In this document: piece after piece, positions 1 to 64,000 of the stretch | How positions within the stretch are numbered: position 1 is the first letter of the stretch | Layout: each line of letters opens with the position of its first letter | Virus record (IMG/VR): IMGVR_UViG_3300045988_142756 | Source of the DNA: a virus | Strand: one strand, 5' to 3' | Length of the DNA stretch: 64,000 nt | Translations under genes and position numbers: made by a program | Notes under the pieces: model-generated | What the model saw: the letters and a program-made list of their open reading frames with translations, nothing else | Told to the model about the DNA's origin: nothing | Database searches by the model: none

Positions 1-261
1 AACGACCTTATACATAGTGCGCCATTTTTCCAACCTGGCGTTGTTCAGCAACCTGATATTAGTGTAACTAACTATGGCTGGATTTGTCCAAAATGTGGTG
101 CGGTATTATCGCCGTCAACACAAGAGTGTCCATATTGTACTCCGCATAAATCGACTTGTGGACCAAATAATGGCTCTCCTATTAAAACAGTACCATTAAC
201 TGATGTTACAACACAACCGCAAGTATATAAAGGTGTAAGCAATGAAACGAATAATACTTAA
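1..261 (+). CDS. 3' end of a gene starting upstream of the window; zinc-ribbon-like CxxC...CxxC
   Basis: Frame 1 is open from base 1 to TAA at 259-261 (...NYGWICPKCGAVLSPSTQECPYCTPHK...). It is absent from the ORF track because it has no start inside the window. Confidence 0.5.
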   Translation, partial: NDLIHSAPFFQPGVVQQPDISVTNYGWICPKCGAVLSPSTQECPYCTPHKSTCGPNNGSPIKTVPLTDVTTQPQVYKGVSNETNNT

Positions 262-457
262 AATAATTGATGTAGATGAAGAAGACGCACTTGAATGTGT
301 CAAACAATGTATTGAAACTAAAAGCAAAGATTGCGTATGGGCTTTTACTAAACCATACCCAAACGACGAAAGAATAATCGTATTTGATAAAATAAATAAA
401 AGTAGTATTAAATATACTATTTATAAAGAGAAAAATAATGAAGTTTCCAACATTTGA
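242..457 (+). CDS. hypothetical protein (71 aa)
   Basis: ATG at 242 overlaps the end of the upstream ORF. No recognisable motif. Confidence 0.4.
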   Translation: MKRIILKIIDVDEEDALECVKQCIETKSKDCVWAFTKPYPNDERIIVFDKINKSSIKYTIYKEKNNEVSNI

Positions 458-572
458 AGAAATTGATAAAGGTTATTGTGTGTATACTGATTATGTGTAT
501 CTGGGCAATGATGCTCAAGGCGAGCCTAAATACGGTGAGAAAAAAAGACCTCGAAGTTATAATTGCACATAA
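438..572 (+). CDS. small ORF (44 aa), possibly the 5' half of a two-frame gene
   Basis: ATG 438 gives hydrophilic, protein-like MKFPTFEEIDKGYCVYTDYVYLGNDAQGEPKYGEKK... The frame changes at the A7 tract at 540-546. Confidence 0.35.
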   Translation: MKFPTFEEIDKGYCVYTDYVYLGNDAQGEPKYGEKKRPRSYNCT

Positions 573-777
573 TAATTATAAGGAACTAATAAACGGTGTT
601 TATATTAAGCGTAACAGAAAACACGAAAACACAGGTTTTCGGTTCGTAATTGCAGGCAATAAATATGCCTACCGTTATAATTATTCAGAAAAAGGGTGGG
701 CAGATTGTGTGACTAAAATCAAATCGATTTTATTATTTTATCGTAAGTGTATTAACATTATTTTGAAAGAGAAATGA
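454..777 (+). CDS. hypothetical protein; only the part 3' of the A7 tract looks protein-like
   Basis: Track ORF with a TTG start. Its first ~30 codons read like out-of-frame sequence. After position 546 it reads DLEVIIAHNNYKELINGVYIKRNRKHENTGFRF... Confidence 0.4.
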   Translation: MKKLIKVIVCILIMCIWAMMLKASLNTVRKKDLEVIIAHNNYKELINGVYIKRNRKHENTGFRFVIAGNKYAYRYNYSEKGWADCVTKIKSILLFYRKCINIILKEK

Positions 778-971
778 AAGGTAACGAATTATTAGAAGAT
801 ATTTATAGCAAATTTAAGACTGGCGAATATGTAAAAATACCGTCAATGCGACAAATCGGCGACCATAAATGGGTTGTATATTTTTATGAAGGCGGTATCA
901 TTCACAGTGGTATTTATTATACCGAAGAAAGGGCAAGGACAAGGTTGGAGATTGAAAATGGTAAATTGTAG
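774..971 (+). CDS. hypothetical protein
   Basis: ATGA overlap with the previous ORF; 65 aa. Confidence 0.5.
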   Translation: MKGNELLEDIYSKFKTGEYVKIPSMRQIGDHKWVVYFYEGGIIHSGIYYTEERARTRLEIENGKL

Positions 972-1122
972 ATATTGTAAAGAAGTAGAAATACATACTT
1001 CCAAAAGAGGATATAATTATTATTATTGTACAGCAGTCCATAGAAATATAAGAAACAGTAATATGCCGGACAGAGACTGCCCTTATGCAAATAAAGTAAT
1101 TAGGAAAAGTAATAAGAAATGA
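958..1122 (+). CDS. small Cys-rich, putatively zinc-binding protein (54 aa)
   Basis: ATG 958 overlaps the stop of 774..971. Sequence MVNCRYCKEV...YYYCTAV...DCPY. The N-terminal part of track ORF 874..1122 overlaps the previous gene. Confidence 0.45.
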   Translation: MVNCRYCKEVEIHTSKRGYNYYYCTAVHRNIRNSNMPDRDCPYANKVIRKSNKK

Positions 1123-1430
1123 GAATTAAAAAAGAAAAGACAATGTGTCAAAATTGTGGCGTATTTGAAGTATATGCAAAAGGTTTATGTTCTGCGTGCT
1201 ATCAAAGGGCAAGAAGAAATGGAACACCAGAATATAAAGTATGTAACAAAACAGAAACGGCGAGAATCGACAGACAAAAGCGAAAAAAGAAAGCCTTAAA
1301 TAAATATAAACCCACAACAGAAAAAGGGAAATACATACTTTCTCGCCGTAAACAAGGGGTATCAATACAAGACCTAACACAAGAATTAAATGTATCAAGA
1401 CAAACAATATATAATCTATTAAAGAAATAA
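1119..1430 (+). CDS. DNA-binding regulator: N-terminal zinc ribbon plus C-terminal helix-turn-helix
   Basis: CQNCG...GLCSACYQRARRNG motif, and a C-terminal GVSIQDLTQELNVSRQTIYNLLKK resolvase-type HTH pattern. Confidence 0.65.
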   Translation: MRIKKEKTMCQNCGVFEVYAKGLCSACYQRARRNGTPEYKVCNKTETARIDRQKRKKKALNKYKPTTEKGKYILSRRKQGVSIQDLTQELNVSRQTIYNLLKK

Positions 1431-1532
1431 TAAAAACCCAAAAATTTCGGGGGCAGAAAAAAGACATAATATAATATATATTAAAAATATATATATTACC
1501 ATTAAATAAATAATAAAAGGAGACCAACAACA

Positions 1533-1763
1533 ATGATGTTACAACAATACTTACAACAAAGACAACAACAATTACAATACCAGTTAGAAAGAAAAGCAGA
1601 AATACAAAAAGAATACCAAACAACACAACAACAAATAAAACAATTAGAAGAACATCTAATAGCAATAGCAACTATATTTAACGAAATAAACGAAGAAAGC
1701 ATTAGACAAGAACTTGCAACAATAGAAGATTTACAAAAATCTACGGCTAAAAAGGAGAAATAA
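1533..1763 (+). CDS. Gln-rich coiled-coil protein
   Basis: AAAGGAG RBS 10 nt upstream. The heptad-like QQ-rich sequence explains the spurious minus-strand ORFs here. Confidence 0.5.
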   Translation: MMLQQYLQQRQQQLQYQLERKAEIQKEYQTTQQQIKQLEEHLIAIATIFNEINEESIRQELATIEDLQKSTAKKEK

Positions 1764-1765
1764 TA

Positions 1766-2017
1766 ATGTTTTTAACAGATTTAACTGAAAATGAACTTCA
1801 AATTGTAATTGATAAACTTATAGAAAAGTATGTAAGAGAGTATATGAGAAACCCTCTGAATGTACAAAATGTAGGTAAATTACATAGAGAATATAAAGAA
1901 GAACAGAAAGAAAGACAGTTACACGACCTCGAAGATACTTCTATTAAAGAATTTACTTTTGAAGACTGGTTCAAATATAAGGTCGAAAAAGCCGTAACTG
2001 ACAGTATTCTACGTTAA
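1766..2017 (+). CDS. hypothetical protein
   Basis: AAAGGAG RBS; 83 aa. Confidence 0.55.
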   Translation: MFLTDLTENELQIVIDKLIEKYVREYMRNPLNVQNVGKLHREYKEEQKERQLHDLEDTSIKEFTFEDWFKYKVEKAVTDSILR

Positions 2018-2032
2018 TTTTAATACAGATTT

Positions 2033-2128
2033 TTGTATAATTATAAATAAAATTGTATAATTATAACCAGGTGTATTGTATATAGTGAAAATATAACTTT
2101 TGGAAAATTTTATACAATTTTTATACAA
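2033..2128 (+). promoter_or_regulatory. cluster of TTGTATA half-sites (3 direct, 2 inverted) in a 170-bp non-coding region
   Basis: TTGTATA at 2033, 2053 and 2076. TATACAA at 2111 and 2122. The first two lie in a 14-bp direct repeat TTGTATAATTATAA and also read as TG-extended -10 boxes. Confidence 0.45.
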
Positions 2129-2130
2129 AA

Positions 2131-2172
2131 TTTACAAGATTCATTAAACACAAAGTATAATATAGATGTAAA
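2131..2172 (+). promoter_or_regulatory. early-type promoter TTTACA-N19-TATAAT-N5-TGTAAA
   Basis: TTTACA 2131-2136, TATAAT 2156-2161, TGTAAA 2167-2172. Same architecture as the elements at 5328 and 6460. Confidence 0.5.
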
Positions 2173-2188
2173 CAAGGAAAAGTAACAG

Positions 2189-2671
2189 ATGGACATACTT
2201 ATAAACATATCTCCAAACACTGCTTATAAGGTAATATGTAAAGGTGCTGATGCTGTACTACTTCGTAAAATATTGCCAGTAGTACATACCGAACAAGATA
2301 GGGTATTTATATATGTAGGGAAAACAAAGCAAAGTGTAATGCAAGTACCTAAACAATATAGACCTTTGATACGCAAATTTATGGGTAGAGTAATAGGAGT
2401 AGTAAAGCCGTTAAAAGTAGAGCAAGTATATAAGTCTGATTTCACTGGCGAAAATTTATTACAAGACCAGTTACAAATAACCGATGACGAATGTAGTGCT
2501 TTTATGCAGGAAAAACAACGGTCATCTATATTATACTTTAATAATAATGAATTAGAAATTTTCAAGCCTATATTATTAGATGAATTTTATAGAATTGCAA
2601 TGCAAAACAGGCAATATTTCTTAACTGAATTAAAGACAGTAATGAGTTGGGAGTATGTAGTGAGAAAATGA
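2189..2671 (+). CDS. hypothetical protein (160 aa)
   Basis: Long ORF, first gene after the regulatory region. Confidence 0.6.
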   Translation: MDILINISPNTAYKVICKGADAVLLRKILPVVHTEQDRVFIYVGKTKQSVMQVPKQYRPLIRKFMGRVIGVVKPLKVEQVYKSDFTGENLLQDQLQITDDECSAFMQEKQRSSILYFNNNELEIFKPILLDEFYRIAMQNRQYFLTELKTVMSWEYVVRK

Positions 2672-2847
2672 AACAGTATAAAATTGACGGCGGTAAAATT
2701 ATAACAGTTGTTTATAATGATATATTTCCTTATATTATATTAGATGAGAATAAATGTATTCTTAAACTAATTAAAACAAAGCACGAATTTGATTCCTATA
2801 TAAAAGAACATAAAGGAGAGATATTCATAGATGTTAGAGAAGAATAA
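2668..2847 (+). CDS. hypothetical protein (59 aa)
   Basis: ATG 2668 forms an ATGA overlap with the previous stop. The track start at 2647 is a TTG inside the previous gene. Confidence 0.5.
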   Translation: MKQYKIDGGKIITVVYNDIFPYIILDENKCILKLIKTKHEFDSYIKEHKGEIFIDVREE

Positions 2848-3052
2848 ATTAAGAGATTTCAATATTAAAGAATTAACATTATTGCATAATTTAGAGAAAA
2901 ACCTATTAACGGCGGACAGCGTAGATATTTATATTGATATTACTTGTTGCGACGAAAATAAACTCTGTAAAGCGATTAAGGATATGGGTTACAATATAAC
3001 ACAAGACAAGTCTAAATTCGACTGTAACCATATTTATATTGTTAGTATTTAA
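2831..3052 (+). CDS. hypothetical protein
   Basis: ATG 2831; 17-nt overlap with the previous ORF. Confidence 0.45.
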   Translation: MLEKNKLRDFNIKELTLLHNLEKNLLTADSVDIYIDITCCDENKLCKAIKDMGYNITQDKSKFDCNHIYIVSI

Positions 3053-3076
3053 TACTATATATTATATATATTATAT

Positions 3077-3238
3077 ATGTCAGCATTTCAAAGAGTTAAA
3101 GAAGAATTGTTACAGTTACAGGAAAAAATATCTAAATTAGAAAATTTTATGCAGACGGCAAAATATGAAAGTTTAGATAAAGATATGCGGTATTATATGT
3201 ACCGACAGTTATTAGCAATGAGAGATTACGAAAGATGA
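3077..3238 (+). CDS. small helical protein whose conserved C-terminal helix is interrupted by TGA; possible read-through to 3307
   Basis: MSAFQRVKEELLQLQEKISKLENFMQ...YRQLLAMRDYER-TGA-LKARILLWRTEDLEDGEKLPVQ-TAA. Not in the track because it is under 60 aa. Confidence 0.5.
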   Translation: MSAFQRVKEELLQLQEKISKLENFMQTAKYESLDKDMRYYMYRQLLAMRDYER

Positions 3239-3281
3239 TTAAAAGCAAGAATTCTCTTATGGCGAACAGAGGATTTAGAAG

Positions 3282-3518
3282 ATGGAGAAAAATTACCAGT
3301 GCAGTAAATGCAATAATAATACTTTCTATATTAAGAACTTTACCGACGAAGATGGCGTATTAAAAAGAATAGGTCTTTATTGCAGTAAATGCAATACGTG
3401 GAAGAAATGGGTTACGGTGGCAGAAGCCGCTAATTATCCTTCCGTCGGTTCAGAGGTAGATGAAAAATTACCCGAAATTCTTATTATTAACGGGGTTAGA
3501 TATAAGAAAGTTAGGTAA
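3282..3518 (+). CDS. zinc-ribbon protein (78 aa)
   Basis: CSKCNNNTFY...CSKCNTWKKW, two CxxC pairs. Confidence 0.5.
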   Translation: MEKNYQCSKCNNNTFYIKNFTDEDGVLKRIGLYCSKCNTWKKWVTVAEAANYPSVGSEVDEKLPEILIINGVRYKKVR

Positions 3519-3655
3519 ACAATATAATATAGTTGAACATATATTTTAATTAGGACAGCAGATTGCAACTGTTTTTGAGTACCTACTTGTATTTTCCTGG
3601 GGAAAGAATTACTAATTAAAATATACTTCAAATAAATTAAAAGGAAAATACGATA

Positions 3656-4108
3656 ATGACTAAACGGTCAAAATTCTCGCCGAAAGCGTTTGAATCAAAT
3701 TCTAAATTTTTACCCATAATTTCAGGTTATACACAAAAAGATACATCAGCGAATATTTATAATTCTATGCTGCTTTCTCCAGCCTTTCAAGATTTAACGG
3801 CGACAGGAATGCGGCTATATTTATATATGAAAGCAAGATACTATACAGAAAAGAAAACTGATGCACTAATAACCGAATATGAAAAATTAACAAATCAAAA
3901 TATAAATAAATCAATTAGGTTTACTTTTAATAAATCAGTTTGGCACGATTTATATCATATTTATCCTAATACTGCTGACGGCCGATTTCAAAAAGACCTT
4001 AACAGTCTAATCGAACACGGATTCATTGTTAAAATACAAAGTGGTAAGTTGACTAAGTCTAAGTCAATCTATGAATTTAGCGATAAATGGGTTAATTGGA
4101 AAAAGTAA
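3656..4108 (+). CDS. hypothetical protein, possibly a DNA-binding or initiator-like protein acting on the downstream iterons
   Basis: 150-aa ORF with an AAAAGGA RBS, immediately upstream of four palindromic repeats. The functional guess is positional only. Confidence 0.55.
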   Translation: MTKRSKFSPKAFESNSKFLPIISGYTQKDTSANIYNSMLLSPAFQDLTATGMRLYLYMKARYYTEKKTDALITEYEKLTNQNINKSIRFTFNKSVWHDLYHIYPNTADGRFQKDLNSLIEHGFIVKIQSGKLTKSKSIYEFSDKWVNWKK

Positions 4109-4132
4109 TATGTATGGTAAATTTTTATATAT

Positions 4133-4267
4133 GTATTACGAAATCGTAATAACCTAAAACTTAAAATCAATAGACACTTATTACGAAATCGTAATAACCA
4201 AAATTTACAAAAACCACAATCTTATTACGAAATCGTAATAACCTCTTATTACGAAATCGTAATAAGG
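4133..4267 (+). repeat. four copies of the 20-22 bp palindromic iteron TTATTACGAAATCGTAATAA(CC)
   Basis: Copies at 4134-4154, 4178-4199, 4222-4243 and 4246-4265. Each is a 9-2-9 palindrome (TTATTACGA aa TCGTAATAA). Start-to-start spacing is about 45, 44 and 24 bp. Confidence 0.9.
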
Positions 4268-4344
4268 AAAATAATTTTAATTAAAATCGTCTACAAAATA
4301 TACAATAATAATATATTTAATTTACGAGGCGAAAGAAACAGACA

Positions 4345-4551
4345 ATGAAGTCCTTATTATGCAATAAATCGGAAAAACCAAAAAGGTGTGAAAATTGTCA
4401 ATTTTATAGATATCACTTAGATGATACAATGACTCCATCAGTTATTTGTATTGTAAATAACGCTATTAAATTTGATTTAACTGAATTATATAAAGTATGC
4501 CCTTTAATCGGCATAGATAAAAAATCTATAGAAAGGGGGTTACAACGTTGA
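4345..4551 (+). CDS. Cys-containing small protein
   Basis: 68-aa ORF; CENCQFY...C...C. Confidence 0.5.
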   Translation: MKSLLCNKSEKPKRCENCQFYRYHLDDTMTPSVICIVNNAIKFDLTELYKVCPLIGIDKKSIERGLQR

Positions 4552-4730
4552 AAATAGTAAAAGGGTTATTTACAACTTTATTTATAATAGCGTTTATAAT
4601 AACATTATTATTAAGTATATACTTTTTAACTCACGGCGGAGTAGAAGTTATACAATCAGCAATAAAAGAATACGGCTTTTTTGACGCGATATTAGAATTC
4701 TTTAAGAAATTATTTACAAAAATCGCATAA
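4548..4730 (+). CDS. small membrane protein (TTG start)
   Basis: A GGGGG-type RBS lies 10 nt upstream of the TTG. One hydrophobic helix, LFTTLFIIAFIITLLLSIYFL. Confidence 0.5.
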   Translation: MKIVKGLFTTLFIIAFIITLLLSIYFLTHGGVEVIQSAIKEYGFFDAILEFFKKLFTKIA

Positions 4731-4776
4731 TCGTAAGTAATATAGTAATGTACATAAACCTTAAAAGGAGCATATT

Positions 4777-5346
4777 ATGGAACTTACGAATCAACAAGAA
4801 CAAGTAGTATTTAATTCAATTAAATTAAATTGTCAACAATGCCTTAAACTTTCATCTGGAATTTGCCGTGGTGAAGGGTGTGAATTATTTGCATTAAAGC
4901 AAACACTCGACGATAAAATCAACGGCGAAGAAAAGAGGAGAGTAGAAACAATAAATAAACTTTCGAATAAATTAAACTCACAAAGAACAAAATTAAATAA
5001 TTTAAGAAAAGAGAAAGAACAACTTGTACAACAAAGAAAATCAATATCTGAACTTATAAACAGATATTCAACTCAAATATATAATGCAGAAAAGAGTTAT
5101 ACAACGACTCAAAAAGAATTAGAAGCAATTAAGTACGGTAAACCTATTACATCAACGGTGCGTAAAATTAAACGCTCTAAATCTATAAATACTCAAGAAA
5201 ACCTTTATAATAAAATTACTGAATTAAAAAACGAATTCAGAAATACTACTAATCAAATGGAAAAAGTACGACTTTCTAAGAGAATTTGGTATTATAACTC
5301 AAAACTCAAAGAAATTCAAAAATCAAATTTACAAAATAAGCACTAA
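4777..5346 (+). CDS. coiled-coil protein with an N-terminal Cys cluster
   Basis: AAAAGGAG RBS; CQQCLKLSSGICRGEGC followed by a long K/E/Q-rich coiled coil. Confidence 0.6.
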   Translation: MELTNQQEQVVFNSIKLNCQQCLKLSSGICRGEGCELFALKQTLDDKINGEEKRRVETINKLSNKLNSQRTKLNNLRKEKEQLVQQRKSISELINRYSTQIYNAEKSYTTTQKELEAIKYGKPITSTVRKIKRSKSINTQENLYNKITELKNEFRNTTNQMEKVRLSKRIWYYNSKLKEIQKSNLQNKH

Positions 5347-5368
5347 TTATAGTATAATAAATTGTAAA
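5328..5368 (+). promoter_or_regulatory. early-type promoter TTTACA-N19-TATAAT-N4-TGTAAA
   Basis: TTTACA 5328, TATAAT 5353, TGTAAA 5363. Heads the ncRNA / small ORF / tRNA transcription unit. Confidence 0.5.
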
Positions 5369-5393
5369 GGAACTTTCAAAATAAAATAGCCAA

Positions 5394-5543
5394 CAATGGT
5401 CGGGCAGGTAAAACCAAGTTAAACATAATGCAATCATAACTAAACTCCAAGGTTGATTTTGTACTGGGATGTCCTAAAACAATGATAAAAGATACACAAG
5501 ATAAACGCAGTGGTAAAAGACCATAAACACCTGCCCACCATTG
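5394..5543 (+). ncRNA. candidate structured RNA: 15-bp closing helix enclosing 119 nt
   Basis: CAATGGTCGGGCAGGT (5394-5409) pairs with ACCTGCCCACCATTG (5529-5543) with one bulged C. The region is GC-rich relative to its surroundings and has no ORF inside. Confidence 0.35.
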
Positions 5544-5561
5544 CGTTTAATTAAAAAACAA

Positions 5562-5735
5562 ATGATAGACGATAAACCGGTTATTGTAACAGATAAACAA
5601 AAGATAAAAGAAATCAAAGAAGCACTAAAAACTTCTAAATGTACATTTACAATTGAATCAGCAGAAAAAGACGAATTGCCTGAAAATGCAAAAGAAATTT
5701 GGTTTAGCCAAAATAAAACACAAAAGAAGAAATAA
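5562..5735 (+). CDS. hypothetical small basic protein
   Basis: ATG 5562. The track start at 5541 is a TTG inside the RNA helix. No clear RBS. Confidence 0.35.
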   Translation: MIDDKPVIVTDKQKIKEIKEALKTSKCTFTIESAEKDELPENAKEIWFSQNKTQKKK

Positions 5736-5739
5736 TTAT

Positions 5740-5826
5740 GCGAGAGTGGTGAAATAGGCAGACACACAAGACTTAAAATCTTGAGAAGTAAAATTCGTGT
5801 GGGTTCAAGTCCCACCTTTCGCACCA
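5740..5826 (+). tRNA. tRNA-Leu (anticodon UAA), type II with long variable arm, encoded CCA
   Basis: Acceptor GCGAGAG/CTTTCGC; anticodon arm CAAGA-CTTAAAA-TCTTG; T arm GTGGG-TTCAAGT-CCCAC; ends ACCA. Confidence 0.9.
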
Positions 5827-6049
5827 CGGTGGCACGACAAATTGTCACCCTATGGATAAAAAATCGCGTGTGCTGAAATAAAGCAAGGGTTACTAACTAA
5901 TTCGCGGTAAGTTAATTGTAACAAGATACTCAAAGTACAAGAGTATGGTAGTAGTTTGGAAGCGGTTCTACTACAAAATTTTTAACAGGGCTACTTAGAA
6001 AACGAACGAGGGAAATATCGTGTCCGAAGTAAATTTAGCCCTACTTTAT

Positions 6050-6126
6050 CGGGGCGTGGCGCAGTTTGGGAGCGCGAATGGTTTGGGACCATTAGGCCGG
6101 AAGTTCAAATCTTCTCACCCCGACCA
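6050..6126 (+). tRNA. tRNA-Pro (anticodon UGG), encoded CCA
   Basis: D arm GCGC-AGTTTGGGA-GCGC; anticodon arm AATGG-TTTGGGA-CCATT; T arm GGAAG-TTCAAAT-CTTCT. One C-A mismatch in the acceptor stem. Confidence 0.85.
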
Positions 6127-6140
6127 AAATAAAAATATTT

Positions 6141-6217
6141 GGACCTTTAGCACAGTTGGTTAGTGCGTTCGGCTCATAACCGAATGGTCCTTGGTTCGAG
6201 TCCAAGAAGGTCCACCA
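6141..6217 (+). tRNA. tRNA-Met or tRNA-Ile2 (anticodon CAU), elongator type, encoded CCA
   Basis: Acceptor GGACCTT/AAGGTCC; D arm GCAC-AGTTGGTTA-GTGC; anticodon arm TTCGG-CTCATAA-CCGAA; T arm CTTGG-TTCGAGT-CCAAG. Confidence 0.9.
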
Positions 6218-6229
6218 GGTATTCGTTTT

Positions 6230-6302
6230 GTAGGTTTGCTGTTACCGCTGTAAAACAGTAATGAGAGAAAGATACGCGTTAAATATCTCATATCAAACCT
6301 AC
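6230..6302 (+). ncRNA. tRNA-sized (73 nt) three-way-junction element between tRNA-Met and tRNA-Thr
   Basis: A 9-bp closing stem GTAGGTTTG/CAAACCTAC. Inner hairpins CTGTT/AACAG and ATGAGA/TCTCAT. It is not a canonical cloverleaf. Confidence 0.2.
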
Positions 6303-6305
6303 CTT

Positions 6306-6380
6306 GCTGGTATGGCTCAATGGCAGAGCAATTGATTTGTAATCAATAGGTTGTTGGTTCGACTCCAACTATCAGCTCCA
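6306..6380 (+). tRNA. tRNA-Thr (anticodon UGU), encoded CCA
   Basis: Acceptor GCTGGTA/TATCAGC; D arm GCTC-AATGGCA-GAGC; anticodon arm ATTGA-TTTGTAA-TCAAT; T arm GTTGG-TTCGACT-CCAAC. Confidence 0.85.
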
Positions 6381-6393
6381 ACTATCAGCTCCA
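6365..6393 (+). repeat. tandem duplication of the 13-nt 3' end of tRNA-Thr (CCAACTATCAGCT x2, then CCA)
   Basis: CCAACTATCAGCT at 6365-6377 and 6378-6390, followed by CCA at 6391-6393. Confidence 0.9.
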
Positions 6394-6421
6394 TATCATA
6401 ATCGTTCATTGATTTAACTCC

Positions 6422-6462
6422 GGGAAAAACAGTCAGTAGAAATATTGGCTGTTTTTTCTTTT
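6422..6462 (+). terminator. intrinsic terminator closing the tRNA operon
   Basis: GGGAAAAACAG (6422-6432) pairs with CTGTTTTTTCT (6449-6459) and is followed by a T run. It overlaps the -35 box of the next promoter. Confidence 0.7.
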
Positions 6463-6500
6463 ACAAAATTACTATAAAATATAGTATAATTTATTGTAAA
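6460..6500 (+). promoter_or_regulatory. early-type promoter TTTACA-N19-TATAAT-N4-TGTAAA
   Basis: TTTACA 6460, TATAAT 6485, TGTAAA 6495. Near-identical layout to the element at 5328. Confidence 0.5.
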
Positions 6501-6555
6501 GGATATACGAAATTGTATATAATAAAATAAACTAAATAAAAGTGAGGTAAGCGTA

Positions 6556-7305
6556 ATGTTTTATAACATTCTAAAGCGTGAGAACAATGTTCTTGTATTA
6601 ACTAAAATTCCATCAGACAAAAATTTTAATGAACTTAAATACAGTTATTCCAGAATCCCTATGTCAGATACTGATACTGAAAATCTTTTGAAATGGCTTA
6701 AAGACAAAGGGGAAGAGGATATAGTATTTAATTTTATGAAAAACGGTAAAACCGAAATCGACCCTAAGAAATATCCAGAAGTTTTACAATCATTTTTTAA
6801 GAAAATCGCAATAGCAAAAGAAAATGGGAATTATGAAGATGTGCCTAATAAAGTATTAGATTCTGATATACCTGGTACTTCTGCATTGTTACGCAATAAA
6901 GATAAAACAGTTATCAAAATTGTAAGAAGAAGTGACGATAAAACTAAACTAAATAAAGTCTGTATTTCAAATGCGATAAGAGAAAACTTTTTCCGCGACG
7001 CAAAAGCACTACACGGTAGACCTGTAAGTGGTAACTATTGTATTTACATTGAAGACGGAGAAGCGTTTTATTACTGGAATAATCTTATGGATAATATTTA
7101 TTATAACCTGTATAATAAAGTCACTTCTAATAAAGATTTGAAGGCACAAATAACCGATGGCGTATTTATGTGCGAAATGGATAGTAGATTATCTTTACCA
7201 CAAGCACGAAATTATAAAATGTGCGGCGGGTGTAAAAATTGCACTAAATGCTGGAATAAACAAAATAAAGAATATCTAAATAAAAACTTCGGTACAAATT
7301 ATTAA
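6556..7305 (+). CDS. hypothetical protein (249 aa) with a C-terminal Cys cluster
   Basis: GTGAGG RBS; C-terminal MCGGCKNCTKCW. Confidence 0.65.
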   Translation: MFYNILKRENNVLVLTKIPSDKNFNELKYSYSRIPMSDTDTENLLKWLKDKGEEDIVFNFMKNGKTEIDPKKYPEVLQSFFKKIAIAKENGNYEDVPNKVLDSDIPGTSALLRNKDKTVIKIVRRSDDKTKLNKVCISNAIRENFFRDAKALHGRPVSGNYCIYIEDGEAFYYWNNLMDNIYYNLYNKVTSNKDLKAQITDGVFMCEMDSRLSLPQARNYKMCGGCKNCTKCWNKQNKEYLNKNFGTNY

Positions 7306-7318
7306 GGGGATAATAATT

Positions 7319-7585
7319 ATGCAGAGAGATGTATTGAATGATGACTTTAATGGATTTACTCACAAATATAAATATAACGCTGTACTAAAAGATGTTAAGA
7401 TTTGTGCTCACAATTATTATAACCGACTTCACCCTTATCAGGCGAGCGTAATGAAAATAAATAAACTTATCAAAGAAGTAATGGAAGAAACAGGACTTGA
7501 CGAATTAGACAGTGCTGAAATATTAAGAAGACGACTCAGATTTCAATACAGAGATGCATTAGAAGACGGGAGGATAAAAGAATGA
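7319..7585 (+). CDS. hypothetical protein
   Basis: AAGGGGA RBS; 88 aa. Confidence 0.55.
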   Translation: MQRDVLNDDFNGFTHKYKYNAVLKDVKICAHNYYNRLHPYQASVMKINKLIKEVMEETGLDELDSAEILRRRLRFQYRDALEDGRIKE

Positions 7586-7830
7586 TTATAACAAGAAAAG
7601 TAGCGTGTTTAGGTACAATAGAAGATTTTAAGAGATTTACAAATTCATATAATCTTGGAGTATCTTATATAGGAAAACCCAAAGCAATGGATATTAACGG
7701 CACCTGTTATTATCTTATAACTAACGATACTGATTTTGAAAATACTAAGTTCGATGGGTATTGTATAATAAATGAAGAATGGAAAAGAATAATTAACTTA
7801 TATAATATAGTTGATAATAGGACAGTATAA
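7582..7830 (+). CDS. hypothetical protein
   Basis: ATGA overlap with the previous gene. Confidence 0.55.
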   Translation: MIITRKVACLGTIEDFKRFTNSYNLGVSYIGKPKAMDINGTCYYLITNDTDFENTKFDGYCIINEEWKRIINLYNIVDNRTV

Positions 7831-7842
7831 GGAGTACAGAAA

Positions 7843-8259
7843 ATGACGCTTAAAGAATTATTGATACAATATGGAAACACAACCGACCCGGTCCAGGAAG
7901 CAGAAATTATAGAAAGGTGGTTTGTTGAAAACGACTTTGAAGATTTAGGACTCTCTATGATTGCTCGCTTGTCGGCAAAGAAAATCAAAAAATTACAAGA
8001 TAAGTTATCGTTTGCACAGTCGTGGATTCCAAACAAAATTGATATGAATGTGAACAAAGAGTTTGCTAACGATAAGACAACTGCTGATATGCTAAATAAA
8101 ATTATAACATATTGTATGCTGTCTATGTCATTGCCAGACGACATTGTTGAATGGGCAAAAACAAATATTCCTAACATAAACGTGCCAAGATTCTTTTTTA
8201 TGCCGACAGTAAAATATCTTAGAAAAAGATATGATATAGAGTTTAAGGATAAACCATAA
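7843..8259 (+). CDS. hypothetical protein
   Basis: AAGGAG RBS; 138 aa. Confidence 0.6.
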   Translation: MTLKELLIQYGNTTDPVQEAEIIERWFVENDFEDLGLSMIARLSAKKIKKLQDKLSFAQSWIPNKIDMNVNKEFANDKTTADMLNKIITYCMLSMSLPDDIVEWAKTNIPNINVPRFFFMPTVKYLRKRYDIEFKDKP

Positions 8260-8280
8260 TGGGATTTTTAGGAGATAGTA

Positions 8281-8598
8281 ATGAAAACAATTTACGCAAT
8301 AGATTATTTAGATAAATTTTTCACAGTAGAAATTCCTGTTATGTCTGAAAATGATACTATGTATTTCTTAGATTATGACAGACTAACATACGAACAAAAG
8401 TATGCGACGGATTGGAATATAGCGTTAGATAAAGATAAAGAAGGAACTTATAACTGGACAACAGACAAAGATAATTTTAATCAAATAAAAGAAAATTTTA
8501 TTAAGAATAGAATATCACAGTTACAAGAAGATGTAAATTATGCAAATTCGATATTAAATAACGCTGTTGCAAGTGCATACGAATTAGGTGTCGACTGA
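8281..8598 (+). CDS. hypothetical protein
   Basis: TAGGAG RBS; 105 aa. Confidence 0.6.
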   Translation: MKTIYAIDYLDKFFTVEIPVMSENDTMYFLDYDRLTYEQKYATDWNIALDKDKEGTYNWTTDKDNFNQIKENFIKNRISQLQEDVNYANSILNNAVASAYELGVD

Positions 8599-8783
8599 TG
8601 AATAATTTATCTAATATAGGTATGTTATATATTGTTATATACATATTATACTCTCTTGGTTTTATATTAACGGTAACAGGTGCTTTACTAAATGAGGCCA
8701 TATCGTTCGGGTGTGGTATAATATGTACTATGGTAAGTATATTTTATTTGCTGTTCGGTATCTTTTCGGCGAGTGAAAAATGA
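8598..8783 (+). CDS. small membrane protein (two hydrophobic helices)
   Basis: TGATG overlap; IGMLYIVIYILYSLGFILTVTGALL and GCGIICTMVSIFYLLFGIF. Confidence 0.55.
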   Translation: MNNLSNIGMLYIVIYILYSLGFILTVTGALLNEAISFGCGIICTMVSIFYLLFGIFSASEK

Positions 8784-9220
8784 AAAAGAAATTAGAAGAA
8801 TTTACATTAAGACAATTAAAAGATTTATGCGAGGAACAGAAGACTTGTGAAACCTGTCCTATCGGCAAAGTAACAAAAGTATTTTGTGAAATATTAAAAT
8901 CAGATTTATCAAATGAAATAGAATTTGGAGTAGTTGTAAAACCTACATATTACTTAAACAACATAACAACAGTTATAAATAACAGAATACCTAATATAGA
9001 AGTTGTTAAATATAAAGATCTGTATATCACCGGTGGCGAAAGGGATAAAGTATCATTATTCTTTACTGTTCGTCCTGGACAAAGATACGCATATATTCCT
9101 CGCATAACATTTAAGGTAGAATATACTTATTATAAGAGTAATTTTAATATTGATCTTGTAACTTGGAATAGTTTAAGTGATATATATTTAATAGTATATT
9201 CTGATAGGAGAAGAAAATGA
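8780..9220 (+). CDS. hypothetical protein
   Basis: ATGA overlap; 146 aa; CEEQKTCETCP motif. Confidence 0.6.
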   Translation: MKKKLEEFTLRQLKDLCEEQKTCETCPIGKVTKVFCEILKSDLSNEIEFGVVVKPTYYLNNITTVINNRIPNIEVVKYKDLYITGGERDKVSLFFTVRPGQRYAYIPRITFKVEYTYYKSNFNIDLVTWNSLSDIYLIVYSDRRRK

Positions 9221-9369
9221 AAAAGTATAATTATCACGACACAACAGAAGAATATCTTATAGGTGTTCTCAATCATTTTGCTCAAATGGGTTATCGAATA
9301 TTAACCGTAATACCTGAAATATATAAAGGAACTCAAATATATAAAATAATATATGAGGAAGAGACATAA
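9217..9369 (+). CDS. hypothetical protein (50 aa)
   Basis: ATGA overlap with 8780..9220. MKKYNYHDTTEEYLIGVLNHFAQMGYRILTV... Below the track length cutoff. Confidence 0.45.
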   Translation: MKKYNYHDTTEEYLIGVLNHFAQMGYRILTVIPEIYKGTQIYKIIYEEET

Positions 9370-9536
9370 TGACAGTAGATTATATTATTCACATATTAAC
9401 AGTTACTAAGGATACATTAGAGGCGTATAAAAAAGCAAAAGGTGAAGAAAAATTACGGCTTGCTGAAAAACTACGACCTCTTTTACTTTATGTTTCAAAA
9501 AATTTATCAGAATTTTCAAATAAATTTTATAATTAA
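9369..9536 (+). CDS. hypothetical protein (55 aa)
   Basis: TAATG overlap. MTVDYIIHILTVTKDTLEAYKKAKGEEKLRLAEKL... Below the track cutoff. Confidence 0.45.
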   Translation: MTVDYIIHILTVTKDTLEAYKKAKGEEKLRLAEKLRPLLLYVSKNLSEFSNKFYN

Positions 9537-9549
9537 CCCCTTAAAATAG

Positions 9550-9589
9550 TTTACAAAATTAAAAAAATAATATATAATATAATTGTAAA
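9550..9589 (+). promoter_or_regulatory. near-consensus early promoter TTTACA-N17-TATAAT-N5-TGTAAA
   Basis: TTTACA 9550, TATAAT 9573, TGTAAA 9584. About 40 nt is nearly identical to 59509-59548. Confidence 0.6.
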
Positions 9590-9622
9590 TAAACAAAAGG
9601 GCAAAACCCTAAGGAGTTAAAA

Positions 9623-10054
9623 ATGAAAGTAAACAGCAAGGAACAAGCGTGGGTAGAGGCAGATAAACTTTTTCCGACAGATTACATTAAAGACGAAAAG
9701 AAAAGTGATATAGCCGGTTATGATATATATTACAGCACTTGTGAAGGTGTAAACGCTTGGATAAGTGATTTAGAAGATAGATTAGAAATCAACCTTGCAA
9801 CAGGCGAAACGGTCAATATTTGGATAGAAGAGGAACCACAATTTAAGGAATACCAAATAGGTGATACACTGAAAGTTATAAACGATACGATATACGAAAT
9901 TGACGATAAGGTTGATAACAAATTAGCGGAAATTACAGGAATAAGAGAAGCAAGAAACAAATTATACGAAGCATATAAAGAGATAGCAAAAATATTAAAA
10001 GTACAACATCCAAACAGCGAACTATACACAAGATATAATTTACAAAACGCATAA
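9623..10054 (+). CDS. hypothetical acidic protein
   Basis: AAGGAG RBS preceded by a small hairpin at 9598-9610. Confidence 0.65.
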   Translation: MKVNSKEQAWVEADKLFPTDYIKDEKKSDIAGYDIYYSTCEGVNAWISDLEDRLEINLATGETVNIWIEEEPQFKEYQIGDTLKVINDTIYEIDDKVDNKLAEITGIREARNKLYEAYKEIAKILKVQHPNSELYTRYNLQNA

Positions 10055-10105
10055 ATAAAACAACAACCGAGTGGGGCGGTATATCCCCACAAAGGAGTTA
10101 AGAAA

Positions 10106-10324
10106 ATGAAAATCAATTGGTTCGATGAAGTAAAAACTATGTACGAGGCAGTTGTGTGGGAAGACGACAATAACCTATTGTTAGATGAAGACTACACAAC
10201 AAAAGCAGAAGCATTTAAGGCTGTTAAGACGTTCAAAAAGAAGTATAAGGGCAAAGGTAAACTTGAATGCTATGTAAGATTTTTTGACTTTGAAAATGAC
10301 TGGGTACAAGATTACAATTTATAA
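10106..10324 (+). CDS. hypothetical protein
   Basis: Hairpin GTGGGG/CCCCAC at 10071-10090, then AAAGGAGTTAAGAAAATG. Confidence 0.6.
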   Translation: MKINWFDEVKTMYEAVVWEDDNNLLLDEDYTTKAEAFKAVKTFKKKYKGKGKLECYVRFFDFENDWVQDYNL

Positions 10325-10336
10325 GGAGTTAAGAAA

Positions 10337-10486
10337 ATGACAAGACAAGAAATGATTCAACTGTTAAAAATGGTAAAAACTGCAATTGCTGAAGATGTGA
10401 ATAACGAGTTAGCAGGACATTCAATAGAGAAAGCATATTTTGCTATTGACGGCGTAATTGAAACGTTGGAAGAAGGCGAAGAATAA
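10337..10486 (+). CDS. hypothetical protein (49 aa)
   Basis: The translation-initiation region ATAAGGAGTTAAGAAAATGAC is identical to the one at 59803-59823. Below the track cutoff. Confidence 0.5.
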   Translation: MTRQEMIQLLKMVKTAIAEDVNNELAGHSIEKAYFAIDGVIETLEEGEE

Positions 10487-10494
10487 ATTGAACT

Positions 10495-10779
10495 ATGAAA
10501 TCTTTATACTTACAAGAATTTATGGTAGATAATAATTGTACGCTGTGTGAAGCGATAAATTCATATGTACAAGTGTGCAAAAACTTATCTACTTATTTAT
10601 CTACAATGTTAAATAAGTCAGTCGTTATAACGCCTGTATTTAAGAAATTAGATAAAGGAATAGTTGTAGGGGCACAGCATTGGCAAGACGGCATAATGAT
10701 AAAAGAATATTTCCATTATGACTTCTGTAAAGAAGCAATGGAAAAAGAAATATATAAATTTATACAGGAGAACAAATAA
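10495..10779 (+). CDS. hypothetical protein
   Basis: 94-aa ORF. Confidence 0.5.
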   Translation: MKSLYLQEFMVDNNCTLCEAINSYVQVCKNLSTYLSTMLNKSVVITPVFKKLDKGIVVGAQHWQDGIMIKEYFHYDFCKEAMEKEIYKFIQENK

Positions 10780-10780
10780 A

Positions 10781-10984
10781 ATGAAATTAGCAGACAGACA
10801 AGCAAAATTAGACGCCCACAAATGGGAAATGAGCCAAAAAGCAGGACACGATACTTGCGGAGAATATGATTTCTGTGCATATTGTAAAGGTGAAGAAGAA
10901 TTCCCTTGTGCAAGGGCGTATGACAGATTTGACAGAGAATTAAGGTCGACTTCTGCGTACAGAAAAGACAAGAAAAAGAAATGA
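10781..10984 (+). CDS. small Cys-rich protein
   Basis: ATG 10781 with a CAGGAG RBS. The track start at 10718 overlaps the previous gene. Sequence ...GHDTCGEYDFCAYCKGEEEFPCA... Confidence 0.5.
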   Translation: MKLADRQAKLDAHKWEMSQKAGHDTCGEYDFCAYCKGEEEFPCARAYDRFDRELRSTSAYRKDKKKK

Positions 10985-11415
10985 AATTTACTATAATACA
11001 TAATAATAAAGAATATCTTATCGACGCTAATAGTTTTAGTGAAGCAAGAAAAAAATTATTAGATATGTCGTTTACACAATCCGACGCCATAGACAAATGT
11101 AATTCTTTGGGTAGACAGTTTATAAACCATTTTGATAAGATATATAAAAATCCTAAAAGTCAATCTGTAAATCACTGGATAACAGAAATGACAAATGGGT
11201 GGAAGGAAGTTAAACAGATTAGATTAAAAGCAGATAATAAACCTATATCTAATTCTAAACTTCACGACTGGTTTTTTACCGTTGGTTCATACCCAGAGGA
11301 CGTCATAACTCGGCCTATAAACGGTGAGTTAGAGTGCTATGATATATTTATATTCAAGGTATTAAACGGCTGTGCTATAAAGGAATCTTTACGCGAAAGC
11401 GGCGTTAAAATTTAA
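10981..11415 (+). CDS. hypothetical protein carrying the recurrent N-terminal module; body weakly resembles a DUF29-like helical bundle
   Basis: N-terminus MKFTIIHNNKEYLIDANSFSEARKKLLD; ATGA overlap. Confidence 0.6.
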   Translation: MKFTIIHNNKEYLIDANSFSEARKKLLDMSFTQSDAIDKCNSLGRQFINHFDKIYKNPKSQSVNHWITEMTNGWKEVKQIRLKADNKPISNSKLHDWFFTVGSYPEDVITRPINGELECYDIFIFKVLNGCAIKESLRESGVKI

Positions 11416-11431
11416 TTTATAATAATCTTTA

Positions 11432-11448
11432 TATAATAATTTTGTAAA
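11432..11448 (+). promoter_or_regulatory. candidate late-type promoter core TATAAT-N5-TGTAAA without a TTTACA -35 box
   Basis: TATAAT 11432, TGTAAA 11443, 13 nt upstream of ATG 11461. Confidence 0.3.
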
Positions 11449-11460
11449 AAAGGAAATACT

Positions 11461-11742
11461 ATGATATCATATACAAGCAGAGTAGAAACATATACTAACT
11501 TCGGCGAGGATATAAAAAGAAATTGTGAACATCTTATAAAACTCGCTGAACAAGTAGATTCAGTACTAAATACATATTCAACTGATGTACAAGATATAGA
11601 CGCACAAAATCAAGCACACCAGATGTATTTAGCATTAAATCACGAAGTAAAAGAACTCGCAACTATATTAAATAGTATAAATGATGAAAATGGTCGACTT
11701 GATAGACTTTCAAATACATTACGACAAAGGGAAGGGCAATGA
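11461..11742 (+). CDS. hypothetical helical protein; small-terminase role not excluded
   Basis: 93 aa; first gene of the packaging block. The terminase suggestion is positional only. Confidence 0.55.
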   Translation: MISYTSRVETYTNFGEDIKRNCEHLIKLAEQVDSVLNTYSTDVQDIDAQNQAHQMYLALNHEVKELATILNSINDENGRLDRLSNTLRQREGQ

Positions 11743-12917
11743 AAACTTATAAGATAACCAGAGGTAATAAACAATATGTAATAAAAGCAAAAGATACTTA
11801 TTCTGCTGTTGCTAAATTACAGACTTTTTTGAAAGACAGTGAACCTATAGAAGATGATAGGTTATCTCCTATGACTTACAAAAAGTTAAAGGAAATGGGT
11901 TACAATTCAGACAAATGGAGAAATCTCACACAGGAAGAAGCAAACAAAATAGTTGCTAAATCTGAGACAAGTGCTAAACCCAAAACTGAAACGCCTAAGC
12001 AAGAAACTAAACAACCAAAAAATAATTCAGGTGCTGTTAAAAGTGAACTCGGTAACACTATAAGTTCCGATTTAGTTAAAAAATATCCTAATCTACATAA
12101 AGACTTAGGTAAGTTAGCGTCAGCGAATAGCAGAGTTCGTGAATTATCTAATTCAAATAATGGAAAAGATAAAGAAAAAGCATACGCATTGAGTGATAAG
12201 ATTGCGGCTTATTTAGATAAGCATTATCCGGATACATTAGGGGATGATTTAGGTGCGGATTCACTTTTAGATACTATTGGTGACGAAGATAGGTTTGAAG
12301 AAGCATTTTTGGATATCCTTGAAAATGGTAAACCAGAAGAAGCACCGGAAGAAACCGAATCTGTTAAATCAGAAGAAGGTCCAAGCAAGGAACTTCAAGA
12401 ACTTATTGCTAATAAACCTAATACTTTAGAATCTGCAACTGAACAAGGTAATAAGTTATGGGAGCAGATAAATAAAGATATTGCAAAACGTGGTTCAAAC
12501 ATTGTTAAAGCAAACGATGGCAGTGATTATACATTTGATATAACTGACGGCTCAAGTTATTCAAAAGCGTATAAAGCGGCATTGGCTGGTGCACCTGTAT
12601 CAGTAAATGGGTATGAAGCAAAAATTGAAAATCTTTCACCCGATGGGTATTTAAGAGCGTGCGCAACACAAAAAGAACAATCAGTTAAACAAATGATGGA
12701 AGACCGCATAGATGAAAATTATTATAAATTAGTTAAAGAATTAGGTAAATCTAAAACTATAAATAATTCTATATGGTTAGACCGGAATGCAAATCAACAA
12801 GAAGGTATTCATAGAGCAATGGCTCTTAAAAAATTAGGTGTAGAAACTATTCCTACCTTAGTGGTATCAAATAAACAAGTACCAGAAGAACAAAAAGATA
12901 AATATTTATCATTTTAA
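11739..12917 (+). CDS. recurrent N-terminal module plus C-terminal ParB/Srx-like nuclease-type domain
   Basis: N-terminus MKTYKITRGNKQYVIKAKDTYSAVAKLQTFLKD. C-terminal ...QQEGIHRAMALKKLGVETIPTLVV fits the ParB N-domain GxHR...G...IP pattern. Confidence 0.6.
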   Translation: MKTYKITRGNKQYVIKAKDTYSAVAKLQTFLKDSEPIEDDRLSPMTYKKLKEMGYNSDKWRNLTQEEANKIVAKSETSAKPKTETPKQETKQPKNNSGAVKSELGNTISSDLVKKYPNLHKDLGKLASANSRVRELSNSNNGKDKEKAYALSDKIAAYLDKHYPDTLGDDLGADSLLDTIGDEDRFEEAFLDILENGKPEEAPEETESVKSEEGPSKELQELIANKPNTLESATEQGNKLWEQINKDIAKRGSNIVKANDGSDYTFDITDGSSYSKAYKAALAGAPVSVNGYEAKIENLSPDGYLRACATQKEQSVKQMMEDRIDENYYKLVKELGKSKTINNSIWLDRNANQQEGIHRAMALKKLGVETIPTLVVSNKQVPEEQKDKYLSF

Positions 12918-12959
12918 TAAATAAAAACATTTATCAAATACAAAATAAAATATATATTG

Positions 12960-13012
12960 ATTCCTTTGATTCTATACAATATATTTGTATAACTAATCAA
13001 AGGAATTTTTTT
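12960..13012 (+). terminator. 12-bp perfect hairpin plus T7 run immediately upstream of terL
   Basis: ATTCCTTTGATT (12960-12971) pairs with AATCAAAGGAAT (12995-13006). The loop holds the palindrome ATACAA-tatat-TTGTAT. The T run at 13006-13012 abuts ATG 13013. Confidence 0.6.
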
Positions 13013-15055
13013 ATGCCAACGACAATAAATTTAAGAGAAGCCAAAATGTGGCAAATGAAAAAGTCGTTATATGCTTTCTTACGTGAAATGTGGGACGCAT
13101 ATGAAACGGCTCAGTATAGTGATATTTGGCTTATGGAATATCTATGTGAGTGCTTCCAGTATTCTGTGAAGCATTTTTTGCCGAATTATGTTTGGCGAGA
13201 TTGGATAACAGACGACGAATATAACTATATAAAAGAAAAATCTCACGGGGAGTGTCCTGTTAGAGATAAACTTATAAATGGCGAACACGTTCATAACCAC
13301 GATTGGAATATGCCACCTCGTCATTCAAAAAGTTCTATATTAAATATTTGTGGACCTGTTTGGTTAGGACTTAACTCACCTATATCCGTTGCAAGTGTAT
13401 CTCATACAGAACGCTTGTCAACAGAAATGAATACTAAACGCCAAAAATTATTGGAGAGTGATAAATTTAAGTATTATTTCACAGACAGTGCATATAGACT
13501 TAAAAATTCAACTGCTTCAATGATTAGACTTAACAGTGGGTCAACATTTTATTCGGTATGTCAATCATCTTTCACAGGTTTTGGTGCTGATGTTATTATA
13601 GCGGATGACTTAACTTCTGCCGATAATGCAAGAAAAGACGGACAAGTATTAAGAAATAGTATAGACTTTTTTAGAAAAACACTTCCAACCCGACTTAACA
13701 CAAAGAAAACAGGCGTAATATGGCATATAGAACAGAGAATTGCACGAGGCGATGTAAGTGGTTACATACAAGAGGATAAAGATTTATCGCGAGTATATAG
13801 TCATACAGAAATACAAGCAATAGCAACTGACGATAGAGTTTTAATATATCCGTGTAGTGGAAAAGTTAAAATAATTAAAAAAGGTGAAAAATTATGGCCT
13901 GAAAGATTTGGCGACTATTCTACTGCTAAAATGGAAATGGGTGCAGATGAATTTAATACTCAATACCAACAGGACGCAGGAGCGAGTGCAAGTAACATTG
14001 TTAAAGAACAATATATACATTATATAAGTGAAGAAGAATTTAGACGTGATTATAAACCTATGGCAGAATTCCATTATGGTTCACACGACTGCCCGGTAAA
14101 GGATAAAGAAATAAACGACTACCACGGGTTCGCAGAAGGATATGGTAGAGGTAATGAATTAGTAATATGCGAAGCGTGGCAAGAACATTTAGGGTATATA
14201 AAAGAAAAAGAACTATTAGTAAGTCTTGAAAATATAGACCCAGCAATAATACAGATAGTTGAAGATAAAGCAAACGGAGGTGCATTATTACAAGATTTAT
14301 CTTCTCAACTTGCAGGCTTAGCACCTTTTAATCCCGGAACAGACAGCAAATCTCAACGGTTGTCAATAGCAGCAACATATATGCAAAATGGAGCGGTAAG
14401 ATTTGTTAAATCCGATAAAACCTCAGAAGCAATAAGTAGTTTATTAAAATTTCCATTTTTAGTTCACGACGACGTTGTAGATGCTATAAGTCAAATGATT
14501 ATATATCACTTTACAAGTAGACGAATGGGTATATACACAAATAGTTTTACCTATCAAAATATAATACCAGATAGTGTTAGAGATAATTCACAATATTTGG
14601 AATATGGTGCAACTATTAACGGGGATACGATAAAGGTACTTGGTATAAATAGAATGTTTGATAGAGACGAATATGTTGTCGAAAAAGAATATATATTTAT
14701 AGGTATAAATAAATTTGAACAGTGGGCAAAAGAATTAAGAGGAAATTTATTATTAGATTGTAGTTATGAAAATAGATTATTTAACTTAGTTGATAAAAAT
14801 TCTGTATTTATGACCAAATTTAATGACACAGATACGGACAAATCTTTCCAACTTGTTAAATCTGGTTTTTATAATAACAAAATTAAAATATGTAACAGTT
14901 GCTCACAGACAAAAAACGACATTGCTAAATTAAGAATAACCGAATCATCACGCCGTAAAGGCACAGATGTACAAGAAACATTAGACGAAGGAATGGCGGG
15001 TTGCGTAAGAGGTTTAGTAACATATTTCAAAGGAATCGGTGGGCAGTGGTACTAA
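13013..15055 (+). CDS. terL: terminase large subunit
   Basis: Walker-A-like PPRHSKSS, Walker-B-like GADVIIADD, nuclease motif VHDDVVDAISQM. At 680 aa it has an unusually long C-terminal tail. Confidence 0.85.
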   Translation: MPTTINLREAKMWQMKKSLYAFLREMWDAYETAQYSDIWLMEYLCECFQYSVKHFLPNYVWRDWITDDEYNYIKEKSHGECPVRDKLINGEHVHNHDWNMPPRHSKSSILNICGPVWLGLNSPISVASVSHTERLSTEMNTKRQKLLESDKFKYYFTDSAYRLKNSTASMIRLNSGSTFYSVCQSSFTGFGADVIIADDLTSADNARKDGQVLRNSIDFFRKTLPTRLNTKKTGVIWHIEQRIARGDVSGYIQEDKDLSRVYSHTEIQAIATDDRVLIYPCSGKVKIIKKGEKLWPERFGDYSTAKMEMGADEFNTQYQQDAGASASNIVKEQYIHYISEEEFRRDYKPMAEFHYGSHDCPVKDKEINDYHGFAEGYGRGNELVICEAWQEHLGYIKEKELLVSLENIDPAIIQIVEDKANGGALLQDLSSQLAGLAPFNPGTDSKSQRLSIAATYMQNGAVRFVKSDKTSEAISSLLKFPFLVHDDVVDAISQMIIYHFTSRRMGIYTNSFTYQNIIPDSVRDNSQYLEYGATINGDTIKVLGINRMFDRDEYVVEKEYIFIGINKFEQWAKELRGNLLLDCSYENRLFNLVDKNSVFMTKFNDTDTDKSFQLVKSGFYNNKIKICNSCSQTKNDIAKLRITESSRRKGTDVQETLDEGMAGCVRGLVTYFKGIGGQWY

Positions 15056-15080
15056 AAATATAAATTATAACAAAATTTAA

Positions 15081-15097
15081 TAAAATAGTTATGTAAT
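15081..15097 (+). promoter_or_regulatory. candidate late-type core TAAAAT-N5-TGTAAT
   Basis: AATAAAATAGTTATGTAATTA closely resembles AATAAAATAAGTATGTAATTA at 49939. Confidence 0.25.
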
Positions 15098-15116
15098 TAA
15101 AAATAAGAGGTATATA

Positions 15117-15608
15117 ATGAGCAAATATATTATTAGAAATGGAATACCCATTAGGCTTGAGGACAGTATTAACTTTGAAGCCTTAGATTATATAAGGCAA
15201 GAGAAAAAGTTATCTGATACTAAACAAGTTAAAGATACAAGTAAGGTAAAAGATGAATTATCCGAGAAAGATTCTAAAGAACTTGGTATTCGAGATATGA
15301 TTGCTTTTACTCAGCAAAGAATTAGAAGTTTAATAAATGATGAGTATGAAGCAATAGACGGTTATACTTCCGCTATCACCGAATTTATGCGAAATTATAA
15401 AGAAACTAATGATGAATTATATAATCAATTAGCAATGGTATTAGCGGATATAAAGAAAGAAGAATTTCCTCACGTCGGTGAATTAAATAAATGTTTAAGT
15501 TTAATTGATGAAGAGGAAGGTAGATTATTTAATAAAGGCGTCAGAGAAGCGAAAAAGACAGTAGAAAAATCAATGGCGCCACAAGAACAAGAACAAGTGG
15601 AGGAATAA
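15117..15608 (+). CDS. hypothetical acidic protein
   Basis: AAGAGG RBS; 163 aa. Confidence 0.6.
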   Translation: MSKYIIRNGIPIRLEDSINFEALDYIRQEKKLSDTKQVKDTSKVKDELSEKDSKELGIRDMIAFTQQRIRSLINDEYEAIDGYTSAITEFMRNYKETNDELYNQLAMVLADIKKEEFPHVGELNKCLSLIDEEEGRLFNKGVREAKKTVEKSMAPQEQEQVEE

Positions 15609-15614
15609 TATAGA

Positions 15615-16079
15615 ATGAAAGTATTTTCGTTATCGTCAGTAAGAGGTACATTATATAATGAATATTATGGCCTTACAAGTTTTGGCGGTCAATCTTATAT
15701 AAATTTAGGTGGCGGTCAAAAACAAATTGAAAAGATTAGTTATTCATATAATACTGATATATTTAGTATGAGTTCTACTGCTGATGGCGGTGTAGTTGTT
15801 GCTCATAGTAATGATAGATCTGGTACTATTTCAATACAATTACAACAAACATCACCGCATATTAAAGTACTTACAGAATTTGCAAAATGGTGCTGGGCAA
15901 ATCCAGACAAAGCAGAAAGTACATTAACAGTTACAGATGATACAGGTAACTTAGCATTTACTGCTACACAAGTATTTATTAAAGGAATACCTGAAAATTC
16001 TGTAGGTTCAACAGCAACTGAGCGTACCTATACATTTATGGCAGGTAATATAGAATCTCAGGAATCTAATATCGGCTGA
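15615..16079 (+). CDS. virion structural protein, possibly tail-tube-like (DUF3277 / PhiTE-tube-like from memory)
   Basis: 154 aa, beta-rich; GGAGGA RBS. The family assignment is a recollection, not a search result. Confidence 0.4.
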   Translation: MKVFSLSSVRGTLYNEYYGLTSFGGQSYINLGGGQKQIEKISYSYNTDIFSMSSTADGGVVVAHSNDRSGTISIQLQQTSPHIKVLTEFAKWCWANPDKAESTLTVTDDTGNLAFTATQVFIKGIPENSVGSTATERTYTFMAGNIESQESNIG

Positions 16080-16094
16080 TAGGAGGAACAAAGA

Positions 16095-17273
16095 ATGGTA
16101 GATATCAATAAACTTATAGATGTTAATTTTAATATTGTAAGAGAAACAACTCCTATTGGCAGTTATAAGAAAGCGTTATATTTTATGAATAAAACCACTA
16201 ATACTGCTTTTAATGGATATTGTACTTATTTGTTAAACAGTGAGAATGGTTTAACTCGTCAAAAAACAGATGGTAAAGATAATGCACCATTGACAGTAGA
16301 TATATTTAATAAGATAAACGCTACTCTTAGTGATGCATTAAAAGAAACTAATGTAATTGCAAATCTGAGCAGATTCTTTAATTACGACGGACAAGAGTTA
16401 ATTGTTGTGGTATGTGATAATAAGGTACCTACTGCAGATGATGTGCAAGCAATTAAAAGAACTTTCCAAGATTTCATTTATTACACAGTATCACAAGATA
16501 TTTTTAACTCATTAACTGCTACAAATATAGACGAACTTAACAACGATATTTCTGCCCCATATACTGTAAGATTATGCTTAACAGTTAAAAATACTACAGA
16601 AAACGAAACAAAATTAACAAATGTTAAAAATAATAACATATTTGTTAAATTAGTGGATACCACAGTCGAAACAGATGATGCGTTATCTTTCTTGGCGTTT
16701 ACAACACAGATAAGGCTTGACGGATTTAATACTATCGAAGATTATTGCTACACAGACGAAAATGGGTTAACAGTTTTAGATAGTAAAGGTCATTATGATA
16801 CGTGGGTTACTAAATATAATTTCGTTGACAAAGTTGGCAATAAGGTACTTAACTTCGGCGGAAATTTATATAATGGAACATCTATTGACAGCGACTTTGG
16901 TGTAACTTGTATAGAAAACGATATTGCGTATGCTTTATTAGATATAGTAACAAGTAAAATTCGTATTACTCCAACGGCACAAACAAGGGTTGTTACGGCA
17001 ATAAACACTGTTCTTAACAGATATATTAACAATGGTTTAATACTGTCTAATTCCGTTTATAGCGGGGAAGATATGTTTATTAAATACAATGAAAAAACAT
17101 ATTCTATAATCCATAAAGGAACAACTTTATTAAATGGTTATTATGTATTTACAGTTCCTGTAAGTGCAATATCTGTAGAGGATAAACAAAATAAAAAATT
17201 CACACCGATTATCGTAGTCATTATGACTTCGGCAGGAGCAAGAACAATAAGCGTATCTGGTTACGCATATTAA
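16095..17273 (+). CDS. virion structural protein, possibly tail-sheath-like (DUF3383-like from memory)
   Basis: 392 aa; AGGAGG RBS; paired with the preceding tube-sized gene. The baseplate genes imply a contractile tail, and no other sheath candidate is present. Confidence 0.4.
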   Translation: MVDINKLIDVNFNIVRETTPIGSYKKALYFMNKTTNTAFNGYCTYLLNSENGLTRQKTDGKDNAPLTVDIFNKINATLSDALKETNVIANLSRFFNYDGQELIVVVCDNKVPTADDVQAIKRTFQDFIYYTVSQDIFNSLTATNIDELNNDISAPYTVRLCLTVKNTTENETKLTNVKNNNIFVKLVDTTVETDDALSFLAFTTQIRLDGFNTIEDYCYTDENGLTVLDSKGHYDTWVTKYNFVDKVGNKVLNFGGNLYNGTSIDSDFGVTCIENDIAYALLDIVTSKIRITPTAQTRVVTAINTVLNRYINNGLILSNSVYSGEDMFIKYNEKTYSIIHKGTTLLNGYYVFTVPVSAISVEDKQNKKFTPIIVVIMTSAGARTISVSGYAY

Positions 17274-17281
17274 GAAGATAA

Positions 17282-18934
17282 ATGGACAGGCTCAAAAAGA
17301 ACACTTTAATAGACAATATTGAAATATCCATCAGTGACGCTGCACCTAAGATGCCAACTGATATAAGTAAAGCATCAGTAGAGCAACGCATTAAAATGGC
17401 TACAAAGTTAATGGACGACGCATTAGGTATGTCCGTTAGTAATGGTGTGAGCGTTAAAGATGGGTCTTTCAATAATAGTCGACTTAAATTAGGTATAAGT
17501 GATATAAACCTTAACAGTGGCGAATACTTCACTGATATGATTACATTCGACAGAATGACAATCATAGAATTATATCACGGAAACTGGATATTTAGAAGAA
17601 TAATTGACAGGGTTGCACAAGATATGTGGTCACACGGTATTGCTATAAAATGTGATACAGACCCAGTCGAATTAGAAAATGTTTACAAAAGATTAAATAG
17701 ATTAAACAGTCAACTTATTTATGGACGAGAGCAGGCAAGGTTATTTGGTGGTGCTGCCTCTCTTATTATGGTTGACGATGGTGAAGAAGATTTATCAAAA
17801 CCATTAAATATAAATAATATAAAACCACATTCCCCTATAAGATTATATACAACGGATAGATGGTACGGGTTAGAAACAAGTACTGAATTAGTAACTAACT
17901 TCAAGAGCGTTGATTTTAATACACCTAAATATTATACCTTCTATTTAGATAACGGCGATTCTAAACGGTCTACACAGTTCACAAGAGTACATCATAGCAG
18001 AGTACTTCGTCATACAAATAGACGAACTGTAAGAATGATGGAAGATAGGCTTATGGGCTGGGGGTTAAGTGAGTTAGAACATATTTATCAAACACTTCTT
18101 GCTCATACCACAATGAATATGTCTTCCGTATCACTTGTCGGCAAATCATTACTTGAAATTGTTAAGGTTTCGGGTATGAGAGGTATGATGAGTGGACTCA
18201 GTATGGGTAACAGTGGAGCACAAGCACAATTAGGTGCCCAGTTGTCTGCAATAAATAATTATAGAAACATAAATGATTTAGTTTTAATTGATAAAGATGA
18301 CGAATATGACAGAAAAGAACTTCAATTAAATGGATTAAATGATTTATTACAAAACGAACAAGAACTTATTGCAGGTGCTGCTGAAATGCCACAGGTTCTA
18401 ATTTACGGACAAACTAAAAATGGTTTAGGCGATAATGCAACTGAAATGGTATTCTACGCACAAACAATTCTTGGAAAACAAGAAGCAGAGTTAAGGGTAG
18501 AATTAGATAAATTATTACCTATAATATTTAAGGTAGAAGGATTAGAAGTACCTTCAAATTTAGACTATGATTTTAATAGTATAAATGATATGGAACCTGA
18601 TGCAAAAGTAAATCTTATAAATAGTGTAGCAGGTGCTATAAATACTCTTACCGAAGCAGGGTTAATGACAAAAGAAACCGGATTAGCAGAATTAAAACAA
18701 TATTCGGCTATAACTGGATTTGGTGCTAACTTAGCAGAAAGAGATTTAGAGTTAGCCAAACAAATGGACCAGCAGTCGGGTGAAGAAGAAGATGAACTGA
18801 GCGGAATGAATTTAGGTAGTAATGAACCACAAGTTGGTGAAGAACAACCTGAAGATAATTTAACCGATGACTATGCAGAAGTAAAAGAAAAGGTACTTAA
18901 AAATAAATTCTTTGATAGGAAAAAGCGTAAATGA
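17282..18934 (+). CDS. portal protein (DUF1073-type)
   Basis: 550 aa. Supported by its position, the motif ELYHGNWIFRRIIDRVAQDMW and an acidic C-terminal tail. Confidence 0.75.
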   Translation: MDRLKKNTLIDNIEISISDAAPKMPTDISKASVEQRIKMATKLMDDALGMSVSNGVSVKDGSFNNSRLKLGISDINLNSGEYFTDMITFDRMTIIELYHGNWIFRRIIDRVAQDMWSHGIAIKCDTDPVELENVYKRLNRLNSQLIYGREQARLFGGAASLIMVDDGEEDLSKPLNINNIKPHSPIRLYTTDRWYGLETSTELVTNFKSVDFNTPKYYTFYLDNGDSKRSTQFTRVHHSRVLRHTNRRTVRMMEDRLMGWGLSELEHIYQTLLAHTTMNMSSVSLVGKSLLEIVKVSGMRGMMSGLSMGNSGAQAQLGAQLSAINNYRNINDLVLIDKDDEYDRKELQLNGLNDLLQNEQELIAGAAEMPQVLIYGQTKNGLGDNATEMVFYAQTILGKQEAELRVELDKLLPIIFKVEGLEVPSNLDYDFNSINDMEPDAKVNLINSVAGAINTLTEAGLMTKETGLAELKQYSAITGFGANLAERDLELAKQMDQQSGEEEDELSGMNLGSNEPQVGEEQPEDNLTDDYAEVKEKVLKNKFFDRKKRK

Positions 18935-19362
18935 TAAAACAATATAGAGTTAAAATAAATGATAGAAATTTTATTGTTAAGGCTGAGAATCAACGACAAG
19001 CAGTACTTAAAGTTAAGGCAGTAATAAGAGATATAGGCTCTATTATAAAAGGTGTGTCGTTTTCATACAAAGAAAATATACCTTCTGCACTAAACTTAAA
19101 TAAAATATATGACGATACTGTATATCGTTTAGGTAATAATACATATCTATATATTAGAATATTAACTACACAAAATCTAATGTTCCACGAAGATATGTGG
19201 AATTATATAGAACGGTTATATAAGGGTTCAGAATCTGAAAGATACGCTATAACGGCATATAAAGACCATAATAATAACGTAATATTTGAATCAAGTAATA
19301 ATAGCCCGTTTGATGCTAAGTTAGAACAGCTATGTAGGAAATATTATAGAAATAATGATTAA
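18931..19362 (+). CDS. hypothetical protein with the recurrent N-terminal module
   Basis: MIKQYRVKINDRNFIVKAENQRQAVLKVKAVIRD; ATGA overlap with the portal gene. Confidence 0.6.
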   Translation: MIKQYRVKINDRNFIVKAENQRQAVLKVKAVIRDIGSIIKGVSFSYKENIPSALNLNKIYDDTVYRLGNNTYLYIRILTTQNLMFHEDMWNYIERLYKGSESERYAITAYKDHNNNVIFESSNNSPFDAKLEQLCRKYYRNND

Positions 19363-19391
19363 ATAGATTATAAATAAGGAGAATCTTATAT

Positions 19392-19985
19392 ATGAAGTTA
19401 ATGAAAACAACACGAAGCGAAGGTGAATTCTTAACTCGTTTTAGCACCGAATATAAAATGACTAAATCAAAAACACCTCAATTCGTTACAATATTAGTAC
19501 CAGATGAACAAGCACAACTTATGCAAAGAATAGGCATAAATGATTTTATAGCAGGTGATTCTGTAGAAGATGTTATGACATCTGTAAAAGTTTATAAGTT
19601 AGACCCTGCTAATGTGCCACAAGATGCAAATAAAGTAGATTGTGCTAAAAACCAAACTGTTGTAACTGTTTCTAATGGTCAAGATGAAAATCAATTTAAG
19701 ATTTATGCACCGTTAGATAAGATGGTTAAGTTTAATAGTACTAACCCTAATCAAGGTGAACATTATTGGATAGGTATTGCAGTGCAAACAGGAGAGGCAT
19801 CAATAACAAGCCTTAAATGGAATGGAACACAATTAACATCTTTAGATGTTGCAGACGCTAATTCAGTTAAATTACCTACTGGTAGTATTATTTTATGGTT
19901 ACCTGGTGAAACAACCGGCACAGCGTCAGCAGTCGTTTCTAAAGGGGATAAATCAACCGTATTGGTATTTGAATTCATACATTAA
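19392..19985 (+). CDS. hypothetical beta-rich, possibly virion-associated protein
   Basis: AAGGAG RBS; 197 aa. Confidence 0.6.
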   Translation: MKLMKTTRSEGEFLTRFSTEYKMTKSKTPQFVTILVPDEQAQLMQRIGINDFIAGDSVEDVMTSVKVYKLDPANVPQDANKVDCAKNQTVVTVSNGQDENQFKIYAPLDKMVKFNSTNPNQGEHYWIGIAVQTGEASITSLKWNGTQLTSLDVADANSVKLPTGSIILWLPGETTGTASAVVSKGDKSTVLVFEFIH

Positions 19986-19997
19986 GAGGAACAATAT

Positions 19998-21998
19998 ATG
20001 AGAGAATTTAGAATTAAAGTAAATGATGAAAAAACCTATGTAGTTAAAGCAAATGATTATAATCAAGCCGTTAAAACTTTACATAGTAAATTAAGAGATT
20101 TTGATTTAACAAACTTCCTTGCATTAAAACGTTCTCTTGAATTAAGAATAGGTGAAGAGATAGATTTTGATAAATTAGAAGAATACGTTAATAAATTACC
20201 AAAAGATAAAAACGGCAAGAAAAATGTAGATGTTAAAGAAGTTATTAAGTGCTGTATAAAAGCAAAGGATAACGCAGTAAGTGATTCCATTAGTAAGTAT
20301 AATGGTGAAGACGCAATAAGAACTAATGGTTTTGTAAAAATAAAAGAAGATGGTGATTGGACTTCCTATAAATATAATGGAAGTGATTTTGATGGTGCTG
20401 TTTTCAAAATTCATCAATACAATCCGAGTTTAATTGCTTTCGTCAGTAATGGTAATAGAACTATAACTGTAAGAAATAAATATCTTAATGACGCTGATAA
20501 TACTGCACAAGGTGAAATAGAAGTTTTGAAGTCTTTTGGATTTGATTATAAAGACGGAAAATGGGTAAAAGAATCTAATAATAACACTATTGTTGCCCAA
20601 CCTGATTATCATTATGTTTCCGTAATAGGACCTGGTGATACGGAGAAACATTGTAAAAAATATCAATATCAATCTGCAGGAATGCTTAAAAAAATAATAG
20701 CATCAAATATTAAAGATTCTTCTATAACTGATACGGATATGAAAACTGCCGAAGATATCATAAAGAAATATGGTGGTAATCCTGTTGGCAACGTTATGGG
20801 CTTACAAAAAACTCGTTTTGTAGGTCAAGATGAAATTAAAAATCAACACGATTTTGCCACTGACTTAGATAAAGCAGGGTATAAATTCTATTTAATAAAT
20901 GGTAGATATCGTATATCACCTAAAGATTCTTCTATAAAAGATGTATCTTATGTAAGTGGTAAAAACTTAAAAATAGGACAGAAAATAGTAGAAGATGGTG
21001 AAGTATTAGAAGTTGTGGATATAAAAGAAACTCAAAGGGGAGTAAATAATAATTATAGAGATGTAACTTTTAAGAATGTTAAAACAGGTGCTACTGAAAC
21101 CGTTCATTTTGGAAATAGTACATTGGCAAGATTAAATGATTATTCTATAAAAGATAGTGATAGTTATCAAGTATGGACTATAAATGAAAAAGGTGTATAT
21201 CATAAAGAAGCAGATGTACCAAATCCGCAATTAGCAAAAGCGATTGCGTCTCAATTAAAGAAACAAGGTAGATGGGTTCAGATATCTAAAAATTCAAGAA
21301 CAAATATAGTTAGTGACTGTGATATGATGGATTCTTTAAGTATAAAAGTTAAGCTTAATGGCAAAACATATAACGGTATATTTAATGGTATATCTAATAC
21401 AGATAAAACTTTCGGTGATGTATATATTCCTGAACTTGTTTCACTTCATAGCGGTGATAAAGGCGTATTTAATCCGGATGAAGGAAATTACGTTTCGGAC
21501 GGTAAATTTTATTTCAAGATGGAAAATCTTAAGAAATGGAATCCTTTTCTAAATAATTATTTAACTGATTCTAATATAACTGATGCTGACCCTGTAAAAG
21601 TAGAAAAGATTATTAGAAAAGAAAAAAGTGCATTAGGTGTTACATATTATATTTTCCAAACAAAATCAAGTAGTGGTTATACAATATATTATCAAGTAAC
21701 TGATAAAACTTATCACGGCGAACCTACTTACTCGGGCGGTGGTATAGTATCGTTCTCATTAAAATCAGCGAATGATACTTTAGACCATAACTTATTATCA
21801 GACAAACTCAAAGCAAAATATGGTGAGAAAGAAGGAACAAAGAGATATTTACGCGGTGAGAATGATAGTGCTATAAAAGATTCTAATAATATTAAAAATC
21901 GTAAATCTTATACAATAAAGGTAGGAGACAAACAGTATAAAGTATTTGCGGAATCTGAAAGTGAAGCAATAAATAAATACATTAAAAGTAAGAAATAA
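19998..21998 (+). CDS. large head-region protein (666 aa) with the module at both termini and seven D-S-x-I-[KT]-D-type motifs
   Basis: N-terminal MREFRIKVNDEKTYVVKANDYNQAVKTLHSKLRD. C-terminal KSYTIKVGDKQYKVFAESESEAINKYIKSKK. The motif Asp falls at residues 96, 240, 310, 381, 445, 524 and 623. Confidence 0.7.
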   Translation: MREFRIKVNDEKTYVVKANDYNQAVKTLHSKLRDFDLTNFLALKRSLELRIGEEIDFDKLEEYVNKLPKDKNGKKNVDVKEVIKCCIKAKDNAVSDSISKYNGEDAIRTNGFVKIKEDGDWTSYKYNGSDFDGAVFKIHQYNPSLIAFVSNGNRTITVRNKYLNDADNTAQGEIEVLKSFGFDYKDGKWVKESNNNTIVAQPDYHYVSVIGPGDTEKHCKKYQYQSAGMLKKIIASNIKDSSITDTDMKTAEDIIKKYGGNPVGNVMGLQKTRFVGQDEIKNQHDFATDLDKAGYKFYLINGRYRISPKDSSIKDVSYVSGKNLKIGQKIVEDGEVLEVVDIKETQRGVNNNYRDVTFKNVKTGATETVHFGNSTLARLNDYSIKDSDSYQVWTINEKGVYHKEADVPNPQLAKAIASQLKKQGRWVQISKNSRTNIVSDCDMMDSLSIKVKLNGKTYNGIFNGISNTDKTFGDVYIPELVSLHSGDKGVFNPDEGNYVSDGKFYFKMENLKKWNPFLNNYLTDSNITDADPVKVEKIIRKEKSALGVTYYIFQTKSSSGYTIYYQVTDKTYHGEPTYSGGGIVSFSLKSANDTLDHNLLSDKLKAKYGEKEGTKRYLRGENDSAIKDSNNIKNRKSYTIKVGDKQYKVFAESESEAINKYIKSKK

Positions 21999-22579
21999 TG
22001 ATGACAATAGAAGACTTAAAAATTAACATTGATAATTGTGTTAAATACATTAAAGATAAGTACGGAGAGCAGGAAGATTTAAGTCCTGCTCAATGGCTTA
22101 CCTTAATCGCCGAAGAATTTGGTGAATTTGCACAAGAAATAAACGATAATAATTTAGGTAACAATTTTATAGAAGAAGGTTGTCAAGTATGTGCAACTAC
22201 TTTATGTGCTATGGAGCAAATATTTAATAATTCAACTAAGGTGAATGTTATGGATAAGAAATTTGTAATTAAGAAAAATGACAAGAAATATGTAGTTTAT
22301 GCTACAGATGCTGAAACAGCAAAACAAAAATTAGAAGTTAAGATAAACCCAGATAGAGTTGTTGAAGTAGCAGATGCTTATAATATTTCTTTAGATAGGT
22401 ATGATAGTCAATTATCAAGATTAAATAACGCTATACAACTGTTAGAAGGCGTAGATGGATATAGTAAAATATATAACAGCGTCCAGGGGTTATGGGGTGT
22501 ATTGAAAAAAGAAATACAATCCGATAATAGACTTTCTGATGATGAGAAACAAGGTTTATTTAGAAAGTATAATTTATAA
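21998..22579 (+). CDS. MazG-like all-alpha NTP pyrophosphohydrolase domain fused to the recurrent module
   Basis: LIAEEFGEFAQEIND (EExxE motif). The module begins at the internal Met85 (nt 22250), which is preceded by an AAGGTG RBS-like sequence. Confidence 0.6.
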   Translation: MMTIEDLKINIDNCVKYIKDKYGEQEDLSPAQWLTLIAEEFGEFAQEINDNNLGNNFIEEGCQVCATTLCAMEQIFNNSTKVNVMDKKFVIKKNDKKYVVYATDAETAKQKLEVKINPDRVVEVADAYNISLDRYDSQLSRLNNAIQLLEGVDGYSKIYNSVQGLWGVLKKEIQSDNRLSDDEKQGLFRKYNL

Positions 22580-22584
22580 GATAA

Positions 22585-23508
22585 ATGAAAAAGAAACTTA
22601 CACCGAGTTTTCTTTTACGCAAACGAAAACGCTTAAAACCTAATCAGACCGCTGCGGTTAAATTTTTCAATTACTTAAAGAAAGAATTAACTAAGCAACT
22701 GAACCTTAAAAAAGATTCTACCATAGAAGACGCATTAGATAAACTTCTAAAGGTAGATTTCACAGGGATTAAAAAACATATTAACAGATTAGGTTTAGAC
22801 GTTCTAAAAAAGAATAGAGAAGGCTTTGCAAATATTCTTGAGTCTTTAACAATAGGCTTAGCACAACAAAATATACAAAAACAAAAACAACGAGAAGAAG
22901 AATTATTCAAACAAGCATTACCAAGCCTAATTAAAGAAACTAAGATATATCAACCTTTTTTGGATAAGTTTAATGAGAATATGTCGCTCATAAAAAACTT
23001 ACCAGCAGATGTTGAAAGAGAACTTAAAAAAGCATACCTTAAAGGCGAAGGATTCCGTGGACAGGATATAGAAGACTATATTACTGAGAAAATGGGTAAA
23101 CGAGCAAAACTCATTATCAGAACGGAAAGTGCTAAATTAAATTCTGCATTAACAGAAGTACGAGCAAAGAGTTTAGATATTAACTGTTATATGTGGAGTA
23201 CAAGTCAAGATGCAAGGGTAAGACCAAGTCATAAGTTAATGAATAATGTATTAGTATTCTTTAATGATACTCCTATTCTTGACGGAATGAAGGGTAATGC
23301 AGGTGAAACACCTAACTGTCGCTGTATTGAATTACCAGTATTTGGAATAGATGATATATCGTTTCCAGTAAAGGTAGCAGAAAGGTTAGTAGTAGATAGT
23401 AAATATAATAAATCTACTAAAAAGTCAAACGCAATAATAAAAAGCGGTAGAATCGCTATTTATAATAAAAAAGAATTTATAGAAAAATACGGAAATAATT
23501 TCAATTGA
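22585..23508 (+). CDS. head morphogenesis protein, Mu gpF / SPP1 gp7 family
   Basis: WSTSQDARVRPSHKLMNN...GETPNCRCIELPV matches the family signature R..H...P.CRC. Confidence 0.8.
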   Translation: MKKKLTPSFLLRKRKRLKPNQTAAVKFFNYLKKELTKQLNLKKDSTIEDALDKLLKVDFTGIKKHINRLGLDVLKKNREGFANILESLTIGLAQQNIQKQKQREEELFKQALPSLIKETKIYQPFLDKFNENMSLIKNLPADVERELKKAYLKGEGFRGQDIEDYITEKMGKRAKLIIRTESAKLNSALTEVRAKSLDINCYMWSTSQDARVRPSHKLMNNVLVFFNDTPILDGMKGNAGETPNCRCIELPVFGIDDISFPVKVAERLVVDSKYNKSTKKSNAIIKSGRIAIYNKKEFIEKYGNNFN

Positions 23509-23518
23509 GAGGTATTAA

Positions 23519-24919
23519 ATGAAAAAATTCAAAATTACACAAGGCGATAGGGTTTATATAGTTGATGCAAAAAGTCATATAGACGCTATTAGCAAAGTTA
23601 AGGCAGTTAAAACGGATGAGATGAGAGATTCTATATCTCAATGGAATCCAGGTATGAGTGAAATAGGTTTATTTCAAATTTCATACAAGCGCAACGGGGT
23701 ATATCAATCAATACTTGTCAGAGCCAACTCTGAAGAACAGGCAAAGCAGAAGTTATTAAACAATCTAAACGGAGTAGATATTATAGGAGTTAATTCCCAC
23801 CCTTCTCCTCACTTCCACGAACCTATTTTAGATTCTAAGATAAAAGATGATGGTTATTATTATTTACTCAGAGATGCTATTGATTTATTAACTAAACCGG
23901 GTGCAGCAAGAAGTTGGTCACAGCCTTATTTAGAGGAAGTACAAGAATATATGGTTCAAAAAGGCATAAACCCTACAAATGTAAATCAGTGGAAGAAAAA
24001 ATATGAAAGCCTTACTAAGGATTCCTCAATAAAAGATATAAATCAAGTATTATTATCTAATCTTAAACAAGTAGCACAAAAAGGTGATGCTTGGTGGAAT
24101 AAATGGAAGAAATTATTAGATATGAGTGATAAATGGAATTCTTATCAATGGAAGGAACTTAGAAATAATGACCCTAAAAAATATAAACTTATTATTAATA
24201 ATAAACAGTATGCGGAAAAAGAAGCTGAGGCACTAAATAGAGAATGGGATAGAGCAATAGATGCTTTAAGCAGAGACAGATCGTTTGGTCGTCCTGGTGA
24301 TTATAGAATGGATTTACACAGTTACAAATCTCGTAATGATAATTATCCTATGGGTAATAGTCGAAGATATGATGAGATTTTATATGGTTATGAACAAGCA
24401 GAAAAATCTGCCAGAGCAAAAAAGGGCTTAGATTCTTCTATAAAAGATGCGTGGTCTGGTATTAGAAGTAATGGGGTTATATTTAACTATTCTAATGGAA
24501 AATATACAATAACGCATAAGAATGGCAAGGTAGAAACATTCCCTGATAATAAATTTAATACTGTCGAAGAATTATTTAAGTATATAGATAATATAAAAGA
24601 CTCTGCTATTAAAGATGAAGATTATTCTAAATATTTGTCTATTGTAAAACAACTTGAGAAACTTGTAGAACCTGCTAATAGAGCGTTACAACAGAAAATT
24701 GCAAAATACGGTGTAACTAAACAAGATATAAGAAATAATTCTCCAAAATATAGAGATGTATGTAGAGAAATACCAGAATTAAAAGTATGGGCAAAGTTAA
24801 TTATGCAGTTACCTGGAGAATTAGCAGGATTTATGCCTGCACACCCGAGTCAAGAAAGTGTAGATAAACTTAAAAAAGCAATAACTAATAGTAAAGCATT
24901 TGACTCCACTATAAAATAA
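23519..24919 (+). CDS. large head-region protein (466 aa) with two module copies and six D-S-x-I-K-D-type motifs
   Basis: MKKFKITQGDRVYIVDAKSHIDAISKVKAVK, and FQISYKRNGVYQSILVRANSEEQAKQKLL. The motif Asp falls at residues 37, 105, 168, 305, 361 and 462 (C-terminal FDSTIK). Confidence 0.7.
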   Translation: MKKFKITQGDRVYIVDAKSHIDAISKVKAVKTDEMRDSISQWNPGMSEIGLFQISYKRNGVYQSILVRANSEEQAKQKLLNNLNGVDIIGVNSHPSPHFHEPILDSKIKDDGYYYLLRDAIDLLTKPGAARSWSQPYLEEVQEYMVQKGINPTNVNQWKKKYESLTKDSSIKDINQVLLSNLKQVAQKGDAWWNKWKKLLDMSDKWNSYQWKELRNNDPKKYKLIINNKQYAEKEAEALNREWDRAIDALSRDRSFGRPGDYRMDLHSYKSRNDNYPMGNSRRYDEILYGYEQAEKSARAKKGLDSSIKDAWSGIRSNGVIFNYSNGKYTITHKNGKVETFPDNKFNTVEELFKYIDNIKDSAIKDEDYSKYLSIVKQLEKLVEPANRALQQKIAKYGVTKQDIRNNSPKYRDVCREIPELKVWAKLIMQLPGELAGFMPAHPSQESVDKLKKAITNSKAFDSTIK

Positions 24920-24965
24920 AGACAATACTAAACTAATTAAAATAATAGATAAAAATTAATTTATA

Positions 24966-25086
24966 TATAATAATTTATGTAACAGGGTAGATATTAACTA
25001 AATACCGTTAAATATTTCTTAAAGCGTGTTTTTATAGCCATTGGAACAAAAACAATCAACCAAGTTATATGTTAATATTTACCCTG
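24966..25086 (+). promoter_or_regulatory. late-type core TATAAT-N6-TGTAAC followed by a 16-bp-stem structured leader upstream of the scaffold/capsid operon
   Basis: TATAAT 24966, TGTAAC 24978. CAGGGTAGATATTAAC (24983-24998) pairs with GTTAATATTTACCCTG (25071-25086), with one G-U pair, enclosing 72 nt. Confidence 0.4.
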
Positions 25087-25105
25087 ACTATATAGAAAGG
25101 AATAT

Positions 25106-26287
25106 ATGAGAATTATTGATAACAGATTAACATTTGGGCATAAGATAACTCCTCGTATTTGGGAAGATAATTCGGGTTATCTTATTTGCTATGACTGCAT
25201 ACTTGCAAGAACAGGTAGTTATGACTATTTGGAAAGTGAGATAATGCAAGACGGTGACCCAAATAAAATTGTAAAAGTATATAGAACTCCTGAAGAAGTA
25301 TTTAGTCCTGAGGCTATTGCTTCTTTTGAGAATAAACCATTTTGTAACGAACACCCACAAGACGATGTAACGCCGGAGAATTATAAGGACTTAATGGTAG
25401 GTACCATTAGGAATATTAGAAGGGGTACAGGTAATTTAGAAAACTGTTTAGTTGGCGATGTAATAGTTTTTGACCCCGAAGTACAAGAGTTAATTAAAAG
25501 CGGTGAAAAAAGAGAATTGTCGTTAGGTTATAATACAGATATAATACAAGACCAGTCAGGTCGATATGTGATGACTAATATAAGAGGAAATCACTTAGCA
25601 CTTGTTGACAGTGGTAGGGCAGGGTGTGCTACTATTAGAGATAGTGCAAAATCATTAAATAAATTAGGAGGACAAAACGGAATGAAGAATATCCGTAATG
25701 GCAAAAAATTCAAGTATAAGATGCTTGATGAGGACGTTTACGAAGTAGTAGATGCAGAGCCTGAAGAAGAACTTGATGTCATAGAAGATGATGATATTTC
25801 GACTGAAGAAGCACCTGCACCTGTTACAGAAGAGCCTGTCCACGATGACGACGACGATAAAATGAGTCAAGTTTTGGATATGCTCACTAAAATTTGTGAA
25901 CATTTAGGTATTGGTGCTGATGAAGCAGAACCCGTTGTTGACGAAGATGTACCTGAGGAAGTTGAAGAAGAAATCGTAACTGACGAAGATGTTCCTATGG
26001 AAGAAGATACGCCGGTAGAAGATGAAGATGATACTTTTGAAGTTGAAGAAATTGAAGACGACGACGAAGAATTAGAACTTAGTGAAGAAAACAAAGCAAT
26101 GGACGCAGATGCTTGCTTACCTAAGATGGACGAAGGTATGAAAAAAGATGCTGCTCCTAAAAAGAAGAGTGGTTCGGTGAAAGCATATTCTAAATTTGCA
26201 GCAGTTAAAGATTCGGCTCCTGTTGTAACAGCAGAAGATGTACAAAAATCGTTCCAAGACCGTTATGATAGAGCGGCTAAGAATTAA
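25106..26287 (+). CDS. scaffold or prohead-protease-like protein (DUF2213-like) with a long acidic tract
   Basis: GNHLALVDSGRAG motif. D/E-rich region at about aa 210-330. Located upstream of the capsid gene. Confidence 0.6.
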   Translation: MRIIDNRLTFGHKITPRIWEDNSGYLICYDCILARTGSYDYLESEIMQDGDPNKIVKVYRTPEEVFSPEAIASFENKPFCNEHPQDDVTPENYKDLMVGTIRNIRRGTGNLENCLVGDVIVFDPEVQELIKSGEKRELSLGYNTDIIQDQSGRYVMTNIRGNHLALVDSGRAGCATIRDSAKSLNKLGGQNGMKNIRNGKKFKYKMLDEDVYEVVDAEPEEELDVIEDDDISTEEAPAPVTEEPVHDDDDDKMSQVLDMLTKICEHLGIGADEAEPVVDEDVPEEVEEEIVTDEDVPMEEDTPVEDEDDTFEVEEIEDDDEELELSEENKAMDADACLPKMDEGMKKDAAPKKKSGSVKAYSKFAAVKDSAPVVTAEDVQKSFQDRYDRAAKN

Positions 26288-26309
26288 ATAATTTGGAGGA
26301 ATAAAAATA

Positions 26310-26795
26310 ATGGCAAGAATTTTTGGTAAAGACGGTTATCAGCGTTTATTGCTTGGCCGTGAAATAAACATCAATGATATTAAAACTCGTACTTGCACTA
26401 TCGCTAAAACAGATACGTCGAGTAACGCAGTAACAGGTGTTATGGGTGGCGAACTTTTAGTTTACACCGACAGAACACAAGTATATGCTCCGGCATCGAA
26501 AGCAGACGACAAAGTTGCTGGTATTTGCTTAGGCACTAATGTTAAACTTGACCCGTACTTCCCTGAATCGGCAGACGAAGTTAAGTTCATTGGTGGTGAC
26601 GCTTGTGCGTGTGTTATTCAAGGCGATGTAGCAGTTAGGTTAGATGGTACGCAACCTAAAGAAGGTGCTGCTGTTTATTATGATTTTAGCAAGAAAGCAT
26701 TTACCACTTCTAATAGTGGTACGATTGCTTGTGCTAATATGGAATTTAGAGGGATTTCGGAAGGTAGTGTAACCGTTGTCCGTGTCCGTTATTAA
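26310..26795 (+). CDS. putative capsid decoration or cement protein
   Basis: 161 aa, beta-rich; lies between the scaffold and the major capsid gene; GGAGGA RBS. Confidence 0.45.
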   Translation: MARIFGKDGYQRLLLGREININDIKTRTCTIAKTDTSSNAVTGVMGGELLVYTDRTQVYAPASKADDKVAGICLGTNVKLDPYFPESADEVKFIGGDACACVIQGDVAVRLDGTQPKEGAAVYYDFSKKAFTTSNSGTIACANMEFRGISEGSVTVVRVRY

Positions 26796-26809
26796 GAGGA
26801 GGAACTAAG

Positions 26810-27946
26810 ATGGCAAATCAAATTTTTCAGCAAGTAAGCCTCAGAGATAGCACGGAAAGTATTGCGGCTACTCACGGCGAACAAAAACTTGGTATCAAAT
26901 TAAGGGATTGGGCTCCTGCTGTATATCATCAGTTGTATAAAGACCCTGTTAAGGCACGTATTCACGATGCAAACTTTGCATTCGTTATGACAACCCTTAG
27001 CAAACTTCACAATAAACAATATCAACCGAAAGTCAACTACACTTACGCACAAGATATTCCTATCGATGTCGGCGGTGGAATGGTTGATTTCGTGGATTAC
27101 TTCTCGGTAGAATGGGCAGGTCAGCCCACTGAGGACCAGAACGTTATGGGTAATAACGTCAATATTATTCCTCGTGTTAATGCTAAACTCAATCATACGG
27201 CAGTTGAAGTTTACAACTTTGAAATTGCTTATGATATGAAGTTTATTGAAGTTGACAAACTCGAGAAGATTAGTTTCCAAAAAGCAGTTGAAGCAATTTA
27301 TAAAGATGCTATTATGGCTGGTTGGGACCAGTTCTGTGACCGTATTGCTTATGAAGGTCGTGCAGGTGTTGATGGCTTTATCAACAATGCTAATGTTCCT
27401 GTAAATGAAATTCCGGCAGGTTCCAAAGATGCAAGTAAGACTGGTTTCGAAGGTATGACGGATGAAGAAATCGTAAGTTTCATTAACGGTATTCTTAACC
27501 TTTATCTTACTAACACTAACCAGAACATTGAAATGTTACCTGATACGTTATTACTTCCTACGAAAGATGCTGCTATTCTTTCGAGCAGGTTCAGTGCATT
27601 ATATACCTCGACATTGCGTGAATTCATTATGAAACACAATATAGGTATTGACGAAGCAGTTGCTGCTGGTGTTAATAACTATGTTCTTAAGATTCGTGGT
27701 CGTGCAAGACTTAACGGTATTGGCACACATAACACAGGTCGTATAATTGCTTATAAGTTCGATAAAGATTATGTCCGTATGGATATTCCTTATCCTATCC
27801 AGAGTTATTATACCGCTCCTAACATTGATAAAGCGTGCTATACCACATACTTTGTCGGTCAGGTATCTCGTATCCAACTTCCGTACAATGAGAGCGCTGA
27901 TACATTTGGTGCTGTTTCGTACTGGGATTTCGCTGCACAAGGCTAA
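26810..27946 (+). CDS. major capsid protein (DUF2184-like)
   Basis: 378 aa; GAGGAGG RBS. Supported by its position after the scaffold and by the hairpin that follows. Confidence 0.75.
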   Translation: MANQIFQQVSLRDSTESIAATHGEQKLGIKLRDWAPAVYHQLYKDPVKARIHDANFAFVMTTLSKLHNKQYQPKVNYTYAQDIPIDVGGGMVDFVDYFSVEWAGQPTEDQNVMGNNVNIIPRVNAKLNHTAVEVYNFEIAYDMKFIEVDKLEKISFQKAVEAIYKDAIMAGWDQFCDRIAYEGRAGVDGFINNANVPVNEIPAGSKDASKTGFEGMTDEEIVSFINGILNLYLTNTNQNIEMLPDTLLLPTKDAAILSSRFSALYTSTLREFIMKHNIGIDEAVAAGVNNYVLKIRGRARLNGIGTHNTGRIIAYKFDKDYVRMDIPYPIQSYYTAPNIDKACYTTYFVGQVSRIQLPYNESADTFGAVSYWDFAAQG

Positions 27947-27960
27947 AATAACTAATATCA

Positions 27961-27987
27961 ACAGGGTGGCGTAAAAAACCACCCTGT
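27961..27987 (+). terminator. hairpin after the capsid gene (9-bp stem, weak U tail)
   Basis: ACAGGGTGG (27961-27969) pairs with CCACCCTGT (27979-27987). Confidence 0.5.
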
Positions 27988-28017
27988 ATAAAAATTATTC
28001 AAAGGAGAATTTATAAT

Positions 28018-28269
28018 ATGGCAAATGGTAAATATATACCCGGTACATACTTATGTGATAGAAGTATTACTGTTTATAAGAATTTAAGCTGTCAATCGCG
28101 TGTTGATGCAAACGGCAGAATAGAACAAACTTATGGTACTTGGTCAACAGACGCTGATAACATTATAGTATTTCATAAAGGTGAGAAAAAACAACTTACC
28201 GCTATGGATTTAGAAGTTAAAGGCATTAGGTCTTTAATTGACGAAGGTATTTTAGTAAGGACTTTGTAA
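28018..28269 (+). CDS. hypothetical head/neck-region protein
   Basis: AAAGGAG RBS; 83 aa. Confidence 0.55.
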   Translation: MANGKYIPGTYLCDRSITVYKNLSCQSRVDANGRIEQTYGTWSTDADNIIVFHKGEKKQLTAMDLEVKGIRSLIDEGILVRTL

Positions 28270-28270
28270 T

Positions 28271-28705
28271 ATGATAATTGGACTTCCTGATCAAGTGAAA
28301 CCGCCAAGGTACACTCTTAAAACATTTTGTAAATATATTCCTAAACTTAAAGAATGGGCGTGCAACCCAGATAATAAACTTATGTTTAGAGAATTTGTCG
28401 ATAAATGTAAAGCACAATTTAATTATAGTTATTGGTTAGAGGACTGGGGATTTGCGGTTTCGCTTGGGGTTGCCCATTATGCTTGTATAACTGACCCTTC
28501 GTTAGCACAATCGGTAGGTGCTGATTCTGTTGCAGGTGGTGTAATGACATCAAGAACAGTTGGAGGAATCAGTTATTCGTACGATACCTCTTTAACTATG
28601 GAGCATAATCCCGGATATGAATTCTGGTATAGAACTGGTTATGGTACTGCATTAGTTCAATTATCTCGTGCAAGAGGGTGGTTCGGTATGTTAATATCAA
28701 CCTAA
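28271..28705 (+). CDS. putative head-tail connector or adaptor protein
   Basis: Call based on position and size only (144 aa). Confidence 0.4.
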   Translation: MIIGLPDQVKPPRYTLKTFCKYIPKLKEWACNPDNKLMFREFVDKCKAQFNYSYWLEDWGFAVSLGVAHYACITDPSLAQSVGADSVAGGVMTSRTVGGISYSYDTSLTMEHNPGYEFWYRTGYGTALVQLSRARGWFGMLIST

Positions 28706-28712
28706 AATTATT

Positions 28713-29306
28713 ATGGCAGATATTATAGATATAAATGTACTTGTAGATAAATCATTTTTTAATGTTCCTGCAAATTACAATAAAAAAGTAATATACGGCA
28801 TACCTAAAGATTCAAAAGTACGAAAAGCAACCTCAAAGTCAAAATCAGTAAAAAATTCTAAAAAATCTAAAACAGATATTCAACCTCAAACATCTATAAA
28901 TAACGCCGAAATTTTATGGCTTTTTGAACACGGTTCTGCTGCTAAAGATATTGACGGTAGACCTTTACTTGGTCCGGTTAGGGACAATAATATAGATATA
29001 ATTCAAAAAAAGTTTTTCAGTAAAGTATTTGAAGCCCTTATGCAAGGTGACCAAGTTGCCGCTGATGAATATATGCAAAAATTAGCATTATTTATGGAAC
29101 GGCAATGTAAAGCATATTTTGTATCAAGTGACCAGAATCCAAAATGGAAAGAAAATGCAGATTCTACGATTAGGGCTTGGGCAAAAGATGTAATGAAAAA
29201 GAATAAATCTGTTACTGCTGACGAGGCAGTTGAAAAAACAGTTGGTATCTGGACAGGTCAAATGAGAAGTGCATTACGAGGACTTGTGGTTGAAGATAAA
29301 GACTAA
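28713..29306 (+). CDS. hypothetical head-completion-region protein
   Basis: 197 aa. Confidence 0.5.
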   Translation: MADIIDINVLVDKSFFNVPANYNKKVIYGIPKDSKVRKATSKSKSVKNSKKSKTDIQPQTSINNAEILWLFEHGSAAKDIDGRPLLGPVRDNNIDIIQKKFFSKVFEALMQGDQVAADEYMQKLALFMERQCKAYFVSSDQNPKWKENADSTIRAWAKDVMKKNKSVTADEAVEKTVGIWTGQMRSALRGLVVEDKD

Positions 29307-29415
29307 GCCCGAAAATCTGTATTCTAACAGACTTTTATCAATGCTTAATATAAATAATTAACCCATTGGTAAAGGTGTGGTAGAGTTAAATATATAATGA
29401 AATAAAGGTATTATA

Positions 29416-29976
29416 ATGTCATTAGATAAATCAATTATTTGGACAAGGGAACAATATGAAGATTTCTTTCAAAGTTTAACAAGAAAACTCTTGCCAAAAT
29501 TTAATAAAAAGAATATAAGACCTGCTTACCAAAATGTTGGTGGTTACACAGCAAAAAATATTATTAACCAACAATATGACGATGGAATGAGTGGGTTTTC
29601 TAATAAAGATGATTTTATCTATATTAAAGTACAATTTAAGCCTGGTGACGAAAGTTATGTAGACGATAATGACGCTGTATATATGCAGAGATTTATTGAT
29701 GTTACATATACTATATATGGAGAAAACAGCCCTACTATCGCTCTTACATTATTTTCTCTTTTAAGAACAAGTGCTATTTTAATGGAATTAGAAAAAGCAG
29801 GATTATTCTTCTATGGAACAAATAATGTAGAGTCGGCAAGAGAAACAATAAACGGTCAATGGTGGGAAAGAAATGATTTTACATTTACCATAAATGAATG
29901 TATTAAGGTTGAAAATCCAAATATACCACAGTTAGCAAAAGATATTGATGTGGAGGTGCTTGTCTTAAATGAATAA
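29416..29976 (+). CDS. hypothetical neck or tail-completion-region protein
   Basis: 186 aa. Confidence 0.5.
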   Translation: MSLDKSIIWTREQYEDFFQSLTRKLLPKFNKKNIRPAYQNVGGYTAKNIINQQYDDGMSGFSNKDDFIYIKVQFKPGDESYVDDNDAVYMQRFIDVTYTIYGENSPTIALTLFSLLRTSAILMELEKAGLFFYGTNNVESARETINGQWWERNDFTFTINECIKVENPNIPQLAKDIDVEVLVLNE

Positions 29977-30379
29977 TCAGTATATGCCTGATTTACAATC
30001 CCTTAGAATGGTACTTGATACTATGGGCGGAAAAATGTATAAAGTAATAAGGCAAGAAGTATATGATTTTAACGAATTTGGAAGAGTAGTACCTATATAT
30101 ACTGAACAGCAAATATATGGTGTCTTGATTAAAAAAGCACCTACTTTTACAATGCAAAGTGAAGGATTAGGTGACAGGGTTGACGCAGAATATTCTTTCT
30201 CAGTTGTTTATCCCGATGTGCTTAACTTAGGTGATACTATATTTAATGATGACGGAGAAGAATTAAGAGTTATGTCGCAGGAAGGCGTATTAGAATTCGG
30301 TGGTGCTGTTACTTATGGGCTTGTAAGAAAAGGTACTTATGATAGGATGAAAGACAGAAATTATATGCAATATAAATAA
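29969..30379 (+). CDS. hypothetical neck or tail-completion-region protein
   Basis: 136 aa; 8-nt overlap with the previous gene. Confidence 0.5.
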   Translation: MNNQYMPDLQSLRMVLDTMGGKMYKVIRQEVYDFNEFGRVVPIYTEQQIYGVLIKKAPTFTMQSEGLGDRVDAEYSFSVVYPDVLNLGDTIFNDDGEELRVMSQEGVLEFGGAVTYGLVRKGTYDRMKDRNYMQYK

Positions 30380-30420
30380 AATATAAAATATAATTAAATA
30401 AACAAAGGAGATTTTTCTTT

Positions 30421-30786
30421 ATGGAAAAATATTGGGAACACGAAATCACAGATTTATATGAAGGTATATCTTTCAAATTTGATAAGATAAATCCTATTGA
30501 CCATATAAATTTAGTAACATTTGACACAAAGGGCTTATCTAAAGATGTAGATAATGGACCCGACAAAGCAAGTGCTGATTTTATTAAAGCGTGCTTTAAG
30601 TACATTAAATGGAATAAAGGTAGTGGGTGGTTTAATGTACTTGACGATGTAGGTAACGCAAGATTACCAGAATTAGATGAACACCCGTCTTTATTGTTAG
30701 ATTTATTTATAAAATTTAGAACAGAGGTATTATTGCCCGTTTTTATCGAATCCAAAACATTCCAAGATATACTTCAAACAAAATAG
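30421..30786 (+). CDS. tail assembly chaperone (gpG-like short form)
   Basis: 121 aa, acidic, immediately upstream of the tape measure. AAAGGAG RBS. Confidence 0.6.
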   Translation: MEKYWEHEITDLYEGISFKFDKINPIDHINLVTFDTKGLSKDVDNGPDKASADFIKACFKYIKWNKGSGWFNVLDDVGNARLPELDEHPSLLLDLFIKFRTEVLLPVFIESKTFQDILQTK

Positions 30787-30989
30787 AAGAAAGTTCTTAT
30801 TTAGAACCAGTTAATGTTCCTATCTGGTTATACGGAATAATTGCATCTGGGCTGGCGACATATAAGGAAATAAAATTTGATTTAGATATTGAGAGTGTTT
30901 TGGATATACTTGAAATAGTATGTGTTAAATGCGGAAATGAACAGATGGCGATGGATTTAGCACAACAGAAGGTTGATAATGGCAAATAG
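30421..30989 (+). CDS. tail assembly chaperone, -1 frameshift product (gpGT-like)
   Basis: The -1 frame is open from before 30720 to TAG 30987-30989. The A-run ACAAAATAG (30778-30786) allows Lys-tRNA slippage at the stop. The extension reads IEESSYLEPVNVPIWLYG... Confidence 0.5.
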
Positions 30990-32043
30990 TTTTTTACAAG
31001 AATATGTTTTTTCTTTAATACCAAAAGTTGATAGTTCGGCATTAAAGGGTGCATCTAAACAGATTGCAACTAAGATTTCTGAATCAATGCAATCTTCTGC
31101 ACAATCTTTTTATAATGAACTAAACAAAGAAGAAAACGTTAAGGGACTAAAAAGTCAAATTGAGTTAATTGAAAGATACAAGGAACAAGGTGGTCAATTA
31201 ACTCTTGAAGAGTATAAAAAATATGAGTCGTTAAAGAAACAGGTAAGTACTATGGATATGACTCCAGGGGTACCTACTAAAACTGGTAAATTTGCTGTTA
31301 TTGGTGTTAAACTAATAGAAAAAATAGCAGGTGCAATAACGGCTATAAACGCCTCTATAGAAGTTACACAAGCAGTAGAAGAGGTCGCAAAAAAGGTAGT
31401 AACACAAGTAACAAAGATAAGCAATCAATTTGTATCTTCTCAGTCAATGTTTGTAGACAAAGATACCAGAAACATAATGGCTACCTTTGGTGTTAATTCC
31501 ACAGGAGCACAAGGAATACAAGCAGCGTTAAGTGGTTCTGGTATGGACGTAAGTGATTTAGGTATCGCTACTGCTGGACAAAGAAAACTATTTAGCAGAT
31601 TATATGGTGCCTATATTGAAGGGATAAATAAAATTGACCCAGAAAAATTAGAAGCGTTTAACGAAAATGTACAAGAATATCAAGCATTAAGGGCAGAATT
31701 CAATATAAAGGTACAAACTGCAATAATGAAAGTATTAGCAGAAAGTGACGCATTGCCACGATTATTAGATACATTATCAACAGGACTTGAATTAGTAGTA
31801 GAGATTATGAGTTCACCAAGTGTATCATTTGCATTCGATACTGTTATTAACTTCTTAAATGCTATTTTAGAAATTAGTAATGCTTTTAAGTCAGCAGGTG
31901 CTTGGTTATTAGGTGTTAAAGGAACAAATATAGCAAATACTTGGAATAATTCGTCAACAACTAACTATAATTATGGTAATACTTATAATGGCGGATTTGG
32001 TACAGCACTAAGTTTACAGTCAAGTCAAATAAATTTATTATAA
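30979..32043 (+). CDS. tape measure protein (short, 354 aa)
   Basis: ATG 30979. Follows the chaperone pair. Helical, A/S/G-rich sequence with hydrophobic C-terminal segments. Confidence 0.6.
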   Translation: MANSFLQEYVFSLIPKVDSSALKGASKQIATKISESMQSSAQSFYNELNKEENVKGLKSQIELIERYKEQGGQLTLEEYKKYESLKKQVSTMDMTPGVPTKTGKFAVIGVKLIEKIAGAITAINASIEVTQAVEEVAKKVVTQVTKISNQFVSSQSMFVDKDTRNIMATFGVNSTGAQGIQAALSGSGMDVSDLGIATAGQRKLFSRLYGAYIEGINKIDPEKLEAFNENVQEYQALRAEFNIKVQTAIMKVLAESDALPRLLDTLSTGLELVVEIMSSPSVSFAFDTVINFLNAILEISNAFKSAGAWLLGVKGTNIANTWNNSSTTNYNYGNTYNGGFGTALSLQSSQINLL

Positions 32044-32052
32044 AGGTTTTAT

Positions 32053-32736
32053 ATGGCATTAGTATCTATATTTGAATCCGATAAAGAAAACGGAAAAACA
32101 TATTATTTTAGAACTGCAAGTAATGTATCACCTACTATGCGTACTTCTCTTACATCTTACCCGACAACGGAAGGTACACCTATAGCTGACCACGCATATA
32201 GAAATCCTGCACAAATATCTATGGTTATATCAGCGAGTTTATATGGCAGTGCTAATAATATTTTCTATTATAATTCAAAAGGACAAGAAGTTGCATTAAC
32301 TTCTCCTCAGGTTAAATTACTAATAAAAGAATGGAAGGATAATTCTTATAGGTTGACCATAAATACCCGTGAGAGTGATAAATTTGTAAAGTTCAATAAT
32401 ATGGTTATTACCAACTTAACTTGGTCAGAAGACGGTGTAACATTAGGTGTATGGGAACCTACAATATCTTTTGAAGAAATTCGTATAGCATCAGTATTAG
32501 TTAAACAAATAAAGTTTCCTGCAACTAAGGCAGTTAAAGCAAATAATAATAGTCAATCGAACGCAGGCAATGACCAAGGAACCGCTGTTGCTACTGACTT
32601 TTTTGGAACAATAGGCGGTTACGCTGTAAAAGGTACTTTTATAGGCGGTATAACAGGCCATCCTATAATTGGTGCTTGTTTAGGAGCAGCAGTAGGTTTT
32701 GGAAGATGGTTAGGTAGAAAAATAGCAGGCAGATAA
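32053..32736 (+). CDS. tail/baseplate protein (XkdP position) with a C-terminal glycine-zipper segment
   Basis: TSYPTTEGTPIADHAY motif. C-terminal GGYAVKGTFIGGITGHPIIGACLGAAVGFG. Confidence 0.5.
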   Translation: MALVSIFESDKENGKTYYFRTASNVSPTMRTSLTSYPTTEGTPIADHAYRNPAQISMVISASLYGSANNIFYYNSKGQEVALTSPQVKLLIKEWKDNSYRLTINTRESDKFVKFNNMVITNLTWSEDGVTLGVWEPTISFEEIRIASVLVKQIKFPATKAVKANNNSQSNAGNDQGTAVATDFFGTIGGYAVKGTFIGGITGHPIIGACLGAAVGFGRWLGRKIAGR

Positions 32737-32738
32737 TT

Positions 32739-33134
32739 ATGGAAGAACAAGCAACTCAAACTTTATATTATTTAGCATTTAGAGATAATGTACCTTATTC
32801 GTTTACTCATATTATTAAAGGTACTACATTTAAGATTTACCTTAAATACGATAATTTAGCGGATAGATATTATATTGATATTTATAGACTTGAAAATAAC
32901 AAATACGTACCTAAAGTATATGGACTTTACCTTACAACTGGTGCGAATATAGTTAGTCAGTATCAATATCTTGACTTAGGTCAATTATATATAGTGCCTA
33001 AAACAGATGAATATTATGGGTTTTTAGAAACTGGAAAAATAAATGTTGAAGGTTCAATAGAAACTACTTACGGCTCTTATCCTACCGCTGACACTATTGT
33101 CAACGGTTTTATGATGTTGTGGCAACACGAATAG
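32739..33134 (+). CDS. hypothetical baseplate-region protein
   Basis: 131 aa. Confidence 0.5.
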   Translation: MEEQATQTLYYLAFRDNVPYSFTHIIKGTTFKIYLKYDNLADRYYIDIYRLENNKYVPKVYGLYLTTGANIVSQYQYLDLGQLYIVPKTDEYYGFLETGKINVEGSIETTYGSYPTADTIVNGFMMLWQHE

Positions 33135-33137
33135 AAA

Positions 33138-34106
33138 ATGTTTGGAAGATTATTTGACATCACAGTTGTTAGTCCTATTGGTGAATCTACTTTACTTGTA
33201 GACCATACCAAAGGTGTTGATAACTTTATAGTTAAAGGTACTATAAGTAGATTTCCTTATACAGAAGTAGATACATTAGAGATAAATATATATAATTTAG
33301 CACCGCGATTATTAGGTCAGTTATATGCAAATCATTATTTTGATGGCGGGTTAATATATATTGATTTCGGGTATAAGGATACAGGTCCCTTACAAAGAAT
33401 ATTTGCGGGTAATATACAAAGAGCAATATTATCAAGACCTGATGCTGTAACAAATTGTGTAACTATCTATGCTTTTGACTGTGGTGATTTTGTTAATTAT
33501 GGATTCTTTGGCAAAACGTATGAAGATGGTTATAATATGTACGCGATAGCCCAAGATATATTGAAAGAAAATAATGTAACTAATTATCAGTTATCTGAAA
33601 AACTTAAAAATTTCAAATCTTATGGTACACAAACATATTCAGGGTCTGCGGATAAATATCTTAGTAATATCGCCGAACAGTGTGGAATGTATTATAAGAA
33701 AGAAAATATGCTGCTTAAAATGATTACTCCCGAAGAAGGTAGTCTTGAAGATGTAGTATATTTCACAACAAAAACTGACGGCAAAGTAACGTCAATGTCA
33801 GGTCTTATAGGTATTCCAAGATTAACTAATGACGGATTACATTTTAATTGTTTAATAAATCCTAAATTATCTATTTATGGTGTTTGTTATATTGATAACA
33901 GTATTATTTCAATAAGTCAAACGGAAGCAATACCAAGTAGTGTACAAATAGGTGCAACACTTGCAACAAACGGTATGTATAGAATAGTTAAGATGACTAC
34001 GACTTTTTCTAATAACGACGAAGAAAATTCAATGGCTATAAAAGCGTTAGCAAAAGATTTCTATGACCAATATACCGTAGACCAAGCAGCAACGAGGCGA
34101 AATTAA
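33138..34106 (+). CDS. baseplate hub-like protein (XkdQ / gpD position)
   Basis: 322 aa. Call based on synteny with the PBSX-type baseplate order. Confidence 0.45.
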   Translation: MFGRLFDITVVSPIGESTLLVDHTKGVDNFIVKGTISRFPYTEVDTLEINIYNLAPRLLGQLYANHYFDGGLIYIDFGYKDTGPLQRIFAGNIQRAILSRPDAVTNCVTIYAFDCGDFVNYGFFGKTYEDGYNMYAIAQDILKENNVTNYQLSEKLKNFKSYGTQTYSGSADKYLSNIAEQCGMYYKKENMLLKMITPEEGSLEDVVYFTTKTDGKVTSMSGLIGIPRLTNDGLHFNCLINPKLSIYGVCYIDNSIISISQTEAIPSSVQIGATLATNGMYRIVKMTTTFSNNDEENSMAIKALAKDFYDQYTVDQAATRRN

Positions 34107-34571
34107 ATGATAAATAAAACAAGTATTGAAGAAAGCCCTATTGGAAATTTAGCACAAGTACAAAATAATGTTATGACAAATATGCGTTGTCATACTTTTG
34201 CCAAAGTTACAGCAGTATATGTAGATGGTAAGAATGAGCAACAAACAGATGAATATGGTAATACTTATACTATAAAAAGGGCTAAAAATACAATAGATGT
34301 TGAACCTATTGTACAAGAATCTCGACAAAAATATAATATAAATAATAAAAAAGTAGAAGAAACTTATTATAATATTTCAAAAATATGTAATATACCTTAT
34401 ATTACAAGTTGGAAACCAAAAGTCGGGGATTATTGTGTACTATTACATTTAGATAGGTCAATTAAAAGTTTAGTCTTAGGCAATACAAACGATAATCAAC
34501 TTAAAAGTAATGGAAATTTACACGATTTGAATGATTGTGTAGCAATAGGACCATTTGGTCCTTTCAAATAA
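34107..34571 (+). CDS. baseplate spike or plug-like protein (XkdR / gpV position)
   Basis: 154 aa. Call based on synteny. Confidence 0.4.
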   Translation: MINKTSIEESPIGNLAQVQNNVMTNMRCHTFAKVTAVYVDGKNEQQTDEYGNTYTIKRAKNTIDVEPIVQESRQKYNINNKKVEETYYNISKICNIPYITSWKPKVGDYCVLLHLDRSIKSLVLGNTNDNQLKSNGNLHDLNDCVAIGPFGPFK

Positions 34572-34584
34572 ATAGAGGTTAAGT

Positions 34585-34932
34585 ATGAGAGTGATACGAA
34601 CAGTAAAAGATACATCAGGAAAATTTAAGTTAATGATTCCCACAAAATTAGACAGTAAAGAAAGTTATTGTTTCGGTGCGGAAGCAGTTAAGCAAAATGT
34701 TGAAGATAGATTAAGAATAATTCAAGGAGAATATTACTTAAATACTACTCTTGGCGTACCATTAGTGAGAAATAAAGACGTAACAGATTTAGCAATACAG
34801 AATGTTATATTAGATACAGAAGGAGTTAGTAAAATTAAAAAATTTACAAGTTCTCTTTATCCTAATAGAAAATATACAGCGTATATAGAAATCGTAACAG
34901 AAACCGGAGAAGATATTCAAATTCAAATATAA
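34585..34932 (+). CDS. baseplate wedge protein, gp25 / gpW / XkdS-like
   Basis: 115 aa; AVKQNVEDRLRIIQGEYYLNTTLGVPL pattern. Precedes the J-like gene. Confidence 0.5.
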   Translation: MRVIRTVKDTSGKFKLMIPTKLDSKESYCFGAEAVKQNVEDRLRIIQGEYYLNTTLGVPLVRNKDVTDLAIQNVILDTEGVSKIKKFTSSLYPNRKYTAYIEIVTETGEDIQIQI

Positions 34933-34949
34933 ATATTATACTCAAATAA

Positions 34950-34966
34950 TATAATATTGTTGTAAA
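34950..34966 (+). promoter_or_regulatory. candidate late-type core TATAAT-N5-TGTAAA
   Basis: TATAAT 34950, TGTAAA 34961, 12 nt before ATG 34978. Confidence 0.3.
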
Positions 34967-34977
34967 GGAAAATTACT

Positions 34978-36015
34978 ATGGCAGACACAAAATTGATAGA
35001 ATTTACGAAAGAAGGATTAAGAACTTCTACTAAACCAGAAATATTAAATGTCTTAACAAATATGACTGTTGAGGCGTTTGGTTCTGACTTCGCAGTAGAC
35101 GAAGGCTCGGCTTGGTATATATTTTTAGATAGTTTATCTAATTCATTAGATAATGTTTGTACAGCGGCAAGAGAATTATATAATGCTCAAGGTATTATAA
35201 ATGCTAATGGTTCTAATTTAGATAACATAGTATCGCTTGCTGGTATATATAGAAAGAAAGATGAAGCCGATGAACAATTAAGAAATAGAGCAATTAAATC
35301 AGTATATTCTACCGCTACTTCTGTCGCAGAGAGTTTAGAATCTGCTTTACTTCAACTTGATTATATAGAATTTGCAAGGGTGATTGATAACCCACAAGAT
35401 ACGAATATGACAGTAGGTGACGTAACTATTGCACCACATAATATATGGGTATTAGTTAAAGTAAAAGATGGTATAAGTATAGACCCTAACGATACTACTA
35501 CTGGTGGTGCAAAACGCGAAAAAGAAATAGCAGGAATAATTCTACACTACAAATCGTTAGGTAGTGGTACTATGAATACGCTTAAAACAGAAAACAACCA
35601 GACGACAGAATCCGTAACTGGTACAACAAGTCACACAGCAAATGTATCTATAGATGGTGTTGATTATACAATAAAATTTAACGAGATTGGTTCACAAGAT
35701 ATATTTGTCAACGTAACATTAAATATAGAACAAGCGTATGAAGATAAAAAGAAGACAATACAAAAATCCGTACAAAAGGCTATTGTAGACTATATAAATT
35801 CTTTAGGTATAGGACAAGATGTATTGATGAGTCGAGTTGTTTCCGCAATAAGTGATACGAATACTTATACTGATTACGGATTTGATGTAAAAACTATTAC
35901 GATTGGTGACACTGCTGAACCTACAGGTACAATGGTTACTATACCTGTTTATAAACGAGCAGTAACAGTTAATAGTAAAGTTAAGATAGATGGTTCGGAC
36001 CCTTCTGCAGAATAA
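34978..36015 (+). CDS. baseplate J-like protein (gp6 / gpJ / XkdT-like)
   Basis: 345 aa. The N-terminal region fits the Baseplate_J pattern (...AFGSDFAVDEGSAWY...GSNLDNIVSLAGIYRK). Confidence 0.65.
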   Translation: MADTKLIEFTKEGLRTSTKPEILNVLTNMTVEAFGSDFAVDEGSAWYIFLDSLSNSLDNVCTAARELYNAQGIINANGSNLDNIVSLAGIYRKKDEADEQLRNRAIKSVYSTATSVAESLESALLQLDYIEFARVIDNPQDTNMTVGDVTIAPHNIWVLVKVKDGISIDPNDTTTGGAKREKEIAGIILHYKSLGSGTMNTLKTENNQTTESVTGTTSHTANVSIDGVDYTIKFNEIGSQDIFVNVTLNIEQAYEDKKKTIQKSVQKAIVDYINSLGIGQDVLMSRVVSAISDTNTYTDYGFDVKTITIGDTAEPTGTMVTIPVYKRAVTVNSKVKIDGSDPSAE

Positions 36016-36077
36016 GACAGTAACAAAACACAATCGAGTAAATAAGCACAGACTAATAACTAATATATAGGTAATTT

Positions 36078-39000
36078 ATGACATATACATTTAATGGCAG
36101 CGAAAATAAAATAACTAAATTACTTCCGGCTTACATCTTTAACTATTCTTATGATAATGGAAAAGGTGATGACGGAAAAGGGTTATTTCTTTTTATTAAA
36201 TATTTAACGAATTATATCGAAACTGCTAATGAGGCACTCGATAAGATTTGTAGTGAGTTAAATGTAAATAGTAGTAATACATATATACTTGATATATTAG
36301 CGAAGAAATTAGGGGTTGAAATACCTACTACTATAACGTCAGTAGAAGATAAACAAACTGTCTTAAAAGGCAAAATTATGACTATATCCTCTACGGGTTG
36401 TGCTCAGGCACTTATTGATACGATATACGGTTTATACCCTGATTGGCACAACTATGATAGTTTTGGTACACCTATTGAAGTAGGAAATACTATATATAAA
36501 TTATTTTGTAATACAACAGAAACCCCAAATATATCAGAATTAGGTTGGGATAATGCAGATGAAACAACAACCACGACAGACATAGACGGATTTGAAACAG
36601 TAACAAAAATATTAAATGTTTTAGTAAGTACAACAGGTCCGGTGGTGCAGTTAGTACAAAAAACATCTAACGGACTTGAAGGCTATTCTGTAATCGTACA
36701 TTATACAACAGAAGAAGACAATGTTAATGTAATATCTTATAAAGATAAGAATACTTGTGATATAGAAGATTTAGTAGACAGTAATAATATGGTTACTGCT
36801 ATTTCTCCTGAAATTGATGAAATCAGGTCGTTTATCGCAAGTCAAAAGACATTCTATGCTATATCAAATAATACATATAATTATCCTGATGTGAAAGATA
36901 TGTATTATAATTCATACAGAACTATTAAATATACTACTAATTGGAAAAATTATACCTGGCAAAATTTACCTAACGATATAAGTAAGGGTGATATATGGCA
37001 AGATAATGATGGTAATATATACGCATCAAATCAAGGTCTTCAGTGTAAATTGAATAAACAAACCTTTACGTGGGAACCTATGTTCTGGAAAGGTTTAACA
37101 TCTTTTTATCGTCAAGGTATCTGGACTGATGGTGAAAAAATATATTATTCTTATGAGGATGAAAATAATAATCAATTAAATTATGAATTAGAGAATAATT
37201 ATACTTGGATACCTAAAACTTGGTATGGTTTAGATACGTTACTTTCAGATGGTGGATATTTTAGAGGCGGAGATGTATGGTCTGATGGCGAAAAGATGTA
37301 TTGTTCCACACAATTTATATTATCTGGAGGAACTACTAAATATTATAATTATGTATTAAAACCTGACACCTCTACCTGGTCTCTACAAACTTGGCAGGGT
37401 TTAACTAATATACAAACATCCAAATTATTTTATTATAAAGAACAGGTTTTATATTGTGATGGTACAACTTATTATACATTAAACATTGGTACTAATAATT
37501 GGGAATCGCATATGTGGCCTGACAAAATAGATATAAGTGCTAAATATATATGGTCAGATGGTAGTGATTATTATTATTTATCTTCATACGGAGAAAGGTA
37601 TAAATTAAATCAAACTTCTTTTACTTGGGAACCTATAACTTGGACAGGATTAGACGATATAAGTAATCCTACAGGTCAGTTAATATGGCATTTTGATAAT
37701 AATGTTTTTTATGGGTTTACTAAACGATTAGTCACTGTTAATAGTGATAAAGTTATTGTTGATAGAAAAAGATTAAATAATAATTATCAAAAGGTATTTA
37801 CAACTCCCGAAATAGGAAACGATGGTGATTTTCAAAGAGAAATATTCTACGACCTTAGTGGAACTTCCACACCATTCAAAGATAATACTATAGACGGACG
37901 TTATATCTGGAAAAATAGTAAAGGTACTATATATTATAATAATTTCACCCTATCAGCATTTTTTTACCGACAGACAAGACAATTTGAAAATAAAACTTGG
38001 GAAGTACCAGAAGGCACAAAATTACAATCGGGTCGTGATATATATAACATTGATAATACTACTTATTATACTTATAGTGAAAATGATACTGTAACACCTA
38101 TAAATTTACAACTTGTTACAGATTCAGTGTGGGTAAATAAACAATGGGGAACCTCTGATATTAGAGAGGGTAGAAAAGTATGGAAAACTAAAGATAATAT
38201 ATATTACGGAAATACATATAAATTTATTGACAAATACGATTTTAATTTTAAGTTATGGAAAGGATTAGAAGGGGCAGGAGTAGATAGTTTTATTAAGGGT
38301 AGATATATATGGGAATTTGATGATAATATATATTATTCAAATAATACTGAACAATACCGCTTGGTAAAACATACTTCTACTTGGACTTCTATATCTTGGC
38401 CAGGTTATAATAAAATAATTGGTAGTTATATATGGAAAACAAAAAATAATATTTATTATTCATATCAAGATGACCATTATATATTAAAAATATACCCTGA
38501 TTCTCACGTAAACTGGGAGCAAGTTACTTGGCCAGGTTTAACGACTTTTGATGGTGACCATATATGGAGTGATGGTAATAATACATATTATTCAGATGTT
38601 GATGTTATATCTGGCAGTTTAATATCTCGACAGTATAAACTCAACGAACAATTATTAAAGTGGGAGCCTATAACTTGGAATGGTTATAATAATATTAGTG
38701 GTGAAAACATATGTACAATAAATAATAGTATATATTATTTAGCAATGAATAATGTATGTTATAAAATTAACACTGAATCATTAACTTGTGAAAAGGTATC
38801 ACTTTTTGTAGGAAGTCCAGTAGATGTTTATGGGAAACACATATGGCACGATGGTTCAGACACATATTATTCTTTTTATTCAGAACAGTATAAATTTAAT
38901 AATGTAACAGGTAAATTTGAAAAAATCACTTGGTTATCTCGTCCTGAACTTGGTATAGATATATGGCACTATGGAACGGATACTTATTATTCAACAAATG

Positions 39001-39956
39001 CGGAAAAAGAATTTGCGGATACTGAGGTAAAAAATAGTAAATTAGAATATATTAAATTACCAACATCAATAACTTGGTCTAATGTACCGGACAACTTTGA
39101 CCCTGTAAATATATGGCATATAGGGGATATAACTTATTATTCACAAGGTGAAACACATAAAATAATAAATGAAGATACTATGTCGTTTGATAACTTTACA
39201 GAATGGAAAGGATTAGATAATTTTAGTGGTGAATATATCTGGAAAAGTAATAATAATGTATATTATACCTCGCCAGAAATTGGCACTTATATATTAGATA
39301 TAGGAACACATACTTGGTCGCCAAAAAGTTGGGTAAGTAACCATATTAAAGATAATTCTGAAATAAATACAGGTAATTATATCTGGTCAGACGGTATAAG
39401 AACATATTATTCAAATAATTACGTATTGAACGATTATACAGATAGTGTTTCAGTAGATTGTTCATTTACAGACAATAAATTATCTGTTAAATCACAATTA
39501 ACGAGAAAATATACTGTGAATCCTTTATATTATTCGATTCGTTTACAAGCACCGTCATACGCATTAGATATGATAAAATTACCAAATAATTTATTGGGTT
39601 GGCATTCTCCTGATGGTATAGAATCACCAGTTATAGAGGTTGCAATAATAAACAATGTAACTGATAAAGTACCAACATCTTTTGAAATAATACGTGAAAA
39701 ATATCAAAATGAGTGGGGCAGATATATAGATAAAGATGATGACTTTAACCCTATTATTAACAAGGCAGTATCTGTAATAGATACGAGTAGTTTATTACAA
39801 GGTGCACAAAATATGCACTATGAAGTAATAATAGGTGGTGTGGATAAAGACGGTAATCCAGGACCTAACTTAACTGCTTCACAAAAAGATATTATAACAA
39901 AATATTTGATACCGAAATTTTTAGGAGTTTCTTACGAGGTAAAATTTAAGCAATGA
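36078..39956 (+). CDS. baseplate-attached giant protein: gpI/XkdU-like N-terminus plus about 16-18 aromatic ~45-aa repeats (putative beta-propellers)
   Basis: N-terminal KLLPAYIF... Repeats follow the pattern W.GL....G..IW.DG...YYS....Y.L....W. Confidence 0.7.
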   Translation: MTYTFNGSENKITKLLPAYIFNYSYDNGKGDDGKGLFLFIKYLTNYIETANEALDKICSELNVNSSNTYILDILAKKLGVEIPTTITSVEDKQTVLKGKIMTISSTGCAQALIDTIYGLYPDWHNYDSFGTPIEVGNTIYKLFCNTTETPNISELGWDNADETTTTTDIDGFETVTKILNVLVSTTGPVVQLVQKTSNGLEGYSVIVHYTTEEDNVNVISYKDKNTCDIEDLVDSNNMVTAISPEIDEIRSFIASQKTFYAISNNTYNYPDVKDMYYNSYRTIKYTTNWKNYTWQNLPNDISKGDIWQDNDGNIYASNQGLQCKLNKQTFTWEPMFWKGLTSFYRQGIWTDGEKIYYSYEDENNNQLNYELENNYTWIPKTWYGLDTLLSDGGYFRGGDVWSDGEKMYCSTQFILSGGTTKYYNYVLKPDTSTWSLQTWQGLTNIQTSKLFYYKEQVLYCDGTTYYTLNIGTNNWESHMWPDKIDISAKYIWSDGSDYYYLSSYGERYKLNQTSFTWEPITWTGLDDISNPTGQLIWHFDNNVFYGFTKRLVTVNSDKVIVDRKRLNNNYQKVFTTPEIGNDGDFQREIFYDLSGTSTPFKDNTIDGRYIWKNSKGTIYYNNFTLSAFFYRQTRQFENKTWEVPEGTKLQSGRDIYNIDNTTYYTYSENDTVTPINLQLVTDSVWVNKQWGTSDIREGRKVWKTKDNIYYGNTYKFIDKYDFNFKLWKGLEGAGVDSFIKGRYIWEFDDNIYYSNNTEQYRLVKHTSTWTSISWPGYNKIIGSYIWKTKNNIYYSYQDDHYILKIYPDSHVNWEQVTWPGLTTFDGDHIWSDGNNTYYSDVDVISGSLISRQYKLNEQLLKWEPITWNGYNNISGENICTINNSIYYLAMNNVCYKINTESLTCEKVSLFVGSPVDVYGKHIWHDGSDTYYSFYSEQYKFNNVTGKFEKITWLSRPELGIDIWHYGTDTYYSTNAEKEFADTEVKNSKLEYIKLPTSITWSNVPDNFDPVNIWHIGDITYYSQGETHKIINEDTMSFDNFTEWKGLDNFSGEYIWKSNNNVYYTSPEIGTYILDIGTHTWSPKSWVSNHIKDNSEINTGNYIWSDGIRTYYSNNYVLNDYTDSVSVDCSFTDNKLSVKSQLTRKYTVNPLYYSIRLQAPSYALDMIKLPNNLLGWHSPDGIESPVIEVAIINNVTDKVPTSFEIIREKYQNEWGRYIDKDDDFNPIINKAVSVIDTSSLLQGAQNMHYEVIIGGVDKDGNPGPNLTASQKDIITKYLIPKFLGVSYEVKFKQ

Positions 39957-40387
39957 ATACTATCATAATAACAGTAACAGAACAATTTAAGTTAAAAGTT
40001 GACCCAAATATAATTCTTAATAAAGGCAGTTATGGGGTAGACAAAATTCACTTTGACTTCCTCGCCCCTTTAAGCAAAGAGGATTTTGTCACCTATGCTG
40101 TCTTAAAATTAAATCGTCATACTTCATATAATGTATTCTTAGATGCTAATAATGATATTATAATTCCAAAGTATGCTACATACGAAAGTGGTTCTTGTCA
40201 TATAAGTTTAAGAGCAGTTATTGTAGATACAGAATATATAAGTATAGATGACTATAAAGAAATTATGTCGGGTAGCCCACAAGTAAGAGAAATAGAAAGT
40301 TACTTACAAGGTAGAAATTGCAGTGGGTGTGAAGACTTAGAAAAGGCAGTAATAACAACAAACGATTATAAATTCGTAGTGGAGTAA
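39953..40387 (+). CDS. hypothetical tail-fibre-region protein
   Basis: ATGA overlap; 144 aa. Confidence 0.55.
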   Translation: MNTIIITVTEQFKLKVDPNIILNKGSYGVDKIHFDFLAPLSKEDFVTYAVLKLNRHTSYNVFLDANNDIIIPKYATYESGSCHISLRAVIVDTEYISIDDYKEIMSGSPQVREIESYLQGRNCSGCEDLEKAVITTNDYKFVVE

Positions 40388-40390
40388 TAT

Positions 40391-40783
40391 ATGGCAAATA
40401 AATTATTATACGAACCAAGAAGCCCTCGTGGCGACCACGGAAAGTTGGTTATTGATAATAGAGTACCTTTAAGTATTCCATTTTATTTTGAGTGGAATGA
40501 TTATGACGAGTTTAATAAACCTATCCCGCATATAATTAAAGATACGGATATTATAAAAGGTGTATTAAAAGAACAAGCACGATACAATGCAGATATATTA
40601 ACATTTGAATTTAGAAATGTTATAAATAATACAATATTATTAGAGATACCTACAAAAGATTTACAAATTCTTAGACCCGGTATTGAGTATGTATTAGGGT
40701 TTACATTATACTCAAATGAAGATACACCAGAATTAGCGTTACTTAAAGAATTACCAGTAGTTGTTGAGAGGGTTATGGTATGA
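40391..40783 (+). CDS. hypothetical tail-fibre-region protein
   Basis: GGAG RBS; 130 aa. Confidence 0.55.
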   Translation: MANKLLYEPRSPRGDHGKLVIDNRVPLSIPFYFEWNDYDEFNKPIPHIIKDTDIIKGVLKEQARYNADILTFEFRNVINNTILLEIPTKDLQILRPGIEYVLGFTLYSNEDTPELALLKELPVVVERVMV

Positions 40784-43743
40784 GCAAATCAGTTATAATA
40801 AATGATATAAACAATGCTTCTCCTAATGTTACTACCCATATAATACCCGCGATTAGGGCTATAAATAAAGGCAGTAATTACGACGATTTAGGAAATAAAC
40901 CTATATATAATATAAATTTATTGGAAGAAGGTTTTGAGCCGATAGAAGGCGAATATTACCGTCATACAGGGGAAACTAATAATACTTTTACAACGGGCGT
41001 TATTTATTATTATAAAGAAGGCATATATACCCCTATAACAGGTAGTGTAAAAAGTACATCTAATAATTTTGCTTGCACTGGAATATTAGAAAAAAGTAAA
41101 TGGGTAGATAAAAGTATAGTATATACAGAACCTAAATCACTTAAATACTATGATGTTAGTAGTTACACAGAAAAAGTAAAATGTGCTGGAATTAAAAATA
41201 ATATTTTATATCAATTTAATTCTAACGGATATCATAAAACAAATTTAGAAAATCCTGATGCTCACGAATTTATTAGTTGGAGTTCAACAGGTATTGAAAA
41301 CCTTGACGGAAATGTAGACCCGATAATGTGTACTACCGGTATATATGGTGCTTATGGTGAAGCATTATATATATTATGTAGTGGAAATGGAACAAGTAAT
41401 CCCGTAATTATTATGTTTGATGTACCACAATATAATTATGTTGATTATATAGTTGCTACTGAACTGAAAGGTAACATATCGTCTATTATTGTATTACCTG
41501 CAACTAATGGAGAAGAATCACCAAATGTATGGGGAATAAAAGATAATACAAAACTTATACAATTCGGAGATACAGGTACACCGGATAAATTTAGTATTGA
41601 TTTACCTGAAAGAATAAGTGATTCTAATTTATGTATATATAATAATGAATTATATATTACAGGCGGAAGCATAAAAAATATATATAAATTTAATTTTGAT
41701 ACGAAAGAAATAACTAAGGTATGTACTGTACCTAATTATTTTGGTCCGTCTTTAGTAGACGCACCTTGTTATGCTATCGTAATCAATGATAAAATATATG
41801 GTATAGATACTTCTAATAATTTAGTTGTATATGATATGAGTGGCGCTAAAATCGGAGAAGTACCAAAAATATTAACTAACGAAGATTATAGCAGCCCTAT
41901 ATTCTATTGTACATTTATTTACCATAATAGCAATTTATATATATCACATTGCTTGGCACAAGGTTATAATAACCCAGTTGGATTTGTTATTTCCGAATTA
42001 AAAGATATTAGGTATGAATATTCTATTGAAAACGAAGGAATAAAGGAAAATTCTGCAACAAGTATAAGTCTTAACAGTAATTATCCTATAATAGATGCGA
42101 CTAAGACACAAGGAAAAATATCACTTATAAGTAATAATACACCTGACGATAATAAGTATTCAATAATTCAAGTACCTACGCAAGATACAGGTATATTAGA
42201 AGTATTAAATACTTATAGAATACAAAAAATATCAGAAGTAGAAAATGATAGAGGTTTTGTTACAGATAAACAAGTAAATAGTGCTATTAAATCTTTTAAT
42301 CAAACATATCAACCTGATTGGGAAGAAGAAAATCCAAATTCTGTAACATATATTAAAAATAAAGATAATGTTAATTATACATTAACAGAATCAGATTGGA
42401 CTGATGACTGTTTTTCGTCAAGTAACATTACACTTACTACCACTGAGGGTGAATATTTAAGTGACTATGGTCAACTTAATAATGATAATATTATTACACA
42501 AGGAAAAATAACATTAAATGACGAAACAAGTGACGTATTAGTTAGAAGAATAAATTATTCCCTTACGGACGAATTCAAAAAATTAGTTAATAATAGTATA
42601 TTTTACACAGTTGATGGTATAGAATACAAACAACTCATATTAAATGGAATACCTGAAAATGAAGAAATAGCACAAATACAGTGTATAGAGAATCCTCCTA
42701 CAGGTGACCCGTTCTTATGGGTGGTTCATACTGGTGACGAAAACCGTGAATTAGACGATAACCCAACGTATGAATCAAAAGATGGAGTAAATTATACTGT
42801 AAGTACAAGGTTTAAGGGCAAATACAGAATCTATGCTACAGAAGATATGTGGATATGTAATTTAAGTTCAAGAAAATATGATAGTAGTTCAGGAAAATAT
42901 TATCAAACAATTGAACAGACTAATAATAAAAATGTTGCTTATTGGGATACGGTTACTTTCAATGTAGATAGAGATGCGTATTATACTGATGTACAAGTAT
43001 GTAAAGACGAAGGTAAAACATATTTTATGCTACAAAGTGAAAATACAAATGTTATAAAAAGAAATAGCGCATCTATAGGTTATTGGCAATCTGTATATAA
43101 ACCAGCTTCTACAATTAAATTTAATCTTATAAGGTGTATTGGCGATTATATATTTGTATTTGATACAAGTGGAAATTTATTACGAGCACATATCTACACT
43201 ACGCCTGGAAGTACAATTGACATTGACTTTCCTAATAATTTAGGTAAACCACGTAATAAAAATATAGAAGCGTTAAAATATCTAAACAAACGTTATATAT
43301 ATTCTGATTATGCTTCTTCTGGGACTTATTATATTTATAATTTCGGTGCTAACTTTGAAGGTAATCCTACATTTGATACTGCTACTAAGTATATTTCGCA
43401 CGGAGCATCTATGCCAAGATTATTATATTGTATAAATGGTAGATACTTAGGATTAGACAATACTTCAACAGCAAAGAATACAAAGGTTGTATATACAGAT
43501 GTATTACAAAATCCTTCGTATTCAAGAATTGTATTCGATAGTTATTTTTATCACGATTATCATCAAAACAATACAGACAGTAAAATTAGATTATATAAAT
43601 ATAAAAGTGCTCATAATATAAGCAGAAACGAAAAAACAGGTAACTTTTATAGTAAATATGGTGAAAAACCTACAATTCATATAACTGCAATACCTGCGGC
43701 AGTTAGATTTGATTTAGTGGTGAATGAATATGCAGAAGTATAA
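40780..43743 (+). CDS. large tail protein (987 aa) with Kelch-like repeat region
   Basis: NNELYITGGSIKNIYKFNFDTKEITKV...INDKIYGIDTSNNLVVYDMSG resembles Kelch blades. ATGA overlap. Confidence 0.65.
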   Translation: MSKSVIINDINNASPNVTTHIIPAIRAINKGSNYDDLGNKPIYNINLLEEGFEPIEGEYYRHTGETNNTFTTGVIYYYKEGIYTPITGSVKSTSNNFACTGILEKSKWVDKSIVYTEPKSLKYYDVSSYTEKVKCAGIKNNILYQFNSNGYHKTNLENPDAHEFISWSSTGIENLDGNVDPIMCTTGIYGAYGEALYILCSGNGTSNPVIIMFDVPQYNYVDYIVATELKGNISSIIVLPATNGEESPNVWGIKDNTKLIQFGDTGTPDKFSIDLPERISDSNLCIYNNELYITGGSIKNIYKFNFDTKEITKVCTVPNYFGPSLVDAPCYAIVINDKIYGIDTSNNLVVYDMSGAKIGEVPKILTNEDYSSPIFYCTFIYHNSNLYISHCLAQGYNNPVGFVISELKDIRYEYSIENEGIKENSATSISLNSNYPIIDATKTQGKISLISNNTPDDNKYSIIQVPTQDTGILEVLNTYRIQKISEVENDRGFVTDKQVNSAIKSFNQTYQPDWEEENPNSVTYIKNKDNVNYTLTESDWTDDCFSSSNITLTTTEGEYLSDYGQLNNDNIITQGKITLNDETSDVLVRRINYSLTDEFKKLVNNSIFYTVDGIEYKQLILNGIPENEEIAQIQCIENPPTGDPFLWVVHTGDENRELDDNPTYESKDGVNYTVSTRFKGKYRIYATEDMWICNLSSRKYDSSSGKYYQTIEQTNNKNVAYWDTVTFNVDRDAYYTDVQVCKDEGKTYFMLQSENTNVIKRNSASIGYWQSVYKPASTIKFNLIRCIGDYIFVFDTSGNLLRAHIYTTPGSTIDIDFPNNLGKPRNKNIEALKYLNKRYIYSDYASSGTYYIYNFGANFEGNPTFDTATKYISHGASMPRLLYCINGRYLGLDNTSTAKNTKVVYTDVLQNPSYSRIVFDSYFYHDYHQNNTDSKIRLYKYKSAHNISRNEKTGNFYSKYGEKPTIHITAIPAAVRFDLVVNEYAEV

Positions 43744-44089
43744 TATTATAAAAGATTCAGTTATAACTGACGATATAGATATACCGGATATTGTATTTAT
43801 AAATGACGAATATGAAGACCCTACCATAACAACCTATATTATGACTGGGGTCAGAGCAATAGTAGGTGAAAAAGCGTGGATATTTAATACCACTGAAGAA
43901 ATGAATGAGTGGTTAAATAATCCGGCTAATGTAAAGAAATTAAATGCAGGCGACGATATAAGAATAATAGCAGAAGGTGCTTCTAACTATTGGTGGGACG
44001 GTAACCAACTTAGAGTTACGGCGTCCGGTTTAACAATAGAGGAAGTAGCAAGAACTTATAAAGAAGCCGTTAATAATGTATTTAAGTAA
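43724..44089 (+). CDS. hypothetical tail-fibre-region protein
   Basis: 121 aa; overlaps the end of the previous gene. Confidence 0.5.
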   Translation: MNMQKYNIIKDSVITDDIDIPDIVFINDEYEDPTITTYIMTGVRAIVGEKAWIFNTTEEMNEWLNNPANVKKLNAGDDIRIIAEGASNYWWDGNQLRVTASGLTIEEVARTYKEAVNNVFK

Positions 44090-44103
44090 AGAGGTAGATA
44101 AAG

Positions 44104-44505
44104 ATGAATCCATTTATACCAGCATTACAAGAAATTAAAAATTATATAGATTCAAAAATAAAACCAGCAGATTTATCTAAGATATCACCACAAACTGCTG
44201 ACCCTTCTATAATATACCTTAATAACGCTGATAATAGTTATGAAAAAGGTATGTTGTATAAGGTGTATCTGCAATATGATAAAATGACTTGGGTTAAATT
44301 TGCAACTGATAATACTGTTGTTTATAGAAAAAACACTGCCTCAGATAGATGGGTTATAAACCATAATCTTAACAAATTACCTGTTAATGTAATTGTTAAA
44401 GATAGTGCAGGTTCTATAATAATACCAGATATATCATATAAAGATACTAACACAATTGAATTACTTTTTGCATTCCCTACAACCGGAAGTGCTTATATAA
44501 ATTAA
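44104..44505 (+). CDS. hypothetical tail-fibre-region protein
   Basis: AGAGG RBS; 133 aa. Confidence 0.55.
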   Translation: MNPFIPALQEIKNYIDSKIKPADLSKISPQTADPSIIYLNNADNSYEKGMLYKVYLQYDKMTWVKFATDNTVVYRKNTASDRWVINHNLNKLPVNVIVKDSAGSIIIPDISYKDTNTIELLFAFPTTGSAYIN

Positions 44506-44517
44506 AGGAGAAAGAAT

Positions 44518-46428
44518 ATGCCGAGTTTTTATAACAATATTAACTTGAACAAATGTGAATTACAAAATGCTGTAATTCAGAATTTAACAACGGCACCAGA
44601 AAATGCTAAGATGGGTCAGCATTACTATAATACTGCTGATAAAACAGAGTACATTTACAACGGTACAACGTGGATTCCTATTGCATCTGGTGATGGCACA
44701 ATTAAGAGTGTTACTGCTGGTAATGGTTTAACCGGTGGTGGTAGCACGGCTAATGTAACTGTATCTATGGGTACACCCAGTGATGTAACACTTACTTCTG
44801 CGAATGAAGTAACAAATGAATCACACACTCATAAATTAGTTATTCCTGATGCAACTGCATCTGCAAAAGGTCTTGCACAAAAAGCAACAGACGCAGAATT
44901 AACTGCTGGTACTGATGACACTAAATTTATTTCGCCTAAGCAGTTAAAAACTGGTATTGCTAATAAATTAGACAAGAATACAGCAATAACTGGTGCAACT
45001 AAATGTAAGATTACTTATGATAGTAAAGGTCTTGTAACCAAAGGTGAGAATTTAAGTGCTTCCGATATTCCTGACCTTACATTATCAAAGATAACTGATG
45101 TAACTGCCTCTACTACTGAGGTAAATTATCTTGTAGGAGTTACATCAGGTATTCAAGAACAATTAAATAGTAAAGCGACTGGAACTGCATTAACGAGTCA
45201 CATAAACAATACAGAAAACCCGCACAGCGTTACTAAAACTCAGGTTGGATTAGGTAATGTTACAAATGACGCTCAGGTAAAAAGAAGTGAAATGGGTGCA
45301 GCAAGTGGTGTTGCAACACTTGACGCAAATGCTAAAATACCAACAGCACAATTACCTGATTATATTTTGGGTCAATTACTTTATGGCGGCAACGTAGCAG
45401 CAGGTCCTATTGCTACATTATCAGTAAATGCAAAAGCAAAATTAAATACCACATCAACAACAATTACCTTAACTAATGATAATACTGCTACAACAGGTTA
45501 TGTATCTAATAACGGTATTTATTATATCGCTACTGAAACATTTACTTTTGCTGGTATAGAATTTAAGGTAGGTGACTGGTTACTTTCTAACGGCAGTGCT
45601 TGGACGAAGATTGACAATACGGATGCTGTAACAGGCGTTAAAGGTGATAAAGAATCAAGTTATAGAATAGGAAATGTTAATATAACTCCTGCTAATATTG
45701 GCGCTTTACCAGATACTACAACAGCGACAGATATTGGTGCATTACCCGATACTACAACTTATGTAAGTTCTATTAAAGAAGGTACTGCTAACGGAACTAT
45801 TGGCGTATCTACAAAAGGTGGCGCAGCAGTAAATGTTGCTGTCCACGGATTAGGTTCGGCTGCATATAAAACAGTAGGTAGTGCAATAGGTAACTTGCCT
45901 GAGGTTGGTACTGCGTTAGGTACTACTGCTAATGTTCCTGTTTTAGTTAATGCGTCTGGAAAACTTATTCCGGGCAAAGCAGCAATAGGTGATGCCGCTT
46001 ATAAAGGAGTTGCTACTGAATTACAAAGCGGCAATAATAACCTTGTTACAAGTGGTTTAGTTGCTGACGCTATTGCAGGATTAGATAAAGGTACTGTTAC
46101 GAGTGTTGCATTATCAATGCCTACTGGATTTACCGTTGCAGGTTCTCCTATAACAACAGCAGGCACATTAAATGTAACATTAGCAAATGGTTATTCGTTA
46201 CTTAGGAAAAAGGCATTTACAATAAGTGCTGCAACAGCAGTAGATTCAGGAACAGATGCTTCTTATACATTAACACATAGTTTTGGAACGCAAGAAGTTG
46301 TCGTTACAATACGAGAAACTGCAACAAATGAAGTTGTATATGCAGATGTTGTATTAGCGGCAAATTCTATAACAGTAACATTTGCAGAAAAAGCAACACA
46401 AACTTTCTCAGTTGTTGTTATGGCATAA
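44518..46428 (+). CDS. tail fibre protein
   Basis: The N-terminus NINLNKCELQNAVIQNLTTAPENAKMGQHYYNT...YIYNGTTWIPI is typical of fibre proteins. Also TASAKGLAQKATDAELTAGTDDTKFISPKQL and the tandem IGALPDTTT repeat. Confidence 0.75.
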   Translation: MPSFYNNINLNKCELQNAVIQNLTTAPENAKMGQHYYNTADKTEYIYNGTTWIPIASGDGTIKSVTAGNGLTGGGSTANVTVSMGTPSDVTLTSANEVTNESHTHKLVIPDATASAKGLAQKATDAELTAGTDDTKFISPKQLKTGIANKLDKNTAITGATKCKITYDSKGLVTKGENLSASDIPDLTLSKITDVTASTTEVNYLVGVTSGIQEQLNSKATGTALTSHINNTENPHSVTKTQVGLGNVTNDAQVKRSEMGAASGVATLDANAKIPTAQLPDYILGQLLYGGNVAAGPIATLSVNAKAKLNTTSTTITLTNDNTATTGYVSNNGIYYIATETFTFAGIEFKVGDWLLSNGSAWTKIDNTDAVTGVKGDKESSYRIGNVNITPANIGALPDTTTATDIGALPDTTTYVSSIKEGTANGTIGVSTKGGAAVNVAVHGLGSAAYKTVGSAIGNLPEVGTALGTTANVPVLVNASGKLIPGKAAIGDAAYKGVATELQSGNNNLVTSGLVADAIAGLDKGTVTSVALSMPTGFTVAGSPITTAGTLNVTLANGYSLLRKKAFTISAATAVDSGTDASYTLTHSFGTQEVVVTIRETATNEVVYADVVLAANSITVTFAEKATQTFSVVVMA

Positions 46429-46474
46429 ATATACTAATCAGCGTATTCTAATAAAATAGTAATGAGGAACTAAT

Positions 46475-47797
46475 ATGAAGAATTATTCAAAAATAACAGA
46501 AAACAAAGATATTTTAACAAAGGAATACGCTGATTCTACTTATGCAAAATTAAGTGGCGGCGTTACTTATACAAAGTTAGTAGGCTCAGTTAATTTTACC
46601 GTAACACCTTATACTAATGACCCTTATTTTTTAGACCAGAATGCAGCAACGTGGTCAGAAAATTCAGTTGTTGGTAACAAAGCATTAACAAGTACAACTG
46701 ATATTGGACTATTTATTGGTAATTCTTATGGAATGACAGTAAATATTCAGGGTACATCATATTATCGTACGGCTACGGCACAAGATGGAAGTAGTTATGG
46801 AATACCTGGTACTAAGATACTATTATTTAGTATGGGAGATACAGAATTTTATATATACGACCACTGTACTATTGTAGGAGGTAATGCACAAGCAGGGAAT
46901 GGGTGTGTTATAGCTACAAATTTAAGTACTGACATAACAATAGCAAATATAAATTATTTTTCAGGTGACCGTGGAATAATAAACCCTGTTACAATTACTA
47001 ATTCAGCAATTAAAACAAATAGTGCTGTTACAATGTATATCAATACAGATAATGTTATTAACGGCACAAAAACAAATGGCGACATTACACTCACAGCAAG
47101 TAGTATAGGTTCTGTAAATTATGAATTAGAAATATTTGCTACTACAACAGAAGGTCTCTTTGAAATAATAAATACATATAAACCTGTATTAACAGAATAT
47201 ATGGTATCAGATTGGGGTTTTACAAAAAATACAGGTACTGTTACTGCCATAATTGCTAACGGACATCAATATGACCCAGAAGGTAGCATTGTTGACCTTA
47301 ATACAGTTGTAAAATCAGTACAGGCTAATGGAACAAATTTTAACCCTGACGCAACAGGTAAAGTTGATTTAGGTAATATTGGTGGTGGTTCAGGGCCTTT
47401 ACAATTTGCTGACACTGTTGTTATGACAGAGGCTGAATTTTCCGAAGCGTATCTGGCTGGCACTTTACAAGATGATAAACTATATTTAATTGAAGGCGAG
47501 ACAGGAACGGTGAATTTCGTTTCTACTGCTGACCACATAGTTTATAATAGTGCTAATTCTGGACTTACAGCAACGAATGTACAAGGTGCTGTTGACGAAA
47601 TAAATAGTAAACTATTTAGTGGTTCTTATAACGATTTAACCGATAAATTAACGCACACAGACATATTAACATTGTTAAATTTAACCGAGGAACAATTAAC
47701 CAAATTGATTGCATTGCTCAATAAACTTACGGTTGATACTACAAGTGTTAAGTTTAATAATACTACTGTTAAAGCGACAACCTTTGACGTTCAGTAG
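46475..47797 (+). CDS. tail fibre or receptor-binding-like protein
   Basis: 440 aa, T/N/G-rich and beta-rich; GAGGAA RBS. Confidence 0.55.
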   Translation: MKNYSKITENKDILTKEYADSTYAKLSGGVTYTKLVGSVNFTVTPYTNDPYFLDQNAATWSENSVVGNKALTSTTDIGLFIGNSYGMTVNIQGTSYYRTATAQDGSSYGIPGTKILLFSMGDTEFYIYDHCTIVGGNAQAGNGCVIATNLSTDITIANINYFSGDRGIINPVTITNSAIKTNSAVTMYINTDNVINGTKTNGDITLTASSIGSVNYELEIFATTTEGLFEIINTYKPVLTEYMVSDWGFTKNTGTVTAIIANGHQYDPEGSIVDLNTVVKSVQANGTNFNPDATGKVDLGNIGGGSGPLQFADTVVMTEAEFSEAYLAGTLQDDKLYLIEGETGTVNFVSTADHIVYNSANSGLTATNVQGAVDEINSKLFSGSYNDLTDKLTHTDILTLLNLTEEQLTKLIALLNKLTVDTTSVKFNNTTVKATTFDVQ

Positions 47798-47808
47798 TGA
47801 GGTGAGTT

Positions 47809-48336
47809 ATGCCTATTTATGTTTATAAAATGAACAAACAAATTAGCACAAATGCTATAAGAAACACTAAGCCAGTTAAAGCAATTTACGCTAAAGAACA
47901 AGAACAAGAAGCCGTTTGTGTTTGGGGTATTAACTTAAATATTGTACCTTTTACATATACTAAAAGTGAAACATCAATAACAATAACTGGATTAAAAAAC
48001 GGCGTTAATATGCAACATTTAAGGGTCCCTGAAGCAATTGAAGATTTGCCAGTTACTCTAATTACCTACGACGCATTTAAGAATAACACAGTATTGAAAT
48101 CGATTAAATTACCAAATTCCTTAAATAGTATCGGAATTCGTGCCTTCCAAGGTTGCTCCGGGCTTACGAGCATAACCATTCCGGATAGTGTAACGAATAT
48201 AAGTGGTTCTGCCTTCCGTGGTTGCTCCGGGCTTACGAGTGTGACAATCGGTAGCGGTATAAAATTTATGGACAGTTATGCTTTTTATGGTTGTTACAAC
48301 CTTCAAAACATATATGTCACGGATATAGTAGCGTGA
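47809..48336 (+). CDS. BspA-type leucine-rich-repeat protein, N-terminal part, ending at an in-frame TGA
   Basis: Repeats [24 protein letters not shown]. It stops at ...YVTDIVA-TGA, where related LRR proteins have a Trp (AWC). Confidence 0.65.
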   Translation: MPIYVYKMNKQISTNAIRNTKPVKAIYAKEQEQEAVCVWGINLNIVPFTYTKSETSITITGLKNGVNMQHLRVPEAIEDLPVTLITYDAFKNNTVLKSIKLPNSLNSIGIRAFQGCSGLTSITIPDSVTNISGSAFRGCSGLTSVTIGSGIKFMDSYAFYGCYNLQNIYVTDIVA

Positions 48337-48360
48337 TGTGGCATTAGTGGATTAGAAGGT

Positions 48361-48672
48361 TTGATGGAATATGGCTCAAGCAACAAGAAGTTGTATATAA
48401 ACAATGAACTTGCCACATCCATTACAATCCATAATGGTGTAACGAAAATCGGTGGTTCTGCCTTCCGTGGTTGCTCCGGGCTTACGAGTGTGACAATCCC
48501 AGACAGCGTAACGAGTATCGGCGTGCGTGTCTTCTATAATTGCTCCGGGCTTACGAGCATAACTTTTAATGGAACAAAAGCACAGTGGAACGCAATTTCA
48601 AAAGGCAATCAGTGGAATCTACAAACAGGTAACTATACAATTCATTGTACAGACGGAGATATACCTAAATAA
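48361..48672 (+). CDS. BspA-type LRR protein, C-terminal part; same frame as 47809..48336
   Basis: Only the single TGA at 48334-48336 separates the two ORFs. ATG at 48364 has a weak GAAGG RBS. The repeats continue as [24 protein letters not shown]. Confidence 0.5.
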
Positions 48673-49256
48673 TGGCAACAAATTATAAAATCAATAATGT
48701 CGATATAGACAGTATATATGAAACTTTCACTACTTCGGTTGCTCAACAATACGGTGTAACAGATAGTAAATTTACCGATTCTACTGTCAAATTTAAGAAA
48801 AACGGGCAACCATTGAAAACTGCCATTGGAAAAACATTCCCCACAAGTGCAGATACACATTTAGGTGGTTCAAACACCTGTACTCAATACAAAGTAAATG
48901 GACAACCGATTGATGTCGCTCTTAAAGGTTGCCGACCCATAGGAATTCCATTAGCAACATTATCCGTAGGCACACACTATATAAATAGAGTAAATGGAGA
49001 AACGTGGCTTTCAACAAGTGCTAATTCTGCAACAGGAACTCGTTTAGATTACAATCCTAAGTTTATTTTTGTAGAACTTCAAGGTGGTGGTGGCGGTGGA
49101 GCATCTGCATTTGCTAATGGTTCAAATGGCGACCGTAGAGAAAAACCCTCGTCACCGGGTATTCAAGGAAGTGGCGGTGCAGGTGCGGGGTTCCACGCAG
49201 GTCGTGCTAATCCAGGTATTGAAGGTGGCGATGGTCTTGCAATTATTTATTATTAG
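48672..49256 (+). CDS. glycine-rich-domain protein of the tail-fibre region
   Basis: ELQGGGGGGASAFANGSNG...GSGGAGAGFHAG...GGDGLAIIYY. Confidence 0.6.
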   Translation: MATNYKINNVDIDSIYETFTTSVAQQYGVTDSKFTDSTVKFKKNGQPLKTAIGKTFPTSADTHLGGSNTCTQYKVNGQPIDVALKGCRPIGIPLATLSVGTHYINRVNGETWLSTSANSATGTRLDYNPKFIFVELQGGGGGGASAFANGSNGDRREKPSSPGIQGSGGAGAGFHAGRANPGIEGGDGLAIIYY

Positions 49257-49267
49257 GAGACACAATT

Positions 49268-49765
49268 ATGGCTGTATGTGAAAACGCAACAGGACAATAT
49301 TATAAAGTTCTTTTAGAAAACAGTTATATAAAAGACGGGTTCGTTTTTGTGTCGGTTGTACGATATCCAAATCAGGAAGAACGAGACCGCGAAAAGGCAA
49401 GAGAAAAGCAGTTGTCATTGTTTTTAACAAACGCAAAACAGCGATATTTAGAAATACTTTCCGAAAGTCAAGACCAAAACACTGAAAGTGAAATACAGTA
49501 CGAAGAGGAATTTGAAAGGATAATATATACTGTTGAAAACTTTTCGACAATAAGAATAGGTCAAACATATCCTGTAATAACAATTTCTGATAAAACAAAA
49601 CAAGAGATAAACAGTCTTGGATTTTCAGATGATTTTATAACTAACCCAGTATTAGTTATTGATTATATTACTATTAACTGTGGTACATATGATAAAATGC
49701 CATTATCACTTGAATATCTATATGAAAAATTAAAGGGCAGAATGTCAGAAATAACGAATGTTTGA
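49268..49765 (+). CDS. hypothetical protein
   Basis: TAGGAG RBS; 165 aa. Confidence 0.55.
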   Translation: MAVCENATGQYYKVLLENSYIKDGFVFVSVVRYPNQEERDREKAREKQLSLFLTNAKQRYLEILSESQDQNTESEIQYEEEFERIIYTVENFSTIRIGQTYPVITISDKTKQEINSLGFSDDFITNPVLVIDYITINCGTYDKMPLSLEYLYEKLKGRMSEITNV

Positions 49766-49805
49766 ATTATATAAAACTAAATATTTATATGATAAGGAAA
49801 AGATT

Positions 49806-49931
49806 ATGGAACCATCAAATGATAACGGAAGAGAACTATTTATAGTTTTCTGTATTTGTACATTTTTTATTGGATTAGTATATCTGTTATTACACATATC
49901 TGGCACAGAAATCGGAAATATAAAATTTTAA
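49806..49931 (+). CDS. small single-pass membrane protein (41 aa)
   Basis: AAGGAAAAG precedes the ATG. MEPSNDNGRELFIVFCICTFFIGLVYLLLHISGTEIGNIKF. Below the track cutoff. Confidence 0.4.
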   Translation: MEPSNDNGRELFIVFCICTFFIGLVYLLLHISGTEIGNIKF

Positions 49932-49940
49932 CTAATCTAA

Positions 49941-49957
49941 TAAAATAAGTATGTAAT
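49941..49957 (+). promoter_or_regulatory. candidate late-type core TAAAAT-N5-TGTAAT
   Basis: Near-duplicate of the element at 15081-15097. Confidence 0.25.
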
Positions 49958-49980
49958 TATAATTAAAAGGAAATAATATA

Positions 49981-50358
49981 ATGAGCATAGAAATACAAGG
50001 TGCAAAACAAAGCCCAAGATATGAAGATAAAATATGGTATTGGTATTATGGCAATACCTTTACTTTGTCGTGGAAATTACTTCTTAAAGTAAATGGAATA
50101 CCTATGGATATTAAAGATACAGATTATGTTACATTTACTTTTAATCAGTGTTGTAGAACTGTTTATACTTTTACTTGCGAAAATATTATTGATAATACTT
50201 GCATACTTGATTTTACACAAGAAATTTCTAAAAAATTCAGACCTGGTGATTATACATTTTGTATAGATTTTTATGAGAGAATAGACGAAAATAATATTCG
50301 TAGAACTACTATTGGAACAGCAGAACAAAACAGAATTATTGTAGAGGAGTGCCATTAA
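49981..50358 (+). CDS. hypothetical beta-rich protein
   Basis: AAAAGGA RBS; 125 aa. Confidence 0.55.
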   Translation: MSIEIQGAKQSPRYEDKIWYWYYGNTFTLSWKLLLKVNGIPMDIKDTDYVTFTFNQCCRTVYTFTCENIIDNTCILDFTQEISKKFRPGDYTFCIDFYERIDENNIRRTTIGTAEQNRIIVEECH

Positions 50359-50359
50359 A

Positions 50360-52285
50360 ATGTACGATGTAAATGTAGAGGTAACTTATTCAGCGGACTT
50401 ATTACCCGCATTAGTTTCTGAAGGTGAAGTACAAGCGTATAGGTATATAAGAAAACAACCCGGTGGCGGTGGTTGTGATTGCAATTATACAGCAATAAAG
50501 GATACACTATCTATTGATAGATGGATTACTAATGAAATACACGAAGAAGGAGAATTTCCTGTACAAGTGGATTCAATGACATTAGTAACATTAGATGGTA
50601 CAACAAAATATCAAATAGATAAAACAAAAGAAAATACATTTGTAATTGGCAATACAAATGATAGTGAATTACAAAATATTGGATACTGGTCTTTTACAGG
50701 GTCGGGTATTCAATTATTTATAAATTTACCGGAAACAGAATCAGATACAGGTGACTATGCACCTATTATGTTTACTGAAGAAACCGATACTTACTTTAAG
50801 TATTCGGAAGAAGACGAAGGTATTTATTTATATATCTATAAAACTGATTATGAAAACTATAAAAAAGGCGATATCGTATTCGTAATGAGTTTAGAATTTT
50901 CTTCAAGCATCGGTGATACTTATTTAGGGTATATAACATTTGGACCTATAACACCCGTTTCAGAAGAACTGTTAAAGTTACCTTGTGCTAAATTTTTCAG
51001 ATATAATTTTCCAAAAGACTTAAAAGGAACTTCTATTACTATTGACGGATTATTCAGTAAAAAAGATAATGAAGATGTAAGAAAAACATTTACTATTGAT
51101 TATGTAGAGAGTTTTAGTGGTGAAGATTATCCTGTTGGTATGAATATGTATATGGACCTTACCATAGAGGATACACAAAATGAATTTTCTGCTATGGCGT
51201 ATTTATTTAACGATAATTCTCCAGGATTATCCCCTAATGGTTTTATTTATGTACTGCCATTAAATATGGAAGATACTGATAACACAAAGAGTTATGGTTT
51301 AACTAAAATATTTTCATTAACGACAACTGGTCTTTCCCCTGTTACATATACATATACTGACGAAAATATTAAAATAAATTCTGCAATAAAAGTATATCTC
51401 AATGACAGCGAAAATATTCAAATAATTGATAGACAAGACGGATATATTGAATTTAAGAGAAGTAAAGTAGCGAATATTCCATTTAATATGGAAATATTAG
51501 ATGCTGACGAAGAAGGGTTAGTTACTTTATTTAATTCGTATAAAGAACCTGTTCCAACTAAATTAAGTCAATTTCAAAATGATACTGAATATTTAACGAA
51601 GGATAATATAAATGTAACATCTCCTATAATAAAAGGCAGTACTCTTAATGGAGAAATTGATTTATGGTTACAATCATCGTATAATAATGCATTCGCACAA
51701 TATTCATCTGGTGTAAAGACTGGAACATTAAAAGTCGATAGTTGGGTAGAAAAATCAGGTTATTATATTTATGCTATTGAAGATTATAGTATTTTTAATT
51801 ATAACACCGACGTACTTATGACTGTTAATAGTCCTGTAACGTTAGAAACTTCAGATTTAACAGACCGTAAAATAGAAATTAAAACAAAAACTAAACCAAC
51901 AGAACCTATACCGTATTCCTACAAATTACTTGCAACTAAGGAAAAAGGTCAACTTACAATAGTAAATACTTATATACCGACTGCCGGTGAATGGGTAACT
52001 GTAACAGGTGAAACAGCAACTTTAACACAAGCAGGTACTTATCAAGTAATTATACAGAATGGTGCACAATCAATTATATATTGGGATGGATCCACGATAA
52101 CAGAAGGAATAAAAAGTACTGATGCAGAAGTTGATACAAATAATATAACTATCAATACGACTTATCCACATATTGCTGTAAATGGTACATTATCTATAAA
52201 TCATATTGTTGTTTCGAACACAACAGGTTCGTGGGTAAAAACGACAACTACCTTGTCGGGTTTCAAATATCGTAAGATAAATTAA
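50360..52285 (+). CDS. large structural or receptor-binding-like protein (641 aa)
   Basis: GAGGAG RBS; beta-rich, T/N/Y-rich sequence. Confidence 0.6.
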   Translation: MYDVNVEVTYSADLLPALVSEGEVQAYRYIRKQPGGGGCDCNYTAIKDTLSIDRWITNEIHEEGEFPVQVDSMTLVTLDGTTKYQIDKTKENTFVIGNTNDSELQNIGYWSFTGSGIQLFINLPETESDTGDYAPIMFTEETDTYFKYSEEDEGIYLYIYKTDYENYKKGDIVFVMSLEFSSSIGDTYLGYITFGPITPVSEELLKLPCAKFFRYNFPKDLKGTSITIDGLFSKKDNEDVRKTFTIDYVESFSGEDYPVGMNMYMDLTIEDTQNEFSAMAYLFNDNSPGLSPNGFIYVLPLNMEDTDNTKSYGLTKIFSLTTTGLSPVTYTYTDENIKINSAIKVYLNDSENIQIIDRQDGYIEFKRSKVANIPFNMEILDADEEGLVTLFNSYKEPVPTKLSQFQNDTEYLTKDNINVTSPIIKGSTLNGEIDLWLQSSYNNAFAQYSSGVKTGTLKVDSWVEKSGYYIYAIEDYSIFNYNTDVLMTVNSPVTLETSDLTDRKIEIKTKTKPTEPIPYSYKLLATKEKGQLTIVNTYIPTAGEWVTVTGETATLTQAGTYQVIIQNGAQSIIYWDGSTITEGIKSTDAEVDTNNITINTTYPHIAVNGTLSINHIVVSNTTGSWVKTTTTLSGFKYRKIN

Positions 52286-52306
52286 CAATAGCAAGGAGAT
52301 TAAAAT

Positions 52307-52732
52307 ATGGGATTATTTAGTAAATTATTTAGCCGAAATAAGCCCGAGATTAACTTAGAAACGACAATTAAAGAAGATATGAATAATAAGTTTATCGTTC
52401 CAGAAAAATATAATGCAGACCGTATATGGGCGTGTAATCAGTATATTAACAGATATATGGAAAGCATACATATAGATTCAAATGACGAACATCTTAATAA
52501 TTGGAATAAAGGTAGACTTCACGCATATAATACTCTTTTACTTAAATTAAAAGAACTTAACTCTGCTGAAATTTTAGAATTTGCAAAATGTGAAGCAGAA
52601 TCTGTGAGATTAGGTGAATACTCGGCATTTAACAGTGGTATGTACGAAGTATATAGAACATTTAGTACGATTGATATGAAACAATTAGTACAATCAGAAA
52701 GACTTAAAACTAAACCTAAATACAATAATTAA
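52307..52732 (+). CDS. hypothetical protein
   Basis: AAGGAG RBS; 141 aa. Confidence 0.55.
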   Translation: MGLFSKLFSRNKPEINLETTIKEDMNNKFIVPEKYNADRIWACNQYINRYMESIHIDSNDEHLNNWNKGRLHAYNTLLLKLKELNSAEILEFAKCEAESVRLGEYSAFNSGMYEVYRTFSTIDMKQLVQSERLKTKPKYNN

Positions 52733-52748
52733 AAAGTTTTTTATTATA

Positions 52749-52765
52749 TATAATAGTATTGTAAG
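52749..52765 (+). promoter_or_regulatory. candidate late-type core TATAAT-N5-TGTAAG
   Basis: TATAAT 52749, TGTAAG 52760, upstream of the GAGGAGG RBS of the gene at 52790. Confidence 0.3.
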
Positions 52766-52789
52766 AAAAATAAATAGAGGAGGTAAAAA

Positions 52790-53620
52790 ATGGCTTTTGA
52801 TGAAAAACAACTTGACGACATTCTGAGTAAGTACGATGACGAAGAAGCAGTTGAAGAAGTTAGCGAAAGTGAAGATGATGAGCAAGGCGAATTAGTAGAT
52901 ATGTCTAAAACTAATAATTCAACAACTATAACTGAATCTCAAAAACAAGTTGATAATTTCACTCGTACTGGCGGAAATATTATACAAGAAAGATATGCCA
53001 GTGGTGAAGCAACAATGCAAGATACAGTTAAAGATATTGCCCACGTTGCAGTTGCCTCTAAAGCATTAAATGACAAAGACGAGAATAACAAGCAATTCTT
53101 CCAAGAATCCGTTGAACAAACGCACGAAGCGTTAAAAGAAAGTTTCAAAGCGAATGTTTATCAAGCACAATCACAGAAGATTGATGCAAAACGGCAAAAG
53201 GCTGAACAGTTCTATATTATGTTCCGCCCTATTCTTGAATTTGATTTTTCAAATCTTTGTAAAGTACAGAAAGTCCGAGTCAACAAACCTATACTTAAAA
53301 AGAAAGGCGAGGCAGATAAAATTGACGATAAACCTCAATATGAATATATTGAGCAGAAGCCAAAGAGTTATGCTGACAGATCTTACGGCATACCCCTTAT
53401 GGTTTTAATGCTTTGTTTATTAACAATCCCGTATTGTGTAGTAACAATAGTATTGTCAATATTTAATGCAATTAACCAAATCTTTATGCAGATTTCTAAC
53501 TTTGGAAAAACGGCACTTATATTCTGCTCGTCTATGGCTGGTGTGACGATTATTGGATTAGTGGTGTATGTAATTTTACTTATCATAGAATCAAGTTTCG
53601 GAGTCAAGATATTCCGATAG
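52790..53620 (+). CDS. membrane protein: acidic N-terminus, two C-terminal transmembrane helices
   Basis: GIPLMVLMLCLLTIPYCVVTIVLSIF and ALIFCSSMAGVTIIGLVVYVILLII. Confidence 0.6.
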   Translation: MAFDEKQLDDILSKYDDEEAVEEVSESEDDEQGELVDMSKTNNSTTITESQKQVDNFTRTGGNIIQERYASGEATMQDTVKDIAHVAVASKALNDKDENNKQFFQESVEQTHEALKESFKANVYQAQSQKIDAKRQKAEQFYIMFRPILEFDFSNLCKVQKVRVNKPILKKKGEADKIDDKPQYEYIEQKPKSYADRSYGIPLMVLMLCLLTIPYCVVTIVLSIFNAINQIFMQISNFGKTALIFCSSMAGVTIIGLVVYVILLIIESSFGVKIFR

Positions 53621-53626
53621 TGTTCT

Positions 53627-54502
53627 ATGCCGGAATTAGAAAATACTATCACTCAAAAGAAAAAATCATCAGTATTTACTAAATTTTTCAAAGGTTTCGG
53701 GTTACTTTTAACTTACGAAATCATAGAAGAATTATTAGAAGAGGCAATAGCGTGGACAATTACCACTGTATTAGCAAGAGCATTATCGTTCTTATTAGTT
53801 GTAGTATTAACACAATGCACTAAGGTAACGATTAAATACTCGGTTAAAATGCTTAAAGTCTTATTAAAGCCGCTCGTAACTAAATTAGTATATAGACCCG
53901 GTAATGATAAGGTAAACTTTATAAAAAAATTATTCTGTAAGATATTCAGAATAGAATCAAACGATAACTCAAACGAATTGATTGAAGTCAAGAATGATGA
54001 ACAAAATTCATCTGAAAATAATAAACAGGAGGCAGTCATTATGGCAGATAATGAAGTAAAAGTTTCCAAATTCAAACAATTTGTTGCAAGAGTTGTTGAA
54101 TTTGTGAAATGCAACAAAAAATCCATCTTATCGACAGCAACTGCTCTCGCAACTTCTGTTGGTAGCGGTGGTGCGGTTCAGATGTGGTGTGCTTCAACTA
54201 ATTTACCTAACTTGTACACTTGGCTTATTGCAGTTATAATTGGCATATTTATGTTTGTTTTAACTGAACTTGGTGTAAGTGCTCGTGGTTGGGAATCCGC
54301 TGCTAAATTTCTTAGGCGTAAAGCAGAAGACGATGCGGAAAAAGATGCTGTTAAAACAGCAAAAGACGCAATGAAAGTTGTTGCTAAAACTAAGAAAGAA
54401 GCAGAAAAACTTGCTGCAGAGAATGTTAAATTAGCCAAAGAAGCAGAAGCCAAAGCGAAAGCGGAAGCGTATCTTAGAGACCACCCTGAATTGCTCAAAT
54501 AA
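53627..54502 (+). CDS. membrane protein with a K/A/E-rich C-terminal helix
   Basis: Hydrophobic segments near aa 40-65 and 195-215. C-terminal AEKLAAENVKLAKEAEAKAKAEAY. Confidence 0.6.
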   Translation: MPELENTITQKKKSSVFTKFFKGFGLLLTYEIIEELLEEAIAWTITTVLARALSFLLVVVLTQCTKVTIKYSVKMLKVLLKPLVTKLVYRPGNDKVNFIKKLFCKIFRIESNDNSNELIEVKNDEQNSSENNKQEAVIMADNEVKVSKFKQFVARVVEFVKCNKKSILSTATALATSVGSGGAVQMWCASTNLPNLYTWLIAVIIGIFMFVLTELGVSARGWESAAKFLRRKAEDDAEKDAVKTAKDAMKVVAKTKKEAEKLAAENVKLAKEAEAKAKAEAYLRDHPELLK

Positions 54503-54520
54503 TTAAAGGAGGATACAAGG

Positions 54521-54844
54521 ATGGAAGAAAAACTTGCTAAACTTAAAGCAATTATCGAAAAGAAAAAGGCTTTAAGAGATGCTCATCAGTTTAATTTCGA
54601 TGCATTAGAGCAACAGCAAAAAGATTGTCAAATGCAAATTGATGCTTTAACTAATAAAATTGCTGAACTTGAAGCAGAGAAAGATAAAATCAGACCTGAA
54701 TTGGAATGCTATATTGCTGATGTTGCTGAATTAGAACAGGCGTTCGAAGATATAACTTTTGTTGAACCAGTAGTTGTAAAACAACCCGAAACTGAAGAAG
54801 TTACTGCAGAACCTATCAGTGGAATTAACGGTTTAGCACTCTAA
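54521..54844 (+). CDS. coiled-coil protein
   Basis: AAAGGAGG RBS; 107 aa. Confidence 0.55.
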   Translation: MEEKLAKLKAIIEKKKALRDAHQFNFDALEQQQKDCQMQIDALTNKIAELEAEKDKIRPELECYIADVAELEQAFEDITFVEPVVVKQPETEEVTAEPISGINGLAL

Positions 54845-54860
54845 TATTCTATTTGTTAAT

Positions 54861-54912
54861 AGACAGAATATATATTACCTAAGATAATGTTATGTGTAAT
54901 ATATATCTGTCT
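54861..54912 (+). terminator. 17-18 bp imperfect inverted repeat (hairpin) ending the 52790-54844 unit
   Basis: AGACAGAATATATATTAC (54861-54878) pairs with GTAATATATATCTGTCT (54896-54912), followed by ATTTT. Confidence 0.5.
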
Positions 54913-54945
54913 ATTTTACTATTATTTAGCAAAGGAGACCAAAAT

Positions 54946-55632
54946 ATGATAAAAGGGAAATTATTAAGATACCGAGAATCTCATACAGATGAACAGGTAT
55001 TGTCAATGGTCTTAATTATATCTTGTATAATATTAACTATGTTCTTTGCGATAGTTAGATTATGTAACGGATTATGGTTTAGATATATTGACTTCAATTC
55101 AGTTAAACTGCCTTCGTTTATACTACAACAACATATAATGATGATACTACAAATATTTGAAATGTTATTCTGTTATAAGTTGTTATTACGAACTTCCTGG
55201 CTAATATCTTTAATACTTGCAATTATTCATACAATATTATCTGGTTATATACCGTATCCTTATAATATTATAGTATGCAATATATTTTGGTTAAGTTGTG
55301 GTTTGATAACTACCAAAAGTTGGAAAACAATAATTGATTTTATATTTCTATTTACTGTAATAAGTTTATATGGCTTATTATTTATAAATGGATTATCTAC
55401 AACTTTATCAGCTCAAAATTCCAACTTTCTTTATAACGTATTAGGTATGATTGACTATAAGTTATTTATTGTCAGTCTGTATTTAATAATAAATTATTTT
55501 GGAGGTATCAAATTATGCAAGAAAAAACCAACACTAATTTTGTTAAATCAGCAAAAACTGAACAAAACAAAACCACTCCCGACTTCCCCGGCTGTACATT
55601 CTTATGGTTCGGAAACGACAAATCAGCAATGA
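54946..55632 (+). CDS. polytopic membrane protein
   Basis: ATG 54946 with an AAAGGAG RBS. The track start at 54892 lies inside the hairpin. At least five hydrophobic helices. Confidence 0.6.
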   Translation: MIKGKLLRYRESHTDEQVLSMVLIISCIILTMFFAIVRLCNGLWFRYIDFNSVKLPSFILQQHIMMILQIFEMLFCYKLLLRTSWLISLILAIIHTILSGYIPYPYNIIVCNIFWLSCGLITTKSWKTIIDFIFLFTVISLYGLLFINGLSTTLSAQNSNFLYNVLGMIDYKLFIVSLYLIINYFGGIKLCKKKPTLILLNQQKLNKTKPLPTSPAVHSYGSETTNQQ

Positions 55633-55667
55633 CCGACTTGAAGAAAATTGTTGAAATTAAAAAATAG
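55515..55667 (+). CDS. small protein (50 aa) overlapping the 3' end of the membrane-protein gene in another frame
   Basis: GGAGG lies 8-9 nt upstream of ATG 55515. Its TAG at 55665-55667 is 3 nt before the next ATG. MQEKTNTNFVKSAKTEQNKTTPDFPGCTFLWFGNDK... Confidence 0.4.
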   Translation: MQEKTNTNFVKSAKTEQNKTTPDFPGCTFLWFGNDKSAMTDLKKIVEIKK

Positions 55668-55670
55668 CAA

Positions 55671-56309
55671 ATGAAAAAGATTAGCCTAACACAACAACAG
55701 TTTGATAGGTTAATTAAGATTTATGTTAAAGGCGGTTTCATTGTTGTATTAGCGATTGTTATCGCCTTTTCCATATTTCTTAATAAACTACCCCAAACAA
55801 TAATATTATTACTGTCTTTCTTTATATCTCAATTATTCTATAAACAACAATTTCACGCAGGTAGTCTTAAAGTGTGTACGTTATTATCTATATGTTTATT
55901 CACGATAATAATATATTTATTACCTTATAATATATCTTTTATGATACCGGCGGTTATAGGAATGTTTGTAGCATATTTTAGTTGTAAAGCAGGAACATTA
56001 CAAATTAGATTAAATAAGTATAAAGATATAGAATGTAAATATACTGAATTACTTAACTTATATGATAATGGTAGAATAATACCAAGACAATTTGATATAA
56101 ATACTTGTACAAAGGAAGAATTGATTTATAGATGTAGAGAATTAAATTTTACACAGAGAAATATTGATTTCTGTGTGAAAATGTTTATAGATAAGGTTTC
56201 AATAAAGGATTATATAAATTCACCTGAGAATGTAGAATTACTGTTAGACGAACAACAAGAACGAAACAGAAAAACAAGATTAAAGAAAGTATTAACAAAC
56301 AATAAATAA
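55671..56309 (+). CDS. membrane protein (about four helices) with a soluble C-terminal domain
   Basis: 212 aa; hydrophobic N-terminal 110 aa. Confidence 0.6.
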   Translation: MKKISLTQQQFDRLIKIYVKGGFIVVLAIVIAFSIFLNKLPQTIILLLSFFISQLFYKQQFHAGSLKVCTLLSICLFTIIIYLLPYNISFMIPAVIGMFVAYFSCKAGTLQIRLNKYKDIECKYTELLNLYDNGRIIPRQFDINTCTKEELIYRCRELNFTQRNIDFCVKMFIDKVSIKDYINSPENVELLLDEQQERNRKTRLKKVLTNNK

Positions 56310-56377
56310 CAAGTTATATTATATTTTTATTATACGATTTTGTAATTTATAAAAAATTTATTCAATAAATTATAATT

Positions 56378-56421
56378 GAAGAGGCAAACAAAGTAAATAT
56401 GTTTTCGCCTCTTCTTTTTTT
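56378..56421 (+). terminator. intrinsic terminator
   Basis: GAAGAGGC (56378-56385) pairs with GCCTCTTC (56407-56414), followed by a T7 run. Confidence 0.75.
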
Positions 56422-56472
56422 ATCATTTTGCTTTGGTTGCCTCTTTATTAGTTGATAAGGAGGTTATTTTTT

Positions 56473-56646
56473 ATGAAAGTAGAATTCTACAATGAATTAA
56501 ACGGATTAGACATTGATATCACAGATAATGATATAAAAAATATTCTCCATTTTGATTTTTCTACATTTTACCCTGACGATAAAGAAGAATTAGGCGAACC
56601 TATTGTAGTTCAAAGGAGTGATAAAAATGGAAATGTTAAAAGATAG
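56473..56646 (+). CDS. hypothetical protein (57 aa)
   Basis: ATG 56473 after an AAGGAGG RBS. The track start at 56452 is a TTG that includes the RBS. Confidence 0.5.
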   Translation: MKVEFYNELNGLDIDITDNDIKNILHFDFSTFYPDDKEELGEPIVVQRSDKNGNVKR

Positions 56647-56890
56647 TTTAATCAGTATAAATTTATCTACATATAAAAAATTGCTTGAAAAAATAGTAGA
56701 TGGACAACAACTTACAAACGCTGATTTAGTTTTATTATCAATTATAAGAAAAGATATAAGCCGAGCGGTTGATATACCGCCGATAAATAAACTTATAGAT
56801 GGAATAAAACAAGTTCAAAAAACACTGAAAGATTTTGATTTAAGTAAAAATGAGGAGGAAATTATAAATGATGCCAAATATGGGGTTTAA
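56627..56890 (+). CDS. hypothetical protein
   Basis: ATG 56627, 8 nt after AGGAG. Confidence 0.5.
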   Translation: MEMLKDSLISINLSTYKKLLEKIVDGQQLTNADLVLLSIIRKDISRAVDIPPINKLIDGIKQVQKTLKDFDLSKNEEEIINDAKYGV

Positions 56891-57350
56891 TTATAACCGA
56901 AATTATAACCAAGAAATCAATGCACTACAAAATCAAATAGACCAACTTAGAGGGCTAAACAACCAAATACAGTCACCTATTTCTAACCCATCTCAATCAG
57001 CAAATAATGGGATAATTCAAATAGGTACTTATGTTGTAGTTAAAAGCATACAAGATATGGAGAATTATCCTGTACCTGTTGATGGAACGCCAGTGAATAT
57101 ATTTGTTGATAATACAGGTGCATTTTATAGTAAAAAGATGGTTAATGGCACTGTTAGTTGTCAGCCTTTTTCGTTCGCACCGTTAAATTCTGTAAAAACA
57201 GACGATACACAAGAAAATAAATCGTCTGAAAATATGCCAGAATGGGCAGAAAATATAATTGATAGAATTTATGCATTAGAACAAAAATTATCAGAATCAC
57301 AAAAAAGAACAAGAAAAACGGAAGAGGTGGTGATTAGTGATGGCGTTTAA
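56868..57350 (+). CDS. hypothetical N/Q-rich protein
   Basis: GAGGAGG RBS; 160 aa. Confidence 0.55.
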   Translation: MMPNMGFNYNRNYNQEINALQNQIDQLRGLNNQIQSPISNPSQSANNGIIQIGTYVVVKSIQDMENYPVPVDGTPVNIFVDNTGAFYSKKMVNGTVSCQPFSFAPLNSVKTDDTQENKSSENMPEWAENIIDRIYALEQKLSESQKRTRKTEEVVISDGV

Positions 57351-57696
57351 TTTTAACCAAATAACAAAAGCGGTAAAATTCGCAAATAAAATAAAAGACC
57401 CAAAACAAGCCGTAAATATGTTAATTGACCAGATTGAGAAAAAGAATAGCAAACTTGGACAAGAACTTCGAGTAGCCATAAATTCAGGTAAAAACCCTTC
57501 TCAATATATAAGAGAACAAGCCGATAATGGGATTATAAATATGGATAACTTTAATGAAGTGAAGAAATATTATACTCTCGCACAAAAATTCGGGCTTACT
57601 CATAAAATTGATAACAAAGAATGGGTCGAAATAGAACAAGCAATAAAAAATAAATCCACTGATAGTAATAACAATTTTACTTTTAGAGGTTTTTAG
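57340..57696 (+). CDS. hypothetical protein
   Basis: ATG 57340. The track start is a GTG at 57337. Confidence 0.55.
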   Translation: MAFNFNQITKAVKFANKIKDPKQAVNMLIDQIEKKNSKLGQELRVAINSGKNPSQYIREQADNGIINMDNFNEVKKYYTLAQKFGLTHKIDNKEWVEIEQAIKNKSTDSNNNFTFRGF

Positions 57697-57759
57697 CAAT
57701 GCTCTTATAAGTAGTGCGCAATACTTATAGGTGTAAATATAACAAGGAGGAAATTAGAT

Positions 57760-58332
57760 ATGGCAGATTATTCTCTTGGCGATATTGCCGCTCTTATGGA
57801 CAGAGATGATAGAAAAGGCTGGGGAGATGGATTCGTAGGTTGGATTATTCTTCTCTTTATCTTCTTACTTGCAATAAGTGGCAATGGTTTCTTTGGTAAT
57901 GGTTCTGCAACACAGGCAAGTCTTACGACCGCTGAACTTTACTCGGCTCTTGGAAGTCAGGATATTAAAAACGATATTCGTGACGGTTTCCACAGCGTTG
58001 AAAGCGGTATCTGTGGCGTTGATAAGGAAATTCTTAACAATCGTTACAGCACGCAACTCGGCTTCCAAAATCTCGGACAGCAGTTGCAAGACTGTTGCTG
58101 CAACTTGCGTACGACAATCATTGAACAGAACCAAGCAACACGCGATTTAATTCAACAGAATTATATTGAAGGTCTTAGAACAGCATTGTCCGACGCAAAA
58201 GCAGAAATCAGCAATCGTAACCAAAGCACTTATATTTTAAGTCAGTTAGGGCAGTATTATACTCACCCGTCCGTAAACCCTTATACTTGCTATAATACTT
58301 GCGGTTGTGGTTGTGGTAACAATTTAGGTTAA
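57760..58332 (+). CDS. single-pass membrane protein with CCC and C-terminal CGCGCG Cys clusters
   Basis: AAGGAGG RBS. Transmembrane helix FVGWIILLFIFLLAISG, then ...LQDCCCNLR...CYNTCGCGCGNNLG. Confidence 0.6.
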   Translation: MADYSLGDIAALMDRDDRKGWGDGFVGWIILLFIFLLAISGNGFFGNGSATQASLTTAELYSALGSQDIKNDIRDGFHSVESGICGVDKEILNNRYSTQLGFQNLGQQLQDCCCNLRTTIIEQNQATRDLIQQNYIEGLRTALSDAKAEISNRNQSTYILSQLGQYYTHPSVNPYTCYNTCGCGCGNNLG

Positions 58333-58380
58333 TTTAATAAAAATTAAATAATCTATTTTGCACTTTGTTAGTGTAGTTAT

Positions 58381-58413
58381 AAGGAAGTGTGAAATATCAC
58401 TTCCTTTATTTAT
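58381..58413 (+). terminator. intrinsic terminator
   Basis: AAGGAAGTG (58381-58389) pairs with CACTTCCTT (58398-58406), followed by a T-rich tail. Confidence 0.75.
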
Positions 58414-58441
58414 AAAAAATAAATTTTTGGAGGAAATAAAT

Positions 58442-58897
58442 ATGTCGTGTAAAAACAATCAATATTGTAAAAGCACTTTAAGTGCATATACAGATGCAGC
58501 AGTAACTCTTGAACAAGGCGATTTAATGCCTATAAATACAAATCAATCATTAACTGGTACTTCTATTACTCATACGGCAGGAAGTAAAACAATAAGCATT
58601 GTGAAACCAGGTATATATGTTATCGGGTTCAGTGCAACGAATACACAAGGAGCAACAGCAGGTGCTGTATCATTACAAATTTATAGAAATGGCGTGCCTT
58701 ATCCATCAGGTCTTGTAACAAGAACACCTACTGCGACTACAGATATTGAAAATGTTTCAACTATAACAACTATAAATGTAAGAGAAATTTGTCCGTGTGC
58801 GGGTACAGGAACACCTTCGATTGATTTAACTTTTGTAAATACTGGTGTACAAGGTGTTTATTCTTATTTCAACGTAACTATATTTAAGATTGCATAA
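58442..58897 (+). CDS. BclA-C-terminal / C1q-TNF-like jelly-roll protein (from memory)
   Basis: ATG 58442 after GGAGGA. ...GIYVIGFSATNTQGATAGAVSLQIYRNGVPYPSG... resembles exosporium BclA C-domain patterns. No collagen repeats. Confidence 0.5.
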   Translation: MSCKNNQYCKSTLSAYTDAAVTLEQGDLMPINTNQSLTGTSITHTAGSKTISIVKPGIYVIGFSATNTQGATAGAVSLQIYRNGVPYPSGLVTRTPTATTDIENVSTITTINVREICPCAGTGTPSIDLTFVNTGVQGVYSYFNVTIFKIA

Positions 58898-58908
58898 AGG
58901 AGTATATT

Positions 58909-59109
58909 ATGAAAGAACATATTGAAAAAGCAAAAATGGCGATATTAAATAGAATAATAAAAGCAGTAGAAAATGTAGATATTAAAATGCCTTCCGAAGA
59001 CCTTAAAACTCTTGCTTGCATTATAAAAATGTTTGACGAAGATGAAGAAGTTGAAGAAGTGATGCAAAAAGAAGAACCTGCTGTGTTACGAGTTCCTTTG
59101 GGGGTGTAA
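58909..59109 (+). CDS. hypothetical acidic protein
   Basis: AAAGGAG RBS; 66 aa. Confidence 0.5.
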   Translation: MKEHIEKAKMAILNRIIKAVENVDIKMPSEDLKTLACIIKMFDEDEEVEEVMQKEEPAVLRVPLGV

Positions 59110-59110
59110 T

Positions 59111-59416
59111 ATGGTTTTTGTTAAAATATATGATTTTATGTTTTGTGAATTAAAGTACGCTAAAAAATATACAGAATGTGCTATAATGTATAAAACAAAT
59201 AATGATATAGAAATGTATAACACTTGTATTAAATTAGCAGAAGCCGAATTATCTCACGCTGAAATATGGCATAATATGTCTGATACTAAGATTAAAAAAC
59301 ATACAGAAAAGATTCAAACAGATGAGTATCTTAGAGCGTTTATTGAAGATAAGGAAGCACATTTTTTACACAAATATGCAAAAGTTAAATATATGCTTGA
59401 ATCCGCAAAGAAATAA
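59111..59416 (+). CDS. hypothetical helical protein
   Basis: 101 aa. Confidence 0.55.
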   Translation: MVFVKIYDFMFCELKYAKKYTECAIMYKTNNDIEMYNTCIKLAEAELSHAEIWHNMSDTKIKKHTEKIQTDEYLRAFIEDKEAHFLHKYAKVKYMLESAKK

Positions 59417-59434
59417 CTTATAACTAATTTATTT

Positions 59435-59466
59435 ATAGCCGTCTAATCTGTAGGCGGCTATTTTTA
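59435..59466 (+). terminator. intrinsic terminator
   Basis: ATAGCCG (59435-59441) pairs with CGGCTAT (59455-59461), followed by TTTTT. Confidence 0.75.
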
Positions 59467-59508
59467 TAAAAAAAATAAAAAAAAATTAAAAAATTTATAT
59501 TAAAATGG

Positions 59509-59548
59509 TTTACAAAATTAAAAAGATAATATATAATATAATTGTAAA
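59509..59548 (+). promoter_or_regulatory. near-consensus early promoter TTTACA-N17-TATAAT-N5-TGTAAA
   Basis: TTTACA 59509, TATAAT 59532, TGTAAA 59543. Near-duplicate of 9550-9589. Confidence 0.6.
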
Positions 59549-59581
59549 AAGGATATGGACAAAGGTCCAGAGGAGTTAAAA

Positions 59582-59803
59582 ATGAGAAAATCAGAACAAA
59601 TGGTTAAAAGTGTTTACGAAATCAAATGCTGGTGGGGCGATGACTGTGACGATAGAACAATAAGATATGTTGTAGCAAGCAGTGAAGAAGAAGCAGACCA
59701 AAAGATGAAAAAATATGCTGAAACCCTTAAAACGGAAGGCTGTGAAGAACTTCACTGGATTCCCGAAAACCATATTGTTGAAATAGACCGGGTAATCGTT
59801 TAA
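59582..59803 (+). CDS. hypothetical protein (73 aa)
   Basis: ATG 59582 after the hairpin at 59556-59569 and GAGGAGTTAAAAATG. The track start at 59555 includes the hairpin. Confidence 0.55.
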   Translation: MRKSEQMVKSVYEIKCWWGDDCDDRTIRYVVASSEEEADQKMKKYAETLKTEGCEELHWIPENHIVEIDRVIV

Positions 59804-59818
59804 TAAGGAGTTAAGAAA

Positions 59819-60061
59819 ATGACGAAAGCAAAATTTTTATACAAAACAATAAACAAAGACGGCGACATTGAATGGTATTACGAATATCGTGGATATGAAT
59901 ATTCAATTACACCTTTCAAAACGGAGTGGTCGTTATCGGAACTCCACAAGAATGAACAAAGCAACATAGATAGGCTGATTGAAATAAACCATAAGCCTCC
60001 CTTTAAGGGCGAACCTGCTGAAAAAGGGTTTGAACTCTTTTGGAAATATTTGGAAGGATAA
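59819..60061 (+). CDS. hypothetical protein
   Basis: Translation-initiation region ATAAGGAGTTAAGAAAATGAC is identical to the one at 10321. Confidence 0.55.
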   Translation: MTKAKFLYKTINKDGDIEWYYEYRGYEYSITPFKTEWSLSELHKNEQSNIDRLIEINHKPPFKGEPAEKGFELFWKYLEG

Positions 60062-60144
60062 GATAAAATGATGAAAAAGAAATATGTAATATAATCGGTA
60101 TTCACTATGACAGCGAATAAGATTGTTAAAAGGAGAACATAACA

Positions 60145-60369
60145 ATGGCACTGATAACTAAGAACGGATTTGAAATATGTAACAGAAATGATTACGACCT
60201 TTTCTTTGATAACATTGTAAACGGGGAAGTTAAAAATAATTTCAACGATAACGAAATTAAAGATATTATTGAAAGGTGGACTGAACTTGTTCTTGAAAAC
60301 GACGATATGTGGAGAATATATTGGAATTTGTTAAAACAAGTTATAAATGAATATTCTAATAAAGACTAA
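60145..60369 (+). CDS. hypothetical protein
   Basis: AAAAGGAG RBS; 74 aa. Confidence 0.55.
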   Translation: MALITKNGFEICNRNDYDLFFDNIVNGEVKNNFNDNEIKDIIERWTELVLENDDMWRIYWNLLKQVINEYSNKD

Positions 60370-60384
60370 GTGGAGGAAAGTATT

Positions 60385-60582
60385 ATGAAAAGAACTTTAT
60401 TGAGAGATGAAAGAGGTGGGATTCTTGCTACCGTACATATTCAAGATAATGGCGATGTAATTATCTATGATAAAAATCTTCATTACAAAGGGAGATATCT
60501 TTCTAAAAATGATTTCACTCTTGACGAGAATGGAAGATATGTTGGAAGGGGTAACCTTACCGGTACACTTATAACTAAATAA
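60385..60582 (+). CDS. hypothetical protein (65 aa)
   Basis: ATG 60385 after GGAGGAAAG. The track start at 60370 is the GTG of the RBS. Confidence 0.5.
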   Translation: MKRTLLRDERGGILATVHIQDNGDVIIYDKNLHYKGRYLSKNDFTLDENGRYVGRGNLTGTLITK

Positions 60583-60584
60583 TT

Positions 60585-60743
60585 ATGTTAGCACTTATGT
60601 TTTTTATCGGAGCGATAGTAGGTATTGCTCTTGGAATTATAATAACTATGTTTTGTGCAAAAAATTATCTTGGAAAAGATATATTAGAAACTAAGAAAAG
60701 GAAAAAGAAAAACAATGAAAATACCACTGACTCAAAGGAATAA
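60585..60743 (+). CDS. small single-pass membrane protein (52 aa)
   Basis: MLALMFFIGAIVGIALGIIITMFCAKNYLG...KKRKKKNNE. Overlaps the next gene by 29 nt. Below the track cutoff. Confidence 0.4.
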   Translation: MLALMFFIGAIVGIALGIIITMFCAKNYLGKDILETKKRKKKNNENTTDSKE

Positions 60744-61146
60744 TACACAAGCAAAACTATATATAGAGAAGCCAAATAGTTCTGGGAATATAAACAGGTT
60801 TTATATCTCCGATGTTGCATATAGTTATGAACCAACTGATACTATATCTCGTTTTGGAAACGCTCAAAGAGTAACACCAGAAGGACTTCTTATTTTTGTT
60901 TTTAACGACAAAAAAGAAGTTGTTAATAATTTATACAGTAAAGATGTTAAAATCGCTTCTAACACGGAAAATATCGTTAAATTACCCGAGTCTATACAAG
61001 TTTTATCTGAAAATATTTGTGACTGCATAAATCAAATTATTCTTGGAAATGGAATTATAAAACAATGTTATATAGAAAAAGGTAAATTTAAGGTAGAGTA
61101 TGAAAGAAAAGGTAAACTACATATTGCAACTCAACCTTTACAATAA
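60715..61146 (+). CDS. hypothetical protein
   Basis: 143 aa. Confidence 0.55.
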   Translation: MKIPLTQRNNTQAKLYIEKPNSSGNINRFYISDVAYSYEPTDTISRFGNAQRVTPEGLLIFVFNDKKEVVNNLYSKDVKIASNTENIVKLPESIQVLSENICDCINQIILGNGIIKQCYIEKGKFKVEYERKGKLHIATQPLQ

Positions 61147-61176
61147 TTAAATAAAATGTAGTATATTATAAATAAT

Positions 61177-62841
61177 ATGATAACCATAATGATATCAACA
61201 CCAAAAAAGTTAGTTGGGTTAGCCAGCTGCTTCATAGTATTTGAAAAGGTAAACTTAGATTACATTACAGCAATTAAAGAATTGCCAAATCGTAACTATG
61301 ACCCAAAATCAAGAATATGGGAAGTACCTGTAGATAAATTACCTTATTTGGTATCTAAATTTAAGGATACTCCTATTACAATATACTATGATAAATTTGA
61401 TATTAAACAAAGTTTAATTCCGAAAGATTTCAAATTTAAGACTAAACCTTATGGTTATCAGTTAGACGGTGTTGAATATGGTCTTAATCACGAATCATTT
61501 ATTCTTGCAGACGACCAAGGTTTAGGTAAAACAAAACAAAGTCTTGATTTAGCGGTTCTTCGTAAACAATTAGGACAAGTTAAACAATGCTTAATTATAT
61601 GCGGTGTTAATTCACTTAAATATAACTGGCAGGACGAAGTTAAAATTCATACAAATGAAGATGCCTTTGTACTTGGTACAAGATATAGAAAAAATGGAAA
61701 TGCTTATACAGGCTCAACACAAGATAAAATAGATGACCTAAAAAATCATAATGAATTTTTCTTAATTGTTAATATAGAAACATTAAGAAATGAAGATTTT
61801 GTAAAAGAATTAAGAAAGAAATCAGATGTTATAAATATGATAATATTTGATGAATTTCACCATTGCTTAACTCCTACTTCTGCACAGAGTAGAGGATTAC
61901 AAAAATTAACCGATTTCAAATATAAAGTAGCAATGACAGGTACACCTGTAATGAATGCTCCACTTGATGTATATGTAGCATTAAAATGGTTGGGTGTGGA
62001 AAATGCTAATTTTTCTACATTTAGAAATTATTATTGCACATTTGGCGGATTTGGTGGGCATCAAGTAACAGGTTATAAAAATCTTGATATTCTTAAACAA
62101 TCTTTATCTTCTTGTATGCTAAGAAGACTAAAAGAAGATGAACTTGATTTACCGCCAAGAATAGAACAAGTAGAATATGTTGAGTTAAGCGAAAATCAAC
62201 GCAAGATTTATAATGAAGTTAGACAACAGATAAGAGATAATATTGACCTTATTGTTAATTCACCTAACCCTTTAACACAGTTATTAAGACTGAGACAAGC
62301 AACAGGGGATACTTCTATACTTAGTTCAACAATTCACGAAAGTGTTAAATTAGATAGGTTAGAACAGTTAGTAGCTGATATAACGAGTTGTGGTAATAAA
62401 TGCATTATATTTAGTAACTGGACATCTATGACAACTCCTACTGCCGAGAGACTTCGTAAATATTATCCAGCAATAATAACTGGTGAAGTTGATACATATG
62501 AAAGACAGGAAGAAGTTAAAAGATTTCAAACTGACCCTAAATGTAAAGTACTTATAGGCACAATAGGTGCAGCAGGTACAGGATTAACACTTACTGCTGC
62601 AAGTTATGTATTCTTCTTAGATTTACCTTGGACTTATGCTAACTATGACCAAGCGTGTTGTAGGGCATACAGAATAGGAACTAAATCAACCGTTAATATA
62701 ATATCATTAAATGCTCGAAACACAATAGATGATAAAATCTGGAAACTTATACATACTAAAAAAGATATGAGCGATTTTATCGTTGATGGAAAAATACAAA
62801 GACTAACAAAGGAGGTTCTGCTGGATTTAATTGCAGAATAA
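61177..62841 (+). CDS. SNF2-family DEAD/DEAH-box helicase
   Basis: Motif I ADDQGLGKTKQSL, motif II IIFDEFHH, motif III MTGTPVMN, motifs V-VI GTGLTLTAASYVFFLDLPW...QACCRAYRIGT. Confidence 0.85.
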   Translation: MITIMISTPKKLVGLASCFIVFEKVNLDYITAIKELPNRNYDPKSRIWEVPVDKLPYLVSKFKDTPITIYYDKFDIKQSLIPKDFKFKTKPYGYQLDGVEYGLNHESFILADDQGLGKTKQSLDLAVLRKQLGQVKQCLIICGVNSLKYNWQDEVKIHTNEDAFVLGTRYRKNGNAYTGSTQDKIDDLKNHNEFFLIVNIETLRNEDFVKELRKKSDVINMIIFDEFHHCLTPTSAQSRGLQKLTDFKYKVAMTGTPVMNAPLDVYVALKWLGVENANFSTFRNYYCTFGGFGGHQVTGYKNLDILKQSLSSCMLRRLKEDELDLPPRIEQVEYVELSENQRKIYNEVRQQIRDNIDLIVNSPNPLTQLLRLRQATGDTSILSSTIHESVKLDRLEQLVADITSCGNKCIIFSNWTSMTTPTAERLRKYYPAIITGEVDTYERQEEVKRFQTDPKCKVLIGTIGAAGTGLTLTAASYVFFLDLPWTYANYDQACCRAYRIGTKSTVNIISLNARNTIDDKIWKLIHTKKDMSDFIVDGKIQRLTKEVLLDLIAE

Positions 62842-62846
62842 AAACT

Positions 62847-63218
62847 ATGGAATATAATGAAAAATTAGACAAATTACTTGAATCAACTAAATCAAAAAAT
62901 GACGCTTGTAAAGTATTAACAGACGAAGTTAAAGCAGGTAGAGAAGAAATTAAAAATATACTACAAGCGGCAAATGAAACTAAGTATGTTGGACAAAATG
63001 GCATTTCAGTTTCTATTCTTGACGTTGATAAAACAACATTTAACCAAGAATTAGTCATTAAATATCTTAAAGAAAAAGGGTTAGACAAATATATTCACAC
63101 GAAGGAATATTTTGACGAATCTGAAATTGCAATGGCTATGGCGAGAAAAGAAATTGACGCAGCAGATTTTGCACCATTTACAATAGAGAAACACGAATTA
63201 AGAGTACTTATAAAATAA
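62847..63218 (+). CDS. hypothetical protein with a coiled-coil N-terminus
   Basis: 123 aa; follows the helicase gene. Confidence 0.55.
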   Translation: MEYNEKLDKLLESTKSKNDACKVLTDEVKAGREEIKNILQAANETKYVGQNGISVSILDVDKTTFNQELVIKYLKEKGLDKYIHTKEYFDESEIAMAMARKEIDAADFAPFTIEKHELRVLIK

Positions 63219-63243
63219 TTTTTTATTTTTTATTAAAAAATCG

Positions 63244-63284
63244 TTTACAAATTTTTAATATTTTTGTATAATATATATTGTAAC
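63244..63284 (+). promoter_or_regulatory. near-consensus promoter with extended -10: TTTACA-N17-(TG)TATAAT-N6-TGTAAC
   Basis: TTTACA 63244, TG 63265-63266, TATAAT 63267, TGTAAC 63279. Confidence 0.65.
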
Positions 63285-63394
63285 CTGATACTCAGTGCCA
63301 AGGTGAATATCGGACAATTGAATATCAGGGATTAAACAGATAAAATCCTACCTATTAGATACTTGGCATATTTAGTAGGTAGGGTTTTTGTTTT
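63284..63394 (+). terminator. structured 5' leader ending in an intrinsic terminator (attenuator-like)
   Basis: Stem 1 is CCTGATA (63284-63290) with TATCAGG (63323-63329). The terminator stem is CCTACCTA (63347-63354) with TAGGTAGG (63376-63383), followed by GTTTTTGTTTT. The two loops are complementary: GTGCCAAG at 63295 and CTTGGCAT at 63362. Confidence 0.55.
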
Positions 63395-63408
63395 ATATTG
63401 GAGATTAT

Positions 63409-63630
63409 ATGGAAGAAAAAGAATTACAACGAATTACGAACAACGCAATTAAACAAAAACATAAAATGTCTAATAAACTTGGCGTTAAAACAAAAGCACT
63501 TTGGTTTGCAGCAGGTATTATAGCGGATAATAATTTACAACCAGGTGCAAATCAACAACAAGTTTATGAAATGTTAAAAGTAGTTGGTAATCAACTCTGG
63601 CAAGAATATCAACAAAATCTTAAAAAATGA
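63409..63630 (+). CDS. hypothetical protein (73 aa)
   Basis: ATG 63409 after a GGAG RBS. The track start at 63388 is a TTG within the terminator tail. Confidence 0.5.
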   Translation: MEEKELQRITNNAIKQKHKMSNKLGVKTKALWFAAGIIADNNLQPGANQQQVYEMLKVVGNQLWQEYQQNLKK

Positions 63631-63637
63631 GGTATTT

Positions 63638-64000
63638 ATGGATTTAGTTAGTTTATTAGCATCAGATAGTTATATTATTTATAACAAAGAATTTGCAAGT
63701 AAGTATGGCGTTGAAGAGGCTATACTTCTTGGTGCAATGTGTAGTTATCAAAAATCTTTCAATAATGAAGAATTTTTTAGAGAGGAAGAAAAAATTTCCG
63801 AAGATACAGGGTTAACTGTATATGCTATAAGAAAAGCAAAACAAACATTAAAAAATCTTGGAATTCTTGAAATATCTAAGAAAGGATTACCTTCTCGTCA
63901 TTATTTCAAAGTTATACCTGAAAGGTTATTAAATCCCTTTTACAGTGGTAATGATTTCTATACCACTACTGGTAATGATTTCTATACCACTACTGGTAAT
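63638..64000 (+). CDS. DnaD-like / phage replisome-organizer-type replication initiator (partial, runs off the window)
   Basis: ...YGVEEAILLGAMCSYQK...ISEDTGLTVYAIRKAKQTLKNLGILEISKKG fits a winged-helix pattern. The ORF is still open at 64000. Confidence 0.6.
   Translation, partial: MDLVSLLASDSYIIYNKEFASKYGVEEAILLGAMCSYQKSFNNEEFFREEEKISEDTGLTVYAIRKAKQTLKNLGILEISKKGLPSRHYFKVIPERLLNPFYSGNDFYTTTGNDFYTTTGN
63947..64000 (+). repeat. perfect 24-bp tandem repeat GGTAATGATTTCTATACCACTACT (at least 2.25 copies, truncated by the window edge) inside the initiator gene
   Basis: Copies at 63947-63970 and 63971-63994; a third starts at 63995. The repeat encodes GNDFYTTT. Confidence 0.9.

Follow-up and report, generated by a model that had tools for sequence, protein, structure and literature searches.

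A recurrent basic module in head-block proteins of an uncultured phage and its possible role as a head-incorporation tag

In a 64-kb window of DNA (the whole stretch analysed) from an uncultured phage of ~92 kb, a basic module of about 30 residues recurs eight times in six otherwise unrelated genes lying around the packaging and head genes (Table 1). The modules are constant, whereas the bodies attached to them vary. Our tentative reading is that the module is a common tag through which polymorphic packaged proteins are incorporated into the head, and that a maturation protease may trim it. On this reading we infer that the carriers would be packaged, bound by a common partner, cleaved and ejected.

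Results and discussion

An old repeat in six genes

All eight copies listed in the initial annotation were recovered, and a six-frame search of both strands of the whole window returned no other. For each gene, a profile built without any of that gene's copies was searched against the 1148 six-frame segments of the window. The held-out copy ranked top in every search (E = 4e-8 to 8e-5, with the second copy of g23519 as a weaker exception at 0.014), and the best non-copy segments had E-values of 0.2-1. The similarity also stood up to shuffled controls, as every copy outscored all 2000 of its composition-preserving shuffles (copies 17.8-36.8 bits; the best shuffle reached 14). Copy 7 gave the highest score (36.8 bits), copy 1 reached 26.1 bits (shuffle maximum 7.5), and copy 8, whose hairpin is longer, 17.8 bits (shuffle maximum 10.3; hhalign 93%). 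Copy 8 belongs to a mobile cassette also present in g19998-type proteins of relatives (P0028/P0061). Residues 220-241 of g23519 may be a degenerate ninth copy (hhalign probability 17%).

Protein identity among copies is about 33%, and third codon positions agree at 46%, where composition alone would give 38%. Near-random third codon positions combined with protein-level similarity point to old paralogous protein modules and not to a DNA repeat. BLAST among the six carrier bodies found no similarity (best E = 0.15, at a linker motif), in agreement with the earlier view that the bodies are mutually unrelated.

Table 1. Module copies, carrier genes, separator motifs and neighbouring head genes in the window.
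Feature	Position (nt)	Strand	Protein	Evidence or remark
g10981	10981-11415	+	144 aa	
Module copy 1	10981-11064	+	N-terminus of g10981, aa 1-28	Leave-one-gene-out HMM, E 2e-5
g11739	11739-12917	+	392 aa	
Module copy 2	11739-11840	+	N-terminus of g11739, aa 1-34	Left-out HMM, E 1e-6
terL, large terminase	13013-15055	+		PHROG 38, E 8e-49; upstream edge of block for most copies
g15117, encapsulin-ferritin-like (EncB/EncFtn-like)	15117-15608	+		NCBIfam NF058679, E 1.3e-10, under curated cutoff
Portal	17282-18934	+		PF06381, E 9e-67
g18931	18931-19362	+	143 aa	Directly 3' of portal gene
Module copy 3	18931-19035	+	N-terminus of g18931, aa 1-35	Left-out HMM and shuffles
g19998	19998-21998	+	666 aa	Cassette array
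Module copy 4	19998-20105	+	N-terminus of g19998, aa 1-36	Left-out HMM and shuffles
Separators of g19998, D-[SY]-x-I-[KT]-D	20715-21881	+	aa 240, 310, 381, 524, 623	Five motifs of 18 nt each, starting at nt 20715, 20925, 21138, 21567, 21864
Module copy 5	21897-21995	+	C-terminus of g19998, aa 634-666	Left-out HMM and shuffles
g21998	21998-22579	+	193 aa	
Module copy 6	22250-22351	+	Internal in g21998, aa 85-118	Left-out HMM and shuffles
Mu-F-like head morphogenesis protein	22585-23508	+		PF04233, E 7e-13; PHROG 324
g23519	23519-24919	+	466 aa	Cassette array
Module copy 7	23519-23620	+	N-terminus of g23519, aa 1-34	Left-out HMM, E 4e-8
Module copy 8	23666-23773	+	g23519, aa 50-85	Left-out HMM, E 0.014
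Separators of g23519, D-S-x-I-K-D	23831-24916	+	aa 105, 168, 305, 361	Four motifs, starting at nt 23831, 24020, 24431, 24599
Half-motif DSTIK	24902-24916	+	C-terminus of g23519	
DUF2213 (Pa193_gp24-type) protease/scaffold	25106-26287	+		PF09979, E 2e-45; PHROG 530, head maturation protease
Major capsid protein	26810-27946	+		PF09950, E 1e-30

A basic fold related to DpnD/PcfM

AlphaFold2 predicts a beta-hairpin (strands 2-8 and 11-17) followed by a helix (20-34) with a pLDDT of 89.9, which bears out the strand-turn-strand-helix arrangement proposed from the residue pattern. The copies carry a mean net charge of +4.3, whereas equally long proteome windows average -0.5. Most plausibly, the module folds on its own into a small beta-beta-alpha domain of strongly basic character. 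K/R9 and K24, two basic positions that are nearly invariant (96% each), lie outside the hydrophobic core; the majority of conserved positions are core residues, so that much of the conservation may reflect the fold alone, which counts against the tag reading.

The module has no direct match in Pfam, PHROG, NCBIfam or PDB, and to that extent the statement that it belongs to no named family stands; a distant link to DpnD/PcfM nevertheless qualifies it. The protein P0067, which the module profile retrieves from 1.84 billion proteins at E = 7e-4, passes the gathering score of PF14207 (Pfam DpnD/PcfM) and aligns with the module profile at an hhalign probability of 96.8%. Directly, the PF14207 model touches only one of 15 modules (E = 0.18). 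By this profile bridge, the module is probably a truncated offshoot of the uncharacterised DpnD/PcfM family. The N-terminal beta-hairpin-helix of that family, whose function is unknown, has the same hydrophobic pattern, but the module lacks its C-terminal ~12 residues and has a hairpin ~3 residues shorter. Moreover, DpnD/PcfM members are stand-alone small proteins among RadC/DUF4121-type genes outside head blocks, whereas the module is fused to larger proteins within them. The fold itself is thus not head-specific, and the habits of its nearest named family argue against a tag.

The same features could suit a nucleic-acid-binding mini-domain that holds its carriers on phage DNA (or RNA) for co-ejection or early protection, with no capsid targeting. 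The charge and the two basic positions would fit, as would the DNA-entry contexts of DpnD/PcfM (the family takes its name from genes found in a restriction cassette and on a conjugative plasmid, and has RadC/DUF4121 neighbours) and the ParB-like domain of one carrier, g11739. We nevertheless regard this as unlikely: Foldseek with the ~30-residue two-stranded unit gave no likeness to known DNA-binding folds, and neither the confinement of copies to the head block nor the module's place as the constant end of shuffled arrays would be explained. In addition, DNA-bound proteins do not normally pass the portal during terminase-driven packaging.

Confinement to the head block

Six phage lineages carry the module at 3-8 copies per genome, with portal identities down to ~44%; they form a clade without a cultured relative (portal identity to any isolate <=30%). 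The copies are bracketed by terL and the protease/scaffold gene. The module is missing from ~435 kb of further sequence from this clade (~300 kb and ~136 kb), in which the remainder of the reference contig is counted. The initial annotation had placed all copies in the packaging/head block, and this holds across the six lineages and the ~435 kb of negative-control DNA, as do its assignments of terL (PHROG 38), portal (PF06381) and Mu-F (PF04233). The window's g10981 and g11739 lie upstream of terL and so may not be virion proteins, a point against the tag reading. The block also contains a cement/decoration gene.

Of 26 copies, eight lie within the protein instead of at an end. This suits a folded adaptor domain more than an N-terminal signal of the T4 type, and it also weighs against a simple tag. 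Two copies from one genome resemble each other no more than two from different genomes do (0.353 vs 0.346), and hence do not point to lineage-specific co-evolution with a partner; this too speaks against the tag reading. Homotypic association would dispense with a separate receptor, modules pairing by beta-sheet augmentation or dimerisation so that carriers co-assemble in one internal body. The hairpin plus helix leaves an open sheet edge, the g19998 family could cross-link through a module at either end, and several proteins have two or three copies. However, all copies are positive, which disfavours self-association without a counter-charged partner, and the lack of within-genome homogenisation again tells against it; we consider this explanation very improbable.

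Constant modules on reshuffled cargo

A new observation is that g19998 and g23519 are, as read from their sequences, arrays of small cassettes parted by a D-S-x-I-K-D motif. Orthologues of the window and of L001 are ~98% identical, yet three whole cassettes differ; in g19998 the insertions and deletions are bounded exactly at separator motifs. Cassette content and order vary among relatives in both families with the module still at the N-terminus, and the C-terminal module is retained in all full-length members of the g19998 family. In relatives P0015-P0018, g18931 keeps its module while most of its body is deleted. Other lineages attach the module to bodies different from the six of the window.

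The C-terminal ~140 residues of g11739 (AlphaFold2 pLDDT 91.8) matched ParB-N and Srx weakly in Foldseek searches of PDB, and phage ParB/Sulfiredoxin proteins at a probability of 0.99-1.0 in BFVD. These predicted-structure matches support a ParB/sulfiredoxin-like domain and agree with the earlier ParB-like label, to which sequence searches lend nothing. The MazG-like label is more fragile: the N-terminal part of g21998 has a weak MazG-like EEFGEF motif, and the sole Pfam basis is E = 0.15. The N-terminus of g15117, MSKYIIRNGIPIRLEDSINF, may be a hairpin-only half-module followed by DSxI, and in two relatives an EncFtn-like cassette related to g15117 shares one polypeptide with a C-terminal module; the EncFtn-like matches fall below the NCBIfam cutoff (23-41 bits vs 90). 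Pfam hints in family members, all sub-threshold, were a KOW-like EFP_N in four, LysM in two and an atypical Rib in one.

Cassette shuffling at the strain level is typical of exposed proteins that face the host or environment, and the module could instead be an external decoration anchor fixing arrays of small binding domains outside the capsid or neck, with the cassettes as surface adhesins. The hints of small beta binding domains and the presence of a cement/decoration gene would suit this, but those hints are insignificant, ParB/Srx-like, EncFtn-like and possibly MazG-like cargo makes little sense outside the capsid, and the carrier genes group with portal and Mu-F, not with capsid and cement. 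We judge an external anchor improbable.

In some relatives the separator motif also delimits the module itself (cassette 'G'), like any other cassette. Together with the DpnD/PcfM link and the conservation chiefly of core residues, this would be compatible with a module that has no assembly role, being a DpnD/PcfM-superfamily cassette with its own activity in the cell, perhaps anti-defence, in a block that merely hosts shuffling genes. Such a role appears highly doubtful, as the module is fixed at termini whereas other cassettes move, is joined to an unrelated body in each of the six window genes and to different ones in other lineages, and is present in 3-8 copies per genome, which is odd for a single effector activity.

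A candidate partner and candidate cleavage sites

The gene order matches that of phage Pa193 (portal ... DUF2213 scaffold, cement, capsid), whose gp20 and gp21, encoded directly 3' of the portal gene, were detected in virions by mass spectrometry yet do not show up in the reconstructions (PMC11456595). Residues 200-340 of the DUF2213 protein have a net charge of -53, and we consider this protein a candidate both for module partner and for processing enzyme. Its protease annotation comes from PHROG alone, and the structural paper on Pa193 calls it a scaffold, with no cleavage shown (PMC11456595), which weakens the case for processing.

The module helix is usually trailed by a phi-[KR]-D-[SA] sequence. 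The DUF2213 alignment shows conserved TIRD|S and VKD|S sites, with an invariant phi-[KR]-D-S both where the protease domain ends and close to the C-terminus of the scaffold; the major capsid protein has conserved phi-[KR]-D positions near its N-terminus (D13 and D33), and the Mu-F-like protein has KDSTIED at residues 43-49. The pattern [KRLN]DS[SATK], chosen post hoc, has 13 matches in the head block and four elsewhere (p = 5e-5).

Under the tag reading, diverse, fast-evolving head-block proteins, each bearing a terminal or, in some cases, an internal module, would dock through it on one common component of the assembling procapsid, most likely the acidic stretch of the DUF2213 protein, or else the portal or Mu-F. 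Docked cargo would be enclosed in the head and later exit with the DNA. The phi-[KR]-D-[SA] sequences and D-S-x-I-K-D separators would be probable maturation-protease sites, where cuts might release the tag and split the arrays into small proteins, in the manner of T4 capsid-targeting sequences. An adaptor or tag had been suggested initially, and what favours it is circumstantial: constant terminal modules with cargo reshuffled between near-identical phages, cargo precedents (the ParB/Srx-like domain, the EncFtn-like cassette and a Mu-F gene in mid-block), placement of 3-8 copies per genome in the head block with none in ~435 kb elsewhere, synteny with Pa193 and its post-portal virion proteins, the opposite charges of module and scaffold with K/R9 and K24 outside the core, and candidate cleavage motifs in scaffold/protease and capsid, enriched in the head block.

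Comparison with known systems

The proposed docking resembles that of encapsulin cargo-loading peptides, as carried by EncFtn ferritin-like cargo, common terminal tags that bring varied cargo inside an HK97-fold shell, but those are short, linear and C-terminal whereas the module is a predicted folded domain. The capsid decoration proteins T4 Hoc and T5 pb10 also bear variable, exposed domains on a small anchoring domain at one end; neither their sequence nor their fold matches here, and part of the cargo described above is enzyme-like.

In T4, IPI-III and Alt enter the prohead through a shared N-terminal capsid-targeting sequence, which the prohead protease cuts off at a short motif whose last residue is acidic (PMC5694885). 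The module likewise lies mostly at N-termini, and a conserved motif with a final Asp comes after it. However, the T4 sequence is a linear propeptide of 10-20 residues and the module a predicted beta-beta-alpha domain of ~30, which is also found C-terminally and internally and has no sequence similarity to it; targeting and cleavage, moreover, are what we infer here.

In phage P1, ~30 N-terminal residues of DarB suffice to load the large protein, or a reporter, into the head, and the authors found no consensus among Dar N-termini (PMC9024508); DdrB-type ParB domains are packaged in heads as parts of polyvalent proteins (PMC5512222). Similarly, g11739 joins a ~30-residue N-terminal module to a ParB/Srx-like domain. 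Unlike the Dar proteins, which load hierarchically via DarA/Hdf and of which no homologues were found here, all carriers have one recognisable module in common.

Polyvalent proteins are multi-domain, mosaic and fast-varying, adjoin virion genes, have Mu-F and DdrB-ParB as hub domains, and are proposed to be packaged, injected and processed into units (Iyer et al. 2017; PMC5512222). A fixed separator motif between units did not come up when the text of that paper was searched for targeted terms, and neither the zincin-like MPTase nor the listed LPD or effector Pfam domains were detected in 42 family members. The carriers described here are also mosaic, rapidly varying, multi-domain proteins beside virion genes, but their cassettes are much smaller (30-240 aa) and are parted by a fixed D-S-x-I-K-D motif, and the cargo is divided among several genes that each encode a module of their own.

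A conserved module in six genes of the head block

All eight peptides of the ~30-residue basic module that the initial annotation had read in six window genes (the carriers, named by their start nucleotide) were present in the translations, and a profile of the eight copies gave no other match above 7 bits in a six-frame translation of the window. To guard against circularity, the profile was rebuilt without all copies of one gene, gene by gene, and 1148 segments were scored. The left-out copies were always top-scoring (E between 4e-8 and 8e-5, and 0.014 for the second copy of g23519), with the best unrelated segment at 0.2-1. The similarity also stood out against shuffled controls, the real copies scoring 17.8-36.8 bits while none of 2000 shuffles per copy exceeded 14 bits. 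Mean pairwise identity between copies is 33%, and their third codon positions are 46% identical versus 38% expected from composition. This near-random value indicates that the similarity is old and kept at the protein level, and it rules out a DNA repeat or recombination boundary as the origin of the module. The bodies of the carriers are unrelated, as proposed: with modules masked, BLAST found no similarity among the six proteins (best E 0.15, in a linker motif).

The modules lie in a head-morphogenesis block typical of tailed phages. GC content of the window is ~30%, and its genes are on the + strand throughout; the features discussed here are collected in the table. The closest public sequence is a 91,961-bp IMG/VR contig with a 99% identical portal. 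Megablast returned no close cultured phage, and by tblastn the portal is at most 30% identical to that of any isolate. The placement of the tube-like and sheath-like genes between terminase and portal is conserved in all related loci. A cluster of four tRNA genes lies in an early-looking region.

Coordinates of the features in the window and in related loci
Feature	Position (nt)	Strand	Remarks
tRNA cluster	5740-6380		Leu-TAA, Pro-TGG, Met-CAT, Thr-TGT
g10981	from 10981	+	carrier, one copy
g11739	from 11739	+	carrier, one copy
Large terminase	13013-15055	+	PHROG 38, E 8e-49
g15117	15117-15608	+	between terminase and tube-like gene
KPP10_Orf10-type structural protein (tube-like, KPP10_Orf10/PhiTE tube) and sheath-like gene	15615-17273	+	between large terminase and portal
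Portal	17282-18934	+	PF06381, E 9e-67
g18931	18931-19362	+	carrier, one copy
g19998	19998-21998	+	carrier, two copies
Separators in g19998	20715, 20925, 21138, 21567, 21864	+
g21998	from 21998	+	carrier, one copy
Mu-F-like protein	22585-23508	+	PF04233, E 7e-13
g23519	23519-24919	+	carrier, two copies
Separators in g23519	23831, 24020, 24431, 24599	+
DUF2213/Pa193_gp24-type protease-scaffold	25106-26287	+	PF09979, E 2e-45; PHROG 530
Major capsid protein	26810-27946	+	cement-like protein also in block
Small protein	59555-59803	+	partial resemblance to module
L003 proteins	12889-14103, 14113-14838, 14862-16523		after Mu-F
L004/5 protein, 510 aa	4384-5916 (L004)		ends in full module
L012 protein, 810 aa	15299-17731		ends in full module

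Distribution among related phages

Related loci were gathered via the portal and via proteins bearing the module. They added five lineages of this phage type (L003, L004/5, L006, L008 and L012), with portals 44-48% identical where measured. Each has three to six clear copies of the module, all between the terminase and protease/scaffold genes. As a negative control, the reference contig was walked to 90.9 kb and 29 non-head loci of the clade were added (~300 kb plus 136 kb); no copy was found in this non-head DNA, where the best score was E 0.64. The proposed restriction of the module to the head block is thus robust, and holds in all five lineages. Among 26 copies the module is N-terminal in 14, internal in eight and C-terminal in four.

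Predicted fold and a distant link to DpnD/PcfM

The strand-turn-strand-helix fold suggested initially agrees with an AlphaFold2 model from the eight-copy alignment, which predicts strands at positions 2-8 and 11-17 and a helix at 20-34, where the model stops (mean pLDDT 89.9). Foldseek gave nothing significant against the PDB: the geometrically closest entry, with E 2.9, was the protein G B1 domain, matched over its hairpin-helix half. The module profile, run against PDB sequences, hit only designed TIM barrels, through trivial strand-helix matches. When the six carriers, 15 isolated modules and 42 family members were scanned against Pfam, PHROG and NCBIfam, the module and most of the bodies received no significant family assignment. 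Among 1.84 billion representative proteins searched exhaustively with HMMER, only 56 reached E <= 1e-3, so the module family is rare.

The annotation did not recognise the module as a named family; this stands for direct library matches, but needs amending for distant ones. Against the Pfam DpnD/PcfM-like family (PF14207, gathering score 25 bits), one of 15 isolated modules matched below threshold, at E 0.18, and full-length carriers did not match. However, P0067, a 53-aa protein among the 56, scores 25.2 bits on PF14207, and hhalign aligns its residues 1-38 with a 15-copy module profile at 96.8% probability, giving profile-level homology to a bona fide PF14207 member; in the same comparison over all 96 window genes, non-carriers reached at most 36%. 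A homologue search from P0067 yielded four near-identical proteins only, from which no DpnD/PcfM alignment could be built, so the link hangs on one bridging sequence family. DpnD/PcfM proteins have a full ~46-residue domain including a segment after the helix, and usually stand alone at ~50-60 aa, whereas the module ends at the helix and occurs in fusion with proteins that are 143-980 aa long. From these comparisons the module probably derives from the DpnD/PcfM superfamily as a shortened form without the post-helix segment. The P0067-type gene is not part of a head block and is surrounded by small genes, RadC and DUF4121 being among its neighbours; the literature offered nothing usable on PcfM/DpnD function.

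Protein bodies attached to the module

The 'ParB-like' label given to g11739 is supported by structure comparison. Its C-terminal 141 residues were predicted with a pLDDT of 91.8, and the model matched ParB/Sulfiredoxin-annotated proteins in a viral structure library (probability 0.99-1.0, TM ~0.5), as well as 1044- and 1435-residue multi-domain phage proteins. The top PDB matches were ParB-N, sulfiredoxin and PadC, all weak (E 0.16-3); another PDB match, 7uek OT3 (E 1e-5), was discarded because the alignment showed a repetitive designed protein. The 'MazG-like' label of g21998 stays tentative: Pfam MazG matched at E 0.15 over an EEFGEF motif, a homologue search gave fragments only and a PDB search no match. 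Encapsulin ferritin-like cargo families (EncB/EncFtn) matched g15117 at E 1.3e-10, with a score far under the curated threshold, and g15117-like regions occur in a 510-aa protein of L004/5 and an 810-aa protein of L012, both of which terminate in a full module. No recognisable domain was found in the other carrier bodies among 42 family members, and no MPTase or other peptidase domain in the carriers.

Two carriers are arrays of exchangeable cassettes

The two large carriers, g19998 and g23519, proved to be arrays of small cassettes, a feature that the initial annotation had not described. The cassettes are separated by a D-S-x-I-K-D-type motif: both proteins have four matches to D-[ST]-x-I-[KT]-D, against one in the other ~18,000 residues of the window. 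In a representative library, 24 proteins of these families contain 88 separators. When the proteins were split at the separators and the pieces clustered with an 80% coverage requirement (single linkage had lumped segments), each protein appeared as a different string of cassettes, which are 31-239 residues long and come from a limited set. The order is D-E-I-B-J in g23519, and D-E-B-H-J, G-C-B-H and A-C-F-H in relatives. The module always lies within the first piece of the array, in P0008 and P0022 forming the first cassette alone and being followed directly by DSSIKD; full-length g19998-type proteins have a module at the C-terminal end too.

Compared with its orthologue in contig L001, which is 99% related, the g19998 protein is ~98% identical, yet differs in three whole cassettes (70, 69 and 98 residues), whose edges all coincide exactly with separators. 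Payload genes thus diversify by whole-module swaps between otherwise near-identical genomes, and such exchange points to a function in an arms race, i.e. to antagonistic co-evolution. The separator DNA is similar, not identical: serine codons vary. Lineages with <50% portal identity still retain the motif, which argues that the separator is selected as a protein sequence.

Candidate maturation-protease sites

Many modules are trailed by phi-[KR]-D-[SA] (phi, a hydrophobic residue), a motif of which the protease/scaffold and capsid proteins have conserved instances too. In the former, phi-[KR]-D-S is invariant directly after the DUF2213 domain (GRAGCATIRD/S) and near the scaffold C-terminus (aa 178-179 and 368-370). 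The capsid protein N-terminus has a conserved Asp after phi-[KR] at two places (aa 12-13 and 32-33), and the Mu-F protein carries KDSTIED at aa 43-49. The pattern [KRLN]DS[SATK], picked after seeing the data, has an eight-fold higher density in the head block than elsewhere (13 vs 4 occurrences, p 5e-5). Judging from this recurrence, phi-[KR]-D-S-type motifs may be maturation cleavage sites, cut after the Asp; a literature search on DUF2213 protease specificity found nothing usable.

The module as a possible head-attachment tag

To our knowledge, the way in which tailed phages choose proteins for enclosure and injection has been worked out in a few models only (T4, P1, P22 and N4). Capsid-loading tags are already known as a kind of device. 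Several internal head proteins of T4 bear a short N-terminal propeptide of 10-20 aa, the CTS; through it all T4 internal proteins associate with the scaffolding core, and the prohead protease cleaves it off (PMC5694885). In P1, a reporter is loaded into heads by the first 30 residues of DarB, and the authors of that study report no consensus among Dar N-termini (PMC9024508). In Pa193, which shares with the window the gene order portal ... DUF2213 scaffold, cement, capsid, gp20 and gp21, whose genes directly follow that of the portal (gp19), are found in virions by LC-MS and are unseen in maps (PMC11456595).

We tentatively regard the module as a shared head-attachment tag, a reading to which we give nearly, but not quite, an even chance. 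Its strict placement in the head block argues for it, as does the constant terminal tag with variable cargo. The cargo types also have precedent as packaged proteins: the ParB/Srx-like fold of g11739 recalls the DdrB-type ParB domains of Iyer et al. 2017, found in polyvalent proteins beside virion genes and in head-packaged P1 DdrB (PMC5512222). The tag is moreover followed by a conserved acidic-residue motif, and its conserved basic surface would face an acidic stretch of the scaffold with a charge of -53. The module might instead be an anchor for external decoration, which we consider improbable. Basic residues are prominent in the module: K/R9 in the turn and K24 in the helix are basic in 96% of 24 copies, positions 1, 3 and 5 of strand 1 in 50-62% and almost never acidic, and mean net charge is +4.3 versus -0.5 +/- 2.9 for 31-residue windows of the proteome. 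We find it unlikely that the module is a nucleic-acid-binding unit.

Several observations weaken the tag reading: eight copies out of 26 lie inside their proteins, the module shows no co-variation with a partner, related stand-alone proteins occur outside head blocks, and conservation is mainly of core residues, those invariant across 24 copies forming the hydrophobic core (F/Y2, V/I4, Y/F11, V13, A15, A21 and V/L/I25). We see only a slim chance that the module is a domain through which carriers associate with one another. Concerted evolution within genomes was not found, copies being about as similar within (0.353) as between genomes (0.346).

As a head-attachment tag, the module would differ from the T4 CTS in its length (~30 aa), predicted fold and variable position. 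It also differs from the encapsulin cargo system, where a short, conserved, linear C-terminal peptide marks cargo adjoining the encapsulin shell gene: the module is a predicted folded domain, mostly N-terminal, and the shell here belongs to a phage, whose capsid gene is accompanied by genes for portal, terminase and tail. Polyvalent proteins carry at least two distinct effector-type domains per polypeptide beside virion genes (Iyer et al. 2017). The g19998 and g23519 families are multi-cassette and lie in the head block, but none of their cassettes matched a defined effector or LPD Pfam family. That the module is itself an ordinary effector cassette, with no role in assembly, appears very unlikely to us, even though it can form a cassette alone. 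The polyvalent hub domains include MuF, DdrB-type ParB and MPTase; in the window, Mu-F is a separate neighbouring gene and the ParB/Srx-like fold lies inside g11739.

The module is a solid observation that reaches well beyond the window; its function we infer. What appears new is that a single recognisable folded mini-domain, a proposed tag, is reused at either end in every candidate cargo gene that a phage has, and its coupling to payload genes built of cassettes with a fixed junction motif. The full scheme, which we hold to be possible rather than probable, is a plug-and-play head-cargo system not described before. A beta-beta-alpha tag distantly derived from DpnD/PcfM would load many different proteins into the capsid, and payload genes would be arrays of small cassettes; D-S-x-I-K-D would be the junction at which strains swap cassettes by recombination, and also a maturation-protease site at which the array is cut into individual injected proteins. 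If true, a folded tag common to all candidate cargo would flag packaged and ejected proteins in metagenomic phages and provide a compact engineering part to load foreign proteins into capsids. The tag reading may also hint at a role for the uncharacterised DpnD/PcfM family.

Partial and variant forms

A small protein near the end of the window partly resembles strand 2 and the helix of the module (YVVASSEEEADQKMKK), too weakly to count as a copy (hhalign 35%, HMM E 0.2-0.4). Relatives of g18931 (P0015-P0018) retain the module and ~20 C-terminal residues and lack most of the intervening body, so this body is dispensable or variable. In L003, the N-termini of three proteins encoded after Mu-F correspond to the hairpin half of the module only (e.g. 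MKVYKIRIRDKLFVIK), and in two of them DDRLSPMTYxKLKE[ML]GY comes directly afterwards, a segment found in g11739 behind the full module.

Follow-up and report, generated by a model that had tools for sequence, protein, structure and literature searches.

Array proteins in the head gene block

The window analysed here, a stretch of 64,000 nucleotides, came from an uncultured phage with a genome of approximately 93 kb and a G+C content of approximately 31%. Two large array proteins, p666 and p466, were encoded in its head region:

19998..21998, plus strand: p666, nine modules in the order A-B-C-D-G-I-J-K-M (our own labels), from the ORF and an annotation with 25 module types
23519..24919, plus strand: p466, the second array protein, an N-module and five modules, from the ORF

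The sequence-only reading had described a periodic D-S-x-I-K-D hexapeptide in both proteins, and all of the motif positions that it listed were present. The pattern DS.I[KT]D occurred 8 times in p666 and p466, whereas 0.007 occurrences were expected from composition: this was the mean after the residues of both proteins had been shuffled 20,000 times, and no shuffle reached 8. In a scan of the 95 plus-strand ORFs of the window (19,453 amino acids), the other approximately 18,300 residues held one copy of the strict motif, at residue 11 of the gene at 43724..44089, and the relaxed pattern DS.I.D had its sole further match at residue 44 of the MuF-like protein. The earlier concern that a K/D/S/I-rich makeup might by itself produce the motif was thus not borne out.

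Junction sites

20268..20285, plus strand: degenerate junction DNAVSD, p666 residues 91–96, between modules B and C (IKAK/DNAVSD/SISKY; 76 instances of the B/C junction)
20715..20732, plus strand: junction DSSITD, p666 residues 240–245, C/D, from motif scan and junction table
20925..20942, plus strand: junction DSSIKD, p666 residues 310–315, D/G, from motif scan and junction table; pLDDT below 50 over 311–321
21138..21155, plus strand: junction DYSIKD, p666 residues 381–386, G/I, from motif scan and junction table
21315..21332, plus strand: degenerate junction DCDMMD, p666 residues 440–445, I/J; pLDDT below 50 over 433–446
21567..21584, plus strand: junction DSNITD, p666 residues 524–529, J/K, from motif scan, junction table, and AF2
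21864..21881, plus strand: junction DSAIKD, p666 residues 623–628, K/M, from motif scan and junction table
23831..23848, plus strand: junction DSKIKD, p466 residues 105–110, from motif scan
24020..24037, plus strand: junction DSSIKD, p466 residues 168–173, from motif scan
24431..24448, plus strand: junction DSSIKD, p466 residues 305–310; DNA identity to relative L003 starts inside it
24599..24616, plus strand: junction DSAIKD, p466 residues 361–366, from motif scan
24902..24919, plus strand: cut-off junction DSTIK-stop, residue 462, at the p466 C-terminus, from motif scan

Of the seven p666 sites proposed earlier, those at residues 240, 310, 381, 524, and 623 stood, and two were slightly mis-registered: alignment of relatives placed the junction hexapeptide at DNAVSD 91–96 rather than at the SDSISK of residue 96, and at DCDMMD 440–445 rather than at the MDSLSIK of residue 445. 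In p466, the sites at 105, 168, 305, and 361 and the C-terminal copy at 462 were all located, and the copy at residues 33–37 proved to be a degenerate DEMRD/S. Two Asp positions of the hexapeptide were near-invariant (present in 86 and 89 of 90 unique junctions), and each junction contained one or two hydrophobic-x-Asp sites, for example NIKD-SS-IKD. Hydrophobic-x-Asp is a low-information pattern, frequent by chance.

In the AF2 model of p666, which had low overall confidence (mean pLDDT 57), the motif regions 33–37, 311–321, 374–388, 433–446, 520–530, and 620–631 lay in coil with pLDDT below 50. The p666 motifs were therefore predicted to be low-confidence coil between predicted folded units.

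The shared N-module and its carriers

Every array protein opened with the same 33-residue beta-beta-alpha N-module, of which an HMM detected seven copies in six head-block genes of the window:

19998..20099, plus strand: N-module of p666, residues 1–34, ending L-R-D (HMM domain E-value 1.5e-17)
21882..21995, plus strand: module M, a second N-module copy at the C-terminus that closes p666 (HMM domain E-value 1.6e-14)
23519..23617, plus strand: N-module of p466, residues 1–33 (HMM domain E-value 3.5e-16)
11739..12917, plus strand: protein with an N-module followed by KDSEPIED (HMM)
10981..11415, plus strand: 144-aa protein with a weaker N-terminal N-module (HMM E-value 1.4e-5)
18931..19362, plus strand: 143-aa protein, an N-module ending I-R-D and a single domain (HMM E-value 2e-17)
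21998..22579, plus strand: 193-aa protein with an internal N-module at 22253..22354 (HMM)

One further head-block protein carried a related motif near its N-terminus:

15117..15608, plus strand: 163-aa protein with EDSINF, from the ORF and relatives

The p666 N-module was modeled by AF2 as a beta-hairpin plus helix (strands 2–8 and 12–18, helix 21–31), and module M likewise had strands at 636–642 and 645–651 and a helix at 654–665. Module M was terminal in 119 of the 120 p666 relatives listed, and the N-modules that were not terminal ended in hydrophobic-x-D in all 31 distinct copies. The related motif copies claimed for other genes, KDSEPIED in the gene at 11739, KDSTIED at MuF residue 44, and EDSINF in the gene at 15117, were confirmed. 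Relatives of the 11739..12917 protein had extra modules inserted at KDSEPIED, the C-terminal module of the 193-aa protein varied between strains, and a relative (L008) of the 15117..15608 protein had a 65-aa module inserted between VNDS and KDNNTIKD. The shared N-module is likely a targeting element.

Module shuffling among relatives

Relatives of p666 (229) ranged from 442 to 1161 aa in length, and p466 had 183 relatives. Among the 120 relatives listed for each protein, p666 showed 99 module orders, built from 25 module types with 77 distinct adjacent pairs, and p466 showed 87 orders, order permutations included; chimeric assembly of strains from metagenomes may have inflated the whole-protein architecture counts, whereas the junction pairs cannot be inflated in this way. 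The stretches between motifs fell into discrete families, mostly of fixed size. Module G was the only one with a recognizable family (EF-P KOW-like), and the others had no Pfam match. Homologous stretches between relatives ended preferentially at the motif, where breakpoints piled up. The genes flanking the arrays showed 95–99.8% identity between relatives and no indels, with the breakpoints inside the motif. The relative L003 lacked module D, with the joint exactly at DSSITD 240–245 of p666, and had additional modules at the DYSIKD 381–386 and DSAIKD 623–628 sites; modules I and J were found apart in other relatives. Modules were also exchanged between p666-type and p466-type genes, and modules approximately 85–90% identical (by eye) occurred in a lineage whose protease/scaffold protein was only 45% identical. 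The motif was kept at homologous and non-homologous junctions across hundreds of relatives.

Related phages thus gain, lose, duplicate, reorder, and exchange modules between genes, always at the junction, and the motif is the joint between small, separately folding modules of about 40–140 aa. The hexapeptides had been read earlier as cleavage sites or linkers; the division into independent pieces held, and the cleavage part was strengthened and stays conditional.

Crossover at the DNA level and selection on the peptide

DNA identity between p466 and L003 began at TC(T/G)ATAAAAGAT, within the junction. The 19-mer GATTCTTCTATAAAAGATG was indeed identical at 20925 and 24431, and a 25-nt repeat family had seven direct copies in 19998..24919 (76–84% identical over 25 nt). 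The motif Ser codon was TCT in 19 of 25 cases versus 26% genome-wide, and the Ile codon was ATA in 22 of 26 versus 54%. Junction positions 2–4 co-varied more with the upstream module (z 7.5–9.1 versus 4.3–5.7 downstream), and for position 5 the downstream module was the stronger partner (z 10.9 versus 5.1 upstream). The junction DNA, an in-frame direct repeat of 18–25 nt, thus also serves, as is largely shown, as a crossover point for module exchange. A crossover inside it would move whole modules while preserving both the reading frame and the junction site, which would explain the extreme combinatorial diversity of the arrays.

Codons varied between motif copies, as noted earlier. In distant lineages the peptide was kept while the codons differed, with Ser encoded as both TCN and AGY, which argues for selection on the peptide; array proteins at only 31–40% identity still carried it.

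The neighboring gp21-fold protein and the Asp signature in other head proteins

25106..26287, plus strand: DUF2213/Pa193_gp24-family protein (Pfam PF09979, 2e-45; PHROG 530 'head maturation protease')
25634..25642, plus strand: candidate self-cleavage site I-R-D179/S at the end of the protease domain; I177 and D179 invariant
26204..26212, plus strand: candidate self-cleavage site V-K-D369/S near the C-terminus; D369 near-invariant
26810..27946, plus strand: major capsid protein with a 53-residue N-terminal leader (Pfam PF09950)
26840..26848, 26900..26908, and 26960..26968, plus strand: capsid leader sites L-R-D13, L-R-D33, and I-H-D53
17282..18934, plus strand: portal protein (Pfam PF06381)
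17453..17461, plus strand: conserved portal site V-K-D60/G at the border of variable leader and conserved body (five-lineage alignment)
22585..23508, plus strand: MuF-like head protein, strain-invariant, with KDSTIED at residues 43–49 (motif 22714..22731)

In the AF2 model of the 25106..26287 protein, a protease domain (residues ~12–171) was followed by a disordered, acidic, scaffold-like tail. The sole significant fold match of the N-terminal domain was T4 prohead protease gp21 (5JBL; Foldseek E 3e-4, probability 1.0), and this domain is accordingly assigned the gp21 fold. Residues H83, S139, and H163 were also invariant. I-R-D179 was invariant and V-x-D369 near-invariant, and Pa193 gp24 has V-L-D at the corresponding place; the authors of the Pa193 structure described gp24 as a scaffolding protein and did not report protease activity.

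In the capsid leader, D13, D33, H52, and D53 were invariant across five lineages, and the solved capsid relative 8hdt was alignable only from D53 on. The I-x-D/E column of MuF was conserved across four lineages. These alignments show that hydrophobic-x-Asp is a conserved signature common to the motif and to the usual sites of head proteases in the protease/scaffold and in the capsid, portal, and MuF leaders. T4 gp21 cleaves after Glu, at I/L-x-E motifs (PMC12991175, PMC9026906). Phages E217 and Pa193 also carry DUF2213, and the models of their capsid proteins start at residue 66 (PMC10329688, PMC11456595), where the capsid protein of the related Pbunavirus JG024 reads A-M-D64-S65-N66; this is only suggestive because the Pbunavirus capsid protein could not be aligned to that of this phage.

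Proposed mechanism and alternatives

On balance, we consider it probable, though far from assured, that D-[S/N]-x-[I/V/M]-x-D is the junction at which capsid-targeted head 'cargo' polyproteins are cut, and that its in-frame 18-nt DNA is the crossover point. The N-module would bring the precursor into the assembling prohead, like the T4 capsid-targeting sequence. The gp21-fold protease at 25106..26287 would then cut after the Asp of exposed hydrophobic-x-Asp sites (the scissile bond is a guess), removing the N-module and freeing the modules as separate small proteins within the capsid, from which they would probably be delivered into the host alongside the DNA. The protease would also trim itself, the capsid and portal leaders, and MuF at equivalent sites.

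A doubtful but possible alternative is that the hexapeptide is an uncleaved inter-domain linker of intact multi-domain head or internal proteins, which persists because its coding sequence provides recombination homology. Crossovers inside the motif, motif codons more uniform than codon usage predicts, and the position of the motifs in coil between domains agree with this, and cleavage is so far something that we infer. However, distant lineages keep the peptide with changed codons, the two near-invariant Asp residues exceed the need of a merely flexible linker, hydrophobic-x-Asp is also conserved in head proteins that are neither modular nor recombining, and the gene for a gp21-fold protease adjoins. 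It is unlikely that the motif acts as a short binding peptide in repeated copies, anchoring the array, for example, to scaffold, DNA, or the inside of the capsid: it is exposed, charged, and conserved at the peptide level, and a Pa193 gp24 fragment binds the capsid interior electrostatically, but this reading has neither precedent nor structural support and leaves the Asp-ending signature at the leader/body borders of capsid, portal, MuF, and the protease itself unexplained.

Quite unlikely, too, is a dedicated site-specific recombinase of the shufflon or integron kind that targets the 18-nt repeat and leaves the peptide as a by-product. The seven direct repeat copies, the reordered and duplicated modules, and the breakpoints inside the repeat would fit, but the copies are just 76–84% identical, distant lineages encode the same peptide in different DNA, many degenerate junctions (DNAVSD, DESVKD, a single D) are still module borders, and a search of 20 larger ORFs of the window for integrase or recombinase domains gave none, approximately 30 kb of the genome lying outside the window. 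Chance composition, for which a G+C content of approximately 31% and proteins rich in K, D, S, and I might speak, was rejected as having practically no likelihood, given the shuffles, the window-wide scan, and conservation at both kinds of junction in hundreds of relatives.

Relation to known systems

The T4 capsid-targeting sequence is a 10–19-residue peptide on single-domain proteins, and combinatorial module shuffling at its cleavage site is, to our knowledge, not known. As with T4 IPI–III and Alt, an N-terminal element here is common to several unrelated, putatively head-internal proteins and precedes a short site whose P3 is hydrophobic and whose P1 is acidic, and the protease is of the gp21 fold; unlike in T4, a folded 33-residue beta-beta-alpha module heads arrays that reach about 15 modules, and the proposed P1 is Asp instead of Glu. 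In T4, Asp at P1 blocks processing; further substrates of gp21 are the capsid protein, the scaffold, portal-vertex proteins, and gp21 itself (PMC9026906). The inner-body and ejection proteins of phiKZ, 201phi2-1, and SPN3US undergo multiple cuts by a gp21-like protease, and the arrays as proposed here would resemble them in being head-internal, with a short acidic-ending motif and redundant neighboring sites (PMC9026906, PMC7411985); those phages, however, are jumbo phages whose cleavage strips propeptides from large proteins, whereas here one conserved hexapeptide separates small interchangeable modules. Polyvalent proteins are likewise multi-domain, highly mosaic, and encoded among virion genes beside MuF and portal; they are predicted to be packaged and injected, with proteolytic release proposed, and their defining feature is the presence of known enzymatic domains related to conflict, often together with a peptidase domain of their own (Iyer et al. 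2017, PMC5512222). In contrast, the modules here are tiny orphans, apart from the KOW-like one, MuF is a separate invariant gene, and one conserved junction peptide, of a kind not described in PMC5512222, bounds all modules.

As in eukaryotic RNA virus polyproteins, a virus-encoded protease would split one translation product at a recurring short consensus, but the content here is accessory and its combinations strain-variable, unlike the fixed order of essential proteins. Short conserved borders that permit rapid exchange of protein segments are shared with shufflons and polymorphic-toxin cassettes. Shufflons depend on a dedicated recombinase, such as we did not find in 20 larger ORFs of the window, and on inverted 19-bp sites, and in polymorphic toxins the swapping is confined to the C-terminal domain, whereas the many in-frame direct repeats here allow change at every array position.

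No description of such junction-peptide module arrays was found in the literature searched. Beyond the periodic motif recognized earlier, the analysis adds combinatorial shuffling at the motif, a role of its DNA in crossover, and the N-module as a likely targeting element.

Organization of the head-gene block

The window was AT-rich (approximately 31% G+C), and the likely genes were all on the + strand. The two array proteins, p666 (666 aa) and p466 (466 aa), were encoded in the following head block, in which genes are named by their start coordinate.

Genes of the head block
13013-15055, + strand, putative terminase of 680 aa, assigned by position; no Pfam match at E <= 0.001
between the 13013 protein and the portal, + strand, tail-tube-like protein (gene order of the head block)
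17282, + strand, portal (PF06381)
between the portal and p666, + strand, small proteins (gene order of the head block)
19998..21998, + strand, p666, directly before the 193-aa protein
21998-22579, + strand, 193-aa protein, preceding MuF
22585..23508, + strand, MuF, 307 aa (PF04233)
23519..24919, + strand, p466, after MuF and before the DUF2213 protein
25106..26287, + strand, DUF2213/Pa193_gp24 protein (PF09979)
between the 25106 protein and the capsid gene, + strand, cement-like protein (gene order of the head block)
26810, + strand, major capsid protein (PF09950)

A megablast search for cultured relatives of the region gave no match among 50,697 phage records, and every match of the capsid protein to cultured phages was below 30% identity. 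The lineage was represented in IMG/VR by just two near-identical contigs, and the same proteins were present in uncultured contigs of approximately 92-103 kb. The exact 18-mer GATTCTTCTATAAAAGAT occurred in 24 stretches of IMG/VR, 21 of them from other contigs, which held one in-frame motif each or none; these matches were taken as chance rather than as a further lineage, and the two loci that were read (L031 and L032) looked unrelated.

Outside the head block, four + strand tRNA genes (Leu-TAA, Pro-TGG, Met-CAT, and Thr-TGT) were found at 5740-6380. A 212-aa ORF at 55671-56309 matched Pfam AgrB with 24.6 bits (cutoff 23). AgrB (accessory gene regulator B) is a quorum-sensing peptidase of Firmicutes that phages do not usually carry, and the gene may hint at a Firmicutes host. 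The ORFs at 58358-58897 and 61177-62841 gave a BclA C-terminal (C1q-like) domain just below the Pfam cutoff (35.7 vs 38 bits) and a clear SNF2-family helicase.

Occurrence of the hexapeptide motif

The hexapeptide D-S-x-I-K-D had been reported by a sequence-only reading at seven positions in p666 and six in p466. Both ORFs and every named position were found in the sequence, and most of the registers held; two were slightly shifted, the true hexapeptides by comparison with relatives being DNAVSD at residues 91-96 and DCDMMD at residues 440-445 of p666. The 19-mer said to be identical at 20925 and 24431 was indeed so, and was one of seven 25-nt direct repeats. The possibility that a K/D/S/I-rich composition by itself produces the motif was examined with 20,000 residue shuffles, which gave a mean of 0.007 copies against 8 observed, with 0 shuffles reaching 8; this excludes chance as the explanation.

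In a pattern scan, the strict form DS.I[KT]D had four copies in p666 and four in p466, and variants included DYSIKD at residue 381 of p666 and DSTIK-stop, the C-terminal end of p466. Among the 95 + strand ORFs of the window (19,453 aa), one strict copy lay outside the array proteins, at residue 11 of gene 43724..44089, and the relaxed form contributed KDSTIED of the MuF-like protein. The former copy (KDSVITD) and IDSKIKP at residue 16 of 44104-44505 were both near the N-terminus of small proteins, whose place in a tail/baseplate region is assumed from gene order; these motif-like peptides could be chance or additional protease sites.

Shuffling of modules between junctions

In at least five genes of the head block, the motif serves as the joint of a combinatorial module system. 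In L003, a near-identical IMG/VR contig, the orthologue of p666 lacked exactly the segment from motif 240 to motif 310 and had additional segments exactly at motifs 381 and 623, and the orthologue of p466 had unrelated sequence between two motifs with flanks 99% identical. Orthologues of 11739, 15117, and 21998 showed the same type of module variation, whereas in the same genomes the portal, 18931, 19392, MuF, DUF2213, and capsid genes were 95-99.8% identical in DNA with 0 indels.

A database search gave 229 relatives of p666 (442-1161 aa), of which the 120 listed were used for detailed counts. These contained 480 motif copies, most commonly DSSIKD (148), DSAIKD (87), DSSITD (62), and DSNITD (37). 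Segments between motifs could be sorted into separate families, many of them of one length (62, 70, 71, 99, 143 aa, and others), and 25 module types made up 99 architectures with 77 neighbouring module pairs. Module A (33 residues) was first in 120/120 and module M (39 residues) last in 119/120 of these listed relatives; p666 itself had nine modules and p466 six. Among the 120 listed of 183 p466 relatives, 87 architectures were counted, including permutations of order such as 1-7 vs 7-1. Of the starts of homologous stretches, 20% were no more than 5 residues from a motif, vs 5.5% of random positions, and of their ends 41% were 0-20 residues from a motif, vs 11%. Whole-protein architectures from metagenomes may contain strain chimeras made inside shared modules, but the junction pairs cannot be explained as assembly chimeras, since typical assembly k-mers are longer than the repeat.

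Modules were shared across p666-type and p466-type genes. In a lineage with core head proteins only approximately 45% identical, modules were approximately 85-90% identical (by eye), which indicates that phages exchange single modules.

Several relatives differed in the arrangement of these genes. In P0258, P0260, P0261, P0276, and P0284, from other phages, module K of p666 was joined to the C-terminal part of DUF2213 proteins, and the DUF2213 protein P0237 (L035, 10001-11497) had an N-module and extra domains where the acidic tail would be. At locus L036, of a lineage with a DUF2213 protein 40% identical, large LRR_5/CBM proteins (1743-8969) lay just 5' of the protease-capsid genes in place of MuF and the cargo arrays, so that its head block is arranged differently. 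At locus L037, from a distant relative, the MuF gene (3404-4792) encoded 462 aa vs 307, with an apparent intein-like insertion (a faint Pfam Intein_splicing match), the capsid protein (11743-13305) was extended by approximately 140 residues at its C-terminus, and an ADP-ribosylglycohydrolase gene was close by.

The junction as a peptide and as a crossover point

The motif is selected as a peptide, beyond being a DNA repeat. Its Ser was coded by TCN as well as AGY inside the window's own lineage, and in lineages with DUF2213 proteins 61%, 45%, and 33-44% identical the arrays retained D-[S/A/T/N]-x-[I/V/M]-x-D with changed codons (in distant lineages, for example, AGC TAC ATT AAA GAC, GCA GCT ATT AAA GAT, and AGT GAT GTT ACA GAT). 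Among 1.84 billion representative proteins, an exhaustive search with HMMER returned just 49 relatives, and DSAIKD, DNAIKD, and DSMIRD were retained in array proteins only 31-40% identical to p666.

The junction-coding sequence is also the site of crossovers. Among 90 unique junctions, Asp was near-invariant at positions 1 (86/90) and 6 (89/90). Positions 2-4 co-varied more strongly with the upstream module and position 5 with the downstream module, and this split indicates that crossovers fall within the 18 nt coding the hexapeptide. Where the swapped segment of p466 ends on the right, DNA identity to L003 started at TC(T/G)ATAAAAGAT, and there was none upstream. The motif Ser codon was TCT in 19/25 cases, vs 26% genome-wide, and the Ile codon ATA in 22/26, vs 54%; motif codons are thus more uniform than genome usage predicts, which points to the repeat as a short homology for in-frame module exchange.

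Predicted structure of p666 and distribution of the N-module

The AlphaFold2 model of p666 had low overall confidence (mean pLDDT 57). Low-confidence coil was predicted at residues 33-37, 311-321, 374-388, 433-446, 520-530, and 620-631, which are the junctions, and beta-rich or alpha/beta units were predicted between them. Module A was modelled as a beta-hairpin plus a helix, a fold predicted again in module M; the same beta-beta-alpha mini-domain, at 21882-21995 in the p666 C-terminus, thus caps arrays at both ends. When scanned alone, module G was over the Pfam threshold for the EF-P KOW-like domain (EFP_N), and a fold search with the low-confidence p666 model gave marginal EF-P/eIF5A matches only, consistent with module G. 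Pfam and PHROGs searches with whole array proteins, single modules, and N-modules detected nothing but this EFP_N match.

A profile of the 33-residue N-module that heads the arrays matched seven copies in the window, in six genes, all in the head block and on the + strand: at the N-termini of 10981, 11739, 18931, p666, and p466, internally in 21998, and at the C-terminus of p666. A hydrophobic-x-Asp end (LRD, VKD, VRD, IKD, etc.) was present in 31/31 distinct non-terminal N-modules, a count with some circularity, since the training sequences of the profile ended in D.

The C-terminal part (..QQEGIHRAMALKKLGVETIPTLVV..) of the protein encoded at 11739-12917 resembled the ParB/Srx type by eye, and a similar domain was seen in two proteins of the distant locus L034 (3270-4340, 4776-6788, 7127-8368), one of which heads an array; the ParB-like identity was not adopted, being an eye resemblance without Pfam confirmation. 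Likewise, the N-terminal region of the 193-aa protein looked like all-alpha MazG-like NTP pyrophosphohydrolases, an assignment that was set aside in the absence of Pfam confirmation and with PHROG matches only of unknown function. In this protein a strain-variable C-terminal module follows the internal N-module.

The DUF2213 protein as a predicted head protease

A model of the 25106 protein built with 36 diverse homologues gave a confident domain at residues 12-171 (pLDDT approximately 90), followed by a disordered acidic tail with two helices. In a PDB fold search, the only significant matches of the N-terminal domain were three chains of T4 gp21 (5JBL; E 3e-4, probability 1.0, target-normalised TM 0.50). 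The protein also matched PHROG 530, 'head maturation protease', and the candidate catalytic residues H83, S139 (in ELSLGY), and H163 were invariant in 36 DUF2213 sequences, down to 33% identity. From the model, a prohead protease of T4 gp21 fold is predicted to be encoded within the head-gene block. In the Pa193 structure paper, the homologue gp24 is a putative scaffolding protein, of which only residues 286-326 were seen, bound beneath the capsid vertices; the gp21 fold and that reading would be compatible in a protease-scaffold fusion.

A hydrophobic-x-Asp signature in head proteins

T4 gp21 cleaves after Glu in the motif I/L-x-E (PMC12991175, PMC9026906). In the proteins of this family, conserved hydrophobic-x-Asp sequences were located as follows, at places typical of head-protease action.

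Hydrophobic-x-Asp sequences in head-block proteins (all + strand)
I-R-D179 followed by S, end of the 25106 protease domain; invariant in 36 sequences, with V-L-D there in Pa193 gp24
V-x-D369 followed by S, near the C-terminus of the 25106 protein; conserved
L-R-D13, L-[KR]-D33, and [IL]-H-D53, N-terminal leader of the capsid protein; all three Asp invariant in five lineages
V-x-D60 followed by G, portal, border of variable leader and conserved body; conserved
I-x-D, MuF leader; conserved

The sole solved capsid homologue, 8hdt, could be aligned just from D53 on. The junction hexapeptide itself ends in [I/V]-x-D, and a hydrophobic residue was often two places before its first Asp (NIKD-SS-IKD). 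With hydrophobic-x-Asp at both Asp, one junction may hold two tandem sites, to which the redundant sites of phiKZ propeptides can be likened (PMC9026906). These sequences suggest, purely as a sequence pattern, that one short acidic-P1 consensus is common to the cargo, the capsid protein, the scaffold/protease, and the portal.

Residue 66 is the first in the capsid models of E217 and Pa193, Pbunaviruses with a DUF2213 protein, and cleavage is suspected by the authors (PMC10329688, PMC11456595). At that position JG024, a related Pbunavirus, has A-M-D64-S65-N66 in its capsid protein, which is only suggestive of Asp cleavage. Profile comparison gave no alignment between the capsid protein of the window and that of the Pbunaviruses, so that the residue-66 start is not transferable by homology.

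Discussion

We favor, if by a limited degree, the reading that the junctions are cut Asp-specifically. The N-module would target the precursor to the prohead, the gp21-fold protease would cut after Asp at the junctions, and the cut modules would become free inside the capsid. The T4-type capsid-targeting sequence is an N-terminal element common to unrelated head-internal proteins and is removed by the protease. The N-module, a candidate for such a role, was found in six head-block genes and is also internal in 21998 and C-terminal in p666. A targeting module would have no evident reason to close the array as well.

The main rival, which we regard as less probable, is that the junction stays uncleaved and is a linker retained for its use in recombination. 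It would agree with the crossovers and with the coil predicted at junctions, and the cleavage reading would in addition take in the conserved Asp sites of the capsid protein, protease, and portal. A dedicated site-specific recombinase is less likely: a shufflon has inverted repeats of approximately 19 bp and a dedicated recombinase, whereas the repeats of the p666-p466 region, although they do mark exchanged segments, are direct and in frame, and no recombinase domain was found in 20 larger ORFs of the window. A binding motif would also be kept as a peptide; this role is less likely. By inspection, internal promoters or translation starts after motifs were rejected, as modules begin with V, S, A, T, or D and show neither an ATG nor a ribosome-binding site, and 2A-like ribosome skipping and intein-like self-cleavage had no matching sequence features.

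Returning to Asp-specific cleavage, a more speculative step, which we propose only tentatively, is that the modules are injected into the host and serve in takeover or anti-defence; the analogy is to T4 internal proteins and polyvalent proteins (PMC5512222). Polyvalent proteins have many domains per polypeptide, are encoded by virion or late genes, and are mosaic, and the arrays, between the portal, MuF, and protease genes, are alike in this; p666 and p466 are without their conflict domains (MuF, ParB, ART, metallopeptidase, methylase, and others) and have only the EFP_N-like module G. MuF polymorphic toxins join an N-terminal MuF to a variable C-terminal toxin, whereas MuF here is a separate gene, 97-99.8% identical between strains with differing arrays. 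A cassette system, in which one 18-nt sequence is both the head-protease cleavage site and the in-frame recombination joint and the arrays are rapidly evolving libraries of injected host-takeover or anti-defence effectors, is possible though doubtful. With such a double role, any small effector module between two junctions would automatically be carried into the capsid behind a shared targeting module, released as a free protein, and exchangeable, and exchange would run between genes and between distantly related phages.

Head proteases with acidic P1, capsid-targeting leaders, and mosaic multi-domain virion-associated proteins are already known. A full-text literature search returned no account of one junction peptide bounding dozens of interchangeable orphan modules, of a junction as both peptide site and DNA crossover point, or of an Asp-type consensus for the DUF2213 family. 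Should the junctions be cut, they would amount to a compact rule by which a single precursor brings many small proteins into a phage head, and would explain fast swapping of such proteins by phages. The predicted protease would then be an Asp-specific relative of the Glu-specific T4 enzyme and would give a first clue to function for the DUF2213/Pa193_gp24 family, which is widespread and so far a putative scaffold in structural papers, and the arrays would offer a natural design for engineered phages delivering several protein payloads. The N-module and junction peptide together would be a signature by which effectors delivered in the capsid could be recognised in uncultured gut phages, where most proteins of this kind lack annotation. 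Even without cutting, domain shuffling at a dedicated joint has a clear natural example in the in-frame junction repeat.

Follow-up and report, generated by a model that had tools for sequence, protein, structure and literature searches.

A probable recent nonsense mutation interrupts a BspA-type leucine-rich repeat gene among the tail-fibre genes of an uncultured gut phage

The stretch of DNA analysed here, which we call the window, is 64 kb long and belongs to an uncultured gut myovirus-like phage of ~93.5 kb, whose portal protein is at most 30% identical to those of cultured phages. The following genes serve as landmarks in it:

13013-15055, terminase
17282-18934, portal
26810-27946, major head protein
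33138-34106, baseplate hub
34978-36015, wedge
44518-46428, tail-collar-fibre-like protein

Downstream of the baseplate hub, the wedge and the tail-collar-fibre-like protein, in what is the late structural/tail-fibre module, lies a gene encoding leucine-rich repeats (LRRs) of the LRR_5 type. This location makes a putative receptor-binding role for the encoded protein plausible, as judged by gene position only; a search of the literature for BspA-type LRR proteins that serve phages in receptor binding returned nothing directly relevant.

The LRR_5 gene has 287 codons if read through, and is split by a single in-frame TGA at 48334-48336. As described in the first-pass annotation of this DNA, whose coordinates all proved correct when checked, two ORFs, 47809..48336 (175 aa, starting at an ATG) and 48361..48672 (103 aa, starting at a TTG, with an ATG at 48364), lie in the same frame and are parted by this TGA as the sole stop codon. 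On the coding strand of the window, it is the only TGA with at least 70 open codons on either side. If the TGA terminates translation, the product is a protein of 175 aa (P0121), in which the Pfam LRR_5 stretch covers residues 85-170; the JGI gene call additionally places a 102-aa product (P0123) at ATG 48364. In a sister cluster, from a lineage that is 85% identical in its DNA, a 103-aa JGI protein (P0129) starts at the homologous TTG, which is a loose end for the explanation favoured below. The elements of the gene are as follows:

47799..47805, plus strand, Shine-Dalgarno (SD) sequence GAGGTGA before ATG 47809, whose anti-SD duplex (-10.7 kcal/mol) is in the strongest quarter of phage genes
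47809..48333, plus strand, codons 1-175 of the LRR_5 gene, which encode the conserved N-terminal region (~75-100 aa), two regular LRR units of 23 residues each and an irregular long unit up to its middle
48334..48336, plus strand, in-frame TGA at the Trp176 codon, which is TGG in relatives; a single G-to-A difference at 48336
48337..48672, plus strand, codons 177-287 and the TAA, with the remainder of the long unit, two more regular units and a near-invariant C-terminal cap
48354..48366, plus strand, possible re-initiation site with AGAAGGT (48354-48360), TTG 48361 and ATG 48364, 25-28 nt past the TGA (duplex of -4.5 kcal/mol)

The read-through protein of 287 residues matches the PF13306 (LRR_5) profile in two stretches and, at 133.8 bits (E = 4.2e-39), lies above the curated gathering score of 27.7, which bears out the initial assignment of the gene to the BspA type. 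Its repeats are laid out as four regular 23-residue units and one long unit, with the pattern F..C..L.SI.IP.SVT.IG. The C-terminal cap has the pattern FNGTxxQW..I.K...W...(G), with invariant columns at F253, T256, Q259, W260, Y276, T277 and H279-D284. An AlphaFold2 model based on 25 homologues has a mean pLDDT of 84.5 and a regular strand periodicity; confidence is high in the solenoid and the C-terminal cap and low in the first ~45 residues, and residue 176 falls in a short helix of the irregular long repeat. Among viral proteins, the model has its structural neighbours in uncultured gut phages, where they are named ‘leucine-rich repeat proteins’. Sequence relatives in the PDB (4gt6 and 4fs7, E ~1e-45) are cell-surface proteins of gut bacteria, with which the phage protein shares the 23-residue units, the ..AWC.I.. 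long unit and the ..QW..I.. C-terminal cap. Unlike these BspA-type LRR_5 proteins, the phage gene adds a phage-specific N-terminal region of ~75-100 aa, which is modelled with low confidence and confined to its phage family, and is interrupted by a stop codon. In the INPHARED phage collection, nothing matches the LRR gene at the DNA level, and a search for the host in GTDB genomes returned only distant bacterial LRR_5 proteins (at most 52%) and no phage copy. Within the 64-kb window, there is no second LRR paralogue able to buffer its loss.

The residue displaced by the TGA is strongly conserved. The first-pass annotation, recalling an A-W-C-x-I motif at this point of the family, had argued that the TGA sits where Trp is expected, and the alignment of homologues agrees. 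The residues [A/V/G]-W-C are found at the site in P0001-P0005, P0007 and P0026, in P0122, P0125, P0126 and P0130-P0143, and at loci L010, L013 and L018; TGG is likewise present in L031 and L032, and three copies of the long unit in P0006 have Trp at the site. Indeed, Trp is kept in every homologue that has the long-unit segment, down to ~50% identity.

Furthermore, intact alleles exist in close relatives of the phage. A protein search with the Trp-substituted read-through query found P0001, an intact 287-aa protein that equals the query except for R137Q. The locus encoding it (L001), which comes from another sample, shares 99.2% identity with 11.3 kb of the window, and its gene departs from that of the window at three bases, namely 48218-48219 (R137Q) and 48336 (TGG for TGA). 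A locus from a third sample (L009, encoding P0122) has flanks that are 99.6% identical to the window, and its gene differs only at 48273 (C/T) and 48336 (A/G, TGA vs TGG). The sequences of the two alleles are centred at the site on GTAGCGTGATGTGGC and GTAGCGTGGTGTGGC. Since the siblings have TGG and the homologues have Trp, TGA is the derived state, separated from the ancestral one by one G-to-A transition, and the intact gene in sister strains that are more than 99% identical argues for an ordinary recent mutation, and not for a programmed recoding signal. A recent nonsense mutation was among the explanations offered at the outset, and it fits a gene that lies only two bases from that of L009 and three from that of L001. 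In IMG/VR, none of the 11 loci surveyed is interrupted, and a pattern with TRR at the W codon matched only the contig of L010, which has TGG. Two degenerate patterns across the W/stop site, the second of which is blind to L010-like alleles (T for A/V two residues before W), had no match in JGI metagenome contigs. As regards recurrence of the stop, a collection of 15 billion proteins contains none of ten hypothetical products of sister alleles cut short at 175 aa.

Perfect direct repeats lie on both sides of the TGA, with positions and spacings that agree with those reported earlier:

48153..48176, plus strand, 24-bp perfect direct repeat, copy 1, in LRR unit 1 (peptide CSGLTSIT)
48203..48249, plus strand, 47-bp perfect direct repeat, copy 1, in LRR unit 2
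48452..48498, plus strand, 47-bp perfect direct repeat, copy 2, in LRR unit 4, 249 bp (83 codons) downstream of copy 1
48540..48563, plus strand, 24-bp perfect direct repeat, copy 2, in LRR unit 5, 387 bp (129 codons) downstream of copy 1

The 47-bp repeat GTGGTTCTGCCTTCCGTGGTTGCTCCGGGCTTACGAGTGTGACAATC and the 24-bp repeat TTGCTCCGGGCTTACGAGCATAAC each have exactly two copies in the 64-kb window, and an 18-bp core TTGCTCCGGGCTTACGAG has four, at 48153, 48222, 48471 and 48540, that is, one per regular LRR unit. For the same peptide and the codon usage of the phage, the chance that 15 of 15 synonymous codons match in the 47-bp repeat is ~4e-7; rare codons in this repeat include GCC, TCC and GTG (~5%), ATC (7%), GGG (8%) and ACG (9%). 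The identity of the repeats at the DNA level thus points to recent duplication or gene conversion, and is not due to the protein motif alone. In L001, unit 2 matches unit 1 over 30 bp (CAA for CGT, R137Q), and in P0124, which is a second haplotype of the 175-aa protein, an extra S132G lengthens the identity between units 2 and 4. Judging from these sequences, both the S132G and the R137Q state seem to be patches of gene conversion from one unit to another. How far the perfect identity extends differs by lineage, from 47 bp in the window to 30 bp in L001 and 26 bp in L010. The LRR array has a G+C content of 44%, compared with 31% in the gene ends and the genome, a contrast that suggests a foreign origin of the repeat units.

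The spacings of the 47-bp, 24-bp and 18-bp repeats are all multiples of 3. In simulation, deletion between the 47-bp pair leaves an open ORF of 204 aa and deletion between the 24-bp pair one of 158 aa, and the TGA is gone in both, in agreement with the earlier proposal that recombination across either pair would remove it in frame. The junction of the 249-bp deletion reads AATATAAGT-47-bp repeat-CCAGACAGC, in which the left flank is that of copy 1 and the right flank that of copy 2. Natural proteins of this architecture exist: P0027 (204 aa; 4 contigs) and P0128 (205 aa) correspond to the sister allele minus the 83-codon inter-repeat segment, and a simulated 249-bp deletion of L010 agrees with P0027 in 201 of 204 residues and in the junction itself. 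P0125 (264 aa) corresponds exactly to the window allele, with TGG, after the loss of 69 bp from the 18-bp core at 48471 to that at 48540, P0127 (182 aa) is about one further unit (22-23 residues) shorter than P0027 and P0128, and L017 from IMG/VR is a natural one-unit form of ~160 aa; at the other end of the range, some relatives are longer than 480 aa. Family members share the N-terminal region and the C-terminal cap, and between these two they have anywhere from 1 to more than 10 LRR units. These natural variants indicate that the family does evolve through the loss of units, by recombination between repeats of identical DNA sequence.

Neighbouring genes are also variable in length. The upstream fibre-like protein has 440 aa in the window vs 211 aa in L009, and the downstream Gly-rich protein has 194 aa in the window vs 335 aa (Pfam Gly_rich_2) in L009, with the junction of the deletion in the Gly-rich gene lying in a 19-bp repeat (49085-49103). 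Strains that are more than 99% identical therefore differ by in-frame indels in the LRR gene (P0125, -23 codons), the fibre-like gene and the Gly-rich gene. Elsewhere, the repeat number of LRR and other tandem-repeat surface proteins is known to vary by unequal recombination or slipped mispairing, as in internalins and in collagen-like phage fibres. The BspA-like genes of Trichomonas are another example (PMC2843621). Like such tandem-repeat surface proteins, the window family has DNA-identical units, gains and losses of whole units in frame (P0125, P0027, P0127, L017) and conversion patches. This variation is known between samples, and there is no evidence that it forms a high-frequency, reversible or regulated switch.

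Several explanations other than a recent mutation could be considered for the TGA. A sequencing or consensus artefact, with TGG as the true sequence, would account for the one-base difference from L009 at the site, and the three contigs on which P0121 is recorded (JGI/IMG and ENA) possibly derive from one sample. However, the site lies in unique, non-homopolymer sequence between the repeats, the same product is found in assemblies from both JGI/IMG and ENA (in the latter, scaffold_154 of assembly ERZ28575440, BioSample SAMEA2151007, is identical to the window), and the distinct haplotype P0124, from an NCBI contig, has the same truncation; with two haplotypes and a unique sequence context, we regard an artefact as very improbable. 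A change of the genetic code, in which TGA is read as Trp (code 4-like, or as late-gene recoding) or as selenocysteine, would suit a stop at a Trp position in a late structural gene. Certain gut phages (crAss-like, Lak) reportedly read TGA as Trp or TAG as Gln, and the window resembles them in that it, too, comes from a gut phage and has a late gene with TGA where Trp is expected. In recoded phages, in-frame stops are numerous, the reassigned codon is avoided at the ends of genes, and a suppressor tRNA is usually encoded. Unlike them, the phage described here has neither many in-frame stops nor an avoidance of TGA: the stops of 69 plus-strand ORFs are 50 TAA, 13 TGA and 6 TAG, so that TGA ends 12 other genes, many of its occurrences as a stop being in ATGA overlaps, and there are 200 TGG codons vs one in-frame TGA. 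A tRNA cluster at 5740-6380 encodes tRNAs for Leu(UAA), Pro, Met and Thr, to which relatives add Gln and Leu(UAG). ARAGORN found no suppressor tRNA(UCA) in five relatives, nor in the window and the 10 kb preceding it (L004), which together make up ~74 of the 93.5 kb of the phage (from record position 20.5 kb onwards). The RNA of positions 48325-48440 (116 nt) folds with -24.6 kcal/mol, which is no better than shuffled sequences (z = -0.57), and the stop is thus followed by neither a SECIS-like hairpin nor a stimulator of read-through. The code of the phage is the standard one. A code change, to which we assign next to no probability, is effectively ruled out by the TGA terminators, the 200 TGG codons vs one TGA, the absence of tRNA(UCA) from the scanned sequences and of a hairpin past the stop, and the TGG of the siblings.

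A stop codon in the standard code may still leak. In E. coli, Trp-tRNATrp competes with release factor 2 at UGA (PMC10570021). Read-through of this kind would restore the exact wild-type sequence of the LRR protein, whose downstream part is undamaged, and the allele, which is present in two haplotypes, might then be a functional hypomorph, selected as a dosage variant in which near-cognate Trp-tRNA gives a low but useful dose of full-length protein along with an abundant 175-aa form. However, no sibling or homologue has the stop, no suppressor tRNA was found in the scanned ~74 kb and five relatives, no structure was detected downstream, and the +4 base of the stop is T, a TGAT context that it has in common with three ordinary TGA terminators of the phage. 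A T at +4 is not known to be a leaky context in E. coli. We consider such a hypomorph unlikely, and read-through, which the first-pass annotation had put forward, in leaky form, as a source of short and long isoforms, is unsupported as a programmed feature for an unconserved stop that lacks a detectable suppressor tRNA and 3′ structure in a phage for which TGA is a normal terminator. The bacteriophage Q-beta offers a comparison, since its coat protein is extended to the minor capsid protein A1 by insertion of Trp at a UGA, which is fixed and essential. In both cases, a UGA lies in a gene of the structural region, the decoder is tRNA-Trp, and the short and long products share, or in our case would share, an N-terminus. 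Unlike that of Q-beta, the TGA of the window is a strain-level polymorphism at a codon for which all relatives have TGG, it falls within a domain instead of at the border between two, and no stimulatory element was found next to it. Another conceivable arrangement is a split gene, in which the 175-aa N-terminal fragment and a C-terminal fragment of 102 or 103 aa (from ATG 48364 or TTG 48361) are both made and act jointly or separately. Start codons 25-28 nt past the stop, the preceding AGAAGGT and the gene-caller prediction of P0123 would speak for it, but the SD sequence is weak (71% of phage genes have a stronger one, and 19% of the ATGs in the window score equally well), the break falls inside the helix of the long LRR unit in the model, and no family member is naturally split at this site. 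Moreover, the sequence of 48337..48672 is the same as in intact alleles, and the restart sequence, being unchanged in them, did not evolve as a start site; a split gene is thus highly unlikely. The repeats suggested yet another idea, namely an on/off or length switch, in which the TGA is the ‘off’ state and frequent recombination yields a shorter ‘on’ protein (204 or 158 aa) in the manner of adhesin phase variation. One part of this proposal stands, in that both deletions are in frame and remove the TGA, the 249-bp form occurs naturally in the sister lineage (P0027, P0128), one-unit deletions occur too (P0125, with its 69-bp deletion, and P0127), and a one-unit protein of ~160 aa is found in L017. 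The other part, a tie of these deletions to the TGA and an on/off function, does not: the documented deletions all arose on TGG backgrounds, no deletion variant is known in the TGA lineage, and nothing indicates on/off behaviour. A deletion is also irreversible and hence no switch, and the 47-bp identity, reduced to 26 bp in L010 and 30 bp in L001, is lineage-specific and hence no conserved device. We accordingly give a switch very little credence.

The explanation that we consider probable is that a nonsense mutation recently turned TGG into TGA in an accessory LRR gene of the tail module, a gene that is dispensable and evolves fast and would now yield, for the most part, a truncated product of 175 aa. 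A single G-to-A transition at 48336 has changed the Trp176 codon from TGG to TGA, and release factor 2 would presumably end translation there in most rounds. As the 175-aa fragment is without two LRR units and without the invariant C-terminal cap, it is probably non-functional or strongly impaired, and the phage may tolerate the stop because the LRR protein is dispensable or only conditionally useful. A few ribosomes may insert Trp by means of the near-cognate Trp-tRNA(CCA), thereby rebuilding the wild-type protein, but we infer that this leakiness of UGA would be generic, and not an evolved signal. The repeats, for their part, are LRR units whose DNA identity is apparently maintained by gene conversion, and they do cause units to be lost in frame within the family. 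An open gene could be restored by a 249-bp or 387-bp deletion, by back-mutation, or by recombination with a TGG-bearing relative. The 336 nt downstream of the TGA bear no secondary damage; ongoing use of this part, by read-through or re-initiation, would look the same as recency, and the 0-2 differences per gene are too few to gauge selection.

A more elaborate possibility, to which we attach only a very slim chance, is that the allele is maintained. The UGA would then be a tunable attenuator of an LRR adhesin, with Trp-tRNA read-through that depends on the state of the host and with escape through the repeats to a shorter ‘on’ form, amounting to a two-tier bet-hedging for host range, and P0124 and P0129 would be further instances of it.

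If, as is probable, the TGA is instead a recent nonsense mutation, it represents a strain-level nonsense polymorphism in a variable accessory gene, which is real but ordinary and in itself matters little. It does serve as a caution against inferring recoding whenever a phage genome from metagenomic data has TGA in frame at a Trp codon. As a by-product, the natural series of alleles, in which unit numbers run from 1 to more than 10 and near-identical strains differ by exact losses of units and by conversion patches, shows repeat-driven length change in phage LRR tail proteins, and, should the phage be brought into culture, this length series could inform engineering or work on host range.

Base composition differs along the BspA-type LRR gene and suggests a separate history for its repeats. 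The LRR array (window 48100-48620) has a G+C content of about 44%, with peaks of 45-49%, against about 31% for both the N- and C-terminal parts of the gene and for the genome as a whole, and the array uses codons (GCC, TCC, GGG, ACG, GTG and ATC) that are rare in the phage. Judged from sequence composition, these features are consistent with derivation of the LRR repeat units from an LRR_5 gene of higher G+C content, possibly a bacterial one.

The sister cluster of the intact homologue P0003, which consists of JGI/IMG contigs of up to 111,518 bp, includes P0129, a JGI protein of 103 aa. P0129 starts at the codon homologous to the window's TTG 48361, and its homologous stretch is 48361-48672. 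The remaining members of this lineage are all intact (287/288 aa); P0129 represents either another interrupted allele or a quirk of gene calling. In the sister lineage with the intact homologue P0133 (loci L031 and L032), the neighbourhood of the LRR gene is unlike that of the window, and about 2 kb 3′ of the LRR gene there is a gene of the Phage_integrase family (L031 5924-6769; L032 6305-6769).

Elsewhere in the phage family there are HNH/NUMOD homing-endonuclease-like genes at variable positions, and genes for a sigma-70 region-2 protein, clamp-loader delta subunits and SSB. The related locus L007 carries at 1-1229, in the part of the genome that lies 5′ of the window start, a DnaX-like clamp-loader gene (747 aa) with matches to intein and Hint domains. 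Some relatives have additional tRNA-Gln(UUG) and tRNA-Leu(UAG) genes. The tRNA loci are:

Window 5740-6380: tRNA cluster (Leu-UAA, Pro-UGG, Met-CAU and Thr-UGU), kept across the phage family
L006 (related phage) 15180-15720: tRNA locus
L007 15403-15477: tRNA locus

Both genes flanking the LRR gene differ in length from their counterparts in L009, a sibling genome with the intact TGG allele. The fibre-like protein encoded 5′ of the LRR gene (46475-47797) has 440 aa in the window and 211 aa in L009; window 46546-47308 (763 bp) corresponds to 76 bp in L009, which leaves the L009 gene 229 codons shorter on balance, with the reading frame kept. Directly 3′, the Gly-rich gene (48672-49256) encodes 194 aa, whereas its L009 counterpart (Pfam Gly_rich_2) has 335 aa. 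The shorter form equals the L009 protein minus 141 codons (423 bp), in frame, and the deletion is bounded by a 19-bp, poly-Gly-coding direct repeat, with the junction repeat at window 49085-49103. L001, another sibling with the intact allele, has a scaffold gap (a run of N) within this gene. Given these in-frame length differences in the LRR, fibre-like and Gly-rich genes, three neighbouring genes of the tail module are all indel-variable between strains that are more than 99% identical.
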